NCBI GenBank assembly: GCA_026770705.1
Contig: JANJGN010000034.1
Span: forward strand, 11,346,001 to 11,410,000
DNA from: Isurus oxyrinchus
Lineage: Eukaryota
Direction: 5' to 3'
Length of the DNA stretch: 64,000 nucleotides
Part shown: positions 1 to 64,000 of the stretch, in pieces
How positions within the stretch are numbered: position 1 is the first letter of the stretch
Layout of the letters: each line of letters starts with the position of its first letter
The notes under the pieces: generated by a model
The model's database searches: none
What the model saw: the letters and a program-made list of their open reading frames with translations, nothing else
Told to the model about the DNA's origin: nothing
Program-made: the position numbers and the translations under genes

Positions 1-225
1 TTGGTCCAAAAGCCTCAGCCTTATCTTTTGCATTCACGTGTTCGTCTTCCCCATCATTGCGGATGGGGATTTTTGTGGAGCCTCCTCCTCCAATGAGTGG
101 TTTAGTTGTCCACTACCATTCACAATTGGATGTGGCAGGACTGCAGAGCTTAGATCTGATCCGTTGATTATGGAATTCTTTAGCTCTGCCAGGTTAGCAA
201 TGGTGGCACCAGAATTGAACCTGGG
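1..225 (-). mobile_element. Fragment of a CR1/L2-group LINE ORF2
   Basis: Paralogous to 41497-41720, which is continuous with the RT-bearing LINE at 39770-41720. Confidence 0.8.
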
Positions 226-229
226 GAAA

Positions 230-612
230 TTCAGGTGCAGTACCATTAACACTGTATTCGTAATTCAAAGGCCCAGGATAAGGCCCTGGGGACATGGGTT
301 CAATTGCTACCACAATATCTAATGGACTTTAAATTAAATTAATAAATCTGGAATATAATGCTAGTCTCAGTAATGGTGACTAACCAGGGCAACTATCATT
401 CATAGACAGATAATCAAGCTGGTTCACTAATGTCCTTTGGGGTAGGAAATCTGCGGTCCCTAACACTTATGGCTTCCAAACACACAGAAATGTGGTTGAC
501 TCTCAACTGCCTTCTGAAGTGGCCTAGTAAGCCATTCAGTTCAAGGGCAATAAGGGATGGGCGGCAAATGCTGGCCTTGCCAGTGACACCCACATTCCAT
601 GATTTTTTAAAA
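230..612 (+). mobile_element. tRNA-derived SINE with LINE-type 3' tail (copy 2 ~41725-42110)
   Basis: Degenerate B box GGGTTCAATT; tail GGGCAATAAGGGATGGGC...CCCACATTCCATGA matches the LINE 3' ends at ~13320-13380 and ~39775-39830. Confidence 0.75.
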
Positions 613-1425
613 CATAAAAGCCAAGGTCTCCTGATTCTGATGATTTCTAATCACTTTTGTTGAATACATATGTACATTTGGAGATCAGGGATGGAGAGGA
701 TATGATTCCTGCTGTGAGCTGCAATTTTAAAATGTGAGATCTGTACAAACCTGCTGGGCACATATAGCAGTATGGTTGCATCAAAATGTATTGTTCTGAG
801 AAAAAATATCTATTAAAATTTGAGTTGGACAATTATGATTCTTTCCCTCAAACCAGTCTGAATTTCATCTTTTATCGGATTTAAAAATAAACTAATTAAC
901 TTCATTGAAAATACTTTAACTTTATTTATTTAACTTTATTGAAAATGAAACCCGAATTTTCACTGAAGAATCACACAACTGTTCAAATACTACGTACAAT
1001 AAACTCGTATGTGTTACATCATCTGGTGTTCCCGCTCATAGAATTAAGATTGAGCCGTTATGTCTAATGGCTTCTGGGATCATACCACAATAGGTTATCA
1101 CCCCCGAAAGTTAATTCATTTAAGATTAGTCTGTAAACAAAGAAGTGTATAGCCAACAAAAACTGTTCCAATACTATCAATTATCAGTGAACATAAATTT
1201 TATGATGAGTTCTGTCTCAAAAACATCTAAGTATTTCGAGTATACTTATTTACATAAATAATCTGAGGCAATTTTCCTTGGCAATGTAAATGTGATGAGC
1301 TATTTGTTTACATGTTTCAGTAAATAATCCTTATATGCAAACAATCATTTATTTCCCTTTTTCAATCTGAAATGTAGCAGGTATGGTGATAAGTTACAAA
1401 AGTAATGATCTGTTGGAGCACCTGC

Positions 1426-1719
1426 AGCTACCATTTAGATTGTATAGGTCACTTTTTACTCTGCTAAAGGAGTTGAATGCATAGAACTTGAATCGTCCAT
1501 CAGACCTAATCACTAGTGATATATAGTGAGAGATATAGTGAGAGTTCTATTACCACCACTTAGATCAAAGCTGCTATCCGTAATAATAGCACGATTATCC
1601 TCAAGCCACTGAAATGAAACTGCAATGCCTGATACGATGCATGTCAGATGTCAATACGGTGTCATTGTATTTGACTGTGTTGGTGACACTGGTGATAATA
1701 TTAGGTTTGTAAACAGGTT
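1426..1719 (-). pseudogene. Gene A, copy 1: CEACAM-like IgC2 pseudoexon
   Basis: Acceptor ttcctgtattttgacag, then EPVYKPNIITSVTNTVKYNDTV /fs/ LTCIVSGIAVSFQWLEDNRAIITDSSFDLSGGNRTLTI /fs/ SLVIRSDGRFKFYAFNSFSRVKSDLYNLN; frameshifts, second Cys lost, donor degenerate. Confidence 0.85.
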
Positions 1720-4599
1720 CTGTCAAAATACAGGAAAGTAGTTATCAGAACTTAAAAGTAAGTTTGGAGGATGGTGGATTTAGCTCCAAGTTCTAAAGGC
1801 AGCATTTCATTTTGAATTTTCATCTGTTGTTTCCTTTCGGTAATAATTCCTGTGATGCTGGTGTTAATAATTCTACGATCTTTATCCCCACCCCACTACC
1901 CCCACGCAACCCCCACCTCCCCCTCACCACACGTGCCCCGCACACCCACACCCTCCACCCCCAACGAGGTAAACCTGTCTCCTTGAATATATTGCTCACT
2001 TAGAATATCAACTTAAATAAATTTCCAATCATGAAAGGAACATAGCCTACTAAACCAATTACAGACTCGGTCCTAAAATAAAATGTCCTCTCCCCGAAGA
2101 CCTCGAACCTAATGTATTTTTTGAAGATAGAACATGCGTAGAGGTATCTTATAGCAGACTGAACTATTGTGTAGTTTCCCAAAATCAGCTCTTCGGATTC
2201 TAGCTTCGACTCCTAGGATATTTTGATCATGTATGTGGGCTCGCGGGGGAATATAGATTGGAGACTGCAACTCTTGTACACTTACTTAATACATGTTTTA
2301 AATCAAAGCCAATTATATATTACAGCTAATACATAAGACATATAGATGATAACTAAATCAAATCATATCATCTCAATAATATTTAAGGGAAATACATTTT
2401 AACCCACCATAATCAGCAGTTCTTTTGCATAAAAAACAAATATCAATTAGAGATAATCATACGCACAAACCATTGTAATTACTCAAGATTCTGCAGTGTC
2501 TTTGCCTCAAATATAGGGAATCCAAGCTTAGACTGATACTCATTCTATGGCTGCAAAGAAGGCCAAAAGATTGTTGACCTATGGGCACCATTACCATCTG
2601 TCTGTTTAAAAACATCGCAGCTGAACACAAAAAGGCTTTCATTATGCATTGGTGTTTGTGATTCCAAAAGAAAAAGCAGTGAATGAAAATAAACTATTTA
2701 TCGGAACAATGTCATTGGTGAATGTAGATAAGAGACCTTTACAGACTAAAAGGAAACATTTTGGTTGGCAGCCATTCAAATAGTAGAGAGACAATCCAAA
2801 GGCTTTTTTGGTTATCTTTGGACTTGACATCCTCGCAACGATTCATGAACTGTATCCATGCTATAATATCAAGTTCTATGCCTAATTGTTTTCCTCTATT
2901 AATGTTAATTAGTGCGTCTTAAATTTGCAATAATTGTGTTAGTTTTGTCACACTGTCAACTTAAACCGTGCAAGATCTATCTGTTGATCCCTGAGATTCA
3001 GACTGCGCAGCAGAGACTTGCACTCCAGTAATATAACATTCTGCCCTTCTCATCATTCTCAAAATAAGAGCCAAACTACTCACTGCAATAAAAAAAAGTT
3101 TCTCCTCATAATACTTCTGTTTATTTTATTAATTACTTTAAATTGGTGTCCTCACGTTCTCGATCCATTTCTACTGGGAATAGGTTCTCCCTAACTACTC
3201 TATCCAAACCCCTCACTATTCTGATACCTCCATGGAGCAGTTCCACTGGTGAGAAACCAGCTGGAATTGCAGCTCGATGGCGCAGCTGGGCTGAGTGCCA
3301 GTCAGAAATCGGGCTCCAGAGGCTCCTGATGTTTCTCACTGCTCGCTCAGCCTCTCCGTAGCTTGGAAACGGACAGGCAACTGCTGACAAGAGCGATCCC
3401 ATTGAGCTTGGCAAATTTTCTAAAGTGCTCATGGAAGGATTGTGGTCTGCAGTGAGACGGTTTTATCTGGAAACCCATGTGTGTAAAGTATGGCCAGCAG
3501 CATCTTGAACGGTTTCGTCCATCACCTCATAAACACAGGGCGGGACTGGTGATGGACGAAACCGTTCAAGATGCTGCTGGCCAATAGACTCCTGATGTTT
3601 CTCACTGCTCGCTCAGCCTCTCCGTAGCTTGGAAACGGACAGGCAACTGCTGACAAGAGCGATCCCATTGAGCTTGGCAAATTTTCTAAAGTGCTCATGG
3701 AAGGATTGTGGTCTGCAGTGAGACGGTTTTACCTGGAAACCCATCAATAGACTGCAACAAGGCGGCAGCAGCCCGCCGTTCGCGTGTAGGGTGTTGAAAG
3801 GATGGCACAGAGGTCCGCCCCTATGTCGTCAGTGGCCAGGCTGCCCCCTGCCTCTCACTCCAGCGCGTTTATGGGCCGGCAGCTGCTGCAACGCCAACTG
3901 GGAATTTGCAAAATAACTTTTTCAACACTTCTTTCGCGCGACCGCCGTGCACCAGGGCTGTGCTGGGGAGCGCTACCCCGAAACAGGAAGTGCTAAATGT
4001 TACCCGCGCTGCGGCAAGGCCATAGAGACCGAGCATTTAACGTCTGAGCTGCGCACTCGCTGCCCCTCCCCAGCCACCAGTGAGCACAAAGGAAGTCACT
4101 ATTGTCACAAGCATAGCAAGGTTATATTCCGTGTCCGGGTCCACCCCAAACTCCGTCATATCACCTCTGAACCAGCATTTTGAAAAGGCCACAGGCACTG
4201 CTTCAACATGGGCCACTGGACGTATTCAGGTTTCTGGGCAGTTCAACTTCAACAAAGTCACAGATTCTTGAAATTCTCCAACCCTGATGGTGTCTGAATA
4301 AATCAACACCGAGACCGTAAGTACCGATCCACCCGATAATAGGAAGCCCGTGCAGCGTCCATTCTCCAGGTGTTCTTCAAAAGCAGGAAAGCAGAAAATT
4401 GTGATATTTGAACAACTTGTTTGGAAAAGGTCAGGACACCGGAACATTTCACACAAAAATGCCGAAGACACGAGATATTACTCCCAGATCAAGAACTGGC
4501 ACGTTGCATGGTGCTGCGCCAACCCAGTTAAGTGAGACCGCTGATTGTCTCCCGCTCCAGCAATGTCTCAAGTTTGAAAAGGTTAAATGGCACAAAGCC

Positions 4600-4850
4600 C
4601 GAGTCACGTCTTAATCTCCGTGAGCCCATTCTGTCCCCTGAAATCACTGCGATCCTCCAATTCTGGTCTCTGAATTACAACGAACATTAATCACTCTTTC
4701 ACGGGCGGACATGCTGTTCACCTGCCTCAGTCCTAAATTCAAGAAATCCGATCCTGAACATTTCCACTTCTCTACCTCTTCCTGTTCAATAAGCAGCTTA
4801 AAACCGTTCCCTTTCACCGAGGTTACAGTCACTTGTCCTCTTTTTTTGCC
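4600..4850 (-). pseudogene. Gene A: degenerate V-set-like exon remnant (copy 2 ~45890-46140)
   Basis: VTVTSVKGNGFKLLIEQEEVEKWK... then, in a shifted frame, VVIQRPELEDRSDFRGQ, resembling the V-set E/F-strand motif LxIxxLxxEDxGxY. Confidence 0.4.
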
Positions 4851-5189
4851 CGGTGTCAAATTGAATTTAGTAACAGCGCTAAGAAGCAGCTCGTGACGCT
4901 GTGTTAGGTTAAAGGGACTTTATAATTGTTAGGTGGTCTCATTTTGTTTACTGGCCCTGTGTTATTGAAAGGATGACCTTAAATCGCCAGTGGGTGGAAT
5001 TTCTCCCTGAGCCGGCAGCACAAATCGGGTGCGGTCACTTTGGCCGTCCATTAAAGCCCGTCGCCGTACCCCACGGCTCTTCCCCACACTCCGAATATCG
5101 GACCCCTCGCCGGCTTAGATCTGGTTTCCCGTTCCTATTTAGATCATTTGACCTCCTGGCGAGGAGGAGGCTAACGGAAGATGGCCGGC

Positions 5190-5385
5190 GACAGGGAAGT
5201 AATGCGATAAAGGCCGCAGATTCCTTCTACGTTCAACTGCGGCAGCAACACTGGGTACTCAGCTCTGAATGGACGGAGGTCAAGTCCGATGTTTATCGTC
5301 CCTCCCTATTCCAACGACAGACTGACCGATACCTTTCTCCCTGAATACTCAGTTCCTATACCCCGCCTCAGTCGACGGCTCCACT
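5190..5385 (-). pseudogene. Gene A: degenerate N-terminal IgV exon remnant (copy 2 ~46480-46675)
   Basis: VEPSTEAGYRN*VFREKGIGQ ... RAEYPVLLPQLNVEGICGLYRIT parallels gene B VEPSAVVRNGRWQFGDKSIAK ... RAELFLPYGSLLLNSVTGSDGGDYTIN; shared GTGGAGCCGTC. Confidence 0.6.
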
Positions 5386-5699
5386 GGGTTTGCGGGGGGG
5401 TGGGGGGTTTGGTGGGGGCGGGGGGGCTGGGGGTGGGGGGGGGCGATGGGTCGGATGGGTGGAAATGCTTTGCCTCCGACTGTCACATTTATCTGAATGT
5501 TTTCTTTCAAGGTACTTAAACCCTGGGGATCAGCTAAGGAAAGGTAATCACATCAGTGAAGCGAAGCGGCCAAACTCGACACGGCATTTTCTTTTCTAAA
5601 CTGATAATTCCTGTTATATTTTAACCTGATTCTCTGACAAGCTCTTTTTGTCTTCCTTCTCTATCTTTAAAAGAAATCATAGGAGAAATTGATACTCAC

Positions 5700-5815
5700 C
5701 TTTATCCATTAATAAGCAAAGAGCGACCACAGTTAAAAGGGGTCTGATCAACCCAAGAAAACCTCGCCCACTGTCACACACTCGGTACAACTCGGTGACT
5801 GACCCGCACTTCCTG
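5700..5815 (-). pseudogene. Gene A leader exon without an upstream ATG (copy 2 from 46991)
   Basis: SGRGFLGLIRPLLTVVALCLLMDK+G followed by a phase-1 donor AAG/gtgagt; same position relative to the promoter as the gene B leader. Confidence 0.65.
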
Positions 5816-5915
5816 GTGTGCAGAGAAGATCAGGTCAATCATTGGCTAAAGCTGCAAAGCTGATTGGACCGAGTGCTTTTAACCCAACTGGAAACCTCAC
5901 TTCACAGAAAAGCAG
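5805..5915 (-). promoter_or_regulatory. Gene A promoter: two CCAAT boxes and an ETS-like CAGGAAGT (copy 2 ~47096-47205)
   Basis: ATTGG at 5841 and 5863, ACTTCCTG at 5808; similar to the gene B upstream region (ctgattggaccg, ctcggtgac, ttcacaga). Confidence 0.6.
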
Positions 5916-5937
5916 CTGCATATACATTCGAAATTAG

Positions 5938-6080
5938 GCTTGGCCTAAATAGCCAAGTGGTTATGGTACTGGGTTTGTAACCTCAAGAGTTCAAATCTCA
6001 CAATGGCAAACTATGAAACAATGTAACTTCATCTGAATAGGAACAGATGGAAACGTGTTTGTACTCGAAAGAGTTACTTT
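5938..6080 (+). mobile_element. Short tRNA-derived SINE with apparent 7-bp TSD GAAATTA (copy 2 ~47228-47372)
   Basis: A box TAGCCAAGTGG, B box GAGTTCAAATC, non-tRNA 3' body; GAAATTA flanks both sides. Confidence 0.7.
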
Positions 6081-7089
6081 AGAAATTATTGAAAATATGC
6101 AACGAAGTCGGTTTATTGTTAGTTGAGCAATTAAAACATTTCTCCAGGAATTAAAACATTAAAAAAAAATTTAAAAAATCTCCGGGAATGTATTGCTGAA
6201 AGGTGAGTTTCAACTGGAAATGATTATTCCCTGGCCTACAATTTTAATCTAATTGGATAGTCCATTCAAAGGTTCCCGCTGATTGGCCTCCTTCTATAGT
6301 GGTGGGGGACGGCGGGCGAGGAGGAAGGTGCATAGTGTCATTTATTCATTATGTTTTGCGGCTTAGTTGTCAACATTCTCGCTGTGAGCCGGTACGTTGT
6401 GGGTGCCATTTCCCACTCCCGCTGTCCGCCACTCTTATGTGGCCTGCAGTCCTTCCAGTTCTCCACACGGGTCACGACTGTGAAAATAAACAAAAAGAGA
6501 CATATATTCGTGTTCAGATGCTGTGCTTTTGGCATTGCTGTTACCCTCCACCACCCCCCACCCACCCCCGACCCCCCAAGCCCCACACACCCCACCCATA
6601 CCCCGCCCGCCGAGTTATCACACCAACAATGAATGCTCCTTCGGGAGGCAATTAAAATCGACCACAGATTAAGAGAAGCATGAATTCCTGACAGTTTGGC
6701 AACATGTCAATCAGAGGATATCTGGGAGCTTCAATCGAACATTTGGCCGAACATTTCACAAACAAACATGTCGGCAGCAGATCATCCATGACGTGGCACA
6801 TCCGGAGTTCAATGTTCAGGTGCAGGAAGGGTAGGGGATGAGGTAGGACTGACCAAGGGTAGGCCCACAGATTACTGACTTTCTGTTTCCGTGTTAAACC
6901 TATACTTGGTCCTACGTATTATATAAAAATTTTACGAAGCTGTCTTATTACAGAGAGCATATTTGTCCTTGCACTCGCTCTCTGAAAAACCACACTCAGT
7001 TTAGTCACTCTTCTTGTCATGCGTTTGTGCCCTTCGTATTGCATTGCGCATTGTATCCAAATAATCGTTCAGTAGTATCGAAGTTGAGT

Positions 7090-8170
7090 ATTGCTGAAAA
7101 ATTGACATGCAATCAAATCTTTTCCTCTTCCACTCATCTGAATAGCTCGCAAAAATTGTAATGCGGGAACAACAATTTATACTGCATGAGCAGAGAGTGT
7201 TGAATGGTTGGCAATAGGATTCTGATTAATGGAGTTGTTGCCATGGAGAATGCAGCATGGGACAGTTAGCTGCTCAGCTTTGTTAAAATTAAAGCCAGGC
7301 AGGACGACTCTGATTAGTGTAGATGTTGCCCTGGGTAATGAAGCAGCAAATGAATTTTCCATAAACATATCTTTGGATGCAAGAAGGTGCAACATGTGAA
7401 AATGTTCATTTTGGTTGCAAAGGACAGGAGCCTGTGAGTGAATATATGTGAGCTCTAGGAGACACAAGTGAGCCACACTGCCACCTGACCGATAATGTTA
7501 AATTGCATTTCAGCATAATTCTTCGCCCAATCAGGATTATTTGGCAGCTGTTGTCCTAACGTGGACCTTCGCCCTAAGTTGGACACTATATTTTGAGAGT
7601 TTTGCAAGCAAAGCCTGATTGGGGATAGTCAGTACCTTCCTTCCCTGTTGTGAACAGCCGAAGGGACATGCTGTTTGATACGACCTTCCAAATGCTGGGA
7701 CGTATCGCCGTTGTACCTGACAATACACTGGCACTGAAATTCAAAGACCACATGGCCAATTGGTGAGTTAGGCCAAAAGCCTTTTTGGCTTGATGGCAAC
7801 GTCCTTTTAGTGGAGATTGCCACCCGGAACCTAATGCATAGGAGCAGTGTGCTATGCCTAGCTTCGTTTATTTTATTGTGACATCGTACCCTTCCAGGGC
7901 AATCTGAAGTAGACTGGGCACTTTTCAGGACTGAATGTGGCAGCCTAAGGCCCACTACTGAGTTTGTACAATATGCAGCAAAGGATAATTCGTTCAGGGG
8001 ACATATTGTTCCACAGGATGACTTTGCTGTGCATGGCACATTGAGTCATTAAAACTGAACTGAGCTCAGTTATGCACCCGTGAAGCCATAAATATTCACA
8101 CACAGGACAATGCCCATTGTTTAACAAAGGAAGCTGCCCTGGCATTGCTTCTTCGCAACTAAACAAAACT
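7090..8170 (-). mobile_element. Penelope-like retroelement remnant: RT C-terminus, GIY-YIG endonuclease and terminal repeat (copy 2 ~48380-49460)
   Basis: HVVFEFQCQCIVRYNGDTSQHLEGRIKQHVPSAV is a decayed GIY-YIG motif (VY.F.C.C...YVG.T...L..RI.QH). Confidence 0.85.
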
Positions 8171-8184
8171 TATGGAACAGTCAT

Positions 8185-8430
8185 TGGGCAACACATTGAC
8201 CAATCAGCATCGACCTGCCTGGATTGATTTTGAACAAAGCTGGACGGTTAGTTTCTTGCTGCATTCACCATAGCAAGACTTCTGGCAATCAGAGTCCACT
8301 TGCCAACAAATCTGAATGATCTTCTCTTACAGTATAAATTGTTGTTTCCCTATTTCAATAGGAACCGTCTTGGGAGCAATCCTGATGCAAGGCTAACGGA
8401 CAGCATTGAGACCATGTGTCTACTTCCAGA
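8185..8430 (+). mobile_element. Inverted Penelope terminal repeat (copy 2 ~49475-49720)
   Basis: aatcagagtccacttgccaac...cagtataaattgttgtttccc is a diverged reverse complement of 7150-7230. Confidence 0.75.
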
Positions 8431-9639
8431 AGTACATTGTATTATAGCTTCCTGCTCGGAAATTAAGGATGCAAGTTGTCCGTAAATTAGGCACCCCTAT
8501 TACTGAGCAATCCGATCACTGGTCTATACTGACAAGTTGCTCACGTTTCCATTTACTTGAAAAGTTCGTAAAATGCTAATCTGCCTCTCAATCCCAGTAA
8601 GTGAAATTTCAGATGTCAAAGTAACTGATGAAACATTTTAAAATGCGTATATTTTGAGGTGTCATGATTGAATTGCTTAATTGAGCCTTTTTCTGTTGTG
8701 CTTCTTTGTTCAACCTTTAATTCAACTTTTCTCAACATCTCCCAAGTGCACGACTTGAGTTTCCATTTTCCTCCAATGTTTAGATCTTGGGAGATCACTT
8801 TGGATTCTGCAGTCTCTGATACCTAATTTCCCAATTTGCATTGACTCTGCTCAATCACCTACAGTGATGATATTTGCAGGGAAACTGTGGTCTAACACAC
8901 AGTACTGTACATTGAATAGTAAAGGCCACCAAGACAGATTCAGTAAATTTCCCTTCAGCCCACCCAGTCTTCAGTGACCACTGTGAGTCACAGTTACTCA
9001 TTAAAACTCTCTCCCTCACGAGGCACTTTAGCTCATCACTTTCGAAATCCAACGCCTCTTCTCCTGAGTAGCTTTAGTTCACAGGGTTGAAAATTCTGCA
9101 ATCCGAACACAAATTACTGGCATACTTCCAGCTCTTTTGCAGATGGTTAGTTTCACTAAATTGGCACTGCTGTGCATTACTACAAACTTAGTCTACCAGT
9201 TGCACTGAGCTATAAATGGTTTCCAAAGTTTCTCTGCGCCCTATCTGCCTCACACAGAACCAGCAACATTCCACGACCATCTGAGCTCCCAGTTCTTCTC
9301 TGAACCTGAAGTGCCTGGAGTCTGCTTAGTGTTCTGAAGCATCATTTGACTACATCAACTGTTTGAAAGGGGCACTGCAGTTCAGTTCTGATCATGTAAG
9401 ATGATATGAGATTACATGCTGCATGATTTCTGGATAATGAGTGACCAGGCCTCACCATCACCTGAACCGAATGAAGTGAAAAATGATGAGGACTTCAGTT
9501 ACATGTTTAGATTGCAGATGCTCTGCTTGCCCTCCTGGGAGACAAAACATCTGATATCGGTAACATGATAGATAAGCATAAATATCATGAAGTGTATGGA
9601 CAGAGTTTTTTAGCGAGAGGCTGTTTCCTTTGATGGAAG

Positions 9640-9910
9640 CATCGAGAAACACATGACACTGATTTATAGGGAATGGGGAATGAGGAGACGCTTCTTTCAT
9701 TAGTGGGTCGTTACGATGCAGAATACACTGTCAGAGACTATGATGGAGGCACATTCAATCATGGCTTTAAGAAGGCTTTTGTGCCAAAAATGAAAACATA
9801 TGGGGAAAGGGCAGCGTAGTGGCACCACATGCAATTCTGTCACAGAGAGCTGGCACAGATATGGCAGGCTGAATGGTCTCCCTCTATGCTACAAATATTC
9901 AATGATTCAC
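9640..9910 (+). mobile_element. CR1 LINE 3' end fragment (copy 2 ~50930-51195)
   Basis: Typical CR1 3' sequence: tatggggaaagggcag...gagctggcacag...ggctgaatggtctccctctatgct. Confidence 0.7.
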
Positions 9911-11144
9911 GGAGGAATTTCAACATGAATCGAAGGAAGAGCAAGTACGGTATTAAGCAACATACCCCCTTACGTTAGTGAGGAAATTGCCTCCATATAA
10001 CAATGTTCCACCTCCCCTCCCCCCAGCACCCCATGCAAAACCAAACAACATGTGTTGCAATACAGAGAATCGATCTTCGTTGGTCCGTTTTTTTTTTTCA
10101 ATTCCACCAATAACTTATGCCTTTGTTCACAAATCCCAAGCCGTGCAAACTCTGTTTCTAACTGTCTCTGTTGAATAGAAAGCTCTCATTTTACTTGTGC
10201 ATCTAATGCTTGAATGTGGTTAGTCAGAAGGAAGTCCAAATGTTGCAGCCACTTGTGCGGCAAAAGTGGCTCTGCAAACAGATATTTTTCACTTCTTATC
10301 TCACGATGTCACCTTTCCGCAGATGGAGTAATAATTTGTCAGAACCTTTCAGAATACTGACATGGTTCTCAGAAATTGGACCTTTCAAAATTACACTCAC
10401 TGGTCTTATAGTTATTGAGCGGGGAAGTATTGTTTCATGAGTAGCTGACAGCGGTGCACAATCCAAAGGGAAGACTCATTAGACCATCCTGTTTGACATT
10501 TATCCTGCAGCCATGAGATTATCGCGATTTCATGACCATGTTATTTTACTGCGGTGAAATGAATTGCTCCTAAATCAGGCAACGTGAGCAGCAACATTGT
10601 TCGTATCCTGGGACTTTTCATGTGGATAGAAGCAACACAAAATCATTCGAAGCCAATTTTCAGTCCCTCGTATTTTGTGCAACATTGTCAGGAGTGGCCA
10701 ATTATCTGACGGGCAGGAAATGGTGACTTGGGTATATACACATTGAGGAGTTTTCTGCTCGTCAGTACTTAAAAGAATAGAACTTGCCTAAGGCGGATGG
10801 AGACGGCAAAGCAGCCAGTATGCCATGAAGTGCAATAACACTAGTGGAGGAAAAGGTGGGAGGTATGGCTCACCATTGTTTGGAAGCTGCTTTCAGAAGC
10901 GATGCAATATAATACGTAGAATTTAAGCTCTTAGCAGCTAAGTTGACCGATCAGGGCCGTGCCAGCTTCCATGGTCTGAATGAAAGCCCTCCCACACTTT
11001 TTCACCTAAACCTTATCAACAATCTCCACCATATACTTGGCCAGCTTCTCCCTAAATTAATCGATACTGCTTGACTCAATACTCCCTGTTGCCAAGTCCC
11101 ATATTCTACGCATTCTCTAGTTGTACAGCTTTGACCTGAATTCC

Positions 11145-11440
11145 TTCTCTCTTCAGTCACCGTGCTGCAAGAAATGGGTTGGCGACCATGGATTTGAACA
11201 AATCACATTGTTTCTCAAAGTGCTGCAGTGGTTTGCCATTGCCTTCTGCAACATGGCTCAACAAGACAGTCTCCCGCTCCGACGGACTGCTGTGTGGCGT
11301 GTTGGAAAGGGTTAACAGGATACTAATCAACCTGCCTGCCCACCATATGAACACAGCATCTATTGCCATCACGACTTGGAGTGAGATTTGAACCAGGGCC
11401 TTCTGGCTCAGAAGCAGGGGCACTTACAAGCATGCAACAA
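11145..11440 (-). mobile_element. tRNA-head SINE with RTE-type tail (copy 2 ~52410-52705)
   Basis: Minus-strand B box GGTTCAAATCTC; gtggtttgccattgccttct motif typical of RTE-mobilised SINE tails. Confidence 0.6.
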
Positions 11441-13309
11441 GCCTTCCGCTCAAATGCAAAACTGGGCATATTTGTTTCGAGATTATACTTAGGACTCCAA
11501 AATTTGATTCGTCCTAAAGTGGAAGCATATTCTCCAGGCTTACTCTTTCAAATGCCTTCAACATTTTAAGGACATCAGGAAAATGCCGTGGCCTATTTAG
11601 CCTTTCTAGATATTTAACACCTCTCAGTTTCGGTATCATGCTAGTAAATTCTGCACATTACAGTCTTAGGATTTAAATTTGTAATTCGATTATTAGGAAA
11701 AGTAATGGCAGCTATGCAAGTCCAACAATTATCCAAGTTTCGAATTCTGGCAATTATTTAAGTTGCTCATATCATCATTCAGAGAAAGGCTGAAATGGTC
11801 ACCTCTTTAAAGTGCAGATGGCGTATTGCATCATAGATTACAAAACAGTGACACTGAATGTTCAGACTCAAATCGTTCATTGTTTCAGCCGAACTTGGCA
11901 GGTTTAGGGGAAGTGCTCCAACTGCTGACTTATCAATGTGAAACTGCAGGGCCAAAGGAAAGACCGAAGACATGGAGGGAAAGAGCAACCTCTTGTATCT
12001 GAGAGCAACATGTTCCTGAGGCAGGGGGCCAGAACAAATTGAAACACTTAAACCAAACTTTAGGCACGAGGCACCAGTTGATTTATGCTCTGCTTCCCAA
12101 TAATTATTCATTTTAGTACTTTCAGTATAACACCTTGTAGAGACAAAATGTGCACTGAAGCAGAGACAGGTTTAGAGTTTGTGAGAGAGAGGCAACGAGA
12201 CAAAGCGAAAGAAAAAGAAAGAGTCTCACTGTGGTTGAGATATGGACAGAGTGAGAGATAGGGAGGGAGTGGCAGAGGGACGCACTAAGTGAAAATTGAG
12301 GAAAGGTTGCAGGACGGGGGCATGGGGTGGTGGTGGCAGCAGAGAAGGGGACAGGGAAGGGTGTCAAACTATTAGGAGAAATTAAATATATTTCTTTATT
12401 ATACGTAAATCTCCAGACAGCCATTACTGCTAAACATATTAACAGTTGAACCTTGCCAGGTGAACATTGCACAGCCTTGACAGCCAGGCTCGAGGCAAAG
12501 GTTGGCATAAATTAGATTAAGTGCTCCTCTCTCAGATAGGGAAGGGGCAAAATGGTGTTGACTAAGATATGGGAAGATGAACAATGGACAAAGAGGGGGC
12601 TTTGATGAAACACAAACAGTCTTGAGTTGCAAGAATCAAGGTTCATGTATATGTGCCTTAATTCTGATTGGATAGCAAATATATATATACATGCTTTAGA
12701 ATAATTGGAAAGGAAAATCGCATGTTTATGCACTCAATAGGATAGAGATAGTATGGAATCAATGTTGGTGGTTATGAATTGGATGTCTTCAAATGAACTC
12801 AAATATATTATGATAAGAAAAAGTACAAAAGCAATGAAATGTAATTGATCTGGGAACTAGGTCTCATTTCTTAGGCATGATTGCGCCCCCTTGCATATCT
12901 TTGAATAATGCTGGTTCAATGAAGCCTGAGTCTCGTGTGGTCATTGCGGCATCAGAGAGTGCAACATCCCCTCTTCACAAAAAAAGAAACGAGAGAGGCA
13001 AATGGACAATTGGATTCATTGAAGTGAAGGATGGGGGGAACAGTCCTTTTCACACTAATTATGTGTTAAGGTAGAATGGCTCCTGCAGCAACATCAGTCT
13101 CCTCCCTTATGTTGTTTCTGTTCTCCTTTGATTATCCTGTACTTGGAAGTGAGAGGCACTATTTAAAAGAGGCTCATTGTCATTCATAAGGCCGGAGAAA
13201 ACGTAGCCAGATCTAACAACATTACTGCTGCTGATGCTTTGAGTTTTCTTTAAGGTTTCTTTCAGAGCTTCTAACAGCTATAAATAATCGGGAAACATTT
13301 ACTCCTTTT

Positions 13310-14055
13310 TTTTCAATTCATCCACGGGGTGTGAAGTTCGCTGACTGGGCTATCACTTAATGCCCATCCCTAATTGCAATTCAGATGGTGGTGGTGAGAT
13401 GATATTTTGAACCGCTGCACTCCCTGTGGTGTAGGCACAACCACAGTGCTGTTAGGAAGGGAGTTCCAGGATTTTGACTCATCGACAGTGAAGGAACGGC
13501 CGATATATTTCCAAGTCAGGTTGTTGAGTGGCTTGGAGGGGAACTTCCAGGTGGTGGTGCTCCCATGTGTCTGCTGCCCTTGTCCTGCTAGATGGTAGTG
13601 GTTGTGGGTTTGGAAGTTGATGTCCAAGGAGTTTTCTGAATTCTTAATGTGCATCTTGTGCATGGTACACACTTCTGCCACTGTGCGTCGGTGGTGGAGG
13701 GAATGAATGTTTGTGGATGGGATGCCAATCAAGCTGGCTGCCTTTTCCTGGATGGTGTCAAGCTTCTTGATTCTTGTGGGAGCTGCACTCATCCAGGCCA
13801 GTGGGGAGTATTCCACCAGCAGGGCATTGATTTTGGGGGAATCAGTGATGCTAATGTCATTGAACATCAAGGGCGATGGTTCGATTCTCTATTTTTGGAA
13901 ATGTCATTGGCTGGTGTTTGTGTGGTGGGAATGTTATCGGCTGCTCATCATCCCAAGCCAGGATATTGTCCAGGTCTGGCTGCATTTGGACATGGAGTGC
14001 GTCAGCATCTGTGGAATCGTGAATGGTGTTGGGCATTGTGCAATCATATGCAAAT
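13310..14055 (-). mobile_element. CR1/L2-group LINE 3' fragment (copy 2 ~54590-55335)
   Basis: ORF 13370-13870 EYSPLAWMSAAPTRIKKLDTIQEKAASLIG...HSLHHRRTVA...WNSLPNS; same family as 39770-41720. Confidence 0.9.
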
Positions 14056-15399
14056 CATTCATATTTTACTATCATGCATGGATTCTATGTCCTGTTTAAT
14101 AATTCATTACTTCTCTCTGTTTCCTATGCTCAGAATACCAGTCGTCAAACTCCATAGCATAAATTCATGAAACATGCACCTTTATATCACATAAATACAT
14201 AGTTCTATACATATTTTAACAAAAGCATGAAAAATTATGAATGGATCTATTCAGCACCTGGAGATAATAATCCTTATCCAACATAGGCATGCTGGGTCAA
14301 TAATGATGCATGGTGTAGGGTGCGGCAGATGCTGATGTTTATCTGTGAGTTGAAGTTTCACAGGATGGAGGATATGAGACTGTGATGGAGAGAAAATGAG
14401 CTTACACATCAAATTTGGGGTGGAGTTTGGCACCGGTTACAGCCTTGCAACAATAGCTGGGAAAATGGGGATCTAAAGGCTACAGAGGTTTCCACCTGAA
14501 GGTGATCCATTTATCCTGATTCTCCGCTTCCTGGCCAGTGGCCTTAATCTACCTACTGATTCACTAAAGGCAGCTGCATCTCATTCATGGTTTAATGTTC
14601 AACAAACAATGTGACATCACAGAAATAGAGGAGAGTCGTGGTGGTTGGCACAGAGGGAGAGATGGATGTTTAGAGCAAGTTGGTGGAAACAGATCCGATA
14701 TCAAGGAATTTTGCCTCCGGAAGATAACAGGTACATGAGGTAAAGTTGCACAGGAATAGTTCAGTGGTTTAACTGAAAGGCAGTAGATGGAGAGAATAGC
14801 CATATCTGCAAGTTTGCTGCCTTGATTTGGATTGCTTCTAGTGTTACTAAGGAATAGCAGTCCCACTGAGTTCAAAACTTAAGAATGATAGTTTTTTTGA
14901 CTATACTGAAGAATGCAAACTGGCTGCAGAACCATACACGGTGCTCCATGACCAGGGAAAGACAGCTTGCTCTGCACCCGCCCAGGGCAGCTTCAGTGTT
15001 GCAGTCGGGATGCAAGCTGCAGCAGGGAGACATAAGTTGGGAGTCGGCTTAAATAGAGAAATGTATGTGATGTGTATCCATGTTCAGCATCTCTAGAGAG
15101 GAATGAGAATATCAATATGGGTGCTAGATTGCAGTTGCGGATAGGAATTTTGGGGTTTTCTTGTGGGAAGTTATTGCTAACATTAGTGTTGAAAATTAGA
15201 ACATCCAAACTCAATAATGTTAAACTGGCAGCTGGAGTGAACTAGAGAGGCAGGAAAGGAATATGTTGAATAGGTGGTGAGACTCACTGATGTGATGACT
15301 TGCGACAAGGAATGATCGGAGATCTAACAGGAACTTCAAGGCAAGGAGAAATGCAAAGCATCGGTAATAAAGACAAAATACGACGCATGCGCAGAACGT

Positions 15400-15510
15400 G
15401 AAGCAAAAACAAAAAAAAGCTGGAAAAACGCAGCAGGTCTGAAAGCATCTGTGGAGAGCGAGACCGAGTTAACGTTTCGAGTCCGTGTGACTCTACTTCA
15501 GATCTACTAG
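15400..15510 (-). mobile_element. Penelope-derived terminus with a degenerate minimal hammerhead ribozyme (copy 2 ~56675-56780)
   Basis: CTGAAGTA-GAGTC-acacg-GACTC-GAAAC-GTTA, followed by ctccacagatgct...gacctgctg...tttccagc. Confidence 0.65.
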
Positions 15511-16909
15511 CATGGGGAGTGTTTGGTTCCGTGGAAAAGTGGTTGGAAAAAGCGGTCAGTGAAACCAATGGTCGAAACATTTGTGACCAACATGAACTCC
15601 TCGAACTTATAATTAGCATAAAAATTTCGAAGGCTGTTGTTTCCAGCACAGTTTGATTCCTAAAATGTCATGAATCAGTCAAATTGTCTCTTAACCATTG
15701 GTTTCATGAAGGAATAATTGCGGTTTGCTCTTCCATGTCAATATTTGTGAAACACTGAATGCTACTCGATTGCACAATGAATTCACCTTTCTGAACTCTT
15801 ACATTCCAGAATATTTCCGCCCATCCTGGGTTCTGTCACATTTCCTCTATTGGAACAAAGGATTCATTTATCAATCACACAATGCTGAGTGCAGTGAGAC
15901 CCAGCAGACTGACGCAGCAGGGTTAATATTTGATTAAGTTTGCATTTTGGACGACGAACGATTGCATATTTAAAACAGTAGTGAAAATCTATTTAAATAA
16001 AAGAACGTCCACGAATATTCCGGCTTTCCTTTCATACCCAACAATTAAGTCATTTTGCTTCCATTTTTTTCTTTAGTTTCCAGTTCCTTCTTTCACTCAG
16101 TCGGAAGTTGCAACTTCCCTAACATTATTCCTGCATTTTTTTGAAGGGGCAAAGAAGGTACTTCATGTTTTACTTCCTCGGGAACTTTCACACAAGCTAT
16201 TAATCCCTTAAGGAGAGCTGACAGTTTCATTTCATCTCAAGCTGCATTAAACATAACATCAATGGTTAAAAAAAAGCTATATCAATGCACCATTACCATG
16301 CGCCAAAATTTGTCTTGCTCCATTTGCCAATAAATGTGCAGTTCAACAAAGATCCATTTTGTTCTTAATTACTTCCAAGAGTGAATTTGTACAAACGGCA
16401 GCTAAAATCCACATGCAAATGAGTTTGCAGTTTATTCTGAACTCATCTGTTTCATGATTTCCCTATGGTGGAAACACTAAATTCTGAAACAAATTAGACA
16501 GGCTTCTCAAAGCCTATTAAGGGAACTATGTTCCGGTCCCTCAACTTAAATGTCACAATTAGTGTGGGGTGAGGAGGGGATATGGGGGTGTGGGCGGAGG
16601 GCTGGAGAGGGAGTCGGGGAGGCGTGGGGTGCAAATGTTGGTTTGAAAGGGTTCAGTTCAGCCACAAAGGCATTAGTTGTCATGGGAACAAGAACTTCAA
16701 AATCAATGAATTGATGTAAATATACAGATTAAGACAATGGCCACAAACTATGGCGATGGTCTACAATGTTGAAAGATGTGAGGCTGTTTCGAGGGCTCAG
16801 GGAAAGAAAAAAATGGCTTACTTTACAAAATTCGAGGGACATGTGGACAGAAGAAAAGCCATTCCGTCCCGCAGACCTGTTTCACCATTCAATGGGAGCA
16901 TGGTGCATT

Positions 16910-17240
16910 TAGTCATAGAGTTTTACAGACAGAAAAGAGGCCCTTGGGCCCATCTTGTCCACGCCAGCCATCAAGCTCCTCTATAATCTAATCCCATTTT
17001 CCAGCACTTGGCCCGTAGCCTTGTGTGCTGTGACGTTTGAAGTATTCATCTAAATACTTCTGAAATGTTCATAGAGTTCCTCCCTCTACCAGCCCCTCAG
17101 GAAGTGAGTTCCAGGTATCCTCCAAACTCTGGTGATTTTTTTCCCTCAAATTCCCTCTAAATCTCCTGCTCCTTACCTTAAACCTTTGGCCAATGGCTAT
17201 TGACCCTGTCACTAAGGGCAAAGGTTTATTCCTGTCTCGC
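16910..17240 (-). mobile_element. CR1 LINE 3' end fragment (copy 2 ~58188-58520)
   Basis: gtcatagagttttacag...gaggccc...cccattttccagcacttggcccgtagcc...gagttccag, the reverse of a CR1 3' end. Confidence 0.75.
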
Positions 17241-18316
17241 CTATCAGCGTCGAGATAACATGTAACCTTAGGGCACTAGAAGTTTCTGCACGAATGTTGG
17301 AAATGATGAAAGTCAAAAAAGAAATGAACTCTCCTGAAACCAATTCCACGAATACTGGCCAAGGAAATGAAAGGGGTTTGCTTTGGAATGAAGAGCATAT
17401 AAAGGGGGTTTATATTAGAGTTTCAGTTATGTCATGATTTTGTGCCTTATTCAATGGTCGCCGCCCGTTTGGATGCGTATTCATGGTCGAATCGCCTTTC
17501 TGATAACATGTCCTGTTATGCACTGCCTTCCCCTGTCCTCTCCCACTCACCAATACCCAAATGGAACGCTGTCCCCTCCCCTACTCCCATTACCAGTGAA
17601 CTCCATAGCTCCCATCACCAGACCCTTCTGCACTGATCTCACCAGTCCCTCTGACACGCACATCACATAGCCTGCACCACACTCCAGCCTTAGTTCCAAT
17701 TCCTCGCTCCTCGCAGAATTCCATCCACAAAACTCATCCTCCTTGACTAGTTTGCCCAGTCCTGTCACCCACTCCGATCACTTTTTCACATCCCCAGTCT
17801 AATCAACTTACACCTCTCCCACTCTGATCCCTTTAGGATCTCACAAGCAGGAAGCTAATGGGAGATAGCTGCCAACAAGAAAGAAGCGTGAATTAGAGAG
17901 TGGACTTGTAGGCTTGCTTGGTGTCTCACCAAGAAGTGTCGAGGTTTGTGTGGTTGAGCATATAGCATTTATTGTTAACACACAACTATTTACATATCTC
18001 CAAGGTATAGCCCAAGGTATAGCTGTTTTCATGCAGACGGCTCTCAGACTCTCTACACACTGTATACTATGATGTGACACTCTACAATCTGGGCAGTATT
18101 GCTCTCTAGTCCCATATTAACTCCTGCATGCCCAACTACACTTATACTAAATTGAATTCGTCAATGTTCATGAGTGACATTGGGTGCACAGCTCTGGGTG
18201 GGCAGTTATCAGACTCGGCAGCCTCCCTGCACTCCTCCTGTCCTCCCCATGCGTAAACCGCATTGCTGATTGTGGTGTCTTCGCGCAAGCGCAGAGCGAA
18301 GCGCCATATCACTTGC

Positions 18317-18584
18317 CAGGGAAATTCTTTCGATTGTTTGCGCTCTTGTGGGCGCAGTGTAATCTCCACCGTCCCACACTGTCAAGGGCTTCAGTAGGAG
18401 TGATCCGTTAGGCATGAACAAGGCTGTATTGAATTGTATTTTTTTAATTGTGAAGCTGGACAGACCGTTCCACACCAAGAATTTTGTCTTCCCGAAGTAC
18501 CACAACCAAACCTTCACACCATCTGAGGGTTTAACTGAAAGAAAAATGCGTTTCCTCCGACGGTCCCATTAATCCGATTGTTTC
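18317..18584 (-). pseudogene. Gene B, copy 1: second Cys-less IgV (CEACAM N-domain-like) pseudoexon
   Basis: Acceptor tgtctctgacag; NNRINGTVGGNAFF /fs/ SVKPSDGVKVWLWYFGKTKFLVW...LFMPNGSLLLKPLTVWDGGDYT; G strand looks truncated; donor gcaagt. Confidence 0.85.
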
Positions 18585-18654
18585 CTGTCAGAGACAGTAA
18601 AACCCTGGGGCACAGATGAGGAAAATAAACCCGTAATGAGAAAGGCGGTCACAC

Positions 18655-18921
18655 TCGGCACATCGTTGGCTTTTCTGTAACGATGTTGATAGTGTAATCT
18701 CCACCGTCCGAACCTGTCACTGAATTCAGCAGGAGGGACCCGTAAGGGAGGAATAACTCAGCACGTTCATAGCGTTCAATAGTTCTACCAGAGCCTGCAT
18801 GGAGCCACTTCGCGATGCTTTTGTCCCCGAATTGCCATCTCCCATTCCGCACCACAGCTGACGGCTCCACCCGAAAAATCTACAGCGTTTCCTCCCACGG
18901 TCGCTTTAATCCGACTGTGTA
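18655..18921 (-). pseudogene. Gene B, copy 1: first Cys-less IgV pseudoexon
   Basis: Acceptor tttctctcctcag; HSRIKATVGGNAV /fs/ VEPSAVVRNGRWQFGDKSIAKW...YERAELFLPYGSLLLNSVTGSDGGDYTINI. Confidence 0.85.
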
Positions 18922-19080
18922 CTGAGGAGAGAAATCCAAAATAATAAAAGCGGTCAAACTCCACACAACATACACTTTTCGAAAGTGATAATAATAACAT
19001 CCACTGATTTGCCCTGAGAATCTCGTGCTGTCGTTCTTCTCCAAACCTTAGCAAGAGAGATACGAGAAAGTGATCCTCAC

Positions 19081-19132
19081 CCACAGGTATCAATAAATAA
19101 ACATGTCCCGCGCTAAGTGTCAGTCTCCACAT
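19081..19132 (-). pseudogene. Gene B, copy 1: leader exon MWRLTLSAGHVYLLIPV
   Basis: ATG at 19132, 52 nt, phase-1 donor gtgagg, 159 bp upstream of the IgV exon. Confidence 0.75.
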
Positions 19133-19159
19133 CCCGAGAGAAACACGCAAGTCCCTATT

Positions 19160-19285
19160 ACACTCGGTGACCGATCCGCTCTCCCGCTGTACAGGGCAGA
19201 TCAATTTAATCGTTTACTGAAGTAGCAATACTGATTGGACCGTGGCTTGTTCATCTGTGCTGAAACTCATTCACAGATGCTGAAC
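19160..19285 (-). promoter_or_regulatory. Gene B promoter with a CCAAT box, paralogous to the gene A promoter (copy 2 ~60433-60555)
   Basis: ctgattggaccg at 19231-19242, with similar flanking order to 5790-5910. Confidence 0.55.
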
Positions 19286-19579
19286 ATTTATGTGCTGGGC
19301 ATGGTTGACATCCGAAGAAAATCTACAGCGTTTCCTCCCCCTGAGTGCTGGTCACTTGCCTGGCACCTCATTCTACGGAGAGGGAGCTGCTATAATCCAG
19401 TAATATATTCGAAATATTGATGCGCGTGGCGTTTCTTTTAGTGCTCAGTCGCTATTTGTTGTTTTGGCAGAGTAACATTGGAGAGTGGGTGCAGACACGA
19501 TGGAGCGAGTGTCCTCCTTGTGTACCGTTAAAACTCCGTGATTCTGTGACTGAGATATTCATTCAAGAACAGAAAGTTA

Positions 19580-19840
19580 CGACCTTCCCGACTGAAGCAC
19601 TAAGGAACCTCCATGAGCTGCTTCTATCCCCTGAGATTACTGCGTTCCTCCAATTCCCATCTCTGGTACATCCCAGATTTTAAGCACTCTACAATGGTGA
19701 ACCTGCTGCTCAGTTCCCTCATTCCTAAGCTCTGGGAATCTGCTCCCGAACTTTTCCACCTCTCTACCTCTATGTACTCAAGACCCTCCCTAAAAACTTC
19801 CCCTTTGACCAATGTTTTAGACAACTGTCCTAATGTCTTC
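19580..19840 (+). mobile_element. L2-type LINE/SINE 3' end fragment (copy 2 ~60870-61110)
   Basis: cctaagctctgggaatc...cacctctctacctct...cctttgaccaatgtttt. Confidence 0.55.
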
Positions 19841-19886
19841 TGCTTTTGCCCGGCTTCAAAATTGATTACGTAACAGGACTACGAAC

Positions 19887-21065
19887 TGTTACGACCGGAG
19901 CCGATGTAATTTACTGAGCAAACCAATCCCCAGTGAGAAATTTGTATGACTGATGATAAACTTTTTAACGAGGGAAAAGACGGCTGATCCCAGAAGCACA
20001 GAATACCAGTAACACTTCTATTACTTAAAGATTTAAAATACTGTTAACAACAAGAAAAAAAAGCTTAAGCACACAAGATTAAAGTTGCAGAGTTAAAACA
20101 ATTTTACAAAACATCCTTCCTCCCACCAACCCCCAAAGCACCCGCTTCGTCAGAACACTCAAGTGAACTCCTTGGCAACAGCTCCCATATAGATTTAAAC
20201 TATTAAAATCCTTTGCTATTACCCAATCCATGAACTGCAGTCACGTTAGTAAAGAGACATGACAAGACTTCTCATTCTCTTCCATTGCTGGGAAATCCAA
20301 TAAAGTTCAGGAAACAAACTGTTGTCTGAGATAAAGACTTTTCTGGTCCCACTGGCTGATTGTTTCAGGTTTCACAGCTTTTCTCAGCAGAGTTGGTCTC
20401 AGGGCTTACACGCAACAAACCCTTCCCCATACACAGAGCCACGACTACTCATCTAAACATGTTTCCTTAAATATCTTTTTTTTACCTTTCATCTTAGCTC
20501 TCATTGCTCTCAAACGCCTCTTTGAACTCATTTTTTTCCAAACTATGAAAATTTTTCATGATTACCTATTGCCTCTACTTTCGTGTCAAATATAATTGAG
20601 TAGTTTACCCTTGTTTGCTTATGAACTCTTTGTAAACTGTTAAAGTCCCTTTTCACTTCTTTGAAATCCAACAGCTGATAAGTGAAGACGCGATGTATCT
20701 CATAATGCAAATTGTAAATCCACTTCATTGGCGCCCCACATTACAAATGCATGTGTCTAGCGAAATTACACTTCTTTCTCTCAACTCCCAAGAAAAATTG
20801 CCTATATGAACAACTTAATTAANNNNNNNNNNNNNNNNNNNNNNNNNNNNNNNNNNNNNNNNNNNNNNNNNNNNNNNNNNNNNNNNNNNNNNNNNNNNNN
20901 NNNNNNNNNNNNNNNNNNNNNNNNNNNNNNNNNNNNNNNNNNNNNNNNNNNNNNNNNNNNNNNNNNNNNNNNNNNNNNNNNNNNNNNNNNNNNNNNNNNN
21001 NNNNNNNNTTGACAGGATATCATCATACTCCCTTACAATTAAAAACAATCACGTTCATCGTCTTA
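19887..21065 (-). mobile_element. 3' LTR of a Gypsy-family element, interrupted by an N block (copy 2 ~61156-62330)
   Basis: Ends ...GGTCGTAACA on the minus strand; preceded by purine tract GAGGGAGG at ~21066-21073 and an RNase H remnant. Confidence 0.65.
20823..21008. other. 186-nt N block
   Basis: Run of n in the sequence. Confidence 1.
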
Positions 21066-21279
21066 CCTCCCTCAAGGTAAAAAATCTGAAACGTTTATTT
21101 CAAAAAGACGTTTTCATTTGATCAACTCACTTCGTATTACTTCCTATTCATATCTAAATAAAAAATACTGTTACACTAGGGTGCTCATGCATCAACCATG
21201 AATAAATAAACAATTGTTTTGTAAGAGTAAAGTTCATTCCAATCCATTCACAATTTACCAACATCCAAGCAATTTTGAA

Positions 21280-21640
21280 TGTTAGCTCTTGGCAGCGCAT
21301 CTGCAATTAAATTCTCTCGCCCAACCACGAGCATCATTTTTAAATTGAACATTTGCAATAACAAATTCCACCAGAACAGTCTGGTGTCTTGGTCTCGAAA
21401 CTCTTCCAGAAACTACAAAGGATTATACTTAGCATATAAACCTGTCTCTGAAGTGTTGTTTGCACATACACATTGAAATGATAGAAAGCTAAACCCAAAC
21501 TTAAAGTCTCCTTTTCTAGAGCTGAGTGTTTCTTCTGATGCATATTCAAATGTGAGACATGTCCTGCTGGTTTCTCAAGTCCCAGTTCACTTTCCTGTAA
21601 TGACATAGCGTCAACATCCACATTTCTACACCGCACATTT
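21280..21640 (-). mobile_element. Gypsy pol RNase H remnant (copy 2 ~62545-62905)
   Basis: HQKKHSALEKETLSLGLAFYHFNVYV /fs/ YNPL*FLEEFRDQDTRLFWWNLLLQMFNLKMMLVVGRENLIADALPR. Confidence 0.85.
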
Positions 21641-24600
21641 ACCTGGATGATACCATGGAATAAATGGTTGAATTATGGAGATTATGTGATCTTCCATTTC
21701 ATGAGCTTTGGAAGCTGGTGGAAGATCTGAATGGGAAGTTTAATATTATAAGCGGACCTAGTTGATAGAGAAAAAAAATTGCCTCTGCACGGAGGATCAA
21801 GGTTACCAAGACATAGTCTAAATTTTGAAGTTGCTTCGAGGGGAATGAGCGTTTTTCATATGTTGCTCATCACTAGTGCACCAGAAGCTATTAACGGTCT
21901 TCTAATTAAAGTACTGAGTTGAACAACAGAGCAGAGGTGTGGCTGGAGGCCATAATGTTTCACCGTCATAGGCTGCAGGAGGCTTAGAGGAAAGGGCTCA
22001 GTGATCAAAGTAACAAAGTGTGACATCTGAAAATGATTACGGCATTGGTATTGCTCTGTCAGACAGGAAAACCGACTTCCAGAAAGAGAGACAGTGATGG
22101 ATGATGCGAAAATGAATGGTGCTTATCATTACTTTCTAGAGTGATCCGAGAGTAATTCGGCAGCTTCGGTGCGGCAATGTGATGCTTGATGTATCCCACT
22201 GAGATTTGGTTAAGTATAGCTCAACCAGCTGTGTGCAGAAACAATAATGGCAATTGCCTGATGAAATAGAGACAGGTGTCATTGCAAGGGGGACAACCCG
22301 AATTGGAAACAGCAAAGTTATTCCTGGAAACATTAGATTAAACGTGTGGATAAGTTATTGGTTGAATACATTGCCAACTGCAGATGTTTCACGATGAATT
22401 GAAAGGAAGAGGTAAGCCAGCTGACACATTGAAAGCGGCTTCGTCAATGAAAAGCAGACATTTTGTTCTGTTTCCAGAGGAAATCAATAAGGGAAGTGGG
22501 GAGCAATTTGTAAGTGTGTGATGAAGACAATCGACGTCGGGAATCCAGTTCATAGGTGGCACTGTATATCAATAGCAGGAATTATGTGAAGGGAGTGGTT
22601 TACTGATCTCAGAATGGGACTGACTTCAGAGGAGGGAAGGCAAACTGAGCTTAGATGCAGACTAAAATCATAAACGCAAGCAATCGCTCATTAGAGATTG
22701 GGAAACGATATTTAATGGTGCATTATGCTGGTGGCAGTTTAAAAATATATATAAAGGAGACGGAGAGAAGTCTACTGTAACAGCATCCTCATGGATTTGT
22801 TGTCCTCCTGCTGTAGCGAATCGCGAGCCAACAATGCCCTGGAAGTCAGCAAGAAGTTACGGTCTGTGGAAGCAAAATGGAAATAATTTTGATTCTAAGC
22901 ATGTACAAACAATATTTGGTGAAATGCATTACTTTCGGGAAATAGCATCACTTTATTATTTTTCGTAGCAGCATTCTAAGCTGCTGCAAGGGTGAAGTCT
23001 ATTGATGATGCGTCATATTATATAACCCACCAGAATCCACTTGGAAACAAGATATGATGTGTGTCCAGAAAATATAATTACTTGAATGCTGGAAATTAGT
23101 AACAATTGGATTTGTTTCTTCAGCAATGCACAGTTGGAGTTCATGCCTGATAGAGGATCATTCAATGTTATTTTAAACAATGTGTTTGAAAATTGATCTC
23201 CAATGATGTTGCTCAGGTGCGGATTCGTTGGCATAACAATAGAGTCCAGGGACAGCGCATGACAGGAACTGGTTTGCACAAACACAGGTACGGTTTACAC
23301 CGTGGGTTGCAGGTTAATCAAGAGCATAAACATTGAATTTCCTACTCTCCCCATCTTCAATGTCAGATACTTGGTAGAGCTGCTAGTAACAACATATCAT
23401 ATTTTCAAACTTCCGAATATGATATTTACTCAGTGTGGAATCATTTGGAACTGCACTTTCTTTCCAAGCCAAGATGGTCAATATGTCCTGCAGAGGTTGG
23501 CCGCCAAAGCTCAGCAAGCCTGATAAGTGGATTCAGAAACTGCCACGCTATCTCGTGATGCCAAAACGATAAAGTCCAGACTAGGAGATTTCACCCACCT
23601 ACACCCTAAGACCATCGAAAGGACATTTTGAATTAAAATTGCCTTTATTAAATAAAGTCAGCGATGGCATCAACCCTACTCATGATGAACGTCTTCCAAC
23701 AAGAAACCAGGTTATGGATAATTTAACCAACACCATATTTGGAAAGGGGAGCTGTGAGAAGTCAAATGTTGGGTAGACATGTCTGTTCTGGCTTCATCTT
23801 TAAGTATTGTGTGCTGAGCCACAGGATCAGCAGAAAGGGCAGGACGTTAATGTCTGCAGACTGTAAAACTATAAGGTCTTCAAGCCTGTTCCTTTTCAGG
23901 AACACCAACACTGAAAACTGATGTTCTGGTAAAGAGACTAGAAGCATTCGTGCCCTGAAAAAAGTCAATCTCTTCGATAGAATCCTGATAACCACCTCAG
24001 CACGTGACTCCGGCTGTTGAACTTAGTTTCAGAGCCTGAGGAGAATATACTTCATCTGATGTTTTAAAAAGTACATTATTCATCGTCATGACCACTGATC
24101 ATGGAACCAAATTACTTACAACATGTTGAAACTTTCAGTAACTATTATTTTTTTTTAATTGCCCCACAAACATAAATTGGCTAGTACTGTAATGCCACCA
24201 TTTGCCGGAAAATTCCGATGTGGATTGCACTTGTCCAAATAGTCCAAAAGACAGAATATTGCACCTAATCAATGTTTTCCAGAATAGGGCAGTCACGTCA
24301 ATCATGAATTAATCATTTTCTTTATAACTTTTAGAAGAGCACTAGGCACTTCAATTGCACATTCTCTGAGTGCATATTTGCATGTAAATGTGTGAGTAAA
24401 GGCTATAATGTTAGATTGAGCGTGAAAATAAGCAATTATCTTTATTTAAACGCACAATCAGGAGGCTACCGGTTATTCAACTTGTCCACACTTTCAAGGG
24501 ATAATAAACACGTGTCTTTCCTTCAAAATGTTACTGATTACAGACAACTGGGAAGGGAGCAGAGATTTCCCTGCTTCTCTCGGTCACACTGTCCGTAACA

Positions 24601-25099
24601 GCCTCCGCCCACATCCCACCTGCTCATGTCATGCTTCTCAAGGCGCGGGACAAATTGAAGCTAACTTCACCCAGATCTTTGGTGTTCATTACGTGGCATG
24701 GGCTTATCACTGGAATCAAGAGTGATCACGAATCTGGAGCATTAATACTGTTACCTTAAATCAGCTTTCTCAGTTTGTGCTTTGTTTGCATTTTGCAAGG
24801 GAGTCTTAAGTTTTTGGCCCAGAGCAACAACATTTTGCATAACGAGCCAAAGATAAACACTCAGTTCACAATATAATCAAACTACAAGTGTTATTCTCAA
24901 CCGCACACCCCGAGTTCAACCTCCTCAGTGGCAAGTGTTTAAACGGGACTCACGAGATAGGGTCATTTGTGAGCCAGCAGAGAAAAAAATTGCCATAAAA
25001 TTATTATTATTTTGTTGTAAAGCCTGACGAGTTCAGTAATGCCCTTTGTGGCAAATAGCATTTCACACCATTCGCTCTATATCAAGCTATAAGTTTTGG

Positions 25100-25124
25100 C
25101 TACCACTGAATACTATGAGGACAC
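25100..25124 (-). CDS. Gene C candidate terminal coding exon (R)CPHSIQW*
   Basis: Nearest acceptable phase-2 acceptor (tgtgatctccag); other terminal exons are possible. Confidence 0.3.
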
Positions 25125-25442
25125 CTGGAGATCACAATTGAACACTGCCTTGTCATGTGATATTCCTGCCTTGTGAAGAAATGAGGAGACAAGACGCTGT
25201 GGATACCGAAAGGATGGCTCCCCTTTGAGGGAGAAAGTGGATCAATGAGACAGAGTTTTAAAATAAGGGTCATAATCAGTGCAGCCACGAACTTATTAAA
25301 TAGTGGAGGAGATTGGAAGGAGCCGAATGGATTTCTCAGGCTCCTGATTCGTCTGCACGTTTGTTCTTAAATGGAAAATCCTACATTCCGTTTGCTTTTT
25401 TAAAAGATGGCAGATGACGTGTGAAATGTTCTTTCAACATAC

Positions 25443-25486
25443 CTCATCAAGTCACTGTAAACCGACCGATCGTGCACTTGTAATCC
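25443..25486 (-). CDS. Gene C cytoplasmic exon GLQVHDRSVYSDLM(R), second half of the ITAM
   Basis: attttaacag / 44 nt / gtatgt; phase 0 to 2. Confidence 0.9.
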
Positions 25487-25616
25487 CTGTTAAAATTAAT
25501 AATATATTTGTTTTTTTAGTGAACAACAATAGAGTGCGTTAAAAGAGAACTGAGGTGAAATATAGGATAAATAGTCAGTAAATGAAATAAAAGAATGCAC
25601 AAAATAATATCCTGAC

Positions 25617-25658
25617 CATATAAGTAGAGTCTTCCTCAAGTGGTTTTGTAGCTTGCTC
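25617..25658 (-). CDS. Gene C cytoplasmic exon EQATKPLEEDSTYM, first half of the ITAM
   Basis: gcatttttacag / 42 nt / gtcagg; phase 0 to 0; joins the next exon to give STYMGL-x7-YSDL. Confidence 0.88.
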
Positions 25659-26134
25659 CTGTAAAAATGCAATTTGAAAAACGAAATATGAGCAGGTACA
25701 CAAGATTTCCATGTAATTACTTCATAATTTAGAACGATTAGAATGTCATATATCCCACAATAAAAGTTCTACCAATTTCCCTAAAATAACTAGCCCCAAA
25801 TTAAATTTCAGGGGTGAATGTTCATTACTAACACGTGGTGAAAGAGGAGAAACAGCATACAGAATATTCATTTCACTCAGCACTCGGTTATCATGACTGT
25901 AGTAAAATTGAAAATTGACGCCAATATTCCATGCTGCAACAGGAGCATTGTTTGATAATCTTATAAAAACAGGAACCAGTCCACTAACCGAGTAAGGCAA
26001 AGAACACCGAAACCCCTACCCTAGTCTGACTTATTGCCGAATCGAGTTTACTCCGATTGCATGAACAATGACATTGTTATCCTCACTGGAATGAACTCGC
26101 CAATGTGACCATGTTTTAATACAATTGTACCAAC

Positions 26135-26199
26135 CTTTTGCTTTCTTGGAATATTTTCGTAGGCCGATGCTGAATTCTCCCCTATTGCAGCAGGGCTGC
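26135..26199 (-). CDS. Gene C cytoplasmic exon (S)SPAAIGENSASAYENIPRKQK
   Basis: tttttcattctcacag / 65 nt / gttggt; phase 1 to 0; YENI motif. Confidence 0.88.
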
Positions 26200-26249
26200 C
26201 TGTGAGAATGAAAAACAGTTAATCACATCTCCACATATAATCGCAGAAG

Positions 26250-26650
26250 CATACAATGACAGAGCACAATCGGAGGTCTTTTAGCCCACCATGCCAGTAT
26301 CAGCTCTTTGAAGGTGAAATACAATTAATCCCATTCCTCAAACATTTTCGCACACCCTTGTAAGTAAGCTTCCTTAACGTGCATTTCCAACGTCCTTGTC
26401 AAACTGATATTCAATATGATTCCAACAGATGTTCATGTTATGCAACCCGATCATAGCAATTCGCTGCCTAAATATAAATTTACGCCTCACGCAGCTGTCT
26501 TTTTGGGAACTAGATTTCATTTTTACCTCATATGGCTGCTTACAGTTTCTCCTAATTTCCTCTATCACGATATTTCGCGATTTTGAACACCTCTGTAAAA
26601 TCTCCCATCAGCCTCCCTGCTTTAAGGAGAATAAGCCCAGCTACTCCCAT
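26250..26650 (-). mobile_element. Intronic CR1 3' fragment
   Basis: ggaggtcttttagcccacc...ttttgaacacctctgtaaaatctccc...aaggagaataagcccagc. Confidence 0.65.
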
Positions 26651-27573
26651 TCCTCCACGGAGCTACTTCTGTAAATCTGCAGTACACACTTCTCAAGACA
26701 GTAACATTAGTCCTGAATCATTGAACCATGTACATGCCAATAGAGTGAGAACGGTTGCTTCATGTTCTGAGGAATTGCAGCTTTTGTTTCTTAGTTTTCT
26801 CTTTCTGTTTACTGGGGTGGACTCCGTTCGTGCTAATTTAATGATTACTTGAGTTGTAGGGTCAATTTTACGAACTAAGGGTACACGTGGAACAGCCGTA
26901 ATCAAGGAATGAAAATTGGTGGGAATCTAGTTCTACTTTTTTCAATATAACGCAGAAGAGATATCAAATCGGCTGCTGGTTCGCCATCATCTATTCTACA
27001 TTAGAGAGATGCGCGGAATTGTCCTAGGTATTTCATCATGTGGGTGTTCCTGAAGCTGACAGATTCACACTTTGAGCACCCAAGTAGCAGAAAACACAAT
27101 GGTTAGTTCCAGGCAAAACCTTTGTCTCACCGTCAGCTCTGTATGTGTACACAAATCTATTCGGTTTTGAACTTTCACGAGGAATGTACAACTCACTGTA
27201 AAATGAAGCATTCGCATGAAAATAGATACAGAAGCATATATTGGATGTTATTGGTGTCAACGTATTTTCAGTCAGATATAATTTGCACGAACGATTGCTT
27301 CTTTTCACCATTCACAAGTTAGTGAAACCTATATGAAACAGAATGTTGAGCGATAGCCATGTTGATCTGAACTTTTTTTCAAATAGTGTTTAGTGCTGGG
27401 CAATTGTGCATAAAAGTGCTCAACAAGCACAAGATTATCTAAATTGATGTGCAAACTTAAAGATTCATAAATCTGCCCGATGTATGCTTATTTGAATGAA
27501 CTTCAACTCATAAAGCACTATTGACCCCTGCAACCAGACATTCAACATGGAAATGCTAAAGTATTTCACTTAC

Positions 27574-27629
27574 TATTTTCTGTTGGATTAATGTTTGTAG
27601 CATTTTGCCCTTGCGTTGGTTGTTGCATC
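27574..27629 (-). CDS. Gene C first cytoplasmic exon (W)MQQPTQGQNATNINPTEN
   Basis: catttctttag / 56 nt / gtaagt; phase 2 to 1, matching both neighbours. Confidence 0.88.
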
Positions 27630-27799
27630 CTAAAGAAATGTAGTGCAACATAATAAAATAAACATTTTCAGGACGATATAATATTGCAATCATGATCTGC
27701 AACAGAAATCCTATTTGTTAATGTCTTATTATTAGTGAAAAATATCTTCCTAACTGGAAGGAACAAATTTCATTCATGCTGGGCAACATCGATATTCCT

Positions 27800-27930
27800 T
27801 TATTCTTTTGCCGGACGTGGGCGTCGCTAGCTGAGCCAGCATTTTTTATTGCCTATCCCTAATTGCCCTTGAGAAGACGGTGGTGAGCCGTCTTCCTGTG
27901 CCGCTGCTGTCCATATGGCGTAGGAGCACC
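27800..27930 (-). mobile_element. Short LINE 3' tail fragment
   Basis: gtgggcgtcgctag...gccagcatt...gcctatccctaattgcccttgagaag, same tail as the 39770 element. Confidence 0.7.
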
Positions 27931-28214
27931 TAAAACAGTTTGAGTATTTGGAAGATGCAAAACTGAGTAACTGCATCAGCAACAGTAGTGGGGTGTTATC
28001 ATACCAGAGTGGGGAACTAACAGTAGGTGATTTTTGTCAGTCAGAAACATAAACGATTATTATTGACTGTGTAAACCTGACTTATAAGTATATAGACTTG
28101 GACAGACACATAAACATATTTTGAAACAACTTTTTGCGCATTTCCTTTGATTCAATTCATCAGGCTACAGACAAACTACTAAAGGTGCAGATAACATTTA
28201 CATAGACTATTTAC

Positions 28215-28338
28215 CAGCATGCTTTCTTTTTGATCAGCCACGCGCATATCCCACCGATCGTTCCCAGAATAAGTAGAACAGCAATCACGATGCCTGCTTT
28301 GTGACCACTGCCTAATTCAGTGGTGGAGGAATGTTGTC
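28215..28338 (-). CDS. Gene C transmembrane exon QHSSTTELGSGHKAGIVIAVLLILGTIGGICAWLIKKKAC
   Basis: ttattgcattttcag / 124 nt / gtaaat; phase 1 to 2; AGIVI start as in CEACAM-type TM exons; KKK stop-transfer. Confidence 0.92.
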
Positions 28339-29149
28339 CTGAAAATGCAATAAGAACAGATATTGAAATTAATATCAAATGCCGGAATCAATTAAACTCC
28401 TGTAGCAATGGGCCAGTATTTAAACACATTTTGCCATAGCGCTTGCTTGCTGCTAAATTTCAACAATCCAAGGAATAAAAATGGCCATCACAGTGTTCTT
28501 TCGAGCCAATGTGACACGTCATTTAAATACAAGCCTCTGCACCTGCAAGGGCAGCAAGGTAATTGAGTCTTTACGCTCTTGATCCCAAAATATTTTTAAA
28601 AATTTTCTCTACAGCTCTTAATGGGCCAAACAATTGCTGAGCTCAATGAATTCAATCCCGACTGTTGGCCGTGTTGTCTTCCAATTTTTCAGGAAGCGTT
28701 TCGTTTGATTCCCAAAAATATTAATTCCTTTCCTCAACTGAAGCCTACATTTCACATCTTGTCAACTTTCTTTTTCTTGTGTCTTGAAACCAGTTGGATT
28801 TCCCTTGGCAGTCCCCTTCTGTTTCTCATCTACCTGATGCATCAGTGGCAACATGCCAAAACATATAGCTAGATTTTATGGGGCGCTATGGTCCCCATAC
28901 CCAGGAGTGAATAAATCGCGAACCAGCCAATCCACACTGCTGGCCCCTGCATGGAATTTCCTATGCCGAGCAGACAGATTGAGGGATAAGTGCGATGTTG
29001 GGGTGGGAGAGGGGCTGAAGTGGACAAGCCAGTGTTGGGAGAGGAAAAGGGAGACGGAAGACCTGCCGGTCCCTCCAATGCGCTATAAAATTGGCCATAT
29101 CTAATGTCTTGAAAACAGGGTGCTAGCCATTTGCCCATCGTCAAAATGG

Positions 29150-29540
29150 ATGCAGAAACAGACCGCATTAAATCTACTCCTCAGGGAAATGTTCACTGTG
29201 TAATGGACAAAGTCTCAATGTGCCAAACGCCACCACTTTTGGACGAGGAAAGTGCACTTTCTAACTCAAGTTACCTGGGATAGGCAATATTTCTCAAAAC
29301 TTTGACCACCCGTAAAAGCAAGCCGTTTCTCGCTGCTACCATGCAGTGTCTCCGTGAATGGTATTTTCCACTAACAAGATGCTGCCTCAGCCCAAAAAGA
29401 ATGCTCTGCCTATCACACAACTGAGCACCGCCATGCATCAATTGCAGTGCCGTTGTGATGCCATATGTGTAGGCCGTATGTCCCAGTGATTGGCTGATCG
29501 AATCAAGCAGCGTGTTATATTGGTTGTTCATAAGAGTGTT
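29150..29540 (+). mobile_element. Intronic Penelope GIY-YIG remnant
   Basis: QCRCDAICVGRMSQ*LADRIKQRV, homologous to the element at 7629-8039. Confidence 0.75.
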
Positions 29541-29723
29541 AAACGTTAAAAACAAAGGTAAAAGTACAGCCTAGGGAACAGATACTGATATCTTGAAGTA
29601 GCATAACCTAATATGGCCAAACTGAAACCTAAATATAATTTTGATATGCACAGTACGTCTTTAATCTGGAAATCTGTAATTGCAATGCTTGTTATTCCGA
29701 CGATGCATTTGGCAACAACTCAC

Positions 29724-29789
29724 TTTGCACATCCTCTTGTGTGTTGAGTTTCTCTGGGCCACTGACTAAATCCAAGTGACCCTGTCCTC
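29724..29789 (-). CDS. Gene C short extracellular exon (G)GQGHLDLVSGPEKLNTQEDVQ
   Basis: ctgctctcctttag / 66 nt / gtgagt; symmetric phase 1-1, open. Confidence 0.75.
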
Positions 29790-30951
29790 CTAAAGGAGAG
29801 CAGCACTAACACAGAACAACTGAACCCACAAATGATAACGTGTATGGCGGTAAAGTGGGATTAGTGTCGCAGAATTGAGTTCCCACAGCTATATACATTC
29901 TTACAGCAATGAGTGGTTCTCCCTCTTTAGTGTACTGGAGATGGACAGTGTATAGGCAAGCGAGGGAATTCATGCCTTTGATTTTTAAGACTACAGCCCT
30001 GTATCTGCGAAATGCTGAGTCAAGCACAGTGGTTTGCCTATTGAAGCCACGCTCTAATTGCACCAAGCAAAGCAAGGGGGAAAACAGCCCAGTAATAATT
30101 ATTTATATATATATATATTTGGTCACTCAAAGATCAAACGTAAGATTTTTCCCACAAGAAAATCAGCGCTTCTAATTTGAGGAGAAATATTTGTTAAAGC
30201 AAGTCAGAAATAGTTATTTTTAAAATAGCATTGGTGTATGTAATTGGGAAATCATTGCATGAGCAAAATTTATTTCTATTTATGCTTCGCAGTCTTCAAA
30301 CTGAGCCTGTTACTGCATAAATAACAGATGTTTATGCATTTTGGTAGTAAAATGTCAGAGCCTCTCCATGCACATGGAACGCGATTACCGAGTCTCTGCT
30401 CATTCTTACAAACTTCACCAGTTCACCTCTTCGCAATGTTCATATTCAAGTAAATATTAATGATGTCACATGCTTTCGGAAAAAAAAAACATCTAAGTTT
30501 AGCGAAGTTCCGGATTTTCGGCAGCCATAGCACAATTTAGATAAATTCACAAGTAAACACCAGAATTGTGAAATTGAACCTGGGAGGGACGTAAACCAGG
30601 TAATATTATACATATTTCCAGTTACAAGCCTCGCACTAAATTCAGGTCCATTTAAGTATATGAAATTCATTATTGAACGTGGTGAATAACAAGAGAGAAA
30701 TGCAACACCGCCCAGCATGCATCCTTGTCCGGTCTAATATCCCTCGCTAATAATTGGCGCACTAACATTTTAGGATAAGTCGATGTCTACATGATAAATA
30801 TCCGAAATATGAGTGCATGTTAACAATTGTGTTTTAGCTTGTTACAGTCTATATCTATTCTGGTTGTGGTTGACTTGCAGTAACACAGCACAAGTTTGAA
30901 CCATCCCTGATTAATTCAGTTTTTATTTGTAATAAAAAAACTTGCAAATAC

Positions 30952-30988
30952 CAGTCAGCATGAATAGAGAAAAGATATAATCCTGCAT
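30952..30988 (-). CDS. Gene C leader exon MQDYIFSLFMLT(G)
   Basis: atcATGc start, hydrophobic core, phase-1 donor CTG/gtattt; a possible acceptor at 31054-31055 implies an upstream exon. Confidence 0.65.
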
Positions 30989-31189
30989 GATCAATCTGGA
31001 TGAAGCTACTTGTGAAAAACCTTGGAAAGGGCAATGCAGAGCGTTTCCTCGAACTGTAAGCAAGATTTCAGAAAAGTGTCAGTCAGAAGCAGAAGAGTTA
31101 ATTACAAGCATCGGGGCTACGGGCCCTGGGTTACCAAAAGAATTAAACAGGCTGCAACGTTCAACAATGTACGCTGACATTTCTTGAAA

Positions 31190-32345
31190 CATGCAAGGAA
31201 GAAGAGCATTCGGCCCAAGGTGCCTTGCCGACTCATTCAACTGTCCATCCAAATTGCCTCACTCCCTTGATCCTGCTCAAGGTGACCTTAAAATGTATAT
31301 TCAATTCATTTACGGAAAAATAATATTGCATTTGTTTTCATCACACTAAGACGGAACACTCCAGACTTCTGCAATTTTCTGCAAAGAAAATGATTCTCAT
31401 CTCCCCTAGCTGTTTCGCCAATTATCGTAAATCTGCATTGTCAAGTTGCCTATTCTCCAACCAGTTTCCCCTCATTCACTCTATCAAGCCCGGCATAATT
31501 TTGTAACCTCTACTTTACCTCATTCACAGGAAATCCGAAATTCTTTTGAGTGTGCACACCCCTGAAGTTACTCATCCCATATATCATTCTGTTAAGTGCC
31601 CCCTCCTACCTCCACAAAAGATCAGCGTACTTCGCAACGTATGGTGCAGTGAAAGGACATATAAATGTCGAGTGTAAAGTACTGAATGTAGGAAGACAAA
31701 GATAAATGGATGAACATGCCCTGCAAAGTATGTTGGTGCAAAACCATTAGCATCGAATTAGCGTAGTGAATGCAATTAAGTTGAATTTTCGCAGGAAGAA
31801 CACGACAGTAGGTAAAAAAATCAAAGGTAAAATTCAAAAGGAGTTTCGGGAGCAGAAAGGCCTGAGGTATATGTATGCATAAGTCATTGAATATGACAGG
31901 ATCAGTTGAGTGAGTGCTTAGTAAATATACCTAGGCTTTATTAATGACGGCATTGAGTTATGTTAAACTTGTATAGTACACTGGACCTGCCTCAGCTGCA
32001 GTATTGCGTCCAATTTGAACGCACTACACTTAAGGAAAGACCTGAATGCGTTTGAGTGTGTGCAGATAAGTTTCAAGAAATGGTTGCAGTGTTGAGAAAT
32101 TTCAATTATCTTGAAAGTTTCAACAGGTTAGGACTTACAGGGAGAATAGAAGTTGAGAACTGGTTTGATTAGAGGGAGAAAATCATGGGGCACTGAAAAG
32201 CGTAGACCGTGAAAAATGCTCACATTAGTGGAAGGATTGAGGACAAAAGAAGCATCGAAGACATGAGGAAAAACTTTGTCAAGCAGCTAGCGGTTGAGAT
32301 CTGGAATGCTTGACCAGAGATTGGGCGGAGGGAGGTTCAATCGAG
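31190..32345. mobile_element. Two decayed CR1 fragments (minus ~31190-31600, plus ~31700-32345)
   Basis: gcattcggccca...; ttatgttaaacttgtatagtacactg...cagctgcagtattgcgtccaatt...gagatctggaatgc. Confidence 0.65.
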
Positions 32346-32620
32346 CCACGTGGTAACGACATTGGAATTGTATTTCAGAAGCCCAGGCGAACTGTATGAC
32401 GTAGTGAGTTCAAATTCCACCGTGGCAGCCAGAGAAATTTTAATTCAACAAATAAATTTGTAATTGAAATCTAGGGTCAGTCATGGTGACTATGAAAGCA
32501 TCATCAATTTTCTTAAAAACCCATTTGCTTCACTCATTTTTATTCGGGGAGGAAATCTGCAACCCTGCCCTCGCTAACAGGCCCACGTTTAATCGGGGTA
32601 TCTGTTCTACAATGAAAGCC
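32345..32620 (+). mobile_element. tRNA-SINE of the same family as 230-612, truncated
   Basis: gagttcaaattccacc...atggtgactatgaa...gaggaaatctgc. Confidence 0.65.
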
Positions 32621-32739
32621 AGTCCAGCAAGCATCCAGTTCACTCAAAGATCTGTGGCGTCTGCGGGTGCGTTAAGATATACGAGTCATGAAAGCTTCCT
32701 GGGTATCTAGCACAAACATGTCGGGTCTGCCTTCTGTGA

Positions 32740-33600
32740 TCACAAATAAGCTGGGCGTTCAGAAACTGAAATTCTTTCCAGTTGATGAATTTCACAGGCG
32801 GCTGACAGGGAACTCAGAGGGCTACATGTGTGCAGCAGATGGCGCCCTGCACTTGTGGGTAACCACATATTGATGTGAATACAACAGCTCTGGCAGCCTG
32901 GCTTTTGCAACCATCGTGGAGCTTACAGGTGAGCTCTATTGAAAAAGGTATCTGCCAAATGTAATATTTCCCACATGACCCATTGGAGCCCTGGAATTAT
33001 CTGCTGGCAAAAAAAGTGAAGCGAAGCTGTTACCTTCAAAGCCAGCTGCATGGGATGCCCTCCAACTCCTTGCAGCATCAGTTGTTCACGGAGAAGGTGG
33101 CAAAAGTGAACTACCAAGTTGCTGGACAACCGAAGGCGACTGCAGCATTGTCATCTCTACATTCCCGTATATCTGCGGAGATTTCTGTATACCAGTGGTG
33201 GGCCACTGGTGTACAATGAATTATCCTCTCTTTGGGAGCACCTTGGATTCTTGGGACGCCGCTGCTTCTTGTAGCTCATGTCGCTGCACTCTCTGGGCCT
33301 GTATGAAACGCCAATGGGTCCTTCTTCTCCTCATTGCATTAGAACGATAATCAAGGCCGGTTGCCTGCATCCGGCATTCTGCACTTTCAATTGTCTCTGT
33401 CAATGAATGCATTTCAGAATTTACTGAAACTTTTCCTTCACAGGTTTCCTTCCACCTCTGGGCCAGGAGGCCAATGCAAAGACTTTGGCCTGAACTCCCT
33501 CTGGATGTGCATCCTCAGGCCTCCCCTTGAAAGTGTCGAACATACTGGGGGACCACAAGTGGCCGATCCTGCCCTTCAGACATGACTGTGCATGACTACG
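32740..33600 (-). mobile_element. PIF/Harbinger transposase 5' remnant
   Basis: FCHLLREQLMLQGVGGHPMQLALKVTASLHFF resembles the N-terminal region of HARBI1-type transposases. Confidence 0.65.
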
Positions 33601-33617
33601 ACCATGTGCGAGAACCC

Positions 33618-34448
33618 TGTCATGAAGAGGTATTAATGTCTATAGTGTCACTGGAAAATATGTTAAAATTACAATTAGTGCAATCTGCATCTACATGTGT
33701 GCCTAAGCGTATGTCTGCGTGTGTCCTAACTTGGTTAATGCCAGCTAGTCTGAGTGATTTGATGCATGGTAGCTCAAGATGTTAATTGGATAAATAGGTG
33801 AAAGGCCATTTTCGATTAGCATTTGTTGAATAAACCATTCAAAAGAATGGTTAAAATCTTACAACCAGATGGGAGATGCCAAGCAATGCGTTTATATTAC
33901 GAATAAAATCGATGCAATGAAAGGATTATCATTTAGAGAGGTAAAATTAAAAACCTAGCAACACAATAAAAACTCTGCATTCAAAGCAGATGCTAGGTAT
34001 ATACAGAAAGAAGTTTGTATCTATAAGTCAGAGGCATTTAAGATCTAACCAGCCTGTAAACCAACAACTGTGTCTGCAAAGGAAGCAGATTGAAAGGATC
34101 CTCACATTGAATTCTTAAGATCAAATGTGCTTTGTCTGATGTCTGTTTGAAGTCTCTGCATTATTAGTGCCATGGTGAAGTTTTACCTGGAAGTGAATAA
34201 TGTTGGATTTGTTTAAAAGATATTGTGCGAGTCATTTGTGGAAACGTATATGCACTTAATTTGTTGTTAACTTAATAAACGTTTAATTTAGTTTTATACA
34301 AAAAAACCTCTTTAGGCCTGGTGGTTTTATTCCTGATTTCAGAGCTGCATTTCAAACACACGAATTAGAAACATAGGTCATGACCGTTGTTCAAGTATCC
34401 TTATGGGATTTAAACAACTCAGCCTTTAGCAACTGCCGTGTCATAACA
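33618..34448 (+). mobile_element. Probable solo LTR nested in the Harbinger remnant
   Basis: TGTCATGA...TCATAACA terminal inverted repeat (7/8), internal AATAAA at ~34274; no clear TSD. Confidence 0.6.
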
Positions 34449-36057
34449 AATTCCCATCAGTGAATTGTCAGCAGGCCTCCCTGAGACTGAACACTCTATG
34501 CAGAGAACATATCCTTGTCATAATGGCAACAGGATAAGCATTGTGCTTTGTAATCCAGGACCACTTAACTGGGATTAGTGAGGCTTGGAGTGTGCACGTA
34601 AACTGTGCAAAGCCGTGGTCCTTGAATGATTCAACCGCCATCCACTTCCATATGCCTTTTGGAGGAACAGATGGCTAAACAAACCAACTCAAATGTAGCT
34701 CCAAAACTCAATGGATTCTCGAATGAATGCACACCCATTAGTCAAGGAGCAATAATCAATGGATATTTAACCCTAAAAGCCAGGTCTCAGCTGGGTCTTG
34801 TTATCCATGGCTTGAACAAACAATTAATAGGGTTTCCCATCCCTCCGCCCAAAGGATTATCCCTGACCTCCTCCCAGACACCTCTCATATCGAGATTTTC
34901 ACATTTGTTTTTCAATTGAGTCCTTACTGAGTAAAGAAAAAGATGATTATTCTGACGCTTGTGATTACGAACGACATCCACCAACCTCCACCTGCCAAAC
35001 ACCAGGTCCCTCTGTCCTCCTGCATAGCCACTGCCTCCTAATTCCACACCATCGTGTGACCAGCGTATCTTCCATTATTACCCTTCACCCCAATATAGTT
35101 CATACGGATATCCATTTTCTACTTCACCCCACAATTTCCTACAATGTTCATATCCCGACGTTCGTTGTTAGTGTGACCCCTTCCCTTCTCGAGGCAACAG
35201 ACAACGTTACTTTCCAAAATCCCCACCCTCCACCATGAGACCATCCAATTACCTGCTGGAAATGCCTTCCTTGAACATGGCTCTGCCCTCTGTATCCCAG
35301 TAGAATGCCCTGAAAGCCCAGGACCAAATAGCTGAGATGAATAGTCACATCCTGCCCACGATTCCCAGAATGACAGCCATTGCCCATCGAAGCCTTTCCT
35401 GATGCAAGACCGGGACCAATACTTATGTCACACGTAGGGACCTTTACCAAGGCCTGGGCACAGTGGCCACATCCCCTGGACAGTCTCTTAAACTTGTCCC
35501 CTGAACAATGTTACACCCTTCCCCAGGCAATCTCTTAAACTTGCCCCTCATGGACGCTCATTCACCCTTTCCCTCTGGTCCACCTGCAACCCCTCTTCCC
35601 CAAGCCCTGCCACCATCATACACTTCACCCTTTGTCGGGCCCCCTATGCCCAGCCTTGGTGCAGTTTGTGCGATAGGCACCTGAAATATCTCAATAACAC
35701 TGTACAAGTTAGATGAAAGCATCGCCTACTAGCCTTTCAATTGTGAACGCAGTGAGAGATCGCCATTTCCATGCTAGATATTTCCAGTCGTAAAACAGAA
35801 CGACCAATTAGCCGCTTTTAGGGAACTTCGTTTGGACGGGGAACGTGATTTCAGCATGTTGACCTTTTAGTAAGCATTCATGACATTCTAATGAATGCAG
35901 ATGGGCATCCCCCACATTGCTAATCCGGAAACCCGACCTGCCTTTAAGCTGCCTGCAATGTTGGCAGAAGAAAATCCCAAATTTTTTGCCTGCTGTCGGG
36001 AAACTGTTCTTGGCCTGTGATTGAGAAGCTGTGGGATCAGTAAGGCAAGGAGATGGC

Positions 36058-36120
36058 CCCAGGATCTAGTGATGTTGCCCAGGATCTAGTGATGTTGCCC
36101 AGGATCTAGTGATGTTGCCC
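36058..36120 (+). repeat. Perfect 20-bp tandem repeat x3 (CCCAGGATCTAGTGATGTTG)
   Basis: Directly visible. Confidence 0.97.
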
Positions 36121-36129
36121 TGCACTCAC

Positions 36130-36720
36130 AATGCCGAGGTGTTGAACATGGCCAGAAGGCCATGTTTGGACAATGTGTAAGAAGTCTCCAAAAAGTGACC
36201 CTGAAGAGGGAGTGAGAGCTTGTGGCAAAGATTGTGAATGCCCAAAGCATCTCACCTCAGACCTGGCAGTAGTGCCAATAAAGATTTAATGACCTCGCTT
36301 TGGGCAAGGTGGGCAAATGGATTAGCACACAGGGTCTGGTAATCAAAACAATTGACACCACACATCGCTTCAGGCACCAGGTCCTGACATTCAGGGGTCA
36401 TTCCTAACATCCTTACATCGACATCTCAACCAAACACACCTCCCAGCCATACCAGCTACCCACATGGTAGACACAGCCACCATATACTTCCAGAGATTCA
36501 GCTACTGCACACATCACACACACATTTAATGATGCCCTGGCCTCTCTCCTGCAGGAGAATACATTCACAACAGCTGCGAACGCCAGTGGACCAGAAGAGG
36601 ACCAGTCCAAATGCAGTCCCTCAGTGCTAAGAGGGGATTTACATTCGGAGCATTGGCAGAATTGCTACTGAACCAGTGGCATTTGGCGCAGTGTATGCCA
36701 TCCTAAATGATGGTTAGTTG
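36130..36720 (+). mobile_element. Harbinger Myb/SANT-like second gene remnant (two exons)
   Basis: VAKIVNAQSISPQTWQ*CQ*RFNDL..K/gtggg, then ctcctgcag/GAGAA...HNSCERQWTRRGPVQMQSLS. Confidence 0.65.
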
Positions 36721-39700
36721 TTGCCTTGTGCACTTTGCCCACTAACTTCCTACTCCCACCCTGAAAGGTGACATGAAATTAAAACTTGCAAATTTAGTTA
36801 CCATGGACAACACAGCCTCCTTTCTCTTATCCTTACTAAACGCCCCCAATAGTTTTCATCATCCAAAAACTGTCAGCTGCTCAGCACCTTCACAGAGAAT
36901 AAGATTTGAAGAGGAAACACAGTCACTGAACCAAACGGTCGCAGCCACCAGCCCAGATATTTGCACACTTGCATAACTGAGAGGCTAGTTTCAGAATCAG
37001 AATCTGCAAGTACTAAGTCATTAGGCATGCTTGGGCTGCAGCCAGGACAGGGTATAGGTGAGCTCCTGTGCCCTCTCATGATGCCCATGACACCTCCATT
37101 GCCCATTCATAACCCCATGACCCCTCATATCTACCAGGCTCCGCATACACTGTGCATAACCACTCATCCAGTATCCACTATGTGCAGAGCACATGAGACA
37201 AGTGATGCCAAACGAAAAGACTTTCAAATGCACTACAAAAAAATTGCATCTCTTACATGCACAGAAAATGTCAACCAAATGTGCATCCATTCATAATCCA
37301 GAGATAAAACTTCAGTCCTAATGGCGGAAAGAAATCTCTTAAGTGGTCATTAAGTTGTGAAATTAAACAACCACCCATTCAAAAAAAAATGCATTAAAGA
37401 AACTGAAACCAATGGCATGAGCATAAAACAGTCAGTTCGCTTCACAGCTGTGTCAAGAGATCCCCTGATGAGCTGAGTGGTTTCTGAAACTCAGCCAAGT
37501 ATTCCTAATGGGCTCAGCTGCAAAAAACAGACTATTACAGCGGAAAAGAATTATCACTTTTGAAGTAAAAGGAATGGATGGAGAGGTTTTCTTCTCAAAA
37601 TTTCAGTTTAGACCAGGAACAAATGGACAGATTTTTTTCAATCTTCAGATCACAAAAAACAGGCTCCCCCTCTCACATTTTTACATGTTTTTGAACGCAT
37701 AAGTACAATTTCCGCAATAAAAATATACCCTAATGCATCTCAATACGTAACCAGTTCTGGTCAATGTAATTCTCAACTTATCTTTTAAGGGCAGATAGTT
37801 CTGATCAATCATTGTATTAAAAACATAATTAAAGCGATAGAAAAACCATGAACACACACTTACACGGGTACACCGTCTTTAAAAGCACATATTATCTTAC
37901 ACCATCTAAACATGTTTGAACATATGTGTCAAAACGCTCAGGACTCCAGAGTAGTATTTCCCCCATGATTGCGAAATCCTCTGCGGAGCCATGAACGGCA
38001 TCGCCTTGGAAAGGTTGCCCTAAATGCATCAACATTGTACGGGGCTTTCAAAGGTCCACACCTCCAGCAACACCAACAACACCGCCCCCCCCGCCCACCC
38101 TCGCCCCGCAATGGAATCAGAACAGTTGCGAGTACAAGGTGCAGGGTCGCTTTCCTGTGCCGGCAAAAGCTGCTGACAATGGGAATGGGGCGGGTATCTT
38201 AGAATCCGGCCCCACCCACCAATTTTATAGACCTTCTGACTCGGTATGAAGGCACAAAAAGCCAGCCCCATGTGTGTGAACCTGTGTTTAAAACCTTGCG
38301 ATGAGACCTAGTGGACAAAATAATCTGCATTGTGAAATGTTGTTCAGGGAAGCCTCAAGTTACAAGATATATTCAATAACCTGTATAAAAGGTTTGGTAA
38401 GTAATCATGGGGCCTGGTACACAATGTAACACCAGAATTGGTTGATGCTGTGTATGGATTTGGGTAATGTTGTTTGTAGCATCGAACCCAGCCTATGTGA
38501 AACTACCGCCCTACTGCGGACTGACACTACTCTCCTGTTTTACACAGTACTTTCCAAATACGGACCCACAACAAATTGGAGGTCAGTCACTCCACCTCTA
38601 CTGCAATTATAGTATTAGTCGTCCATTCAGATAAAAAACGTGCCTCCACTATATACAGGGGACCAATTTGTGAGCAGCAAATGCAGTAGACTAAATTTAA
38701 AGATGTGTAAGTGAATCGCTGTCTCCCTTGGAATGCATAATTGGGTCCTTGGAAGGTAAAGAGGGGGAGATAAAGGGGCAACCGATAGGCCTTCTCTAAT
38801 TCCATGCAAAGGAGTGAGATGTTGGAAGACTGGACCAAGACGTAATGGAGGGAAATGTTCCTATGGAATGCTGACAGGAGACGTGATGGACTATTAAAGT
38901 GAAGCTTGGGATTTAGGAAGATAATTAGCATAAACGTTTCCTGCTAGAATGAAATGCTTTAAAATGCAACATGAAATAAAATGACAAATAGATTTCACCA
39001 TTAATGTGTTTCCCATTCACCGATATCAAAGTGGAAGTCTTCATTTGGAAATATGCATGGAAGAAGGCTATGGAAAACAGTTCAAGGGTTAAAACAATTT
39101 GATAGTTCGATACTTCATAGCATCAAATTAACAGTTATTTGTGAGTGCAACAAGTGCAATGTTACCCCCAATTCTATCAACAAAACTAACAGGACCAAAG
39201 AGCTGCACTTTCTTTCTATTCATACAATTAACTATTAAATAACTTGACCTTTGCATGGGTGAAATATAAGTTAATGAAATAGGATTCAGAAATGTGTACT
39301 TACCTATTACAACTTTTTGTTTGGTTGAGTTGTTGTTCCTTTTTGTTAATCCGTTTTAGGGGCTGAGAGGTATGTGTTCCGGCGCCATTCAAAGTAATGC
39401 TAGAAATGATGAGTTGTTGCACTTTTTGCTGCAGAGAGGCATTGTTGATACACTATTCTAATTCTGCAGGGAGGTTTGAGGCCATAGAACACGAGAAATT
39501 AATGGTTTTTCAAAAAGATAAGCGGACAAATCAGAGTCTATGGATATGTTAGGGAGATTGGGTCTAAGTAAAATAAGTGCGAAATATATTTTAATAACAT
39601 TATGCTAAAATGAAAAGCAGCAGTGGACTATACATTTATGGCAATCACCAACATCAGAGAAACTACGCATCCTTGTGTTTTATGCACTCCATCATGCAAA

Positions 39701-39769
39701 CATAAGTCAATAAGTTGTGGCATTTTCCCCGGTGCTCACTGGTGGGATCCAATGTCAGTTTTTTATTAC

Positions 39770-41720
39770 TTCGTTCATGGGAGGTTTCAATTACTGCCAG
39801 GCCAGCATTTATTGCCCATCCCTAGTTGCCCTTGATAAGGTGTTGGTGAGCTGCCTTCCTGGGACACTGCAATCCACATAGAGCACGTGTACCCACACTG
39901 TATTTGAGAGGGTTGGGTGTGGTGGTGGGCTGGTGTTTCCAAGATTTTCTCCCAGCAATAGTTGAATTTCCAAGTCAGGGGGGTGTGTGGCTTTAGGTTG
40001 GGGGCGTAGAAGGGTGGTGGCGATGGTGGACGTCCTGGTGGTTGTCTTCCCACTTGTCTGCTGCCCTTCTCCTCCGAGATAGTCGGGGTCTTGGGTTTGG
40101 GATGGGCTGTCTAAGAAGCATTGGTCAGCTCCTGCAGTGCAAGTTGCAGATGCATCGACATTGCTGCTACTATGCGTCGGAGGTGGAAGGAGTAAATGTT
40201 TGTGGATGAGCTGCCAATCAAGTAAGTTGCTTCGTCCTGGATGGTGTTGAGTTTCATGAGTGTTGTGGGAGCTGCATTCATCCAGGCAAGTGGGGAGTAT
40301 TCCATCACACTCCTGACTTGTGCCTTGTAGGTGGTGTACAGCCTTTGGGGAGTCAGCAGCTGAGTTACTCGTCACAGAATTCCCAGCCTCTTACCTGCTC
40401 TTGTCACCATGCTATTTATATGGCTAATCCAGTTCAAGTTATGGACAATACTAATCCCGAGGTTATTGGCAGTGTGGGATTCAGTGATGGTAATGACTTT
40501 CAATGTCATGGGGCAGTGAATAGATTTTCCCTTTTTGGAGAGGTTCCTAACAATTGTGTGGCACGAATGTTACTTGCTACTTGCCAGCCCAAACCTGGAT
40601 ATTGTCATGGTCTTGCTGCATTTGGACATGGATTGCTTCAGCGTCCGAAGGGTCACAAATGGTACTGAATTTTGACAATCATCAGTGAACATACCTCCTT
40701 CTGACCTTATAATGGGAGGAAGATCATTTATGAAGAAATTGACGATGGATTGGGGGAGGGGATTATCCCGATGAACCCACGCAGCGATGTCCCAGAGCTG
40801 ATATGATTGATCTCCAACAACTAGAGCCAACTTCCTTTGTGCGAGGTAAGACCCCCACCAGCCGACAGCTATCCTCCTCTTATCCATTGATTTTACTATT
40901 GCAAAGGCTCCTTGAAGCCACATTCGGTCGAATGCAGCCTTGATGTCAAGGGCAGTCACTCACACCTCAACTCTGGAGTTCAGATCTTCTGCCGATGTTT
41001 GAACCAAGGCTGCAATTGTTCAAACCATTACAGGAACTGAGCGATTTTTGTGGATCCCAAAGTTGGCACTGGTGAGTTGGTTATTTCGAAGCAAGTGTTG
41101 CTTGATAGCACTGCTGGTGATCCCCTACATCACTTTTCTGACTGTAGGGAGAAAACTGTTAGCGCAGTAATTGGCTGGGTTGGATTTCTAATGCTTTTTG
41201 TGCAGCGAACGTACCTGGGCAAATTTCCACAATGGCGGGTAATGCCAGTGCTGTAGAAGCCAATGCTGCAGCTGTACTGGAACAGCATGGCTAGGGTCGC
41301 AGCAATTTGAGAAACATAAGTCTTCAGTTCTGTTGCCACAATATTGTCAGGGCCCAAAGCCTTTGCAGTATCCAATGCCTTGAGCTGTTTGTTGATATCT
41401 CATGTAGTGAACCGAACTGACTGAAGACTGGCACCTGTAATGCTGGGGAACTCCGGCGAGGTCGAGATGGATCATCTTGGCACTTATGGCTGGAGATTGT
41501 TCCAAAAGACTCAGCCTTATCTTTTGCATTCACGTGTTGGTCTTCCCCATCATTGCGGATGGGGATTTTTGTGGAGCCTCCTCCTCCAATGAGTGGTTTA
41601 GTTGTCCACTACCATTCACAATTGGATGTGGCAGGACTGCAGAGCTTAGATCTGATCCGTTGATTATGGAATTCTTTAGCTCTGCCAGGTTAGCAATGGT
41701 GGCACCAGAATTGAACCTGG
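39770..41720 (-). mobile_element. CR1/L2-group LINE, ~2 kb 3' portion, decayed
   Basis: KALGPDNI; ALDIKAAFDRMWLQG; FFINDLP..MFTDDC RT motifs; EYSPLAWMNAAPT C-terminal region; 3' tail. Confidence 0.93.
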
Positions 41721-42898
41721 GGAGATTGTGGTGCAGTACCATTAACACTGTATTCGTAATTCAAAGGCCCAGCATAAGGCCCTGGGGACATGGGTTCAAC
41801 TGCTACCACAATATCTAATGGACTTTAAATTAAATTAATAAATCTGGAATATAATGCTCGTCTCAGTAATGGTGACTAACCAGGGCAACTATCAGTCATA
41901 GACAGATAATCAAGCTGGTTCACTAATGTCCTTTGGGGTAGGAAATCTGTGGTCCCTAACACTTATGGCTTCCAAACACACAGATATGTGGTTGACTCTC
42001 AACTGCCTTCTGAAGTGGCTTAGTAAGCCATTCAGTTCAAGGGCAATAAGGGATGGGCGGCAAATGCTGGCCTTGCGAGTGACACCCACATTCCATGATT
42101 TTTTTAAAAATAAATGCCAAGGTCTCCTGAATCTGATGATTTCTAATCACGTTTGTTGAATACATATGTACATTTGGAGTTCAGGGATGGAGAGGATATG
42201 ATTCCTGCTGTGAGCTGCAATTTTAAAATGTGAGATCTGTACAAACCTGCTGGGCACATACAGCAGTATGGTTGCATCAAAATGTATTGTTCTGAGAAAA
42301 AATATCTATTAAAATTTGAGTTGGACAATTATGATTCTTTCCCTCAAACCAGTCTGAAGTTCATCTTTTATCGGATTTAAAAATAAACTTACTAACTTCA
42401 TTGAAAATATTCGTAATGAAACCCGAATTTTCACTGAAGCATCACACAACCGTTCAAATACTACGTACAATAAACTCGTATGCGTTACATCATCTGGTGT
42501 TCCCGCTCGTAGAATTAAGATTGAGCCGTTATGTCTAATGGCTTCTGGGATCATACCACAATAAGTTCATCACCCCCAAAAGTTAATTCATTTAAGATTA
42601 GTCTGTAAACAAAGAAGTGTATAGCCAACAAATACTGTTCAATACTATCAATTATCAATGAACATATATTGTATGATGAGTTCTGTCTCAAAAACATCTA
42701 AGTATTTCGAGTATACTTAATTAAATAAATAATCTCTGAGGCAATATTCCTTGGCAATGTAAAAGTGTTGAGCTATTAGTTTACATGTTTCAGTAAATAA
42801 TCCTTATATGCAAACAATCATTTATTTCCCTTTTCCAATCTGAAATGTAGCAGGTATGGTGATAAGTTACAAAAATAATGATCTGTTGGAGCACCTGC

Positions 42899-43192
42899 AG
42901 CTACCATTTAGATTGTTTCGGTCACTTGTTACTCTGCAAAAGGAGTTGAATGCTTGGCACTTGAATCGTCCATCAGACCTAATCACTAGTGATATATAGT
43001 GAGAAATATAGTGAGAGTTCTATTACCACCACTTAGATCAAAGCTGCTATCCGTAATAATAGCGCGATTATCCTCAAGCCACTGATATGAAACTGCAATG
43101 CCTGATACGATGCATGTCAGATGTCAATACGGTGTCATTGTATTTGACTGTGTTGGTGACATTGGTGATAATATTAGGTTTATAAACAGGTT
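42899..43192 (-). pseudogene. Gene A, copy 2: CEACAM-like IgC2 pseudoexon
   Basis: Same frameshifts as copy 1 but retains the second Cys (GRFKCQAFNSF). Confidence 0.85.
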
Positions 43193-46100
43193 CTGTCAAA
43201 ACACAGGAAAGTAGGTATCAGACCTTAAAAGTAAATTTGGAGGATGGTGGATTTAGCTCCAAGTTCTAAAGGCAGCATTTCATTTTGAATTTTCATCTGT
43301 TGTTTCCTTTCGGTAATAATTCCTGTGATGCTGGTGTTAATAATTCTACGATCTTTATCCCCACCCCACTACCCCCACGCAACCCCCACCTCCCCCTCAC
43401 CACACGTGCCCCGCACACCCACACCCTCCGCCCCCAACGAGGTAAACCTGTCTCCTTGAATTTATTGCTCACTTAGAATATCAACTTAAATAAATTTCCA
43501 ATCATGAAAGGAACATAGCCTACTAAACCAATTACAGACTCGGTCCTAAAATAAAATGTCCTCTCCCCGAAGACCTCGAACCTAATGTATTTATTTGAAG
43601 ATAGAACATGCGTAGAGGTATCTTATAGCAGACTGAACTGTTGTGGAGTTTCCCAAAATCAGCTCTTCGGATTCTAACTTCGACTCCTAGGATATTTTGA
43701 TCATGTATGTGGGCTCGCGGGAGAATATAGATTGGGGACTGCAACTCTTGTGCACTTACTTAATACATGTTTTAAATCAAAGCCAAATATATATTACAGC
43801 TAATACATGAGACATATAGATGATAACTAAATCAAATCATATCATCTCAATAATATTTAAGGGAAATACATTTTAACCCACCATAATCAGCAGTTTTTTT
43901 TTGCATAAAAAACAAATATCAATTAAAGGTAATCATACGCACAAACCATTGTAATTACTCAAGATTCTGGAGTGTCTTTGTCTCAAATATAGGGATTCCA
44001 AGCTTAGACTGATACTCATTCTATGGCTGCAAAGAAGGCCAAAAGATTGTTGACCTATGGGCAACATTACCATCTGTCTGTTTAGAAACATCGCAGCTGA
44101 ACACAAAAAGGCTTTTGTCATGCATTGGTGTTTGTGATTCCAAAAGAAAAAGCAGTGAATGAAAATAAGCTATTTATCGGATCAATGTCATTGGTGAGTG
44201 TAGATAAGAGACATTTACAGACTAAATGGAAACATTTTGGTTGGCAGCCTTTCAAATAGTAGAGAGACAATCCAAAGGCTTTTTTGGTTATCTTTGGACT
44301 TGAGATCCTCGCAACGATTCATGTAGTGTATCCATGCTATAATATCAAGCTATATGCCTAATTGCTTTCCTCTATTAATGTTAATTAGTGCGTCTTAAAT
44401 TTGCAATAATTGTGTCAGGTTTGTCACACGGTGAACTTAAACCGTGCAAGATCTATCTGTTGATCCCTGAGATTCAGACTGCGCAGCAGAGACCAGGACT
44501 CCAGTAATATAACATTCTGCCCTTCTCATCATTCTCAAAATAAGAGCCAAACTACTCACTGCAATAAAAAAAGTTTCTCCTCATAATACTTTTGTTTATT
44601 TTATTGATTACTTTAAATTGGTGTCCTCACGTTCTCGATCCATTTCTACTGGGAATAGGTTCTCCCTAACTACTCTATCCAAACCCCTCACTATTCTGAT
44701 ACCTCCATGGAGCAGTTCCACTGTTGAGAAACCTACAGCTGGAATTTTAGCTTGATGGCGCAGCTGGGCTGAGTGCCAGTCAGAAATCGGGCTCCAGAGG
44801 CTCTTGATGTTTCTCACTGCTCGCTCAGCCTCTCCGTAGCTTGGAAACGGAAAGGCAACTGCTGACAAGAGCGATCCCATTGAGCTTGGCAAATTTTCTA
44901 AAGTGCTCATGGAAGGATTGTGGTCTGCAGTGAGACGGTTTTATCTGGAAACCCATGTGTGTAAAGTATGGCCAGCAGCATCTTGCACGGTTTCGTCCAT
45001 CACCTCATAAACACAGGGCGGGACTGGTGGACTAATAGACTGCAACAAGGCGGCAGCAGCCCGCCGTTCGCATGTAGGGTGTTGAAAGGAAGACACAGGG
45101 GTCCGCCCCTATGTCGTCAGTGGCCAGGCTGCCCCCTGCCTCTCACTCCAGCGCGTTTATGGGCCGGCAGCTACTGCAACGCCAACTGGGGAATTAGCAA
45201 ATTAACTTTTTCAACACTTCTTTCGCGTGACCGCCGTGCACCAGGGCTGTGCTGGAGAGCGCTACCTCGAAACAGGAAGTGCTAAATGTTACCCGCGCTG
45301 CGGCAAGGCCATAGAGACCGAGCATTTAACGTCTGAGCTGTGCACTCGCTGCCCCTCCCCAGCCACCAGTGAGCACAAAGGAAGTCACTATTGTCACAAG
45401 CATAGCAAGGTGCTATTCCGTGTCGGGGGCCACCCCACACTCCGTCATATCACCTCTGAACCAGCATTTTGAAAATGACACAGGCACTGCTCCAACATGG
45501 GCCACTGGACGTATTCAGGTTTCTGGGCAGTTCAACTTCCACAAAGTCACAGATTCTTGAAATTCTCCATCCCTGATGTTGTCTGAATAAATCAACACCG
45601 AGACCGTGAGTACCGATCCACCCGATAATAGGAAGCCCGTGCAGTGTCCATTCTCCAGGTGTTCTTCAAAAGCAGGAAAGCGGAAAATTGTGATATTTGA
45701 ACAACTTGTTTGGAAAAGGTCAGGACACCGGAACATTTCACACAAAAATGCCGAAGACACGAGATATTACTCCCAGATCAAGAACTGGCACGTTGCATGG
45801 TGCTGCGCCAACCCAGTTAAGTGGGACCGCTGATTGTCTCCCGCTCCAGCAATGTCTCAAGTTTGAAAAGGTTAAATGGCACTAAGTCCGAGTCACCTCT
45901 TAATCTCCGTGAGCCCCTTCTGTCCCCTGAAATCACAGCGATCCTCCAATTCTGGTCTCTGAATTACCCCGAACATTAATCACTCTTTCACGGTCGGACA
46001 TTGCTGTTCACCTGCCTCAGTCCTAAATTCAAGAAATCCGATCCTGAACATTTCCACTTCTCTACCTCTACCTGTTCAATAAGCAGCTTAAAACCGTTCC

Positions 46101-49100
46101 CTTTCACCGAGGTTACAGTCACTTGTCCTCTTTTTTTGCCCGGTGTCAAATTGAATTTAGTAACAGCGCTAAGAAGCAGCTCGTGACGCTGTGTTAGGTT
46201 AAAGGCCTATATAATTGTTAGGTTGTCTCGTTTTGTTTACTGGCCCTGTGTTATTGAAAGGATGACCTTAAATCGCCAGTGGGTGGAATTTCTCCCTGAG
46301 CCGGCAGCACAAATCGTGTGCGGTCACTTTGGCCGCCCATTAAAGCCCGTCGCCGTACCCCACGGCTCTTCCCCACACTCCGAATATCGGACCCCTCGCC
46401 GGCTTAGATCTGGTTTCCCGTTCCTATTTAGATCATTTGACCTCCTGGCGAGGAGGAGGCTAACGGAAGATGGCCGGCGACAGGGAAGTAATGCGATAAA
46501 GGCCGCAGATTCCTTCTACGTTCAACTGCGGCAGCAACACTGGGTACTCAGCTCTGAATGGACGGAGGTCAAGTCCGATGTTTATCGTCCCTCCCTATTC
46601 CAACGACAGACTGACCGATACCTTTCTCCCTGAATACTCAGTTCCTTTACCCCGCCTCAGTCGACGGCTCCACTGGGTTTGCGGGGGGTGGGGGGTTTGG
46701 TGGGGGCGGGGGGGCTGGGGGTGGGGGGGGGGGCGATGGGGACGGATGGGTGGAAATGCTTTGCCTCCGACTGTCACATTTATCTGAATGTTTTCTTTCA
46801 AGGTACTTAAACCCTGGGGATCAGCTAAGGAAAGGTAATCACATCAGTGAAGCGAAGCGGCCAAACTCGACACGGCATTTTCTTTTCTAAACTGATAATT
46901 CCTGTTATATTTTAACCTAATTCTCTGACAAGCTCTTTTTGTCTTCCTTCTCTATCTTTAAAAGAAATAATACGAGACATTGATACTCACCTTTATCCAT
47001 TAATAAGCAAAGAGCGACCACAGTTAAAAGGGGTCTGATCAACCCAAGAAAACCTCGCCCACTGTCACACTCTCGGTACAACTCGGTGACTGACCCGCAC
47101 TTCCTGGTGTGCAGAACAGATCAGGTCAATCATTGGCTAAAGCTGCAAAGCTGATTGGACCGAGTGCTTTTAACCCGACTGGAAACCTCACTTCACAGAA
47201 AAGCAGCTGCATATACATTCGAAATTAGGCTTGGCCTAAATAGCCAAGTGGTTATGGTACTGGGTTTGTAACCTCAAGAGTTCAAATCTCACAATGGCAA
47301 ACTATGAAACAATGTAACTTCATCTGAATAGGAACAGATGGAAACGTGTTTGTACTCGAAAGAGTTACTGCAGAAATTATTGAAAATATGCAACGAAGTC
47401 TGTTTATTGTTAGTTGAGCAATTAAAACATTTCTCCAGGAATTAAAACATTAAAACATTTTAAAAAAATCTCCGGGAATGTATTGCTAAAAGGTGAGTTT
47501 CAACTGGAAATGATTATTCCCTGGCCTACAATTTTAATCTAATTGGATAGTCCATTCAAAGGTTCCCGCTGATTGGCCTCCTTCTATAGTGGTGGGGGAC
47601 GGCGGGGGAGGAGGAAGGTGCATGGTGTCATTTATTCATTATGTTTTGCGGCTTAGTTGCCAACATTCTTGCTGTGAGCCGGTACGTTGTGGGTGCCATT
47701 TCCCACTCACGCTGTCCGCCACTGTTATGTGGCCTGCAGTCCTTCCAGTTCTCCACACGGGTCACGACTGTGAAAATAAACAAAAAGAGACATACATTCG
47801 TGTTCAGATGCTGTGCTTTTGGCATTGCTGTTCCCCTCCACCACCCCCACCCACCCCCGACCCCCACAGCCCCACACACCCCACCCATACCCCGCCCGCC
47901 GAGTTATCATACCAACAATGAATGCTCCTTCGGGAGGCAATTAAAATCGACCACAGATTAGGAGAAGCATGAGTTCTTGACAGTTTGGCAACATGTCAAT
48001 CAGAGGATATCTGGGAGCTTCAATCGAACATTTGGCCGAACATTTCACAAACAAACATGTCGGCAGCAGATCATCCATGACGTGGCACATCCGGAGTTCA
48101 ATGTTCAGGTGCAGGAAGGGTAGGGGATGAGGTAGGACTGACCAAGGGTAGGCCCACAGATTACTGACTTTCTGTTTCCGTGTTAAACCTATACTTGGTC
48201 CTACGTATTATATAAAAATTTTACGAAGCTGTCTTATTACAGAGAGCATATTTGTCCTTGCACTCGCTCTCTGAAAAACCACACTCAGTTTAGTCACTCT
48301 TCTTGTCATGCGTTTGTGCCCTTCGTATTGCATTGCGCATTGTATCCAAATAATCGTTCAGTAGTATCGAAGTTGAGTATTGCTGAAAAATTGACATGCA
48401 ATCAAATCTTTTCCTCTTCCACTCATCTGAATAGCTCGCAAAAATTGTAATGCGGGAAGAACAATTTATACTGCATGAGCAGAGAGTGTTGAATGGTTGG
48501 CAATAGGATTCTGATTAATGGAGTTGTTGCCATGGAGAATGCAGCATGAGACAGTTAGCTGCTCAGCTTTGTTAAAATTAAAGCCAGGCAGGACGACTCT
48601 GATTAGTGTAGTTGTTGCCCTGGGTAATGAAGCAGCGAATGAATTTTCCATAAACATATCTTTGGATGCAAGAAGGTGCAACATGTGAAAATGTTCATTT
48701 TGGTTGCAAAGGACAGGAGCCTGTGAGTGAATATATGTGAGCTCTAGGAGACACAAGTGAGCCACACTGCCACCTGACCGATAATGTTAAATTGCATTTC
48801 AGCATAATTCTTCGCACAATCAGGATTATTTGGCAGCTGTTGTCCTAACGTGGACCTTCGCCCTAAGTTGGACACTATATTTTGAGAGCTTTGCAAGCAA
48901 AGCCTGATTGGGGATAGTTAGTACCTTCCTTCCCTGTTGTGAACAGCCGAAGGGACATGCTGTTTGATACGACCTTCCAAATGCTGGGACGTATCGCCGT
49001 TGTACCTGACAATACACTGGCACTGAAATTCAAAGACCACATGGCCAATTGGTGAGTTAGGCCAAAAGCCTTTTTGGCTTGATGGCAACGTCCTTTTAGT

Positions 49101-52100
49101 AGAGATTGCCACCCGGAACCTAATGCATAGGAGCAGTGTGCTATGCCTAGCTTCGTTTATTTTATTGTGACATCGTACCCTTCCAGGGCAATCTGAAGTA
49201 GACTGGGCACTTTTCAGGACTGAATGTGGCAGCCTAAGGCCCACTACTGAGTTTGTACAATATGCAGCAAAGGATAATTCGTTCAGGGGACATATTGTTC
49301 CACAGGATGACTTTGCTGTGCATGGCACATTGAGTCATTAAAACTGAACTGAGTTCAGTTATGCACCCGTGAAGCCATAAATATTCACACACAGGACAAT
49401 GCCCATTGTTTAACAAAGGAATTTGCCCTGGCATTGCTTCTTTGCAACTAAACAAAACTTATGGAACAGTCATTGGGCAACACATAACCAATCAGCATCG
49501 ACCTGCCTGGATTGATTTTGAACAAAGCTGGACGGTTAGTTTCTTGCTGCATTCACCATAGCAAGACTTCTGGCAATCAGAGTCCACTTGCCAACAAATC
49601 TGAATGATCTTCTCTTACAGTATAAATTGTTGTTTCCCTATTTCAATAGGAACCGCCTTGGGAGCAATCCTGATGCAAGGCTAACGGAAAGCATTGAGAC
49701 CATGTGTCTACTTCCAGAAGTACATTGTATTATAGCTTCCTGCTCGGAAATTAAGGATGCAAGTTGTCCGTAAATTAGGCACCCCTATTACTGAGCAATC
49801 CGATCACTGGTCTATACTGACAAGTTGCTCACGTTTCCATTTACTTGAAAAGTTCGTAAAATGCTAATCTGCCTCTCAATCCCAGTAAGTGAAATTTCAG
49901 ATGTCGAAGTAACTGATGAAACATTTTAAAATGCGTATATTTTGAGGTGTCATGATTGAATTGCTTAATTGAGCCTTTTTCTGTTGTGCTTCTTTGTTCA
50001 ACCTTTAATTCAACTTTTCTCAACATCTCCCAAGTGCACGACTTGAGTTTCCATTTTCCTCCAATGTTTAGATCTTGGGAGATCACTTTGGATTCTGCAG
50101 TCTCTGATACCTAATTTCCCAATTTGCATTGACTCTGCTCAATCAGCTAAAGTGATGATATTTGCAGGGAAACTGTGGTCTAACACACAGTACTGTACAT
50201 TGAATAGTAAAGGCCACCAAGACAGATTCAGTAAATTTCCCTTCAGCCCACCCAGTCTTCAGTGACCACTGTGAGTCACAGTTACTCATTAAAACTCTCT
50301 CCCTCACGAGGCACTTTAGCTCATCACTTTCGAAATCCAACGCCTCTTCTCCTGAGTAGCTTTAGTTCACAGGGTTGAAAATTCTGCAATCCGAACACAA
50401 ATTACTGGCATACTTCCAGCTCTTTTGCAGATGGTTAGTTTCACTAAATTGGCACTGCTGTGCATTACTACAAACTTAGTCTACCAGTTGCACTGAGCTA
50501 TAAATGGTTTCCAAGGTTTCTCTGCGCCCTAGCTGCCTCACACAGAACCAGCAACATTCCACGACCATCTGAGCTCCCAGTTCTTCTCTGAACCTGAAGT
50601 GCCTGGAGTCTGCTTAGTGTTCTGAAGCATCATTTGACTACATCAACTGTTTGAAAGGGGCACTGCAGTTCAGTTCTGATCATGTAAGATGATATGAGAT
50701 TACATGCTGCATGATTTCTGGATAATGAGTGACCAGGCCTCACCATCACCTGAACCGAATGAAGTGAAAAATGATGAGGACCTCAGTTACATGTTTAGAT
50801 TGCAGATGCTCTGCTTGCCCTCCTGGGAGACAAAACATCTGATATCGGTAACATGATAGATAAGCATAAATATCATGAAGTGTATGGACAGAGTTTTTTA
50901 GCGAGAGGCTGTTTCCTTTGATGGAAGCATCGAGAAACACAGGACACTGATTTATAGGGAATGGGGAATGAGGAGACGCTTCTTTCATTAGTGGGTCGTT
51001 ACGATGCAGAATACACTGTCAGAGACTATGATGGAGGCACATTCAATCATGGCTTTAAGAAGGCTTTTGTGCCAAAAATGAAAACATATGGGGAAAGGGC
51101 AGCGTAGTGGCACCACATGCAATTCTGTCACAGAGAGCTGGCACAGATATGGCAGGCTGAATGGTCTCCCTCTATGCTACAAATGTTCAATGATTCACGG
51201 AGGAATTTCAACATGAATCGAAGGAAGAGCAAGTACGGTATTAAGCAACATACCCCCTTACGTTAGTGAGGAAATTGCCTCCATATAACAATGTTCCACC
51301 TCCCCTCCCCCCAGCACCCCATGCAAAACCAAACAACATGTGTTGCAATACAGAGAATCGATCTTCGTTGGTCCGTTTTTTTTTTCAATTCCACCAATAA
51401 CTTATGCCTTTGTTCACAAATCCCAAGCCGTGCAAACTCTGTTTCTAACTGTCTCTGTTGAATAGAAAGCTCTCATTTTACTTGTGCATCTAATGCTTGA
51501 ATGTGGTTAGTCAGAAGGAAGTCCAACTGTTGCAGCCACTTGTACGGCAAAAGTGGCTCTGCAAACAGATATTTTTCACTTCTTATCTCACGATGTCACC
51601 TTTCCGCAGATGGAGTAATAATTTGTCAGAACCTTTCAGAATACTGACATGGTTCTCAGAAATTGGACCTTTCAAAATTACACTCACTGGTCATATAGTT
51701 ATTGAGCGGGGAAGTATTGTTTCATGAGTAGCTGACAGCGGTGCACAATCCAAAGGGAAGACTCATTAGACCATCCTGTTTGACATTTATCCTGCAGCCA
51801 TGAGATTATCGTGATTTCGGGACCATGTTATTTTACTGCGGTGAAATGAATTGCTCTAAAATCAGGCAACGTGAGCAGCAACATTGTTCATTTCCTGGGA
51901 CTTTGCATGTGGATAGAAGCAACACAAAATCATTTGAAGCCAATTTTCAGTCCCTCGTATTTTGTGCAACATTGTCAGGAGTGGCCAATTATCTGACGGG
52001 CAGGAAATGGTGGAGTTTTCTGCTCGTCAGTACTTAAAAGAATAGAACTTGCCTAAGGCGGATGGAGACGGCAAAGCAGCCAGTATGCCATGCAGAGCAA

Positions 52101-55100
52101 TAAAACTAGTGGAGGAAAAGGTGGGAGGTATGGCTCACCATTGTTTGGAAGCTGCTTTCAGAAACGTTGCAATATAATACGTAGAATTTAAGCTCTTAGC
52201 AGCTAAGTTGACCGATCAGGGCCGTGCCAGCTTCCATGGACCGAATGAAAGCCCTCCCACGCTTTTTCACCCAAACCTTATCAACAATTTCCACCATATA
52301 CTTGGCCAGCTTCTACCAAAACTGATCGATGCTACTTGACTCAACATTCCCTGTTGCCAAATCCCACATTCTAAGCATTCTCTAGTTGTACAGCTTTGAC
52401 CTGAATTCCTTCTCTCTTCAGTCACCGTGCCCCAAGAAACGGGTTGGTGACCATGGATTTGAACGAATCACATTGTTTCTCAAAGTGCTGCAGTGGTTTG
52501 CCATTGCCATCTGCAACATGGCTCAACAAGACAGTCTCCTGCTCCGACGGACTGCTGCGTGGCGTGTTGGAAAGGGTTAACAGGATACTAATCAACCCGC
52601 CTGCCCACCGTATGAACACACCATCTATTTCCATCAAGACTTGGAGTGAGATTTGAACCAGGGCCTTCTGGCTCAGAAGCAGGGGCACTTACAAGCATGC
52701 AACAAGACTTCCCCTCAAATTCAAAACTGGGCATATTTGTTTCAAGATTATACTTAGGGCTCCAAAATTTGATTCGTCCTAAAGTGGAAGCATATTCTCC
52801 AGGTTTACTCTTTCAAATGCCTTCAACATTTTAAGGACCTCAGGAAAGTGCCGCGGCCTATTTAGCCTTTCTTGATATTTAACACCTTTCAGTTTCGGTA
52901 TCATGCTAGTAAATTCTGCACATTACAGTCTTAGGATTTAAATTTGTAATTCGATTATTAGGAAAAGTATTGACAGCTACGCAAGTCCAACAATTATCCA
53001 TGTTTCGAATTCTGGCAATTTTTTAAGTTGCTCATATCATCATTCAGAGAAGTACTGAACTGGTCACCTCTTTAAAGTGCAGATGGCATATTGCATCATA
53101 GATTAGAAAGCAGTGACACTGAATGTTCAGACTCAAATCGTTCATTGTTTCAGCCGAACTTGGCAGGTTTAGGGGAAGTTCTCCAACTGCTGACTTATCA
53201 ATGTGAAACTGCAGGGCCAAAGGAAAGACCGAAGACTTGGAGGGAAAGAGCAACCTCTTGTATCTGAGAGCAACATGTTCCTGAGGCAGGGGGCCAGAAC
53301 AAATTCAAACACTTAAACCAAACTTTAGGCACGAGGCACTAGATGATTTATGCTCTGCTTCCCAATCATTATTCATTTTAGTACTTTCAGTATAACACCT
53401 TGTCGAGACAAAATGTGCACTGAAGCAGAGACAGGTTTAGAGTTTGTGAGAGTGGGGCAACGAGACAAAGCGAAAGAAAAAGAGAGAGTCTCACTGTGGT
53501 ATAGATATGGACAGAGTGAGAGATAGGGAGGGAGTGGCAGAGGGACGCACTAAGTGAAAATTGAGGAAAGGTTGCAGGACGGGGGCATGGGGTGGTGGTG
53601 GCAGCAGAGAAGGGGACAGGGAAGGGAGTCAAACTTTTAGGAGAAATTAAATATATTTCTTTATTATACGTAAGTCTCCAGACAGCCATTACTGCTAAAC
53701 ATATTAACAGTTGAACCTTGCCAGGTGAACATTGCACAGCCTTGACAGCCAGGCTCGAGGCAAAGGTTGGCATAAATTAGATTAAGTGCTCCTCTCTCAG
53801 ATAAGGAAGGGGCAAAATGGTGTTGACTAAGATATGGGAAGATGAACAATGGACAAAGAGGGGGCTTTGAGGAAACACAAACAGTCTTGAGTTGCAAGAA
53901 TCAAGGTTCATATATATGTGCCTTAATTCTGATTGGATAGCAAATATATATATACATGCTTTAGAATAATTGGAAAGGAAAATCGCATGTTTATGCACTC
54001 AACAGGATAGTGATAGTATGGAATCAATGTTGGTGGTTATGAATTGGATGTCTTCAAATGAACTCAAATATATTATGATAAGAAAAAGTACAAAAGCAAT
54101 GAAATGTAATTGATCTGGGAACTAGGTCTCCATTCTTAGGCATGATTGCGCCCTCTTGCATATCTTTGAATAATGCTGGTTCAATGAAGCCTGAGTCTCG
54201 TGTGGTCATTGCGGCATCAGAGAGTGCAACATCCCCTCTTCACAAAAAAAGAAACGAGAGAGGCAAATGGACAATTGGATTCATTGAAGTGAAGGATGGG
54301 GATACAGTCCTTGCACACACTAATTATGTGTTAATGTAGAATGGCTCCTGCAGCAACATCAGTCTCCTCCCTTATGTTGTTTCCGTTCTACATTGATTAT
54401 CCTGTACTTGGAAGAGAGAGGCACTATTTAAAGAGGCTCATTGTCATTCATAAGGCCGGAGAAAACGTAGCCAGATCGTGGTTTGCTGGATCTAACAAGA
54501 TTACTGCTGCTGATGCCTTGAGTTTTCTTTAAGGTTTCTTTCAGAGCTTCTAATAGCTATAAATAATCGGGAAACATTTACTCCTTTTTTTTCAATTCAT
54601 CCACGGGGTGTGAAGTTCGCTGACTGGGCTATCACTTTATGCCCATCCCTAATTGCCATTCAGATGGTGCTGGTGAGATGATATTTTGAACCGCTGCACT
54701 CCCTGTGGTGTAGGTACAACCACAGTGCTGTTAGGAAGGGAGTTCCAGGATTTTGACTCAGCGACAGTGAAGGAACAGCCGATATATTTCCAAGTCAGGT
54801 TGTTGAGTGGCTTGGAGGGGAACTTCCAGGTGGTGGTGCTCCCATGTGTCTGCTGCCCTTGTCCTGCTAGATGGTAGTGGTTGTGGATTTGGAAGTTGAT
54901 GTCCAAGGAGCCTTCTGAATTCTTAAAGTGCACCTTGTGCATGGCACACACTTCTGCCACTGTGCGTCGGTGGTGGAGGGAATGAATATTTGTGGATGGG
55001 ATGCCAATCAAGCTGGCTGCTTTTTCCTGGATGGTGTCAAGCTTCTTGAGTCTTGTGGGAGCTGCACTCGTCCAGGCCAATGGGGAGTATTCCACCAGCA

Positions 55101-58100
55101 GGGCATTGATTTTGTGGGAATCAGTGATGCTAATACCATTGAACATCAAGGGCGATGGTTCAATTCTCTGTTTTTGGAAATGTCATTGGCTGGTGTTTGT
55201 GTGGTGTGAATGTTATCGGCTACTCGTCATCCCAAGCCAGGATATTGGCCAGGTCTGGCCGCATTTGGACATGGAGTGCGTCAGCATCTGTGGAATCGTG
55301 AATGGTGCTGGGCATTGTGCAATCATATGCAAATCATTCATATTTTACTATCATGCATGGATTCTATGTCCTGTTTAATAATTCATTACTTCTCTCTGTT
55401 TCCTATGTCAGAATACCAGACGTCAAACTCCATAGCATAAATTCATGAAACATACACCTTTATATCACATAAATACATAGTTCTATACATATTTTAACAA
55501 AAGCATGAAAAATTATGAATGGATATATTCGGCACCTGGAGATAATAATACTTATCCAACATAGGCATGATGGGTCAATAACGATGCATGGTTTAGGGTG
55601 CGGCAGATGCTGATGTTTATCTGTGAGTTGAAGTTTCACAGGATGGAGGATATGAGACAGTAATGGATAGAAAATGAGCTTACACATCAAAATTGGTGTG
55701 GAGTTTGGCACCGGTTACAGCCTTCCAACAATTGCTGGGAAAATGGGGATCTAAAGGCTACAGAGGTTTCCACCTGAAGGTGATCCATTTATCCTGATTC
55801 TCCGCTTCCTGGCCAATGGCCTTAATCTACCTACTGACTGACTAAAGGCAGCTGCATCTCATTCATGGTTTAATGTTCAACAAACAATGTGACATCACAG
55901 AAATAGAGGAGAGTCGTGGTGGTTGGCACAGAGGGAGAGATGGATGTTTAGAGCAAGTAGGTGGAAACAGATCCGATATCAAGGAATTTTGCCTCCGGAA
56001 GATAACAGGTACCTGAGGTAAAGCTGCACAGGAATAATTCAGTGGTTTAATTGAAAGGCAGTAGATGGAGAGAATAGCCATATCTGCAAGTTTGCTGCCT
56101 TGATTTGGATCTCTTCTAGTGTTACTAAGGAATAGCAGTCCCACTGAGTTCGAAACTTAAGAATGATAGTTTTGTTGACTATACTGAAGAATGCAAACTG
56201 GCTGCAGAACCATACACGGTGCTCCATGACCAGGGAAAGACAGCTTGCTCTGCATCCGCCCAGGGCAGCTTCAGTGTTGCAGTCGGGATGCAAGCTGCAG
56301 CAGGGAGAAATAAGTTGGGAGTCGGCTTAAATAGAGAAATGTATGTGATGTGTATCCATGTTCGGCATCTCTAGAGAGGAATGGGAATATCAATATGGGT
56401 GCTAGATTGCAGTTGCGGGTAGGGATTTTGGGGTTTTCTTGTGGGAAGTTATTGCTAACATTAGTGTTGAAAATTAGAACTTCCAAACTCAATAATGTTA
56501 AACTGGCAGCTGGAGTGATCTAGAGAGGCAGGAAAGGAATATGAATAGGTGATGAGACTCACTGATGTGATGAGACAAGGAACGATCGGAGATCTAACAG
56601 GAACTTCAAGGCAAGGAGAAATGCAAAGCATCGGTAATAAAGACAAAATACGACACATGCGTGGAACCTGAAGCAAAAACAAAAAAATGCTGGAAAAACG
56701 CAGCAGGTCTGAAAGCATCTGTGAAGAGAGAGACTGAGTTAACGTTTCGAGTCCATTTGACTCTACTTCAGATCTACTAGCATGGGGAGTGTTTGGTTCC
56801 GTGGAAAAGTGGTTGGAAAAAGCGGTCAGTGAAACCAATGGTCGAAACATTTGTGACCAACATGAACTCCTCGAACTTATAATTAGCATAAAATTTCGAA
56901 GGCTGTTGTTTCCAGCACAATTTGATTCCTAAAATGTCATGAATCAGTCAAATTGTCTCTCAACCATTGGTTTCATGAAGGAATAATTGCGGTTTGCTCT
57001 TCCATGTCAATATTTGTGAAACTCTGAATGCTACTCGATTGCACAATGAATTCACCTGTCCGAACTCTTACATTCCAGAATATTTCTGCCCATCCAACGC
57101 CCCGCTGGGTTCTGTCACATTTCCTCTATTGGAACAAAGGATTCATTTATCAATCACACAATGCTGAGTGCAGTGAGACCCAGCAGACTGACGCAGCAGG
57201 GTTAATATTTGATTAAGTTTGCATTTTGGACGACGAACGATTGCATATTTAAAACAGTAGTGAAAATCTATTTAAATAAAAGAACGTCCATGAATATTCC
57301 GGCTTTCCTTTCATACCCAACAATTAATTCATTTTGCTTCCATTTTTTTTTAGTTTCCAGTTCCTTCTTTCACTCAGTCGGAAGTTGCAACTTCCCTAAA
57401 ATTATTCCTGTATTTTTTGAAGGGGCTAAGAAGGTACTTCATGTTTTACTTCCTCGGGAACTTTCACACAAGCTATTAATCCCTTAAGGAGAGCTGACAG
57501 TTTCATTTCATCTCAAGCTGCATTAAACATAACAACAATGGTTAAAAAACGCTATTTCACTGCATCATTACCATGCTCCAAAATTTGTCTTGCTCCATTT
57601 GCCAATAAATGTGCAGTTCAACAAAGATCCATTTTGTTCTTAGTTACTTCCAAGACGGAATTTGCACAAACGGCAGCTAAAATCCACATGCAAATGAGTT
57701 TGCAGTTTATTCTGAACTCATCTGTTTCATGATTTCCCTATGGTGGAAACACTAAATTCTGAAACAAATTAGACAGGCTTCTCAAAGCCTATTTAGGGAG
57801 CTATGTTCCAGTACCTCAACTTAAATGTCTCAATTAGTGTGGGGTGAGGAGGGGATGTGGGGGTGTGGGGGGAGGGCTGGAGAGGGAGTCGGGGAGGCGT
57901 GGGGTGCAAATGTTGGTTTGAAAGCGTTCAGTTCAGCCCCACAGGCATTAGTTGTCATGGTAACAAGAACTTCAAAATCAATGAATTGATGTAAATATAC
58001 AGATTAAGACATTGGCCACAAACTATGGCGATGGTCTACAATGTGGGAAGATGTGAGGCTGTTTCGAGGGCTCAGGGAATAAAAAAAAATGGCTTACTTT

Positions 58101-59597
58101 ACAAAAGTCGAGTGACATGTGGACAGAGGAAAAGCCATTCAGTCCCGCAGATCTGTTTTACCATTCAATGGGAGCATGGTGCATTTAGTCATAGAGTTTT
58201 ACAGACAGAAAAGAGGCCCTTGGGCCCATCTTGTCCACGCCAGCCATCAAGCTCCTCTATAATCTAATCCCATTTTCCAGCACTTGGCCCGTAGCCTTGT
58301 GTGCTGTGACGTTTGAAGTATTCATCTAAATACTTCTGAAATGTTCATAGAGTTCCTCCCTCTACCAGCCCCTCAGGAAGTGAGTTCCAGGTATCCTCCA
58401 ACCTCTGGTGATTTTGTTCCCTCAAATTCCCTCTAAATCTCCTGCCCCTTACCTTACACCCTTGGCCAATGATTATTGACCCTTCCACTAAGGGCAAAGG
58501 TTTATTCCTGTCTCGCCTATCAGCGTCGAGATAACATGTAACCTTAGGGCACTAGAAGCTCCTGCACGAATGTTGGAAATGATGAAAGTCAAAAAAGAAA
58601 TGAACTCTCCTGAAACCAATTCCACGAATACTGGCCAAGGAAATGAAAGGGGTTTGCTTTGGAATGAAGAGCATATAAGGAGGGTTTATATTAGAGTTTC
58701 AGTTATGTCATGATTTTGTGCCTTATTCAATGGTCACCGCCCATTTGGATGCGAATTCATGGTCCAATCACCTTTCTGATAACATGTCCTGTTCCGCACT
58801 GCCTTCCCTTGTCCTCTCCCACACACCAATACCCAAATGGAATGCTGTCCCCTCCCCTACTCCCATTACCAGTGAACTCCACAGCTCCCATCACCAGACC
58901 CTTCTGCACTGATCTCACCAGTCCCTCTGACACTCATATCACATAGCCTGCACCACACTCCAGCCTTAGATCCACTTCCTCGCCCCTCTCAGAATTCCAT
59001 CCACAAAACTCATCCTCCTTGACTAGTTTGCCCAGTCCTGTCACCCACTCCGATCACTTTTTCACATTTCGAGTCTAATCAACTTACACCTCTCCCACTC
59101 TGATCCCTTTAGGATCTCACAAGAAGGAAGCTAATGGGAGATAGCTGCCAACAAGAAAGAAGCGTGAATTAGAGAGTGGACTTGTAGGCTTGCTTGGTGT
59201 CTCAGCAAGAGGTGTGGAGGTTTGTGTGGTTGAGGATATAGCATATATTGTTAACACACAGCTATATACATATCTCCAAGGTATAGCCCAAGGTATAGCT
59301 GTTTTCATGCTGACTGCTCTCAGACTCTCTACACACTGTATACTATCATGTGATACTCTACATCACAATCTGGGCAGTATTGCTCTCTAGTCCCATATTA
59401 ACTCCTGCATGCCCAACTATACTTATACTAAATTGACTTCGTCAATGTTCATGAGTGACATTGGGTGCACAGCTCTGGGTGGGCGGTTATCAGAATCGGC
59501 AGCCTCCGTGCACTCCTCCTATCCTCCCCATGCGTAAACCGCATTGCTGATTGTGGTGTCTTCGCGCAAGCGCAGAGCGAAACGCCATATCACTTGC

Positions 59598-60405
59598 CAG
59601 GGAAATTCTTTCACTTGTTTGCGCTCTTGTGGGCGCAGTGTAATCTCCACCGTCCCACACTGTCAAGGGCTTCAGTAGGAGTGATCCGTTAGACAGGACC
59701 AAGGCTGTATTCAATTGTACTTTTTTAATTGTGAAGCTGGACGGACCGTTCCACACCAAGAATTTTGTCTTCCCGAAGTACCACGACCAACTCTTCACAC
59801 CATCTGAGGGTTTAACTGAAAGAAAAATGCTGTTTTTCCGAAGGTCCCATTAATCCGATTGTTTCCTGTCAGAGACAGTAAAACCCTGGGGCACAGATGA
59901 GGAAAATAAACCCGCAACGAGAAAGGCGGTCACACTCGGCACATCGTTGGCTTTTCTGTAACGATGTTGATAGTGTAATCTCCACTGTCCGAACCTCTCA
60001 CTGAATTCAGCAGGAGGGATCCGTAAGGGAGGAATAACTCAGCACGTTCATAGCGTTCTATCAGAGCCTGCATGGAGCCACTTCGCGATACTTTTGTCCC
60101 CGAATTGCCATCTCCCATTCCGCACCACAGCTGACGGCTCCACCCGAAAAATCTACAGTGTTTCCTCCCACGGTCGCTTTAATCCGACTGTGTACTGAGG
60201 AGAGAAATCCAAAGTAATAAGAGCGGTCAAACTCCACACAACCTACACTTTTCGAAAGTGATAATAATAACATCCACTGATTTGCCCTGAGAATCTCGTG
60301 CTGTCGTTCTTCTCCAAACCTTAGCAAGAGAGATACGAGAAAGTGATCCTCACCCACAGGTATCAATAAATAAACATGTCCCGCGCTAAGTGTCAGTCTC
60401 CACAT
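59598..60405 (-). pseudogene. Gene B, copy 2: leader (60354-60405) plus two IgV pseudoexons (~59936-60194, 59598-59865)
   Basis: Shares both copy-1 frameshifts and has an extra 8-nt deletion near 60058. Confidence 0.85.
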
Positions 60406-62093
60406 CCCGAGAGAAACGCGCAAGTCCCTATTACACTCGGTGACCGATCCGCTCTCCCGGTGTACAGGGCAGATCAATTTAATCGTTTACTGAAGTAGCA
60501 ATACTGATTGGACCGTGGCTTGTTCATCTGTGCAGAAACTCATTCACAGATGCTGAACATTTATGTGCTGGGCATGGTTGACATCCGAAGAAAATGCATT
60601 TCTATTGGGCCGAGTGCTGGTCACTTGCCTGGCACTTCATTCTACGGAGAGGGAGCTGCTATAATCCAGTAATATATTCGAAATATTGATGCGCGTGGCG
60701 TTTCTTTTAGTGCTCAGTCGCTATTTGTTGTTTTGGCAGAGTAACATTGGAGAGTGGGTGCAGACACGATGGAGCGAATGTCCTCCTTGTGTACCGTTAA
60801 AACTCCGTGATTCTGTGACTGAGATATTCATTCAAGAACAGAAAGTTACGACCTTCCTGACTGATGCACTGAGGAACCTCCGTGAGCTGCTTATATCCCC
60901 TGCGATTACTGCGTTCCTCCAATTCCCATCTCTGGTACATCCCAGATTTTAAGCACTCTACAATGGTGAACCTGCTGCTCTGTTCCCTCAGTCCTAAACT
61001 CTGGGAATCTGCTCCCGAACTTTTCCACCTCTCTACCTCTATGTAATCAAGACCCTCCCTAAAACCTTCCCCTTTGACCAATGTTTTAGACAACTGTCCT
61101 AATGTCTTCTGCTTTTGCCCGGGTTCAAAATTGATTACGTAACAGGACTACGAACTGTTACGACTGGAGCCGATGTAATTTACTGAGCAAACCAATCCCC
61201 AGTGAGAAATTTGTTTGACTGATGATAAACTTTTTAACGATGAAAAAGACGGCTGATCCCAGAAGCACAGAATACCAGTAACACTTCTATTACTTAAAGA
61301 TTTAAAATACTATTAACAACAAGAAAAGAATCCTTAACCACACAAGATTAAAGTTGCAGAGTTAATACAATTTTACAAAACATCCTTCCTCCCACCACCC
61401 CCGCAAAGCACCCGCTTCGTCAGAACACTCAAGTGAACTCCTTGGCAACATCTCCCATATAGATTTAATCTATTAAAATCCTTTGCTATTACCCAATCCA
61501 TGAAATGCTGTCACGTTAGTAAAGAGACAGGACAAGACTTCTCATTCTCTTCCGTTGCTTGGAAATCCAATAAAGTTCAGGAAACAAACTGTTGTCTGAG
61601 ATAAAGACTTTTCTGGTCCCACTGGCTGATTGTTTCTGGTTTCACAGCTTTTCTCAGCAGAGTTGGTCTCAGGGCTTACACCCAACAAACCCTTCCCCAT
61701 ACACATAGCCACGACTACTCATCTAAACATGTTTCCTTAAATATCTGTTTTTTTACCTTTCATCTTAGCTCTCATTGCTCTCAAACGCCTCTTTGAACTC
61801 ATTTTTTTCCAAACTATGAAAATTTTTCATGTTTACCTATTGCCTCTACTTTCGTGTCCAATATAATTGAGTAGTTTACCCTTGTTTGCTTATGAACTCT
61901 TTGTAAACTGTTAAAGTCCCTTTTCACTTCTTTGAAATCCAACAGCTGATAAGTCAAGATGCGATGTATCTCATAATGCAAATTGTAAATCCACTTCACT
62001 AGCGCCCCACATTACAAATGTATGTGTCTAGCGCCATTACACTTCTATCTCTCAACTCCCAAGAAAAATTGCCTATATGAACAACTTAATTAA

Positions 62094-62273
62094 NNNNNNN
62101 NNNNNNNNNNNNNNNNNNNNNNNNNNNNNNNNNNNNNNNNNNNNNNNNNNNNNNNNNNNNNNNNNNNNNNNNNNNNNNNNNNNNNNNNNNNNNNNNNNNN
62201 NNNNNNNNNNNNNNNNNNNNNNNNNNNNNNNNNNNNNNNNNNNNNNNNNNNNNNNNNNNNNNNNNNNNNNNNN
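62094..62273. other. 180-nt N block
   Basis: Run of n with flanks identical to those of 20823-21008. Confidence 1.
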
Positions 62274-64000
62274 TTGACAGGATATCATCATACTCCCTTA
62301 CAATTAAAAACAATCACGTTCATCGTCTTACCTCCCTCAAGGTAAAATATCTGAAACGTTTATTTCAAAAAGACGTTTTCATTTGCTCAACTCACTTCGT
62401 ATTACTTCCTATTCATATCTATACAAAAAATACTGTTACACTAGGGTGCTCATGCATCAACCTTGAATAAATAAACAATTGTTTTGTAAGAATAAAGTTC
62501 ATTCCAATCCATTCACAATTTACCAACATCTAAGCAATTTTGAATGCTAGCTCTTGGCAGCGCAGCTGCAATTAAATTCTCTCGCCCAACCACGAGCATC
62601 ATTTTTAAATTGAACATTTGCAATAACAAATTCCACCAGAACAGTCTGGTGTCTTGGTCTCGAAACTCTTCCAGAAACTACAAAGGATTATAGTTAGCAT
62701 ATAAAACTGTTTCTGAAGTGTTGTTTGCACATACACATTGAAATGATAGAAAGCTAAACCCAAACTTAAAGTCTCCTTTTCTAGAGCTGAGTGTTTCTTC
62801 TGATGCATATTCAAATGTGAGACATGTCCTGCTGGTTTCTCAAGTCCCAGTTCACTTTCCTGTAACGACATAGTGCCAACATCCACATTTCTACATCGCA
62901 CATTTACCTGGATGATACTATGGAATAAATGGTTGAATTATGGAGATAATGTGATCTTCCATTTCATGAGCTTTGGAAGCTGGTGGAAGATCTGAATGAG
63001 AAGTTTAATATTTTAAGCGGACCTAGTTGATACATAGAGAAAAAAAATTGCCTCTGCACGAAGAATCAAGGTTACCAAGACATAGTCTAAATTTTGAAGT
63101 TGCTTCGAGGGGAATGAGCGTTGTTCATATGTTGCTCATCACTAGTGCACCAGAAGCTATTAACGGTCTTCTAATTAAAGCACTGAGTTGAACAACAGAG
63201 CAGAGGTGTGGCTGGAGGCCATAATGTTTCACCGTCATAGGCTGCAGGAGGCTTAGAGGAAAGGGCTCAGTGATCAAAGTAACAAAGTGTGACATCTGAA
63301 AATGATTACGGCATTGGTATTGCTCTGTCAGACAGGAAAACCGGCTTCCAGAAAGAGAGACAGTGATGGATGATGCGAAAATGAATGGTGCTTATCATTA
63401 CTTTCTAGAGTGATCCGAGAGTAATTCGGCAGCTTCGGTGCGGCAATGTGATGCTTGATGTATCCCACTGAGATTTGGTTAAGTATAGCTCAACCAGTTG
63501 TGTGCAGAAACAATAATGGCAATTCCCTGATGAAACAGAGACAGGTGTCATTGCAAGGGGGACAACCCGAATTGGAAACAGCAAAGTTATTCCTGGAAAC
63601 AGTAGATTAAAGCTGTGGATAAGTTATTGGTTGAATACATTGCCAACCGCAGATGTTTCACGATGAATTGAAAGGAAGAGGTAAGCCAGCTGACACATTG
63701 AAAGCGGCTTCGTCAATGAAAAGCAGACAGATTTTTTTCTGTTTCCAGAGGAAATCAATAAGGGAAGTGGGGAGCAATTTGTAAGTGTGTGATGAAGACA
63801 ATCGACGTCGGGAATCCAGTTCATAGGTGGCACTGTATATCAATAGCAGGAATTATGTGAAGGGAGTGGTTTACTGATCTCAGAATGGGACTGACTTCAG
63901 AGGAGGGAAGGCAAACTGAGCTTAGATGCAGACTCAAATCATAAACGCAAGCAATCGCTCATTAGAGATTGGGAAAGATATCTAGTGGTGCATTATGCTG

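What the first reader, a model, noticed from the sequence alone, without database searches (positions are those of the whole stretch)
25100..30988. Intact-looking Ig-less single-pass membrane protein with ITAM plus YENI: candidate novel signalling adaptor
Seen: seven GT-AG exons with matching phases (1,1,2,1,0,0,2) give MQDYIFSLFMLTGGQGHLDLVSGPEKLNTQEDVQRQHSSTTELGSGHK-AGIVIAVLLILGTIGGICAWLI-KKKACWMQQPTQGQNATNINPTENSSPAAIGENSASAYENIPRKQKEQATKPLEEDSTYMGLQVHDRSVYSDLMR with no stop. I found no intact Ig exon in the 1.2 and 1.4 kb introns before the TM. Known: E/DxxYxxL-x7-YxxL is a canonical ITAM, YxN is a Grb2-SH2 motif, and DAP12/FcR-gamma/CD3-zeta have short ectodomains but carry a TM Asp and a dimerising Cys. 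Inference: this protein lacks those and instead has GxxxG (GTIGG) and TM-proximal Cys (possible palmitoylation). It may be a CEACAM-like receptor that lost its ectodomain and became an adaptor by a different route. The ORF track misses it because the exons are tiny.
Basis: partly seen in the sequence, partly recalled or inferred. Interest (0 to 1): 0.85.

Follow-up and report, generated by a model that had tools for sequence, protein, structure and literature searches.

The report
Shark CEACAM tail without working ectodomain
These exons are the membrane anchor and activating tail of a shark CEACAM-type immune receptor gene whose antibody-like exons lie broken far upstream, so it looks like a decaying receptor copy, not a new adaptor.

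Summary
Only exons 3-7 (TM exon and four cytoplasmic exons, 28338-25443, minus strand) have support. They are 92% identical on the TM exon to RefSeq XP_041032829.1, "CEACAM4-like" of the great white shark, built leader-IgV-TM-YENI-ITAM. The same tail occurs in shark and ray CEACAM-like proteins: YEN[IF]P in 14 of 17, ITAM core in 12 of 17. RNA-like contigs show the E3-E4 and E5-E6 splices.

Exons 1 and 2 match no family protein and have no RNA cover. Exon 1 is one of 36 comparable candidates.

The Ig exons are not lost. They lie 15-32 kb upstream and are all broken: leader with TTG for ATG, truncated V, frameshifted C2, and two further dead V exons behind an intact leader.

The locus is a roughly 41.3 kb tandem unit. 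First readers noted the same tail in other copies of the array; none was followed up.

Most likely this is a receptor pseudogene copy with a still-intact tail. An Ig-less product remains possible: basking shark RefSeq lists one. Known kind; modest interest.

The parts
28215..28338 (-). E3: short stalk, transmembrane helix and juxtamembrane Lys-Lys-Lys-Ala-Cys. Phase-1 acceptor, phase-2 donor.
   Evidence: phmmer: 92% identity to XP_041032829.1 residues 125-164, E 7e-14. RNA contigs of a paralogue cover it and join it to E4.
27574..27629 (-). E4: first cytoplasmic exon
   Evidence: 74% identity to P0001 residues 166-184. Joint 27631/28217 skips 585 nt, the length of the predicted intron, in X1 and X8.
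26135..26199 (-). E5: cytoplasmic exon with YENI (a YxN motif)
   Evidence: RNA contig pieces lie on 26134-26199, one with 1 mismatch. YEN[IF]P is present in 14 of 17 family proteins.
25617..25658 (-). E6: cytoplasmic exon ending in the Tyr-Met of the first ITAM YxxL. A phase-0 intron splits the motif.
   Evidence: Joint 25657/26134 (GT..AG on the minus strand) is seen in X1, X8 and X9.
25443..25486 (-). E7: rest of the ITAM (Gly-Leu ... YSDL). It ends in phase 2, so one more exon follows.
   Evidence: A 677-nt RNA contig matches 25443-25487 with 0 mismatches and carries 617 nt more that lie nowhere in 25060-25442.
22857..22863 (-). Candidate start of the terminal exon: strong acceptor, completes Arg, then Pro and a stop. 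Unverified.
   Evidence: The same ending (Arg-Pro) occurs in Mustelus P0010. No RNA was laid here.
29724..29789 (-).
   Evidence: No tblastn hit from 17 family proteins. RNA depth 0 in 3 runs.
30952..30988 (-).
   Evidence: one of 36 candidates. No homology. RNA depth 0.
28339..28378 (-). Intron stretch just 5' of E3 that is open in frame from an ATG at 28378. The homologous stretch supplies the start of basking shark RefSeq XP_078389779.1.
43007..43120 (-). IgC2 exon relic, broken by frame changes on both sides (second copy at 1531-1647)
46739..46843 (-). V3: 5' third of an IgV (N-domain) exon, running into a G-rich repeat (second copy at 5442-5552)
46980..47042 (-). L2: leader exon with TTG in place of ATG and an intact phase-1 GTGAGT donor (second copy at 5689-5751)
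59637..59939 (-). V2: IgV exon relic with a frame change after the Val-Gly-Gly-Asn motif and an in-frame stop (second copy at 18356-18658)
59963..60242 (-). V1: IgV exon relic with a frame change at the same site as V2. This copy has a further break (second copy at 18682-18919).
60354..60405 (-). L1: intact leader exon (ATG, 17 codons plus 1 nt, GTGAGG donor, phase 1). Second copy at 19081-19132.
41497..64000 (.). Second copy in the window of the roughly 41.3 kb tandem unit (matches 1-22731 at 96-99%)

Best explanation
E3-E7, plus a terminal exon not yet located, are the transmembrane and cytoplasmic exons of a CEACAM1-related, ITAM-type (CEACAM3/4-like) receptor gene of a lamniform-type shark. 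In intact relatives a phase-1 leader exon and one to three phase-1/1 Ig exons are spliced onto the TM exon. The tail then signals through its own ITAM and an upstream YxN tyrosine; that signalling step is inferred from mammalian CEACAM3-type receptors.

In this copy every Ig exon of the unit is broken. The copy sits in a roughly 41.3 kb unit that was tandemly amplified after the Ig exons had died. It is therefore most likely a receptor pseudogene whose small tail exons have simply not yet been hit, or are kept alike by exchange with working paralogues.

E1 is a chance ORF. E2 is an unsupported exon-like segment.
For: Shown:
- Exon structure and phases.
- E3 is 92% identical to XP_041032829.1, 'CEACAM4-like' of Carcharodon carcharias, built leader-IgV-TM-tail.
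- E4-E7 match the same protein at 72-93%.
- 16 relatives in sharks and a manta ray; the 14 longer than 200 aa all carry Ig domains or V-like sequence, and most carry the same tail.
- The ITAM is split by a phase-0 intron, and a Tyr motif lies 21 residues upstream. Papers describe both for CEACAM ITAM tails (PMC5112662 and PMC13278318, passages).
- Broken L2, V3, C2, V1 and V2 in both copies of the unit seen in the window. The breaks therefore predate the amplification.
- RNA-like contigs cover E3-E7 only, and the contigs holding E3 continue upstream into sequence that does not lie on E2.

By the CEACAM field's working rule, a stop in the N exon marks a pseudogene (passages).
Against: - The tail is flawless: 331 nt with no stop or frameshift and all ten splice dinucleotides present, while about 900 nt of Ig relics carry at least six lesions.
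- The L1 leader is intact in both copies, and its phase-1 donor fits the E3 acceptor in frame.
- A 677-nt RNA contig carries the window's own version of E7 (0 mismatches in 45), so some copy of this type is transcribed and spliced.
- Basking shark RefSeq lists an Ig-less locus with two isoforms built from just these exons.
- E2 has better splice signals than nearly all background segments.
- The RNA data are thin: three small runs of one sample, held as contigs only.
Confidence: 0.6

Rival explanations
1. An Ig-less, single-pass ITAM protein really is made from these units and is kept by selection. The 5' end would not be E1. It would be either the intact L1 leader spliced in frame past the dead phase-1/1 Ig exons (with or without E2), or a start at the ATG in the intron just before the TM exon, whose hydrophobic read-out could act as a signal peptide. 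The product would be a ligand-blind ITAM/Grb2 docking scaffold.
For: - L1 is intact in both copies, and its phase fits E3.
- The frame is open from ATG 28378 into E3.
- RefSeq XP_078389779.1 and its isoform X1 (Cetorhinus maximus, 127 and 133 aa) start in the homologous intron stretch and contain only TM, YENI and ITAM.
- The tail is intact.
- Window-type E7 is present in a spliced RNA contig.
- E2 has strong splice signals.
Against: - No RNA on E1 or E2.
- Every contig listed over E3 and E4 carries another paralogue's variants (28253, 28255, 28260, 27596) and leaves E3 upstream for sequence not on this stretch.
- No such protein is annotated for a genome carrying this exact tail.
- The array copies differ by only 1-4%, so an intact 331-nt tail is expected without selection.
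- The basking shark models may be 5'-truncated gene predictions.
- The TM has no charged residue, and the short ectodomain has no Cys to pair it with a partner.
Confidence: 0.2
2. The tail belongs to a working receptor gene whose intact leader and Ig exons lie outside what I recognised, for example in a neighbouring unit or further upstream. The broken exons seen here would be bystanders inside very long introns.
For: - Shark introns are long.
- RNA contigs with E3 continue upstream into an unidentified exon.
Against: - The contigs covering E3 are of a different paralogue type.
- The whole unit from V1 (60242) to E7 is in the window and holds no intact Ig exon on the minus strand.
- Both copies seen of each relic are broken in the same way.
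Confidence: 0.1
3. The whole seven-exon chain is a chance alignment of ORF fragments and splice-like dinucleotides.
For: This holds for E1 (36 comparable candidates) and cannot be excluded for E2.
Against: E3-E7 match annotated proteins of at least 10 elasmobranch species exon by exon and are seen spliced in RNA-like contigs.
Confidence: 0.01

Closest known systems
RefSeq XP_041032829.1, 'carcinoembryonic antigen-related cell adhesion molecule 4-like' [Carcharodon carcharias], 235 aa (P0001)
   Same: TM exon 38 of 41 residues identical; E4-E7 72-93% identical. Same YENI, same split ITAM, same GxxxG and Lys-Lys-Lys-Ala-Cys.
   Different: It has a working leader and one IgV domain directly before the TM exon. 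The window's copy has only broken Ig exons 15-32 kb upstream. It ends Arg-Arg; the window's end is not located.
RefSeq XP_078389779.1 and isoform X1, 'uncharacterized protein LOC144671645' [Cetorhinus maximus], 127 and 133 aa (P0002, P0003)
   Same: An Ig-less model made only of the TM, YENI and ITAM exons. Its first 15 residues are the translated intron stretch just before the TM exon, which is also open from an ATG in the window.
   Different: Only 67% identical over the intron stretch plus the TM exon (71% on the TM exon alone). It reads through the E7 donor, whereas RNA contigs here use that donor. These are automatic models whose RNA support I could not see.
ITAM-bearing CEACAM1-related receptors of tetrapods (human CEACAM3/CEACAM4 type; Xenopus and reptile 'endocytic' CEACAMs)
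   Same: Leader-N domain-(C2)-TM layout with phase-1 Ig exons, and a tail on several micro-exons. The first ITAM YxxL is split by a phase-0 intron. A YxN or endocytic Tyr lies 17-21 residues upstream (here 21). Passages of PMC5112662 and PMC13278318.
   Different: No orthology was shown. The synteny markers named in those papers were not looked for. This copy has no intact N exon.
ITAM adaptors DAP12 (TYROBP), FcR-gamma, CD3-zeta (features recalled, not from a call)
   Same: If an Ig-less product exists: a short ectodomain, one TM helix and one ITAM.
   Different: No TM Asp and no ectodomain Cys. There is no sequence relation: the phmmer search of E3 returned only the two CEACAM-like hits. The tail is longer and has an extra YxN.

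Membership tests
CEACAM1-related ITAM-type receptors (elasmobranch CEACAM-like family) | Sequence homology of the TM and cytoplasmic exons to annotated family members | tested here: met
   phmmer of E3: 65.4 bits, 92% identity to XP_041032829.1. tblastn of 17 proteins hits all of E3-E7.
CEACAM1-related ITAM-type receptors (elasmobranch CEACAM-like family) | ITAM whose first YxxL is split by a phase-0 intron, on micro-exons behind a separate TM exon | tested here: met
   E6 ends Tyr-Met in phase 0 and E7 starts Gly-Leu. The feature is described in the passage of PMC5112662.
CEACAM1-related ITAM-type receptors (elasmobranch CEACAM-like family) | Extra Tyr motif (YxN or endocytic) about 17-21 residues before the ITAM | tested here: met
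   The spacing is 21 in the window. It is 21 in 10 and 20 in 2 of the 12 family proteins that have both motifs. Passages.
CEACAM1-related ITAM-type receptors (elasmobranch CEACAM-like family) | Intact leader plus IgV-like N-domain exon in phase 1 | tested here: not met
   L2 has TTG for ATG. V3 is truncated. V1 and V2 are frameshifted or stopped. C2 is frameshifted. This holds in both copies. By the field's rule this makes it a pseudogene member.
CEACAM1-related ITAM-type receptors (elasmobranch CEACAM-like family) | Position in the conserved CEACAM neighbourhood (LIPE, BCL3 and other markers named in the papers) | not tested
   The window holds no such genes that I recognised, and no tool gave the flanking genome.
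Disulfide-linked ITAM adaptors (DAP12 / FcR-gamma / CD3-zeta) | Acidic residue in the TM helix for pairing with a receptor | tested here: not met
   The E3 translation has no Asp or Glu in the helix. The defining feature itself is recalled.
Disulfide-linked ITAM adaptors (DAP12 / FcR-gamma / CD3-zeta) | Ectodomain Cys for dimerisation | tested here: not met
   There is no Cys before the helix in E3, E2, E1 or the intronic extension. The feature is recalled.
Palmitoylated transmembrane adaptors (LAT, NTAL, SIT and similar) | Juxtamembrane CxxC-type palmitoylation motif with several YxN sites and no ITAM | tested here: not met
   There is a single Cys after Lys-Lys-Lys-Ala and one inside the helix, one YxN, and an ITAM. 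The family features are recalled, not from a call.

The most novel reading that the evidence does not exclude
Lamniform sharks turned dead CEACAM-like receptor genes into an amplified set of Ig-less ITAM proteins. The intact L1 leader, or an ATG in the polypyrimidine tract before the TM exon, would be joined in frame to the TM-YENI-ITAM tail. That would give a ligand-blind membrane scaffold for Syk and Grb2 that arose independently of DAP12, FcR-gamma and CD3-zeta. The basking shark RefSeq locus LOC144671645 would be its orthologue or parallel.
Probability: 0.12. Interest if true: 0.7.

Novelty: new member of a known kind. Interest (0 to 1): 0.3.

Why it matters
As it stands, this is one more decayed copy in a fast-turning immune receptor family that gene databases already list.

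It is still useful in two ways. It maps a complete 41.3 kb amplified unit in which ligand-binding exons died before amplification while the signalling exons stayed whole. It also points to a testable question: two lamniform genomes carry TM-ITAM modules without a usable ectodomain, and one of them is annotated as a protein. If such products exist, they would be an independent origin of an ITAM adaptor.

Tried and rejected
- Pfam scan of the V relics and the E3 ORF. It gave only sub-threshold Ig hits (14.3 bits against a cut-off of 21.8) on 1 of 6 pieces, so Pfam alone would not have named the relics.
- Regex hunts for Ig motifs. They found V1 and V2 but missed V3, L2 and C2, which only tblastn with family proteins showed.
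- Self-BLAST of 22700-41440 against the window. There is no second copy of the tail in the window, only a transposon fragment.
- Terminal exon. The acceptor at 25222 that gives a 23-residue end, and three others inside 25060-25442, are rejected because RNA contig pieces stop at 25443 and nothing lies in 25060-25442. The 22863 candidate is kept as unverified.
- Tail-only protein search. It returned 3 hits among 18 candidates and added nothing new.
- Search by sequence in the scan's findings.
- Copy number from the depth of run X2. Rejected as not interpretable, because contig depths are summed.
- dN/dS could not be computed. No DNA of P0001 or P0002 or of other array copies was reachable, and 283 of 323 differences were not listed.
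- Paper searches. No paper in the searched library describes a shark CEACAM ITAM family or an Ig-less CEACAM-derived adaptor. Three papers only state that CEACAM homologues reach back to cartilaginous fish.

Full report
**Observation.**
E1 is 30988-30952, E2 29789-29724, E3 28338-28215, E4 27629-27574, E5 26199-26135, E6 25658-25617 and E7 25486-25443.
- Each internal exon has an AG before it and each has a GT after it. The lengths are 37, 66, 124, 56, 65, 42 and 44 nt, which gives end phases 1,1,2,1,0,0,2 with no stop.
- E5 holds YENI. E6 ends with the Tyr-Met of YMGL and E7 carries Gly-Leu, seven residues and YSDL. This is a canonical ITAM split by a phase-0 intron.
- E7 ends in phase 2, so at least one more exon must follow.

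**What E3-E7 are.**
Only E3 is long enough to search alone.
- A full HMMER scan of 1.84 billion representative proteins with the 40 residues of E3 gave two hits.
- P0001 is XP_041032829.1, 'carcinoembryonic antigen-related cell adhesion molecule 4-like' of Carcharodon carcharias. It has 235 aa and is 92% identical over all 40 residues.
- P0002 is XP_078389779.1, 'uncharacterized protein LOC144671645 isoform X2' of Cetorhinus maximus. It has 127 aa and is 71% identical.
- P0001 reads leader, one IgV-like domain, then directly the TM exon and a tail. In tblastn against the window that tail matches E3 at 93% (41 columns, including the Trp after E3), E4 at 74%, E5 at 72%, E6 at 93% and E7 at 87%.
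- A family search with P0001 gave 16 proteins with E at most 0.001 among 527 candidates. They come from Rhincodon, Scyliorhinus, Pristiophorus, Chiloscyllium, Heptranchias, Mustelus, Stegostoma, Hemiscyllium, Mobula, Carcharodon and Cetorhinus. Their source names include CEACAM3-like, CEACAM6-like, CEACAM7-like and 'uncharacterized'.
- Over the 17 stored proteins, YEN[IF]P is present in 14 and the ITAM core in 12. The spacing from the YEN tyrosine to the first ITAM tyrosine is 21 residues in 10 and 20 in 2. A GxxxG just before the Trp at the end of the helix is present in 12. The juxtamembrane Ala-Cys is present in 5.
- The five without an ITAM are two models that end just after YENIP (P0004, P0007), one without a TM (P0009) and two with another tail (P0014, P0017).

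**RNA.**
- The one run search listed no run on record as RNA.
- I laid X1, X8 and X9 (one sample, one study, 'RNA?' by guess) and X2 (another organism label, DNA-like) on 25060-31059 at 90% likeness.
- The three small runs behave as RNA. They have depth only in the bins that hold E3, E4, E5, E6 and E7, apart from a high-copy repeat at 27660-28059 and a weak patch at 29260-29659.
- They show a GT..AG joint 25657/26134 (E5-E6) in all three runs.
- They show a joint 27631/28217 that skips 585 nt, exactly the predicted E3-E4 intron length, in X1 and X8. The two-letter offset fits a one-letter difference in the paralogue.
- Pieces on E7 stop exactly at 25443 in three records, and the rest of those records (617, 125 and 211 nt) lies nowhere in 25060-25442. 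The E7 donor is therefore used, and the terminal exon lies below 25060.
- All listed contigs over E3 and E4 carry a paralogue's letters. Those at 28260, 28255 and 28253 change Thr to Met and Gly to Ser in the helix; that at 27596 is silent.
- Only E7 appears in the window's own version, in one 677-nt contig with 0 mismatches in 45. One contig piece on E5 has a single mismatch.
- These are contigs of three small runs from one sample. They show presence, not absence.

**E1 and E2.**
- tblastn of all 17 family proteins gives no minus-strand hit between 28339 and 43006. The only hits there are two on the plus strand, with E 0.09 and 0.24.
- E1 is one of 36 ATG-to-GT phase-1 segments of 25-150 nt within 3.2 kb upstream of E2. 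25 of these are at least 45% hydrophobic. It carries no weight.
- E2 is different. Under a strict rule (at least 75% pyrimidines before the AG, GTRAGT donor, 40-200 nt, open in phase 1/1) only 2 segments exist on both strands of the window, and E2 is one. Under a looser rule there are 10, two of which are E2 with two acceptors.
- Both rules were set after seeing E2, so this is a hint only.

**Where the ectodomain went.**
- The window is about 1.55 copies of a tandem unit. Positions 1-22731 match 41497-64000 at 96-99%, with spacings of 41265-41496.
- Read 5' to 3' on the minus strand, one complete unit holds the following:

| Element | Coordinates | State |
|---|---|---|
| L1 leader | 60405-60354 | Intact ATG; phase-1 GTGAGG donor |
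| V1 | 60242-59963 | Frame change after the Val-Gly-Gly-Asn motif |
| V2 | 59939-59637 | Frame change at the same site, plus an in-frame stop |
| L2 leader | 47042-46980 | TTG where relatives have ATG; donor intact |
| V3 | 46843-46739 | Only the first third of a V exon, ending in a G-rich repeat |
| C2 relic | 43120-43007 | Frame changes on both sides |
| TM and tail exons | 28338-25443 | No lesions |

- Every relic is also present about 41.3 kb lower, at 19132-18356, 5751-5442 and 1647-1531, with the same lesions. The lesions therefore predate the amplification.
- The frame changes sit at short T runs, so sequencing error cannot be fully excluded. They are nevertheless shared by both copies.
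- First readers' notes place the same roughly 2.9 kb tail 54 kb before the window, and 2.7 kb and 85 kb beyond it, which is in register with the 41.3 kb period. Some call it an intact signalling module on a dead CEACAM ectodomain. None of these had a follow-up, and I could not read those stretches.

**Most likely explanation (about 0.6).**
- This is the TM and signalling part of a CEACAM1-related ITAM-type receptor gene copy. Its ligand-binding exons died, and the whole unit was then amplified.
- Papers on Xenopus and reptile CEACAMs apply the rule that an N exon with a stop marks a pseudogene (passages seen). By that rule this copy is a pseudogene.
- The clean tail needs no selection to explain it. 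It is only 331 nt, and the copies differ by 1-4%.
- Inferred, not shown: in intact relatives the tail would signal through Src-family phosphorylation of the ITAM and the YxN site, as described for CEACAM3-type receptors.

**Rival: a real Ig-less product (about 0.2).**
- There are three routes that avoid E1.
- L1 is intact and ends in phase 1, E3 starts in phase 1, and all Ig exons of the family are phase 1/1. Skipping the dead exons would therefore keep the frame.
- The intron just before E3 is open in frame from an ATG at 28378.
- The basking shark RefSeq models P0002 and P0003 begin in exactly that homologous stretch and contain nothing but TM, YENI and ITAM. They come in two isoforms that differ at the E4/E5 border.
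- Against this, there is no RNA evidence for any such 5' end here. Three searches found no annotated protein with the window's own tail. The helix has no charged residue and the stalk has no Cys that could couple it to a partner.

**Minor rivals.** A working receptor whose Ig exons lie elsewhere gets about 0.1. Pure chance is refuted for E3-E7.

**Comparison with what is known.**
- Passages seen state that CEACAM homologues with IgV and IgC domains and an ITAM reach from cartilaginous fish to humans. The basis was a little-skate EST.
- A passage from the legend of Additional file 1 of PMC5112662 notes the characteristic split of the ITAM YxxL by a phase-0 intron, and the conservation of Grb2-type YxNx motifs in most ITAM CEACAMs of Xenopus.
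- PMC13278318 notes a Tyr motif 17-21 residues before the ITAM in reptiles.
- The window meets all three tail features.
- It fails the family's requirement of an intact N exon.
- It fails the defining features of DAP12-type adaptors, which I recall rather than take from a call.
- Four paper searches found no description of a shark CEACAM ITAM family or of an Ig-less CEACAM-derived adaptor. The supplementary files, which may hold the exon tables, were closed.

**Verdict.**
- This is a new, probably dead, member of a known and database-annotated kind. Interest is about 0.3.
- The boldest reading still open is an amplified Ig-less ITAM scaffold in lamniform sharks, at about 0.12.

Noticed in passing
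window 1-22731 and 41497-64000: The window holds about 1.55 copies of a roughly 41.3 kb tandem unit at 96-99% identity. Spacing is 41265-41290 over most of it and 41474-41496 in the first 2.7 kb, so the copies differ by an indel of about 200 nt.
   Followed up: partly
window 20823-21008 and 62094-62273: Two runs of N lie at the same relative place in the two copies of the unit (offset about 41270).
   Followed up: no
window 27660-28059 (core 27845-27895), intron between E3 and E4: A very high-copy repeat, probably a SINE-like element. Summed contig depth is in the thousands in the RNA-like runs and above 100,000 in the DNA-like run. Many loose ends on both sides show that it sits in many different contexts.
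   Followed up: no
window 29724-29789 (minus strand): E2 has a near-consensus acceptor tract and a GTGAGT donor and is open in phase 1/1, yet it has no homologue in 17 family proteins and no RNA cover. It could be a newly exonised or cryptic exon.
   Followed up: partly
window 46675-46741 and 5386-5445: G-rich 15-26 nt tandem repeats start exactly where the V3 exon fragment breaks off. The V exon seems to have been cut by, or replaced with, this repeat.
   Followed up: partly
window 59963-60242 / 59637-59939 (and 18682-18919 / 18356-18658): The V1 and V2 relics share a frame change at the same site, just after the Val-Gly-Gly-Asn motif at a short T run. This suggests that an already dead V exon was duplicated.
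   Followed up: partly
window 36058-36120: A perfect 20-nt tandem repeat, 3.2 copies at 100% match.
   Followed up: no
window 40573-40959, 13373-13888, 54652-55182 (minus strand): Reverse-transcriptase-like and other retroelement ORF fragments fill the long gap between the Ig relics and the TM exon.
   Followed up: no
proteins P0002 and P0003 (Cetorhinus maximus LOC144671645): The RefSeq models start in the translated polypyrimidine tract before the TM exon and read through the E7 donor into the intron. The window's read-through frame resembles their C-terminus.
   Followed up: partly
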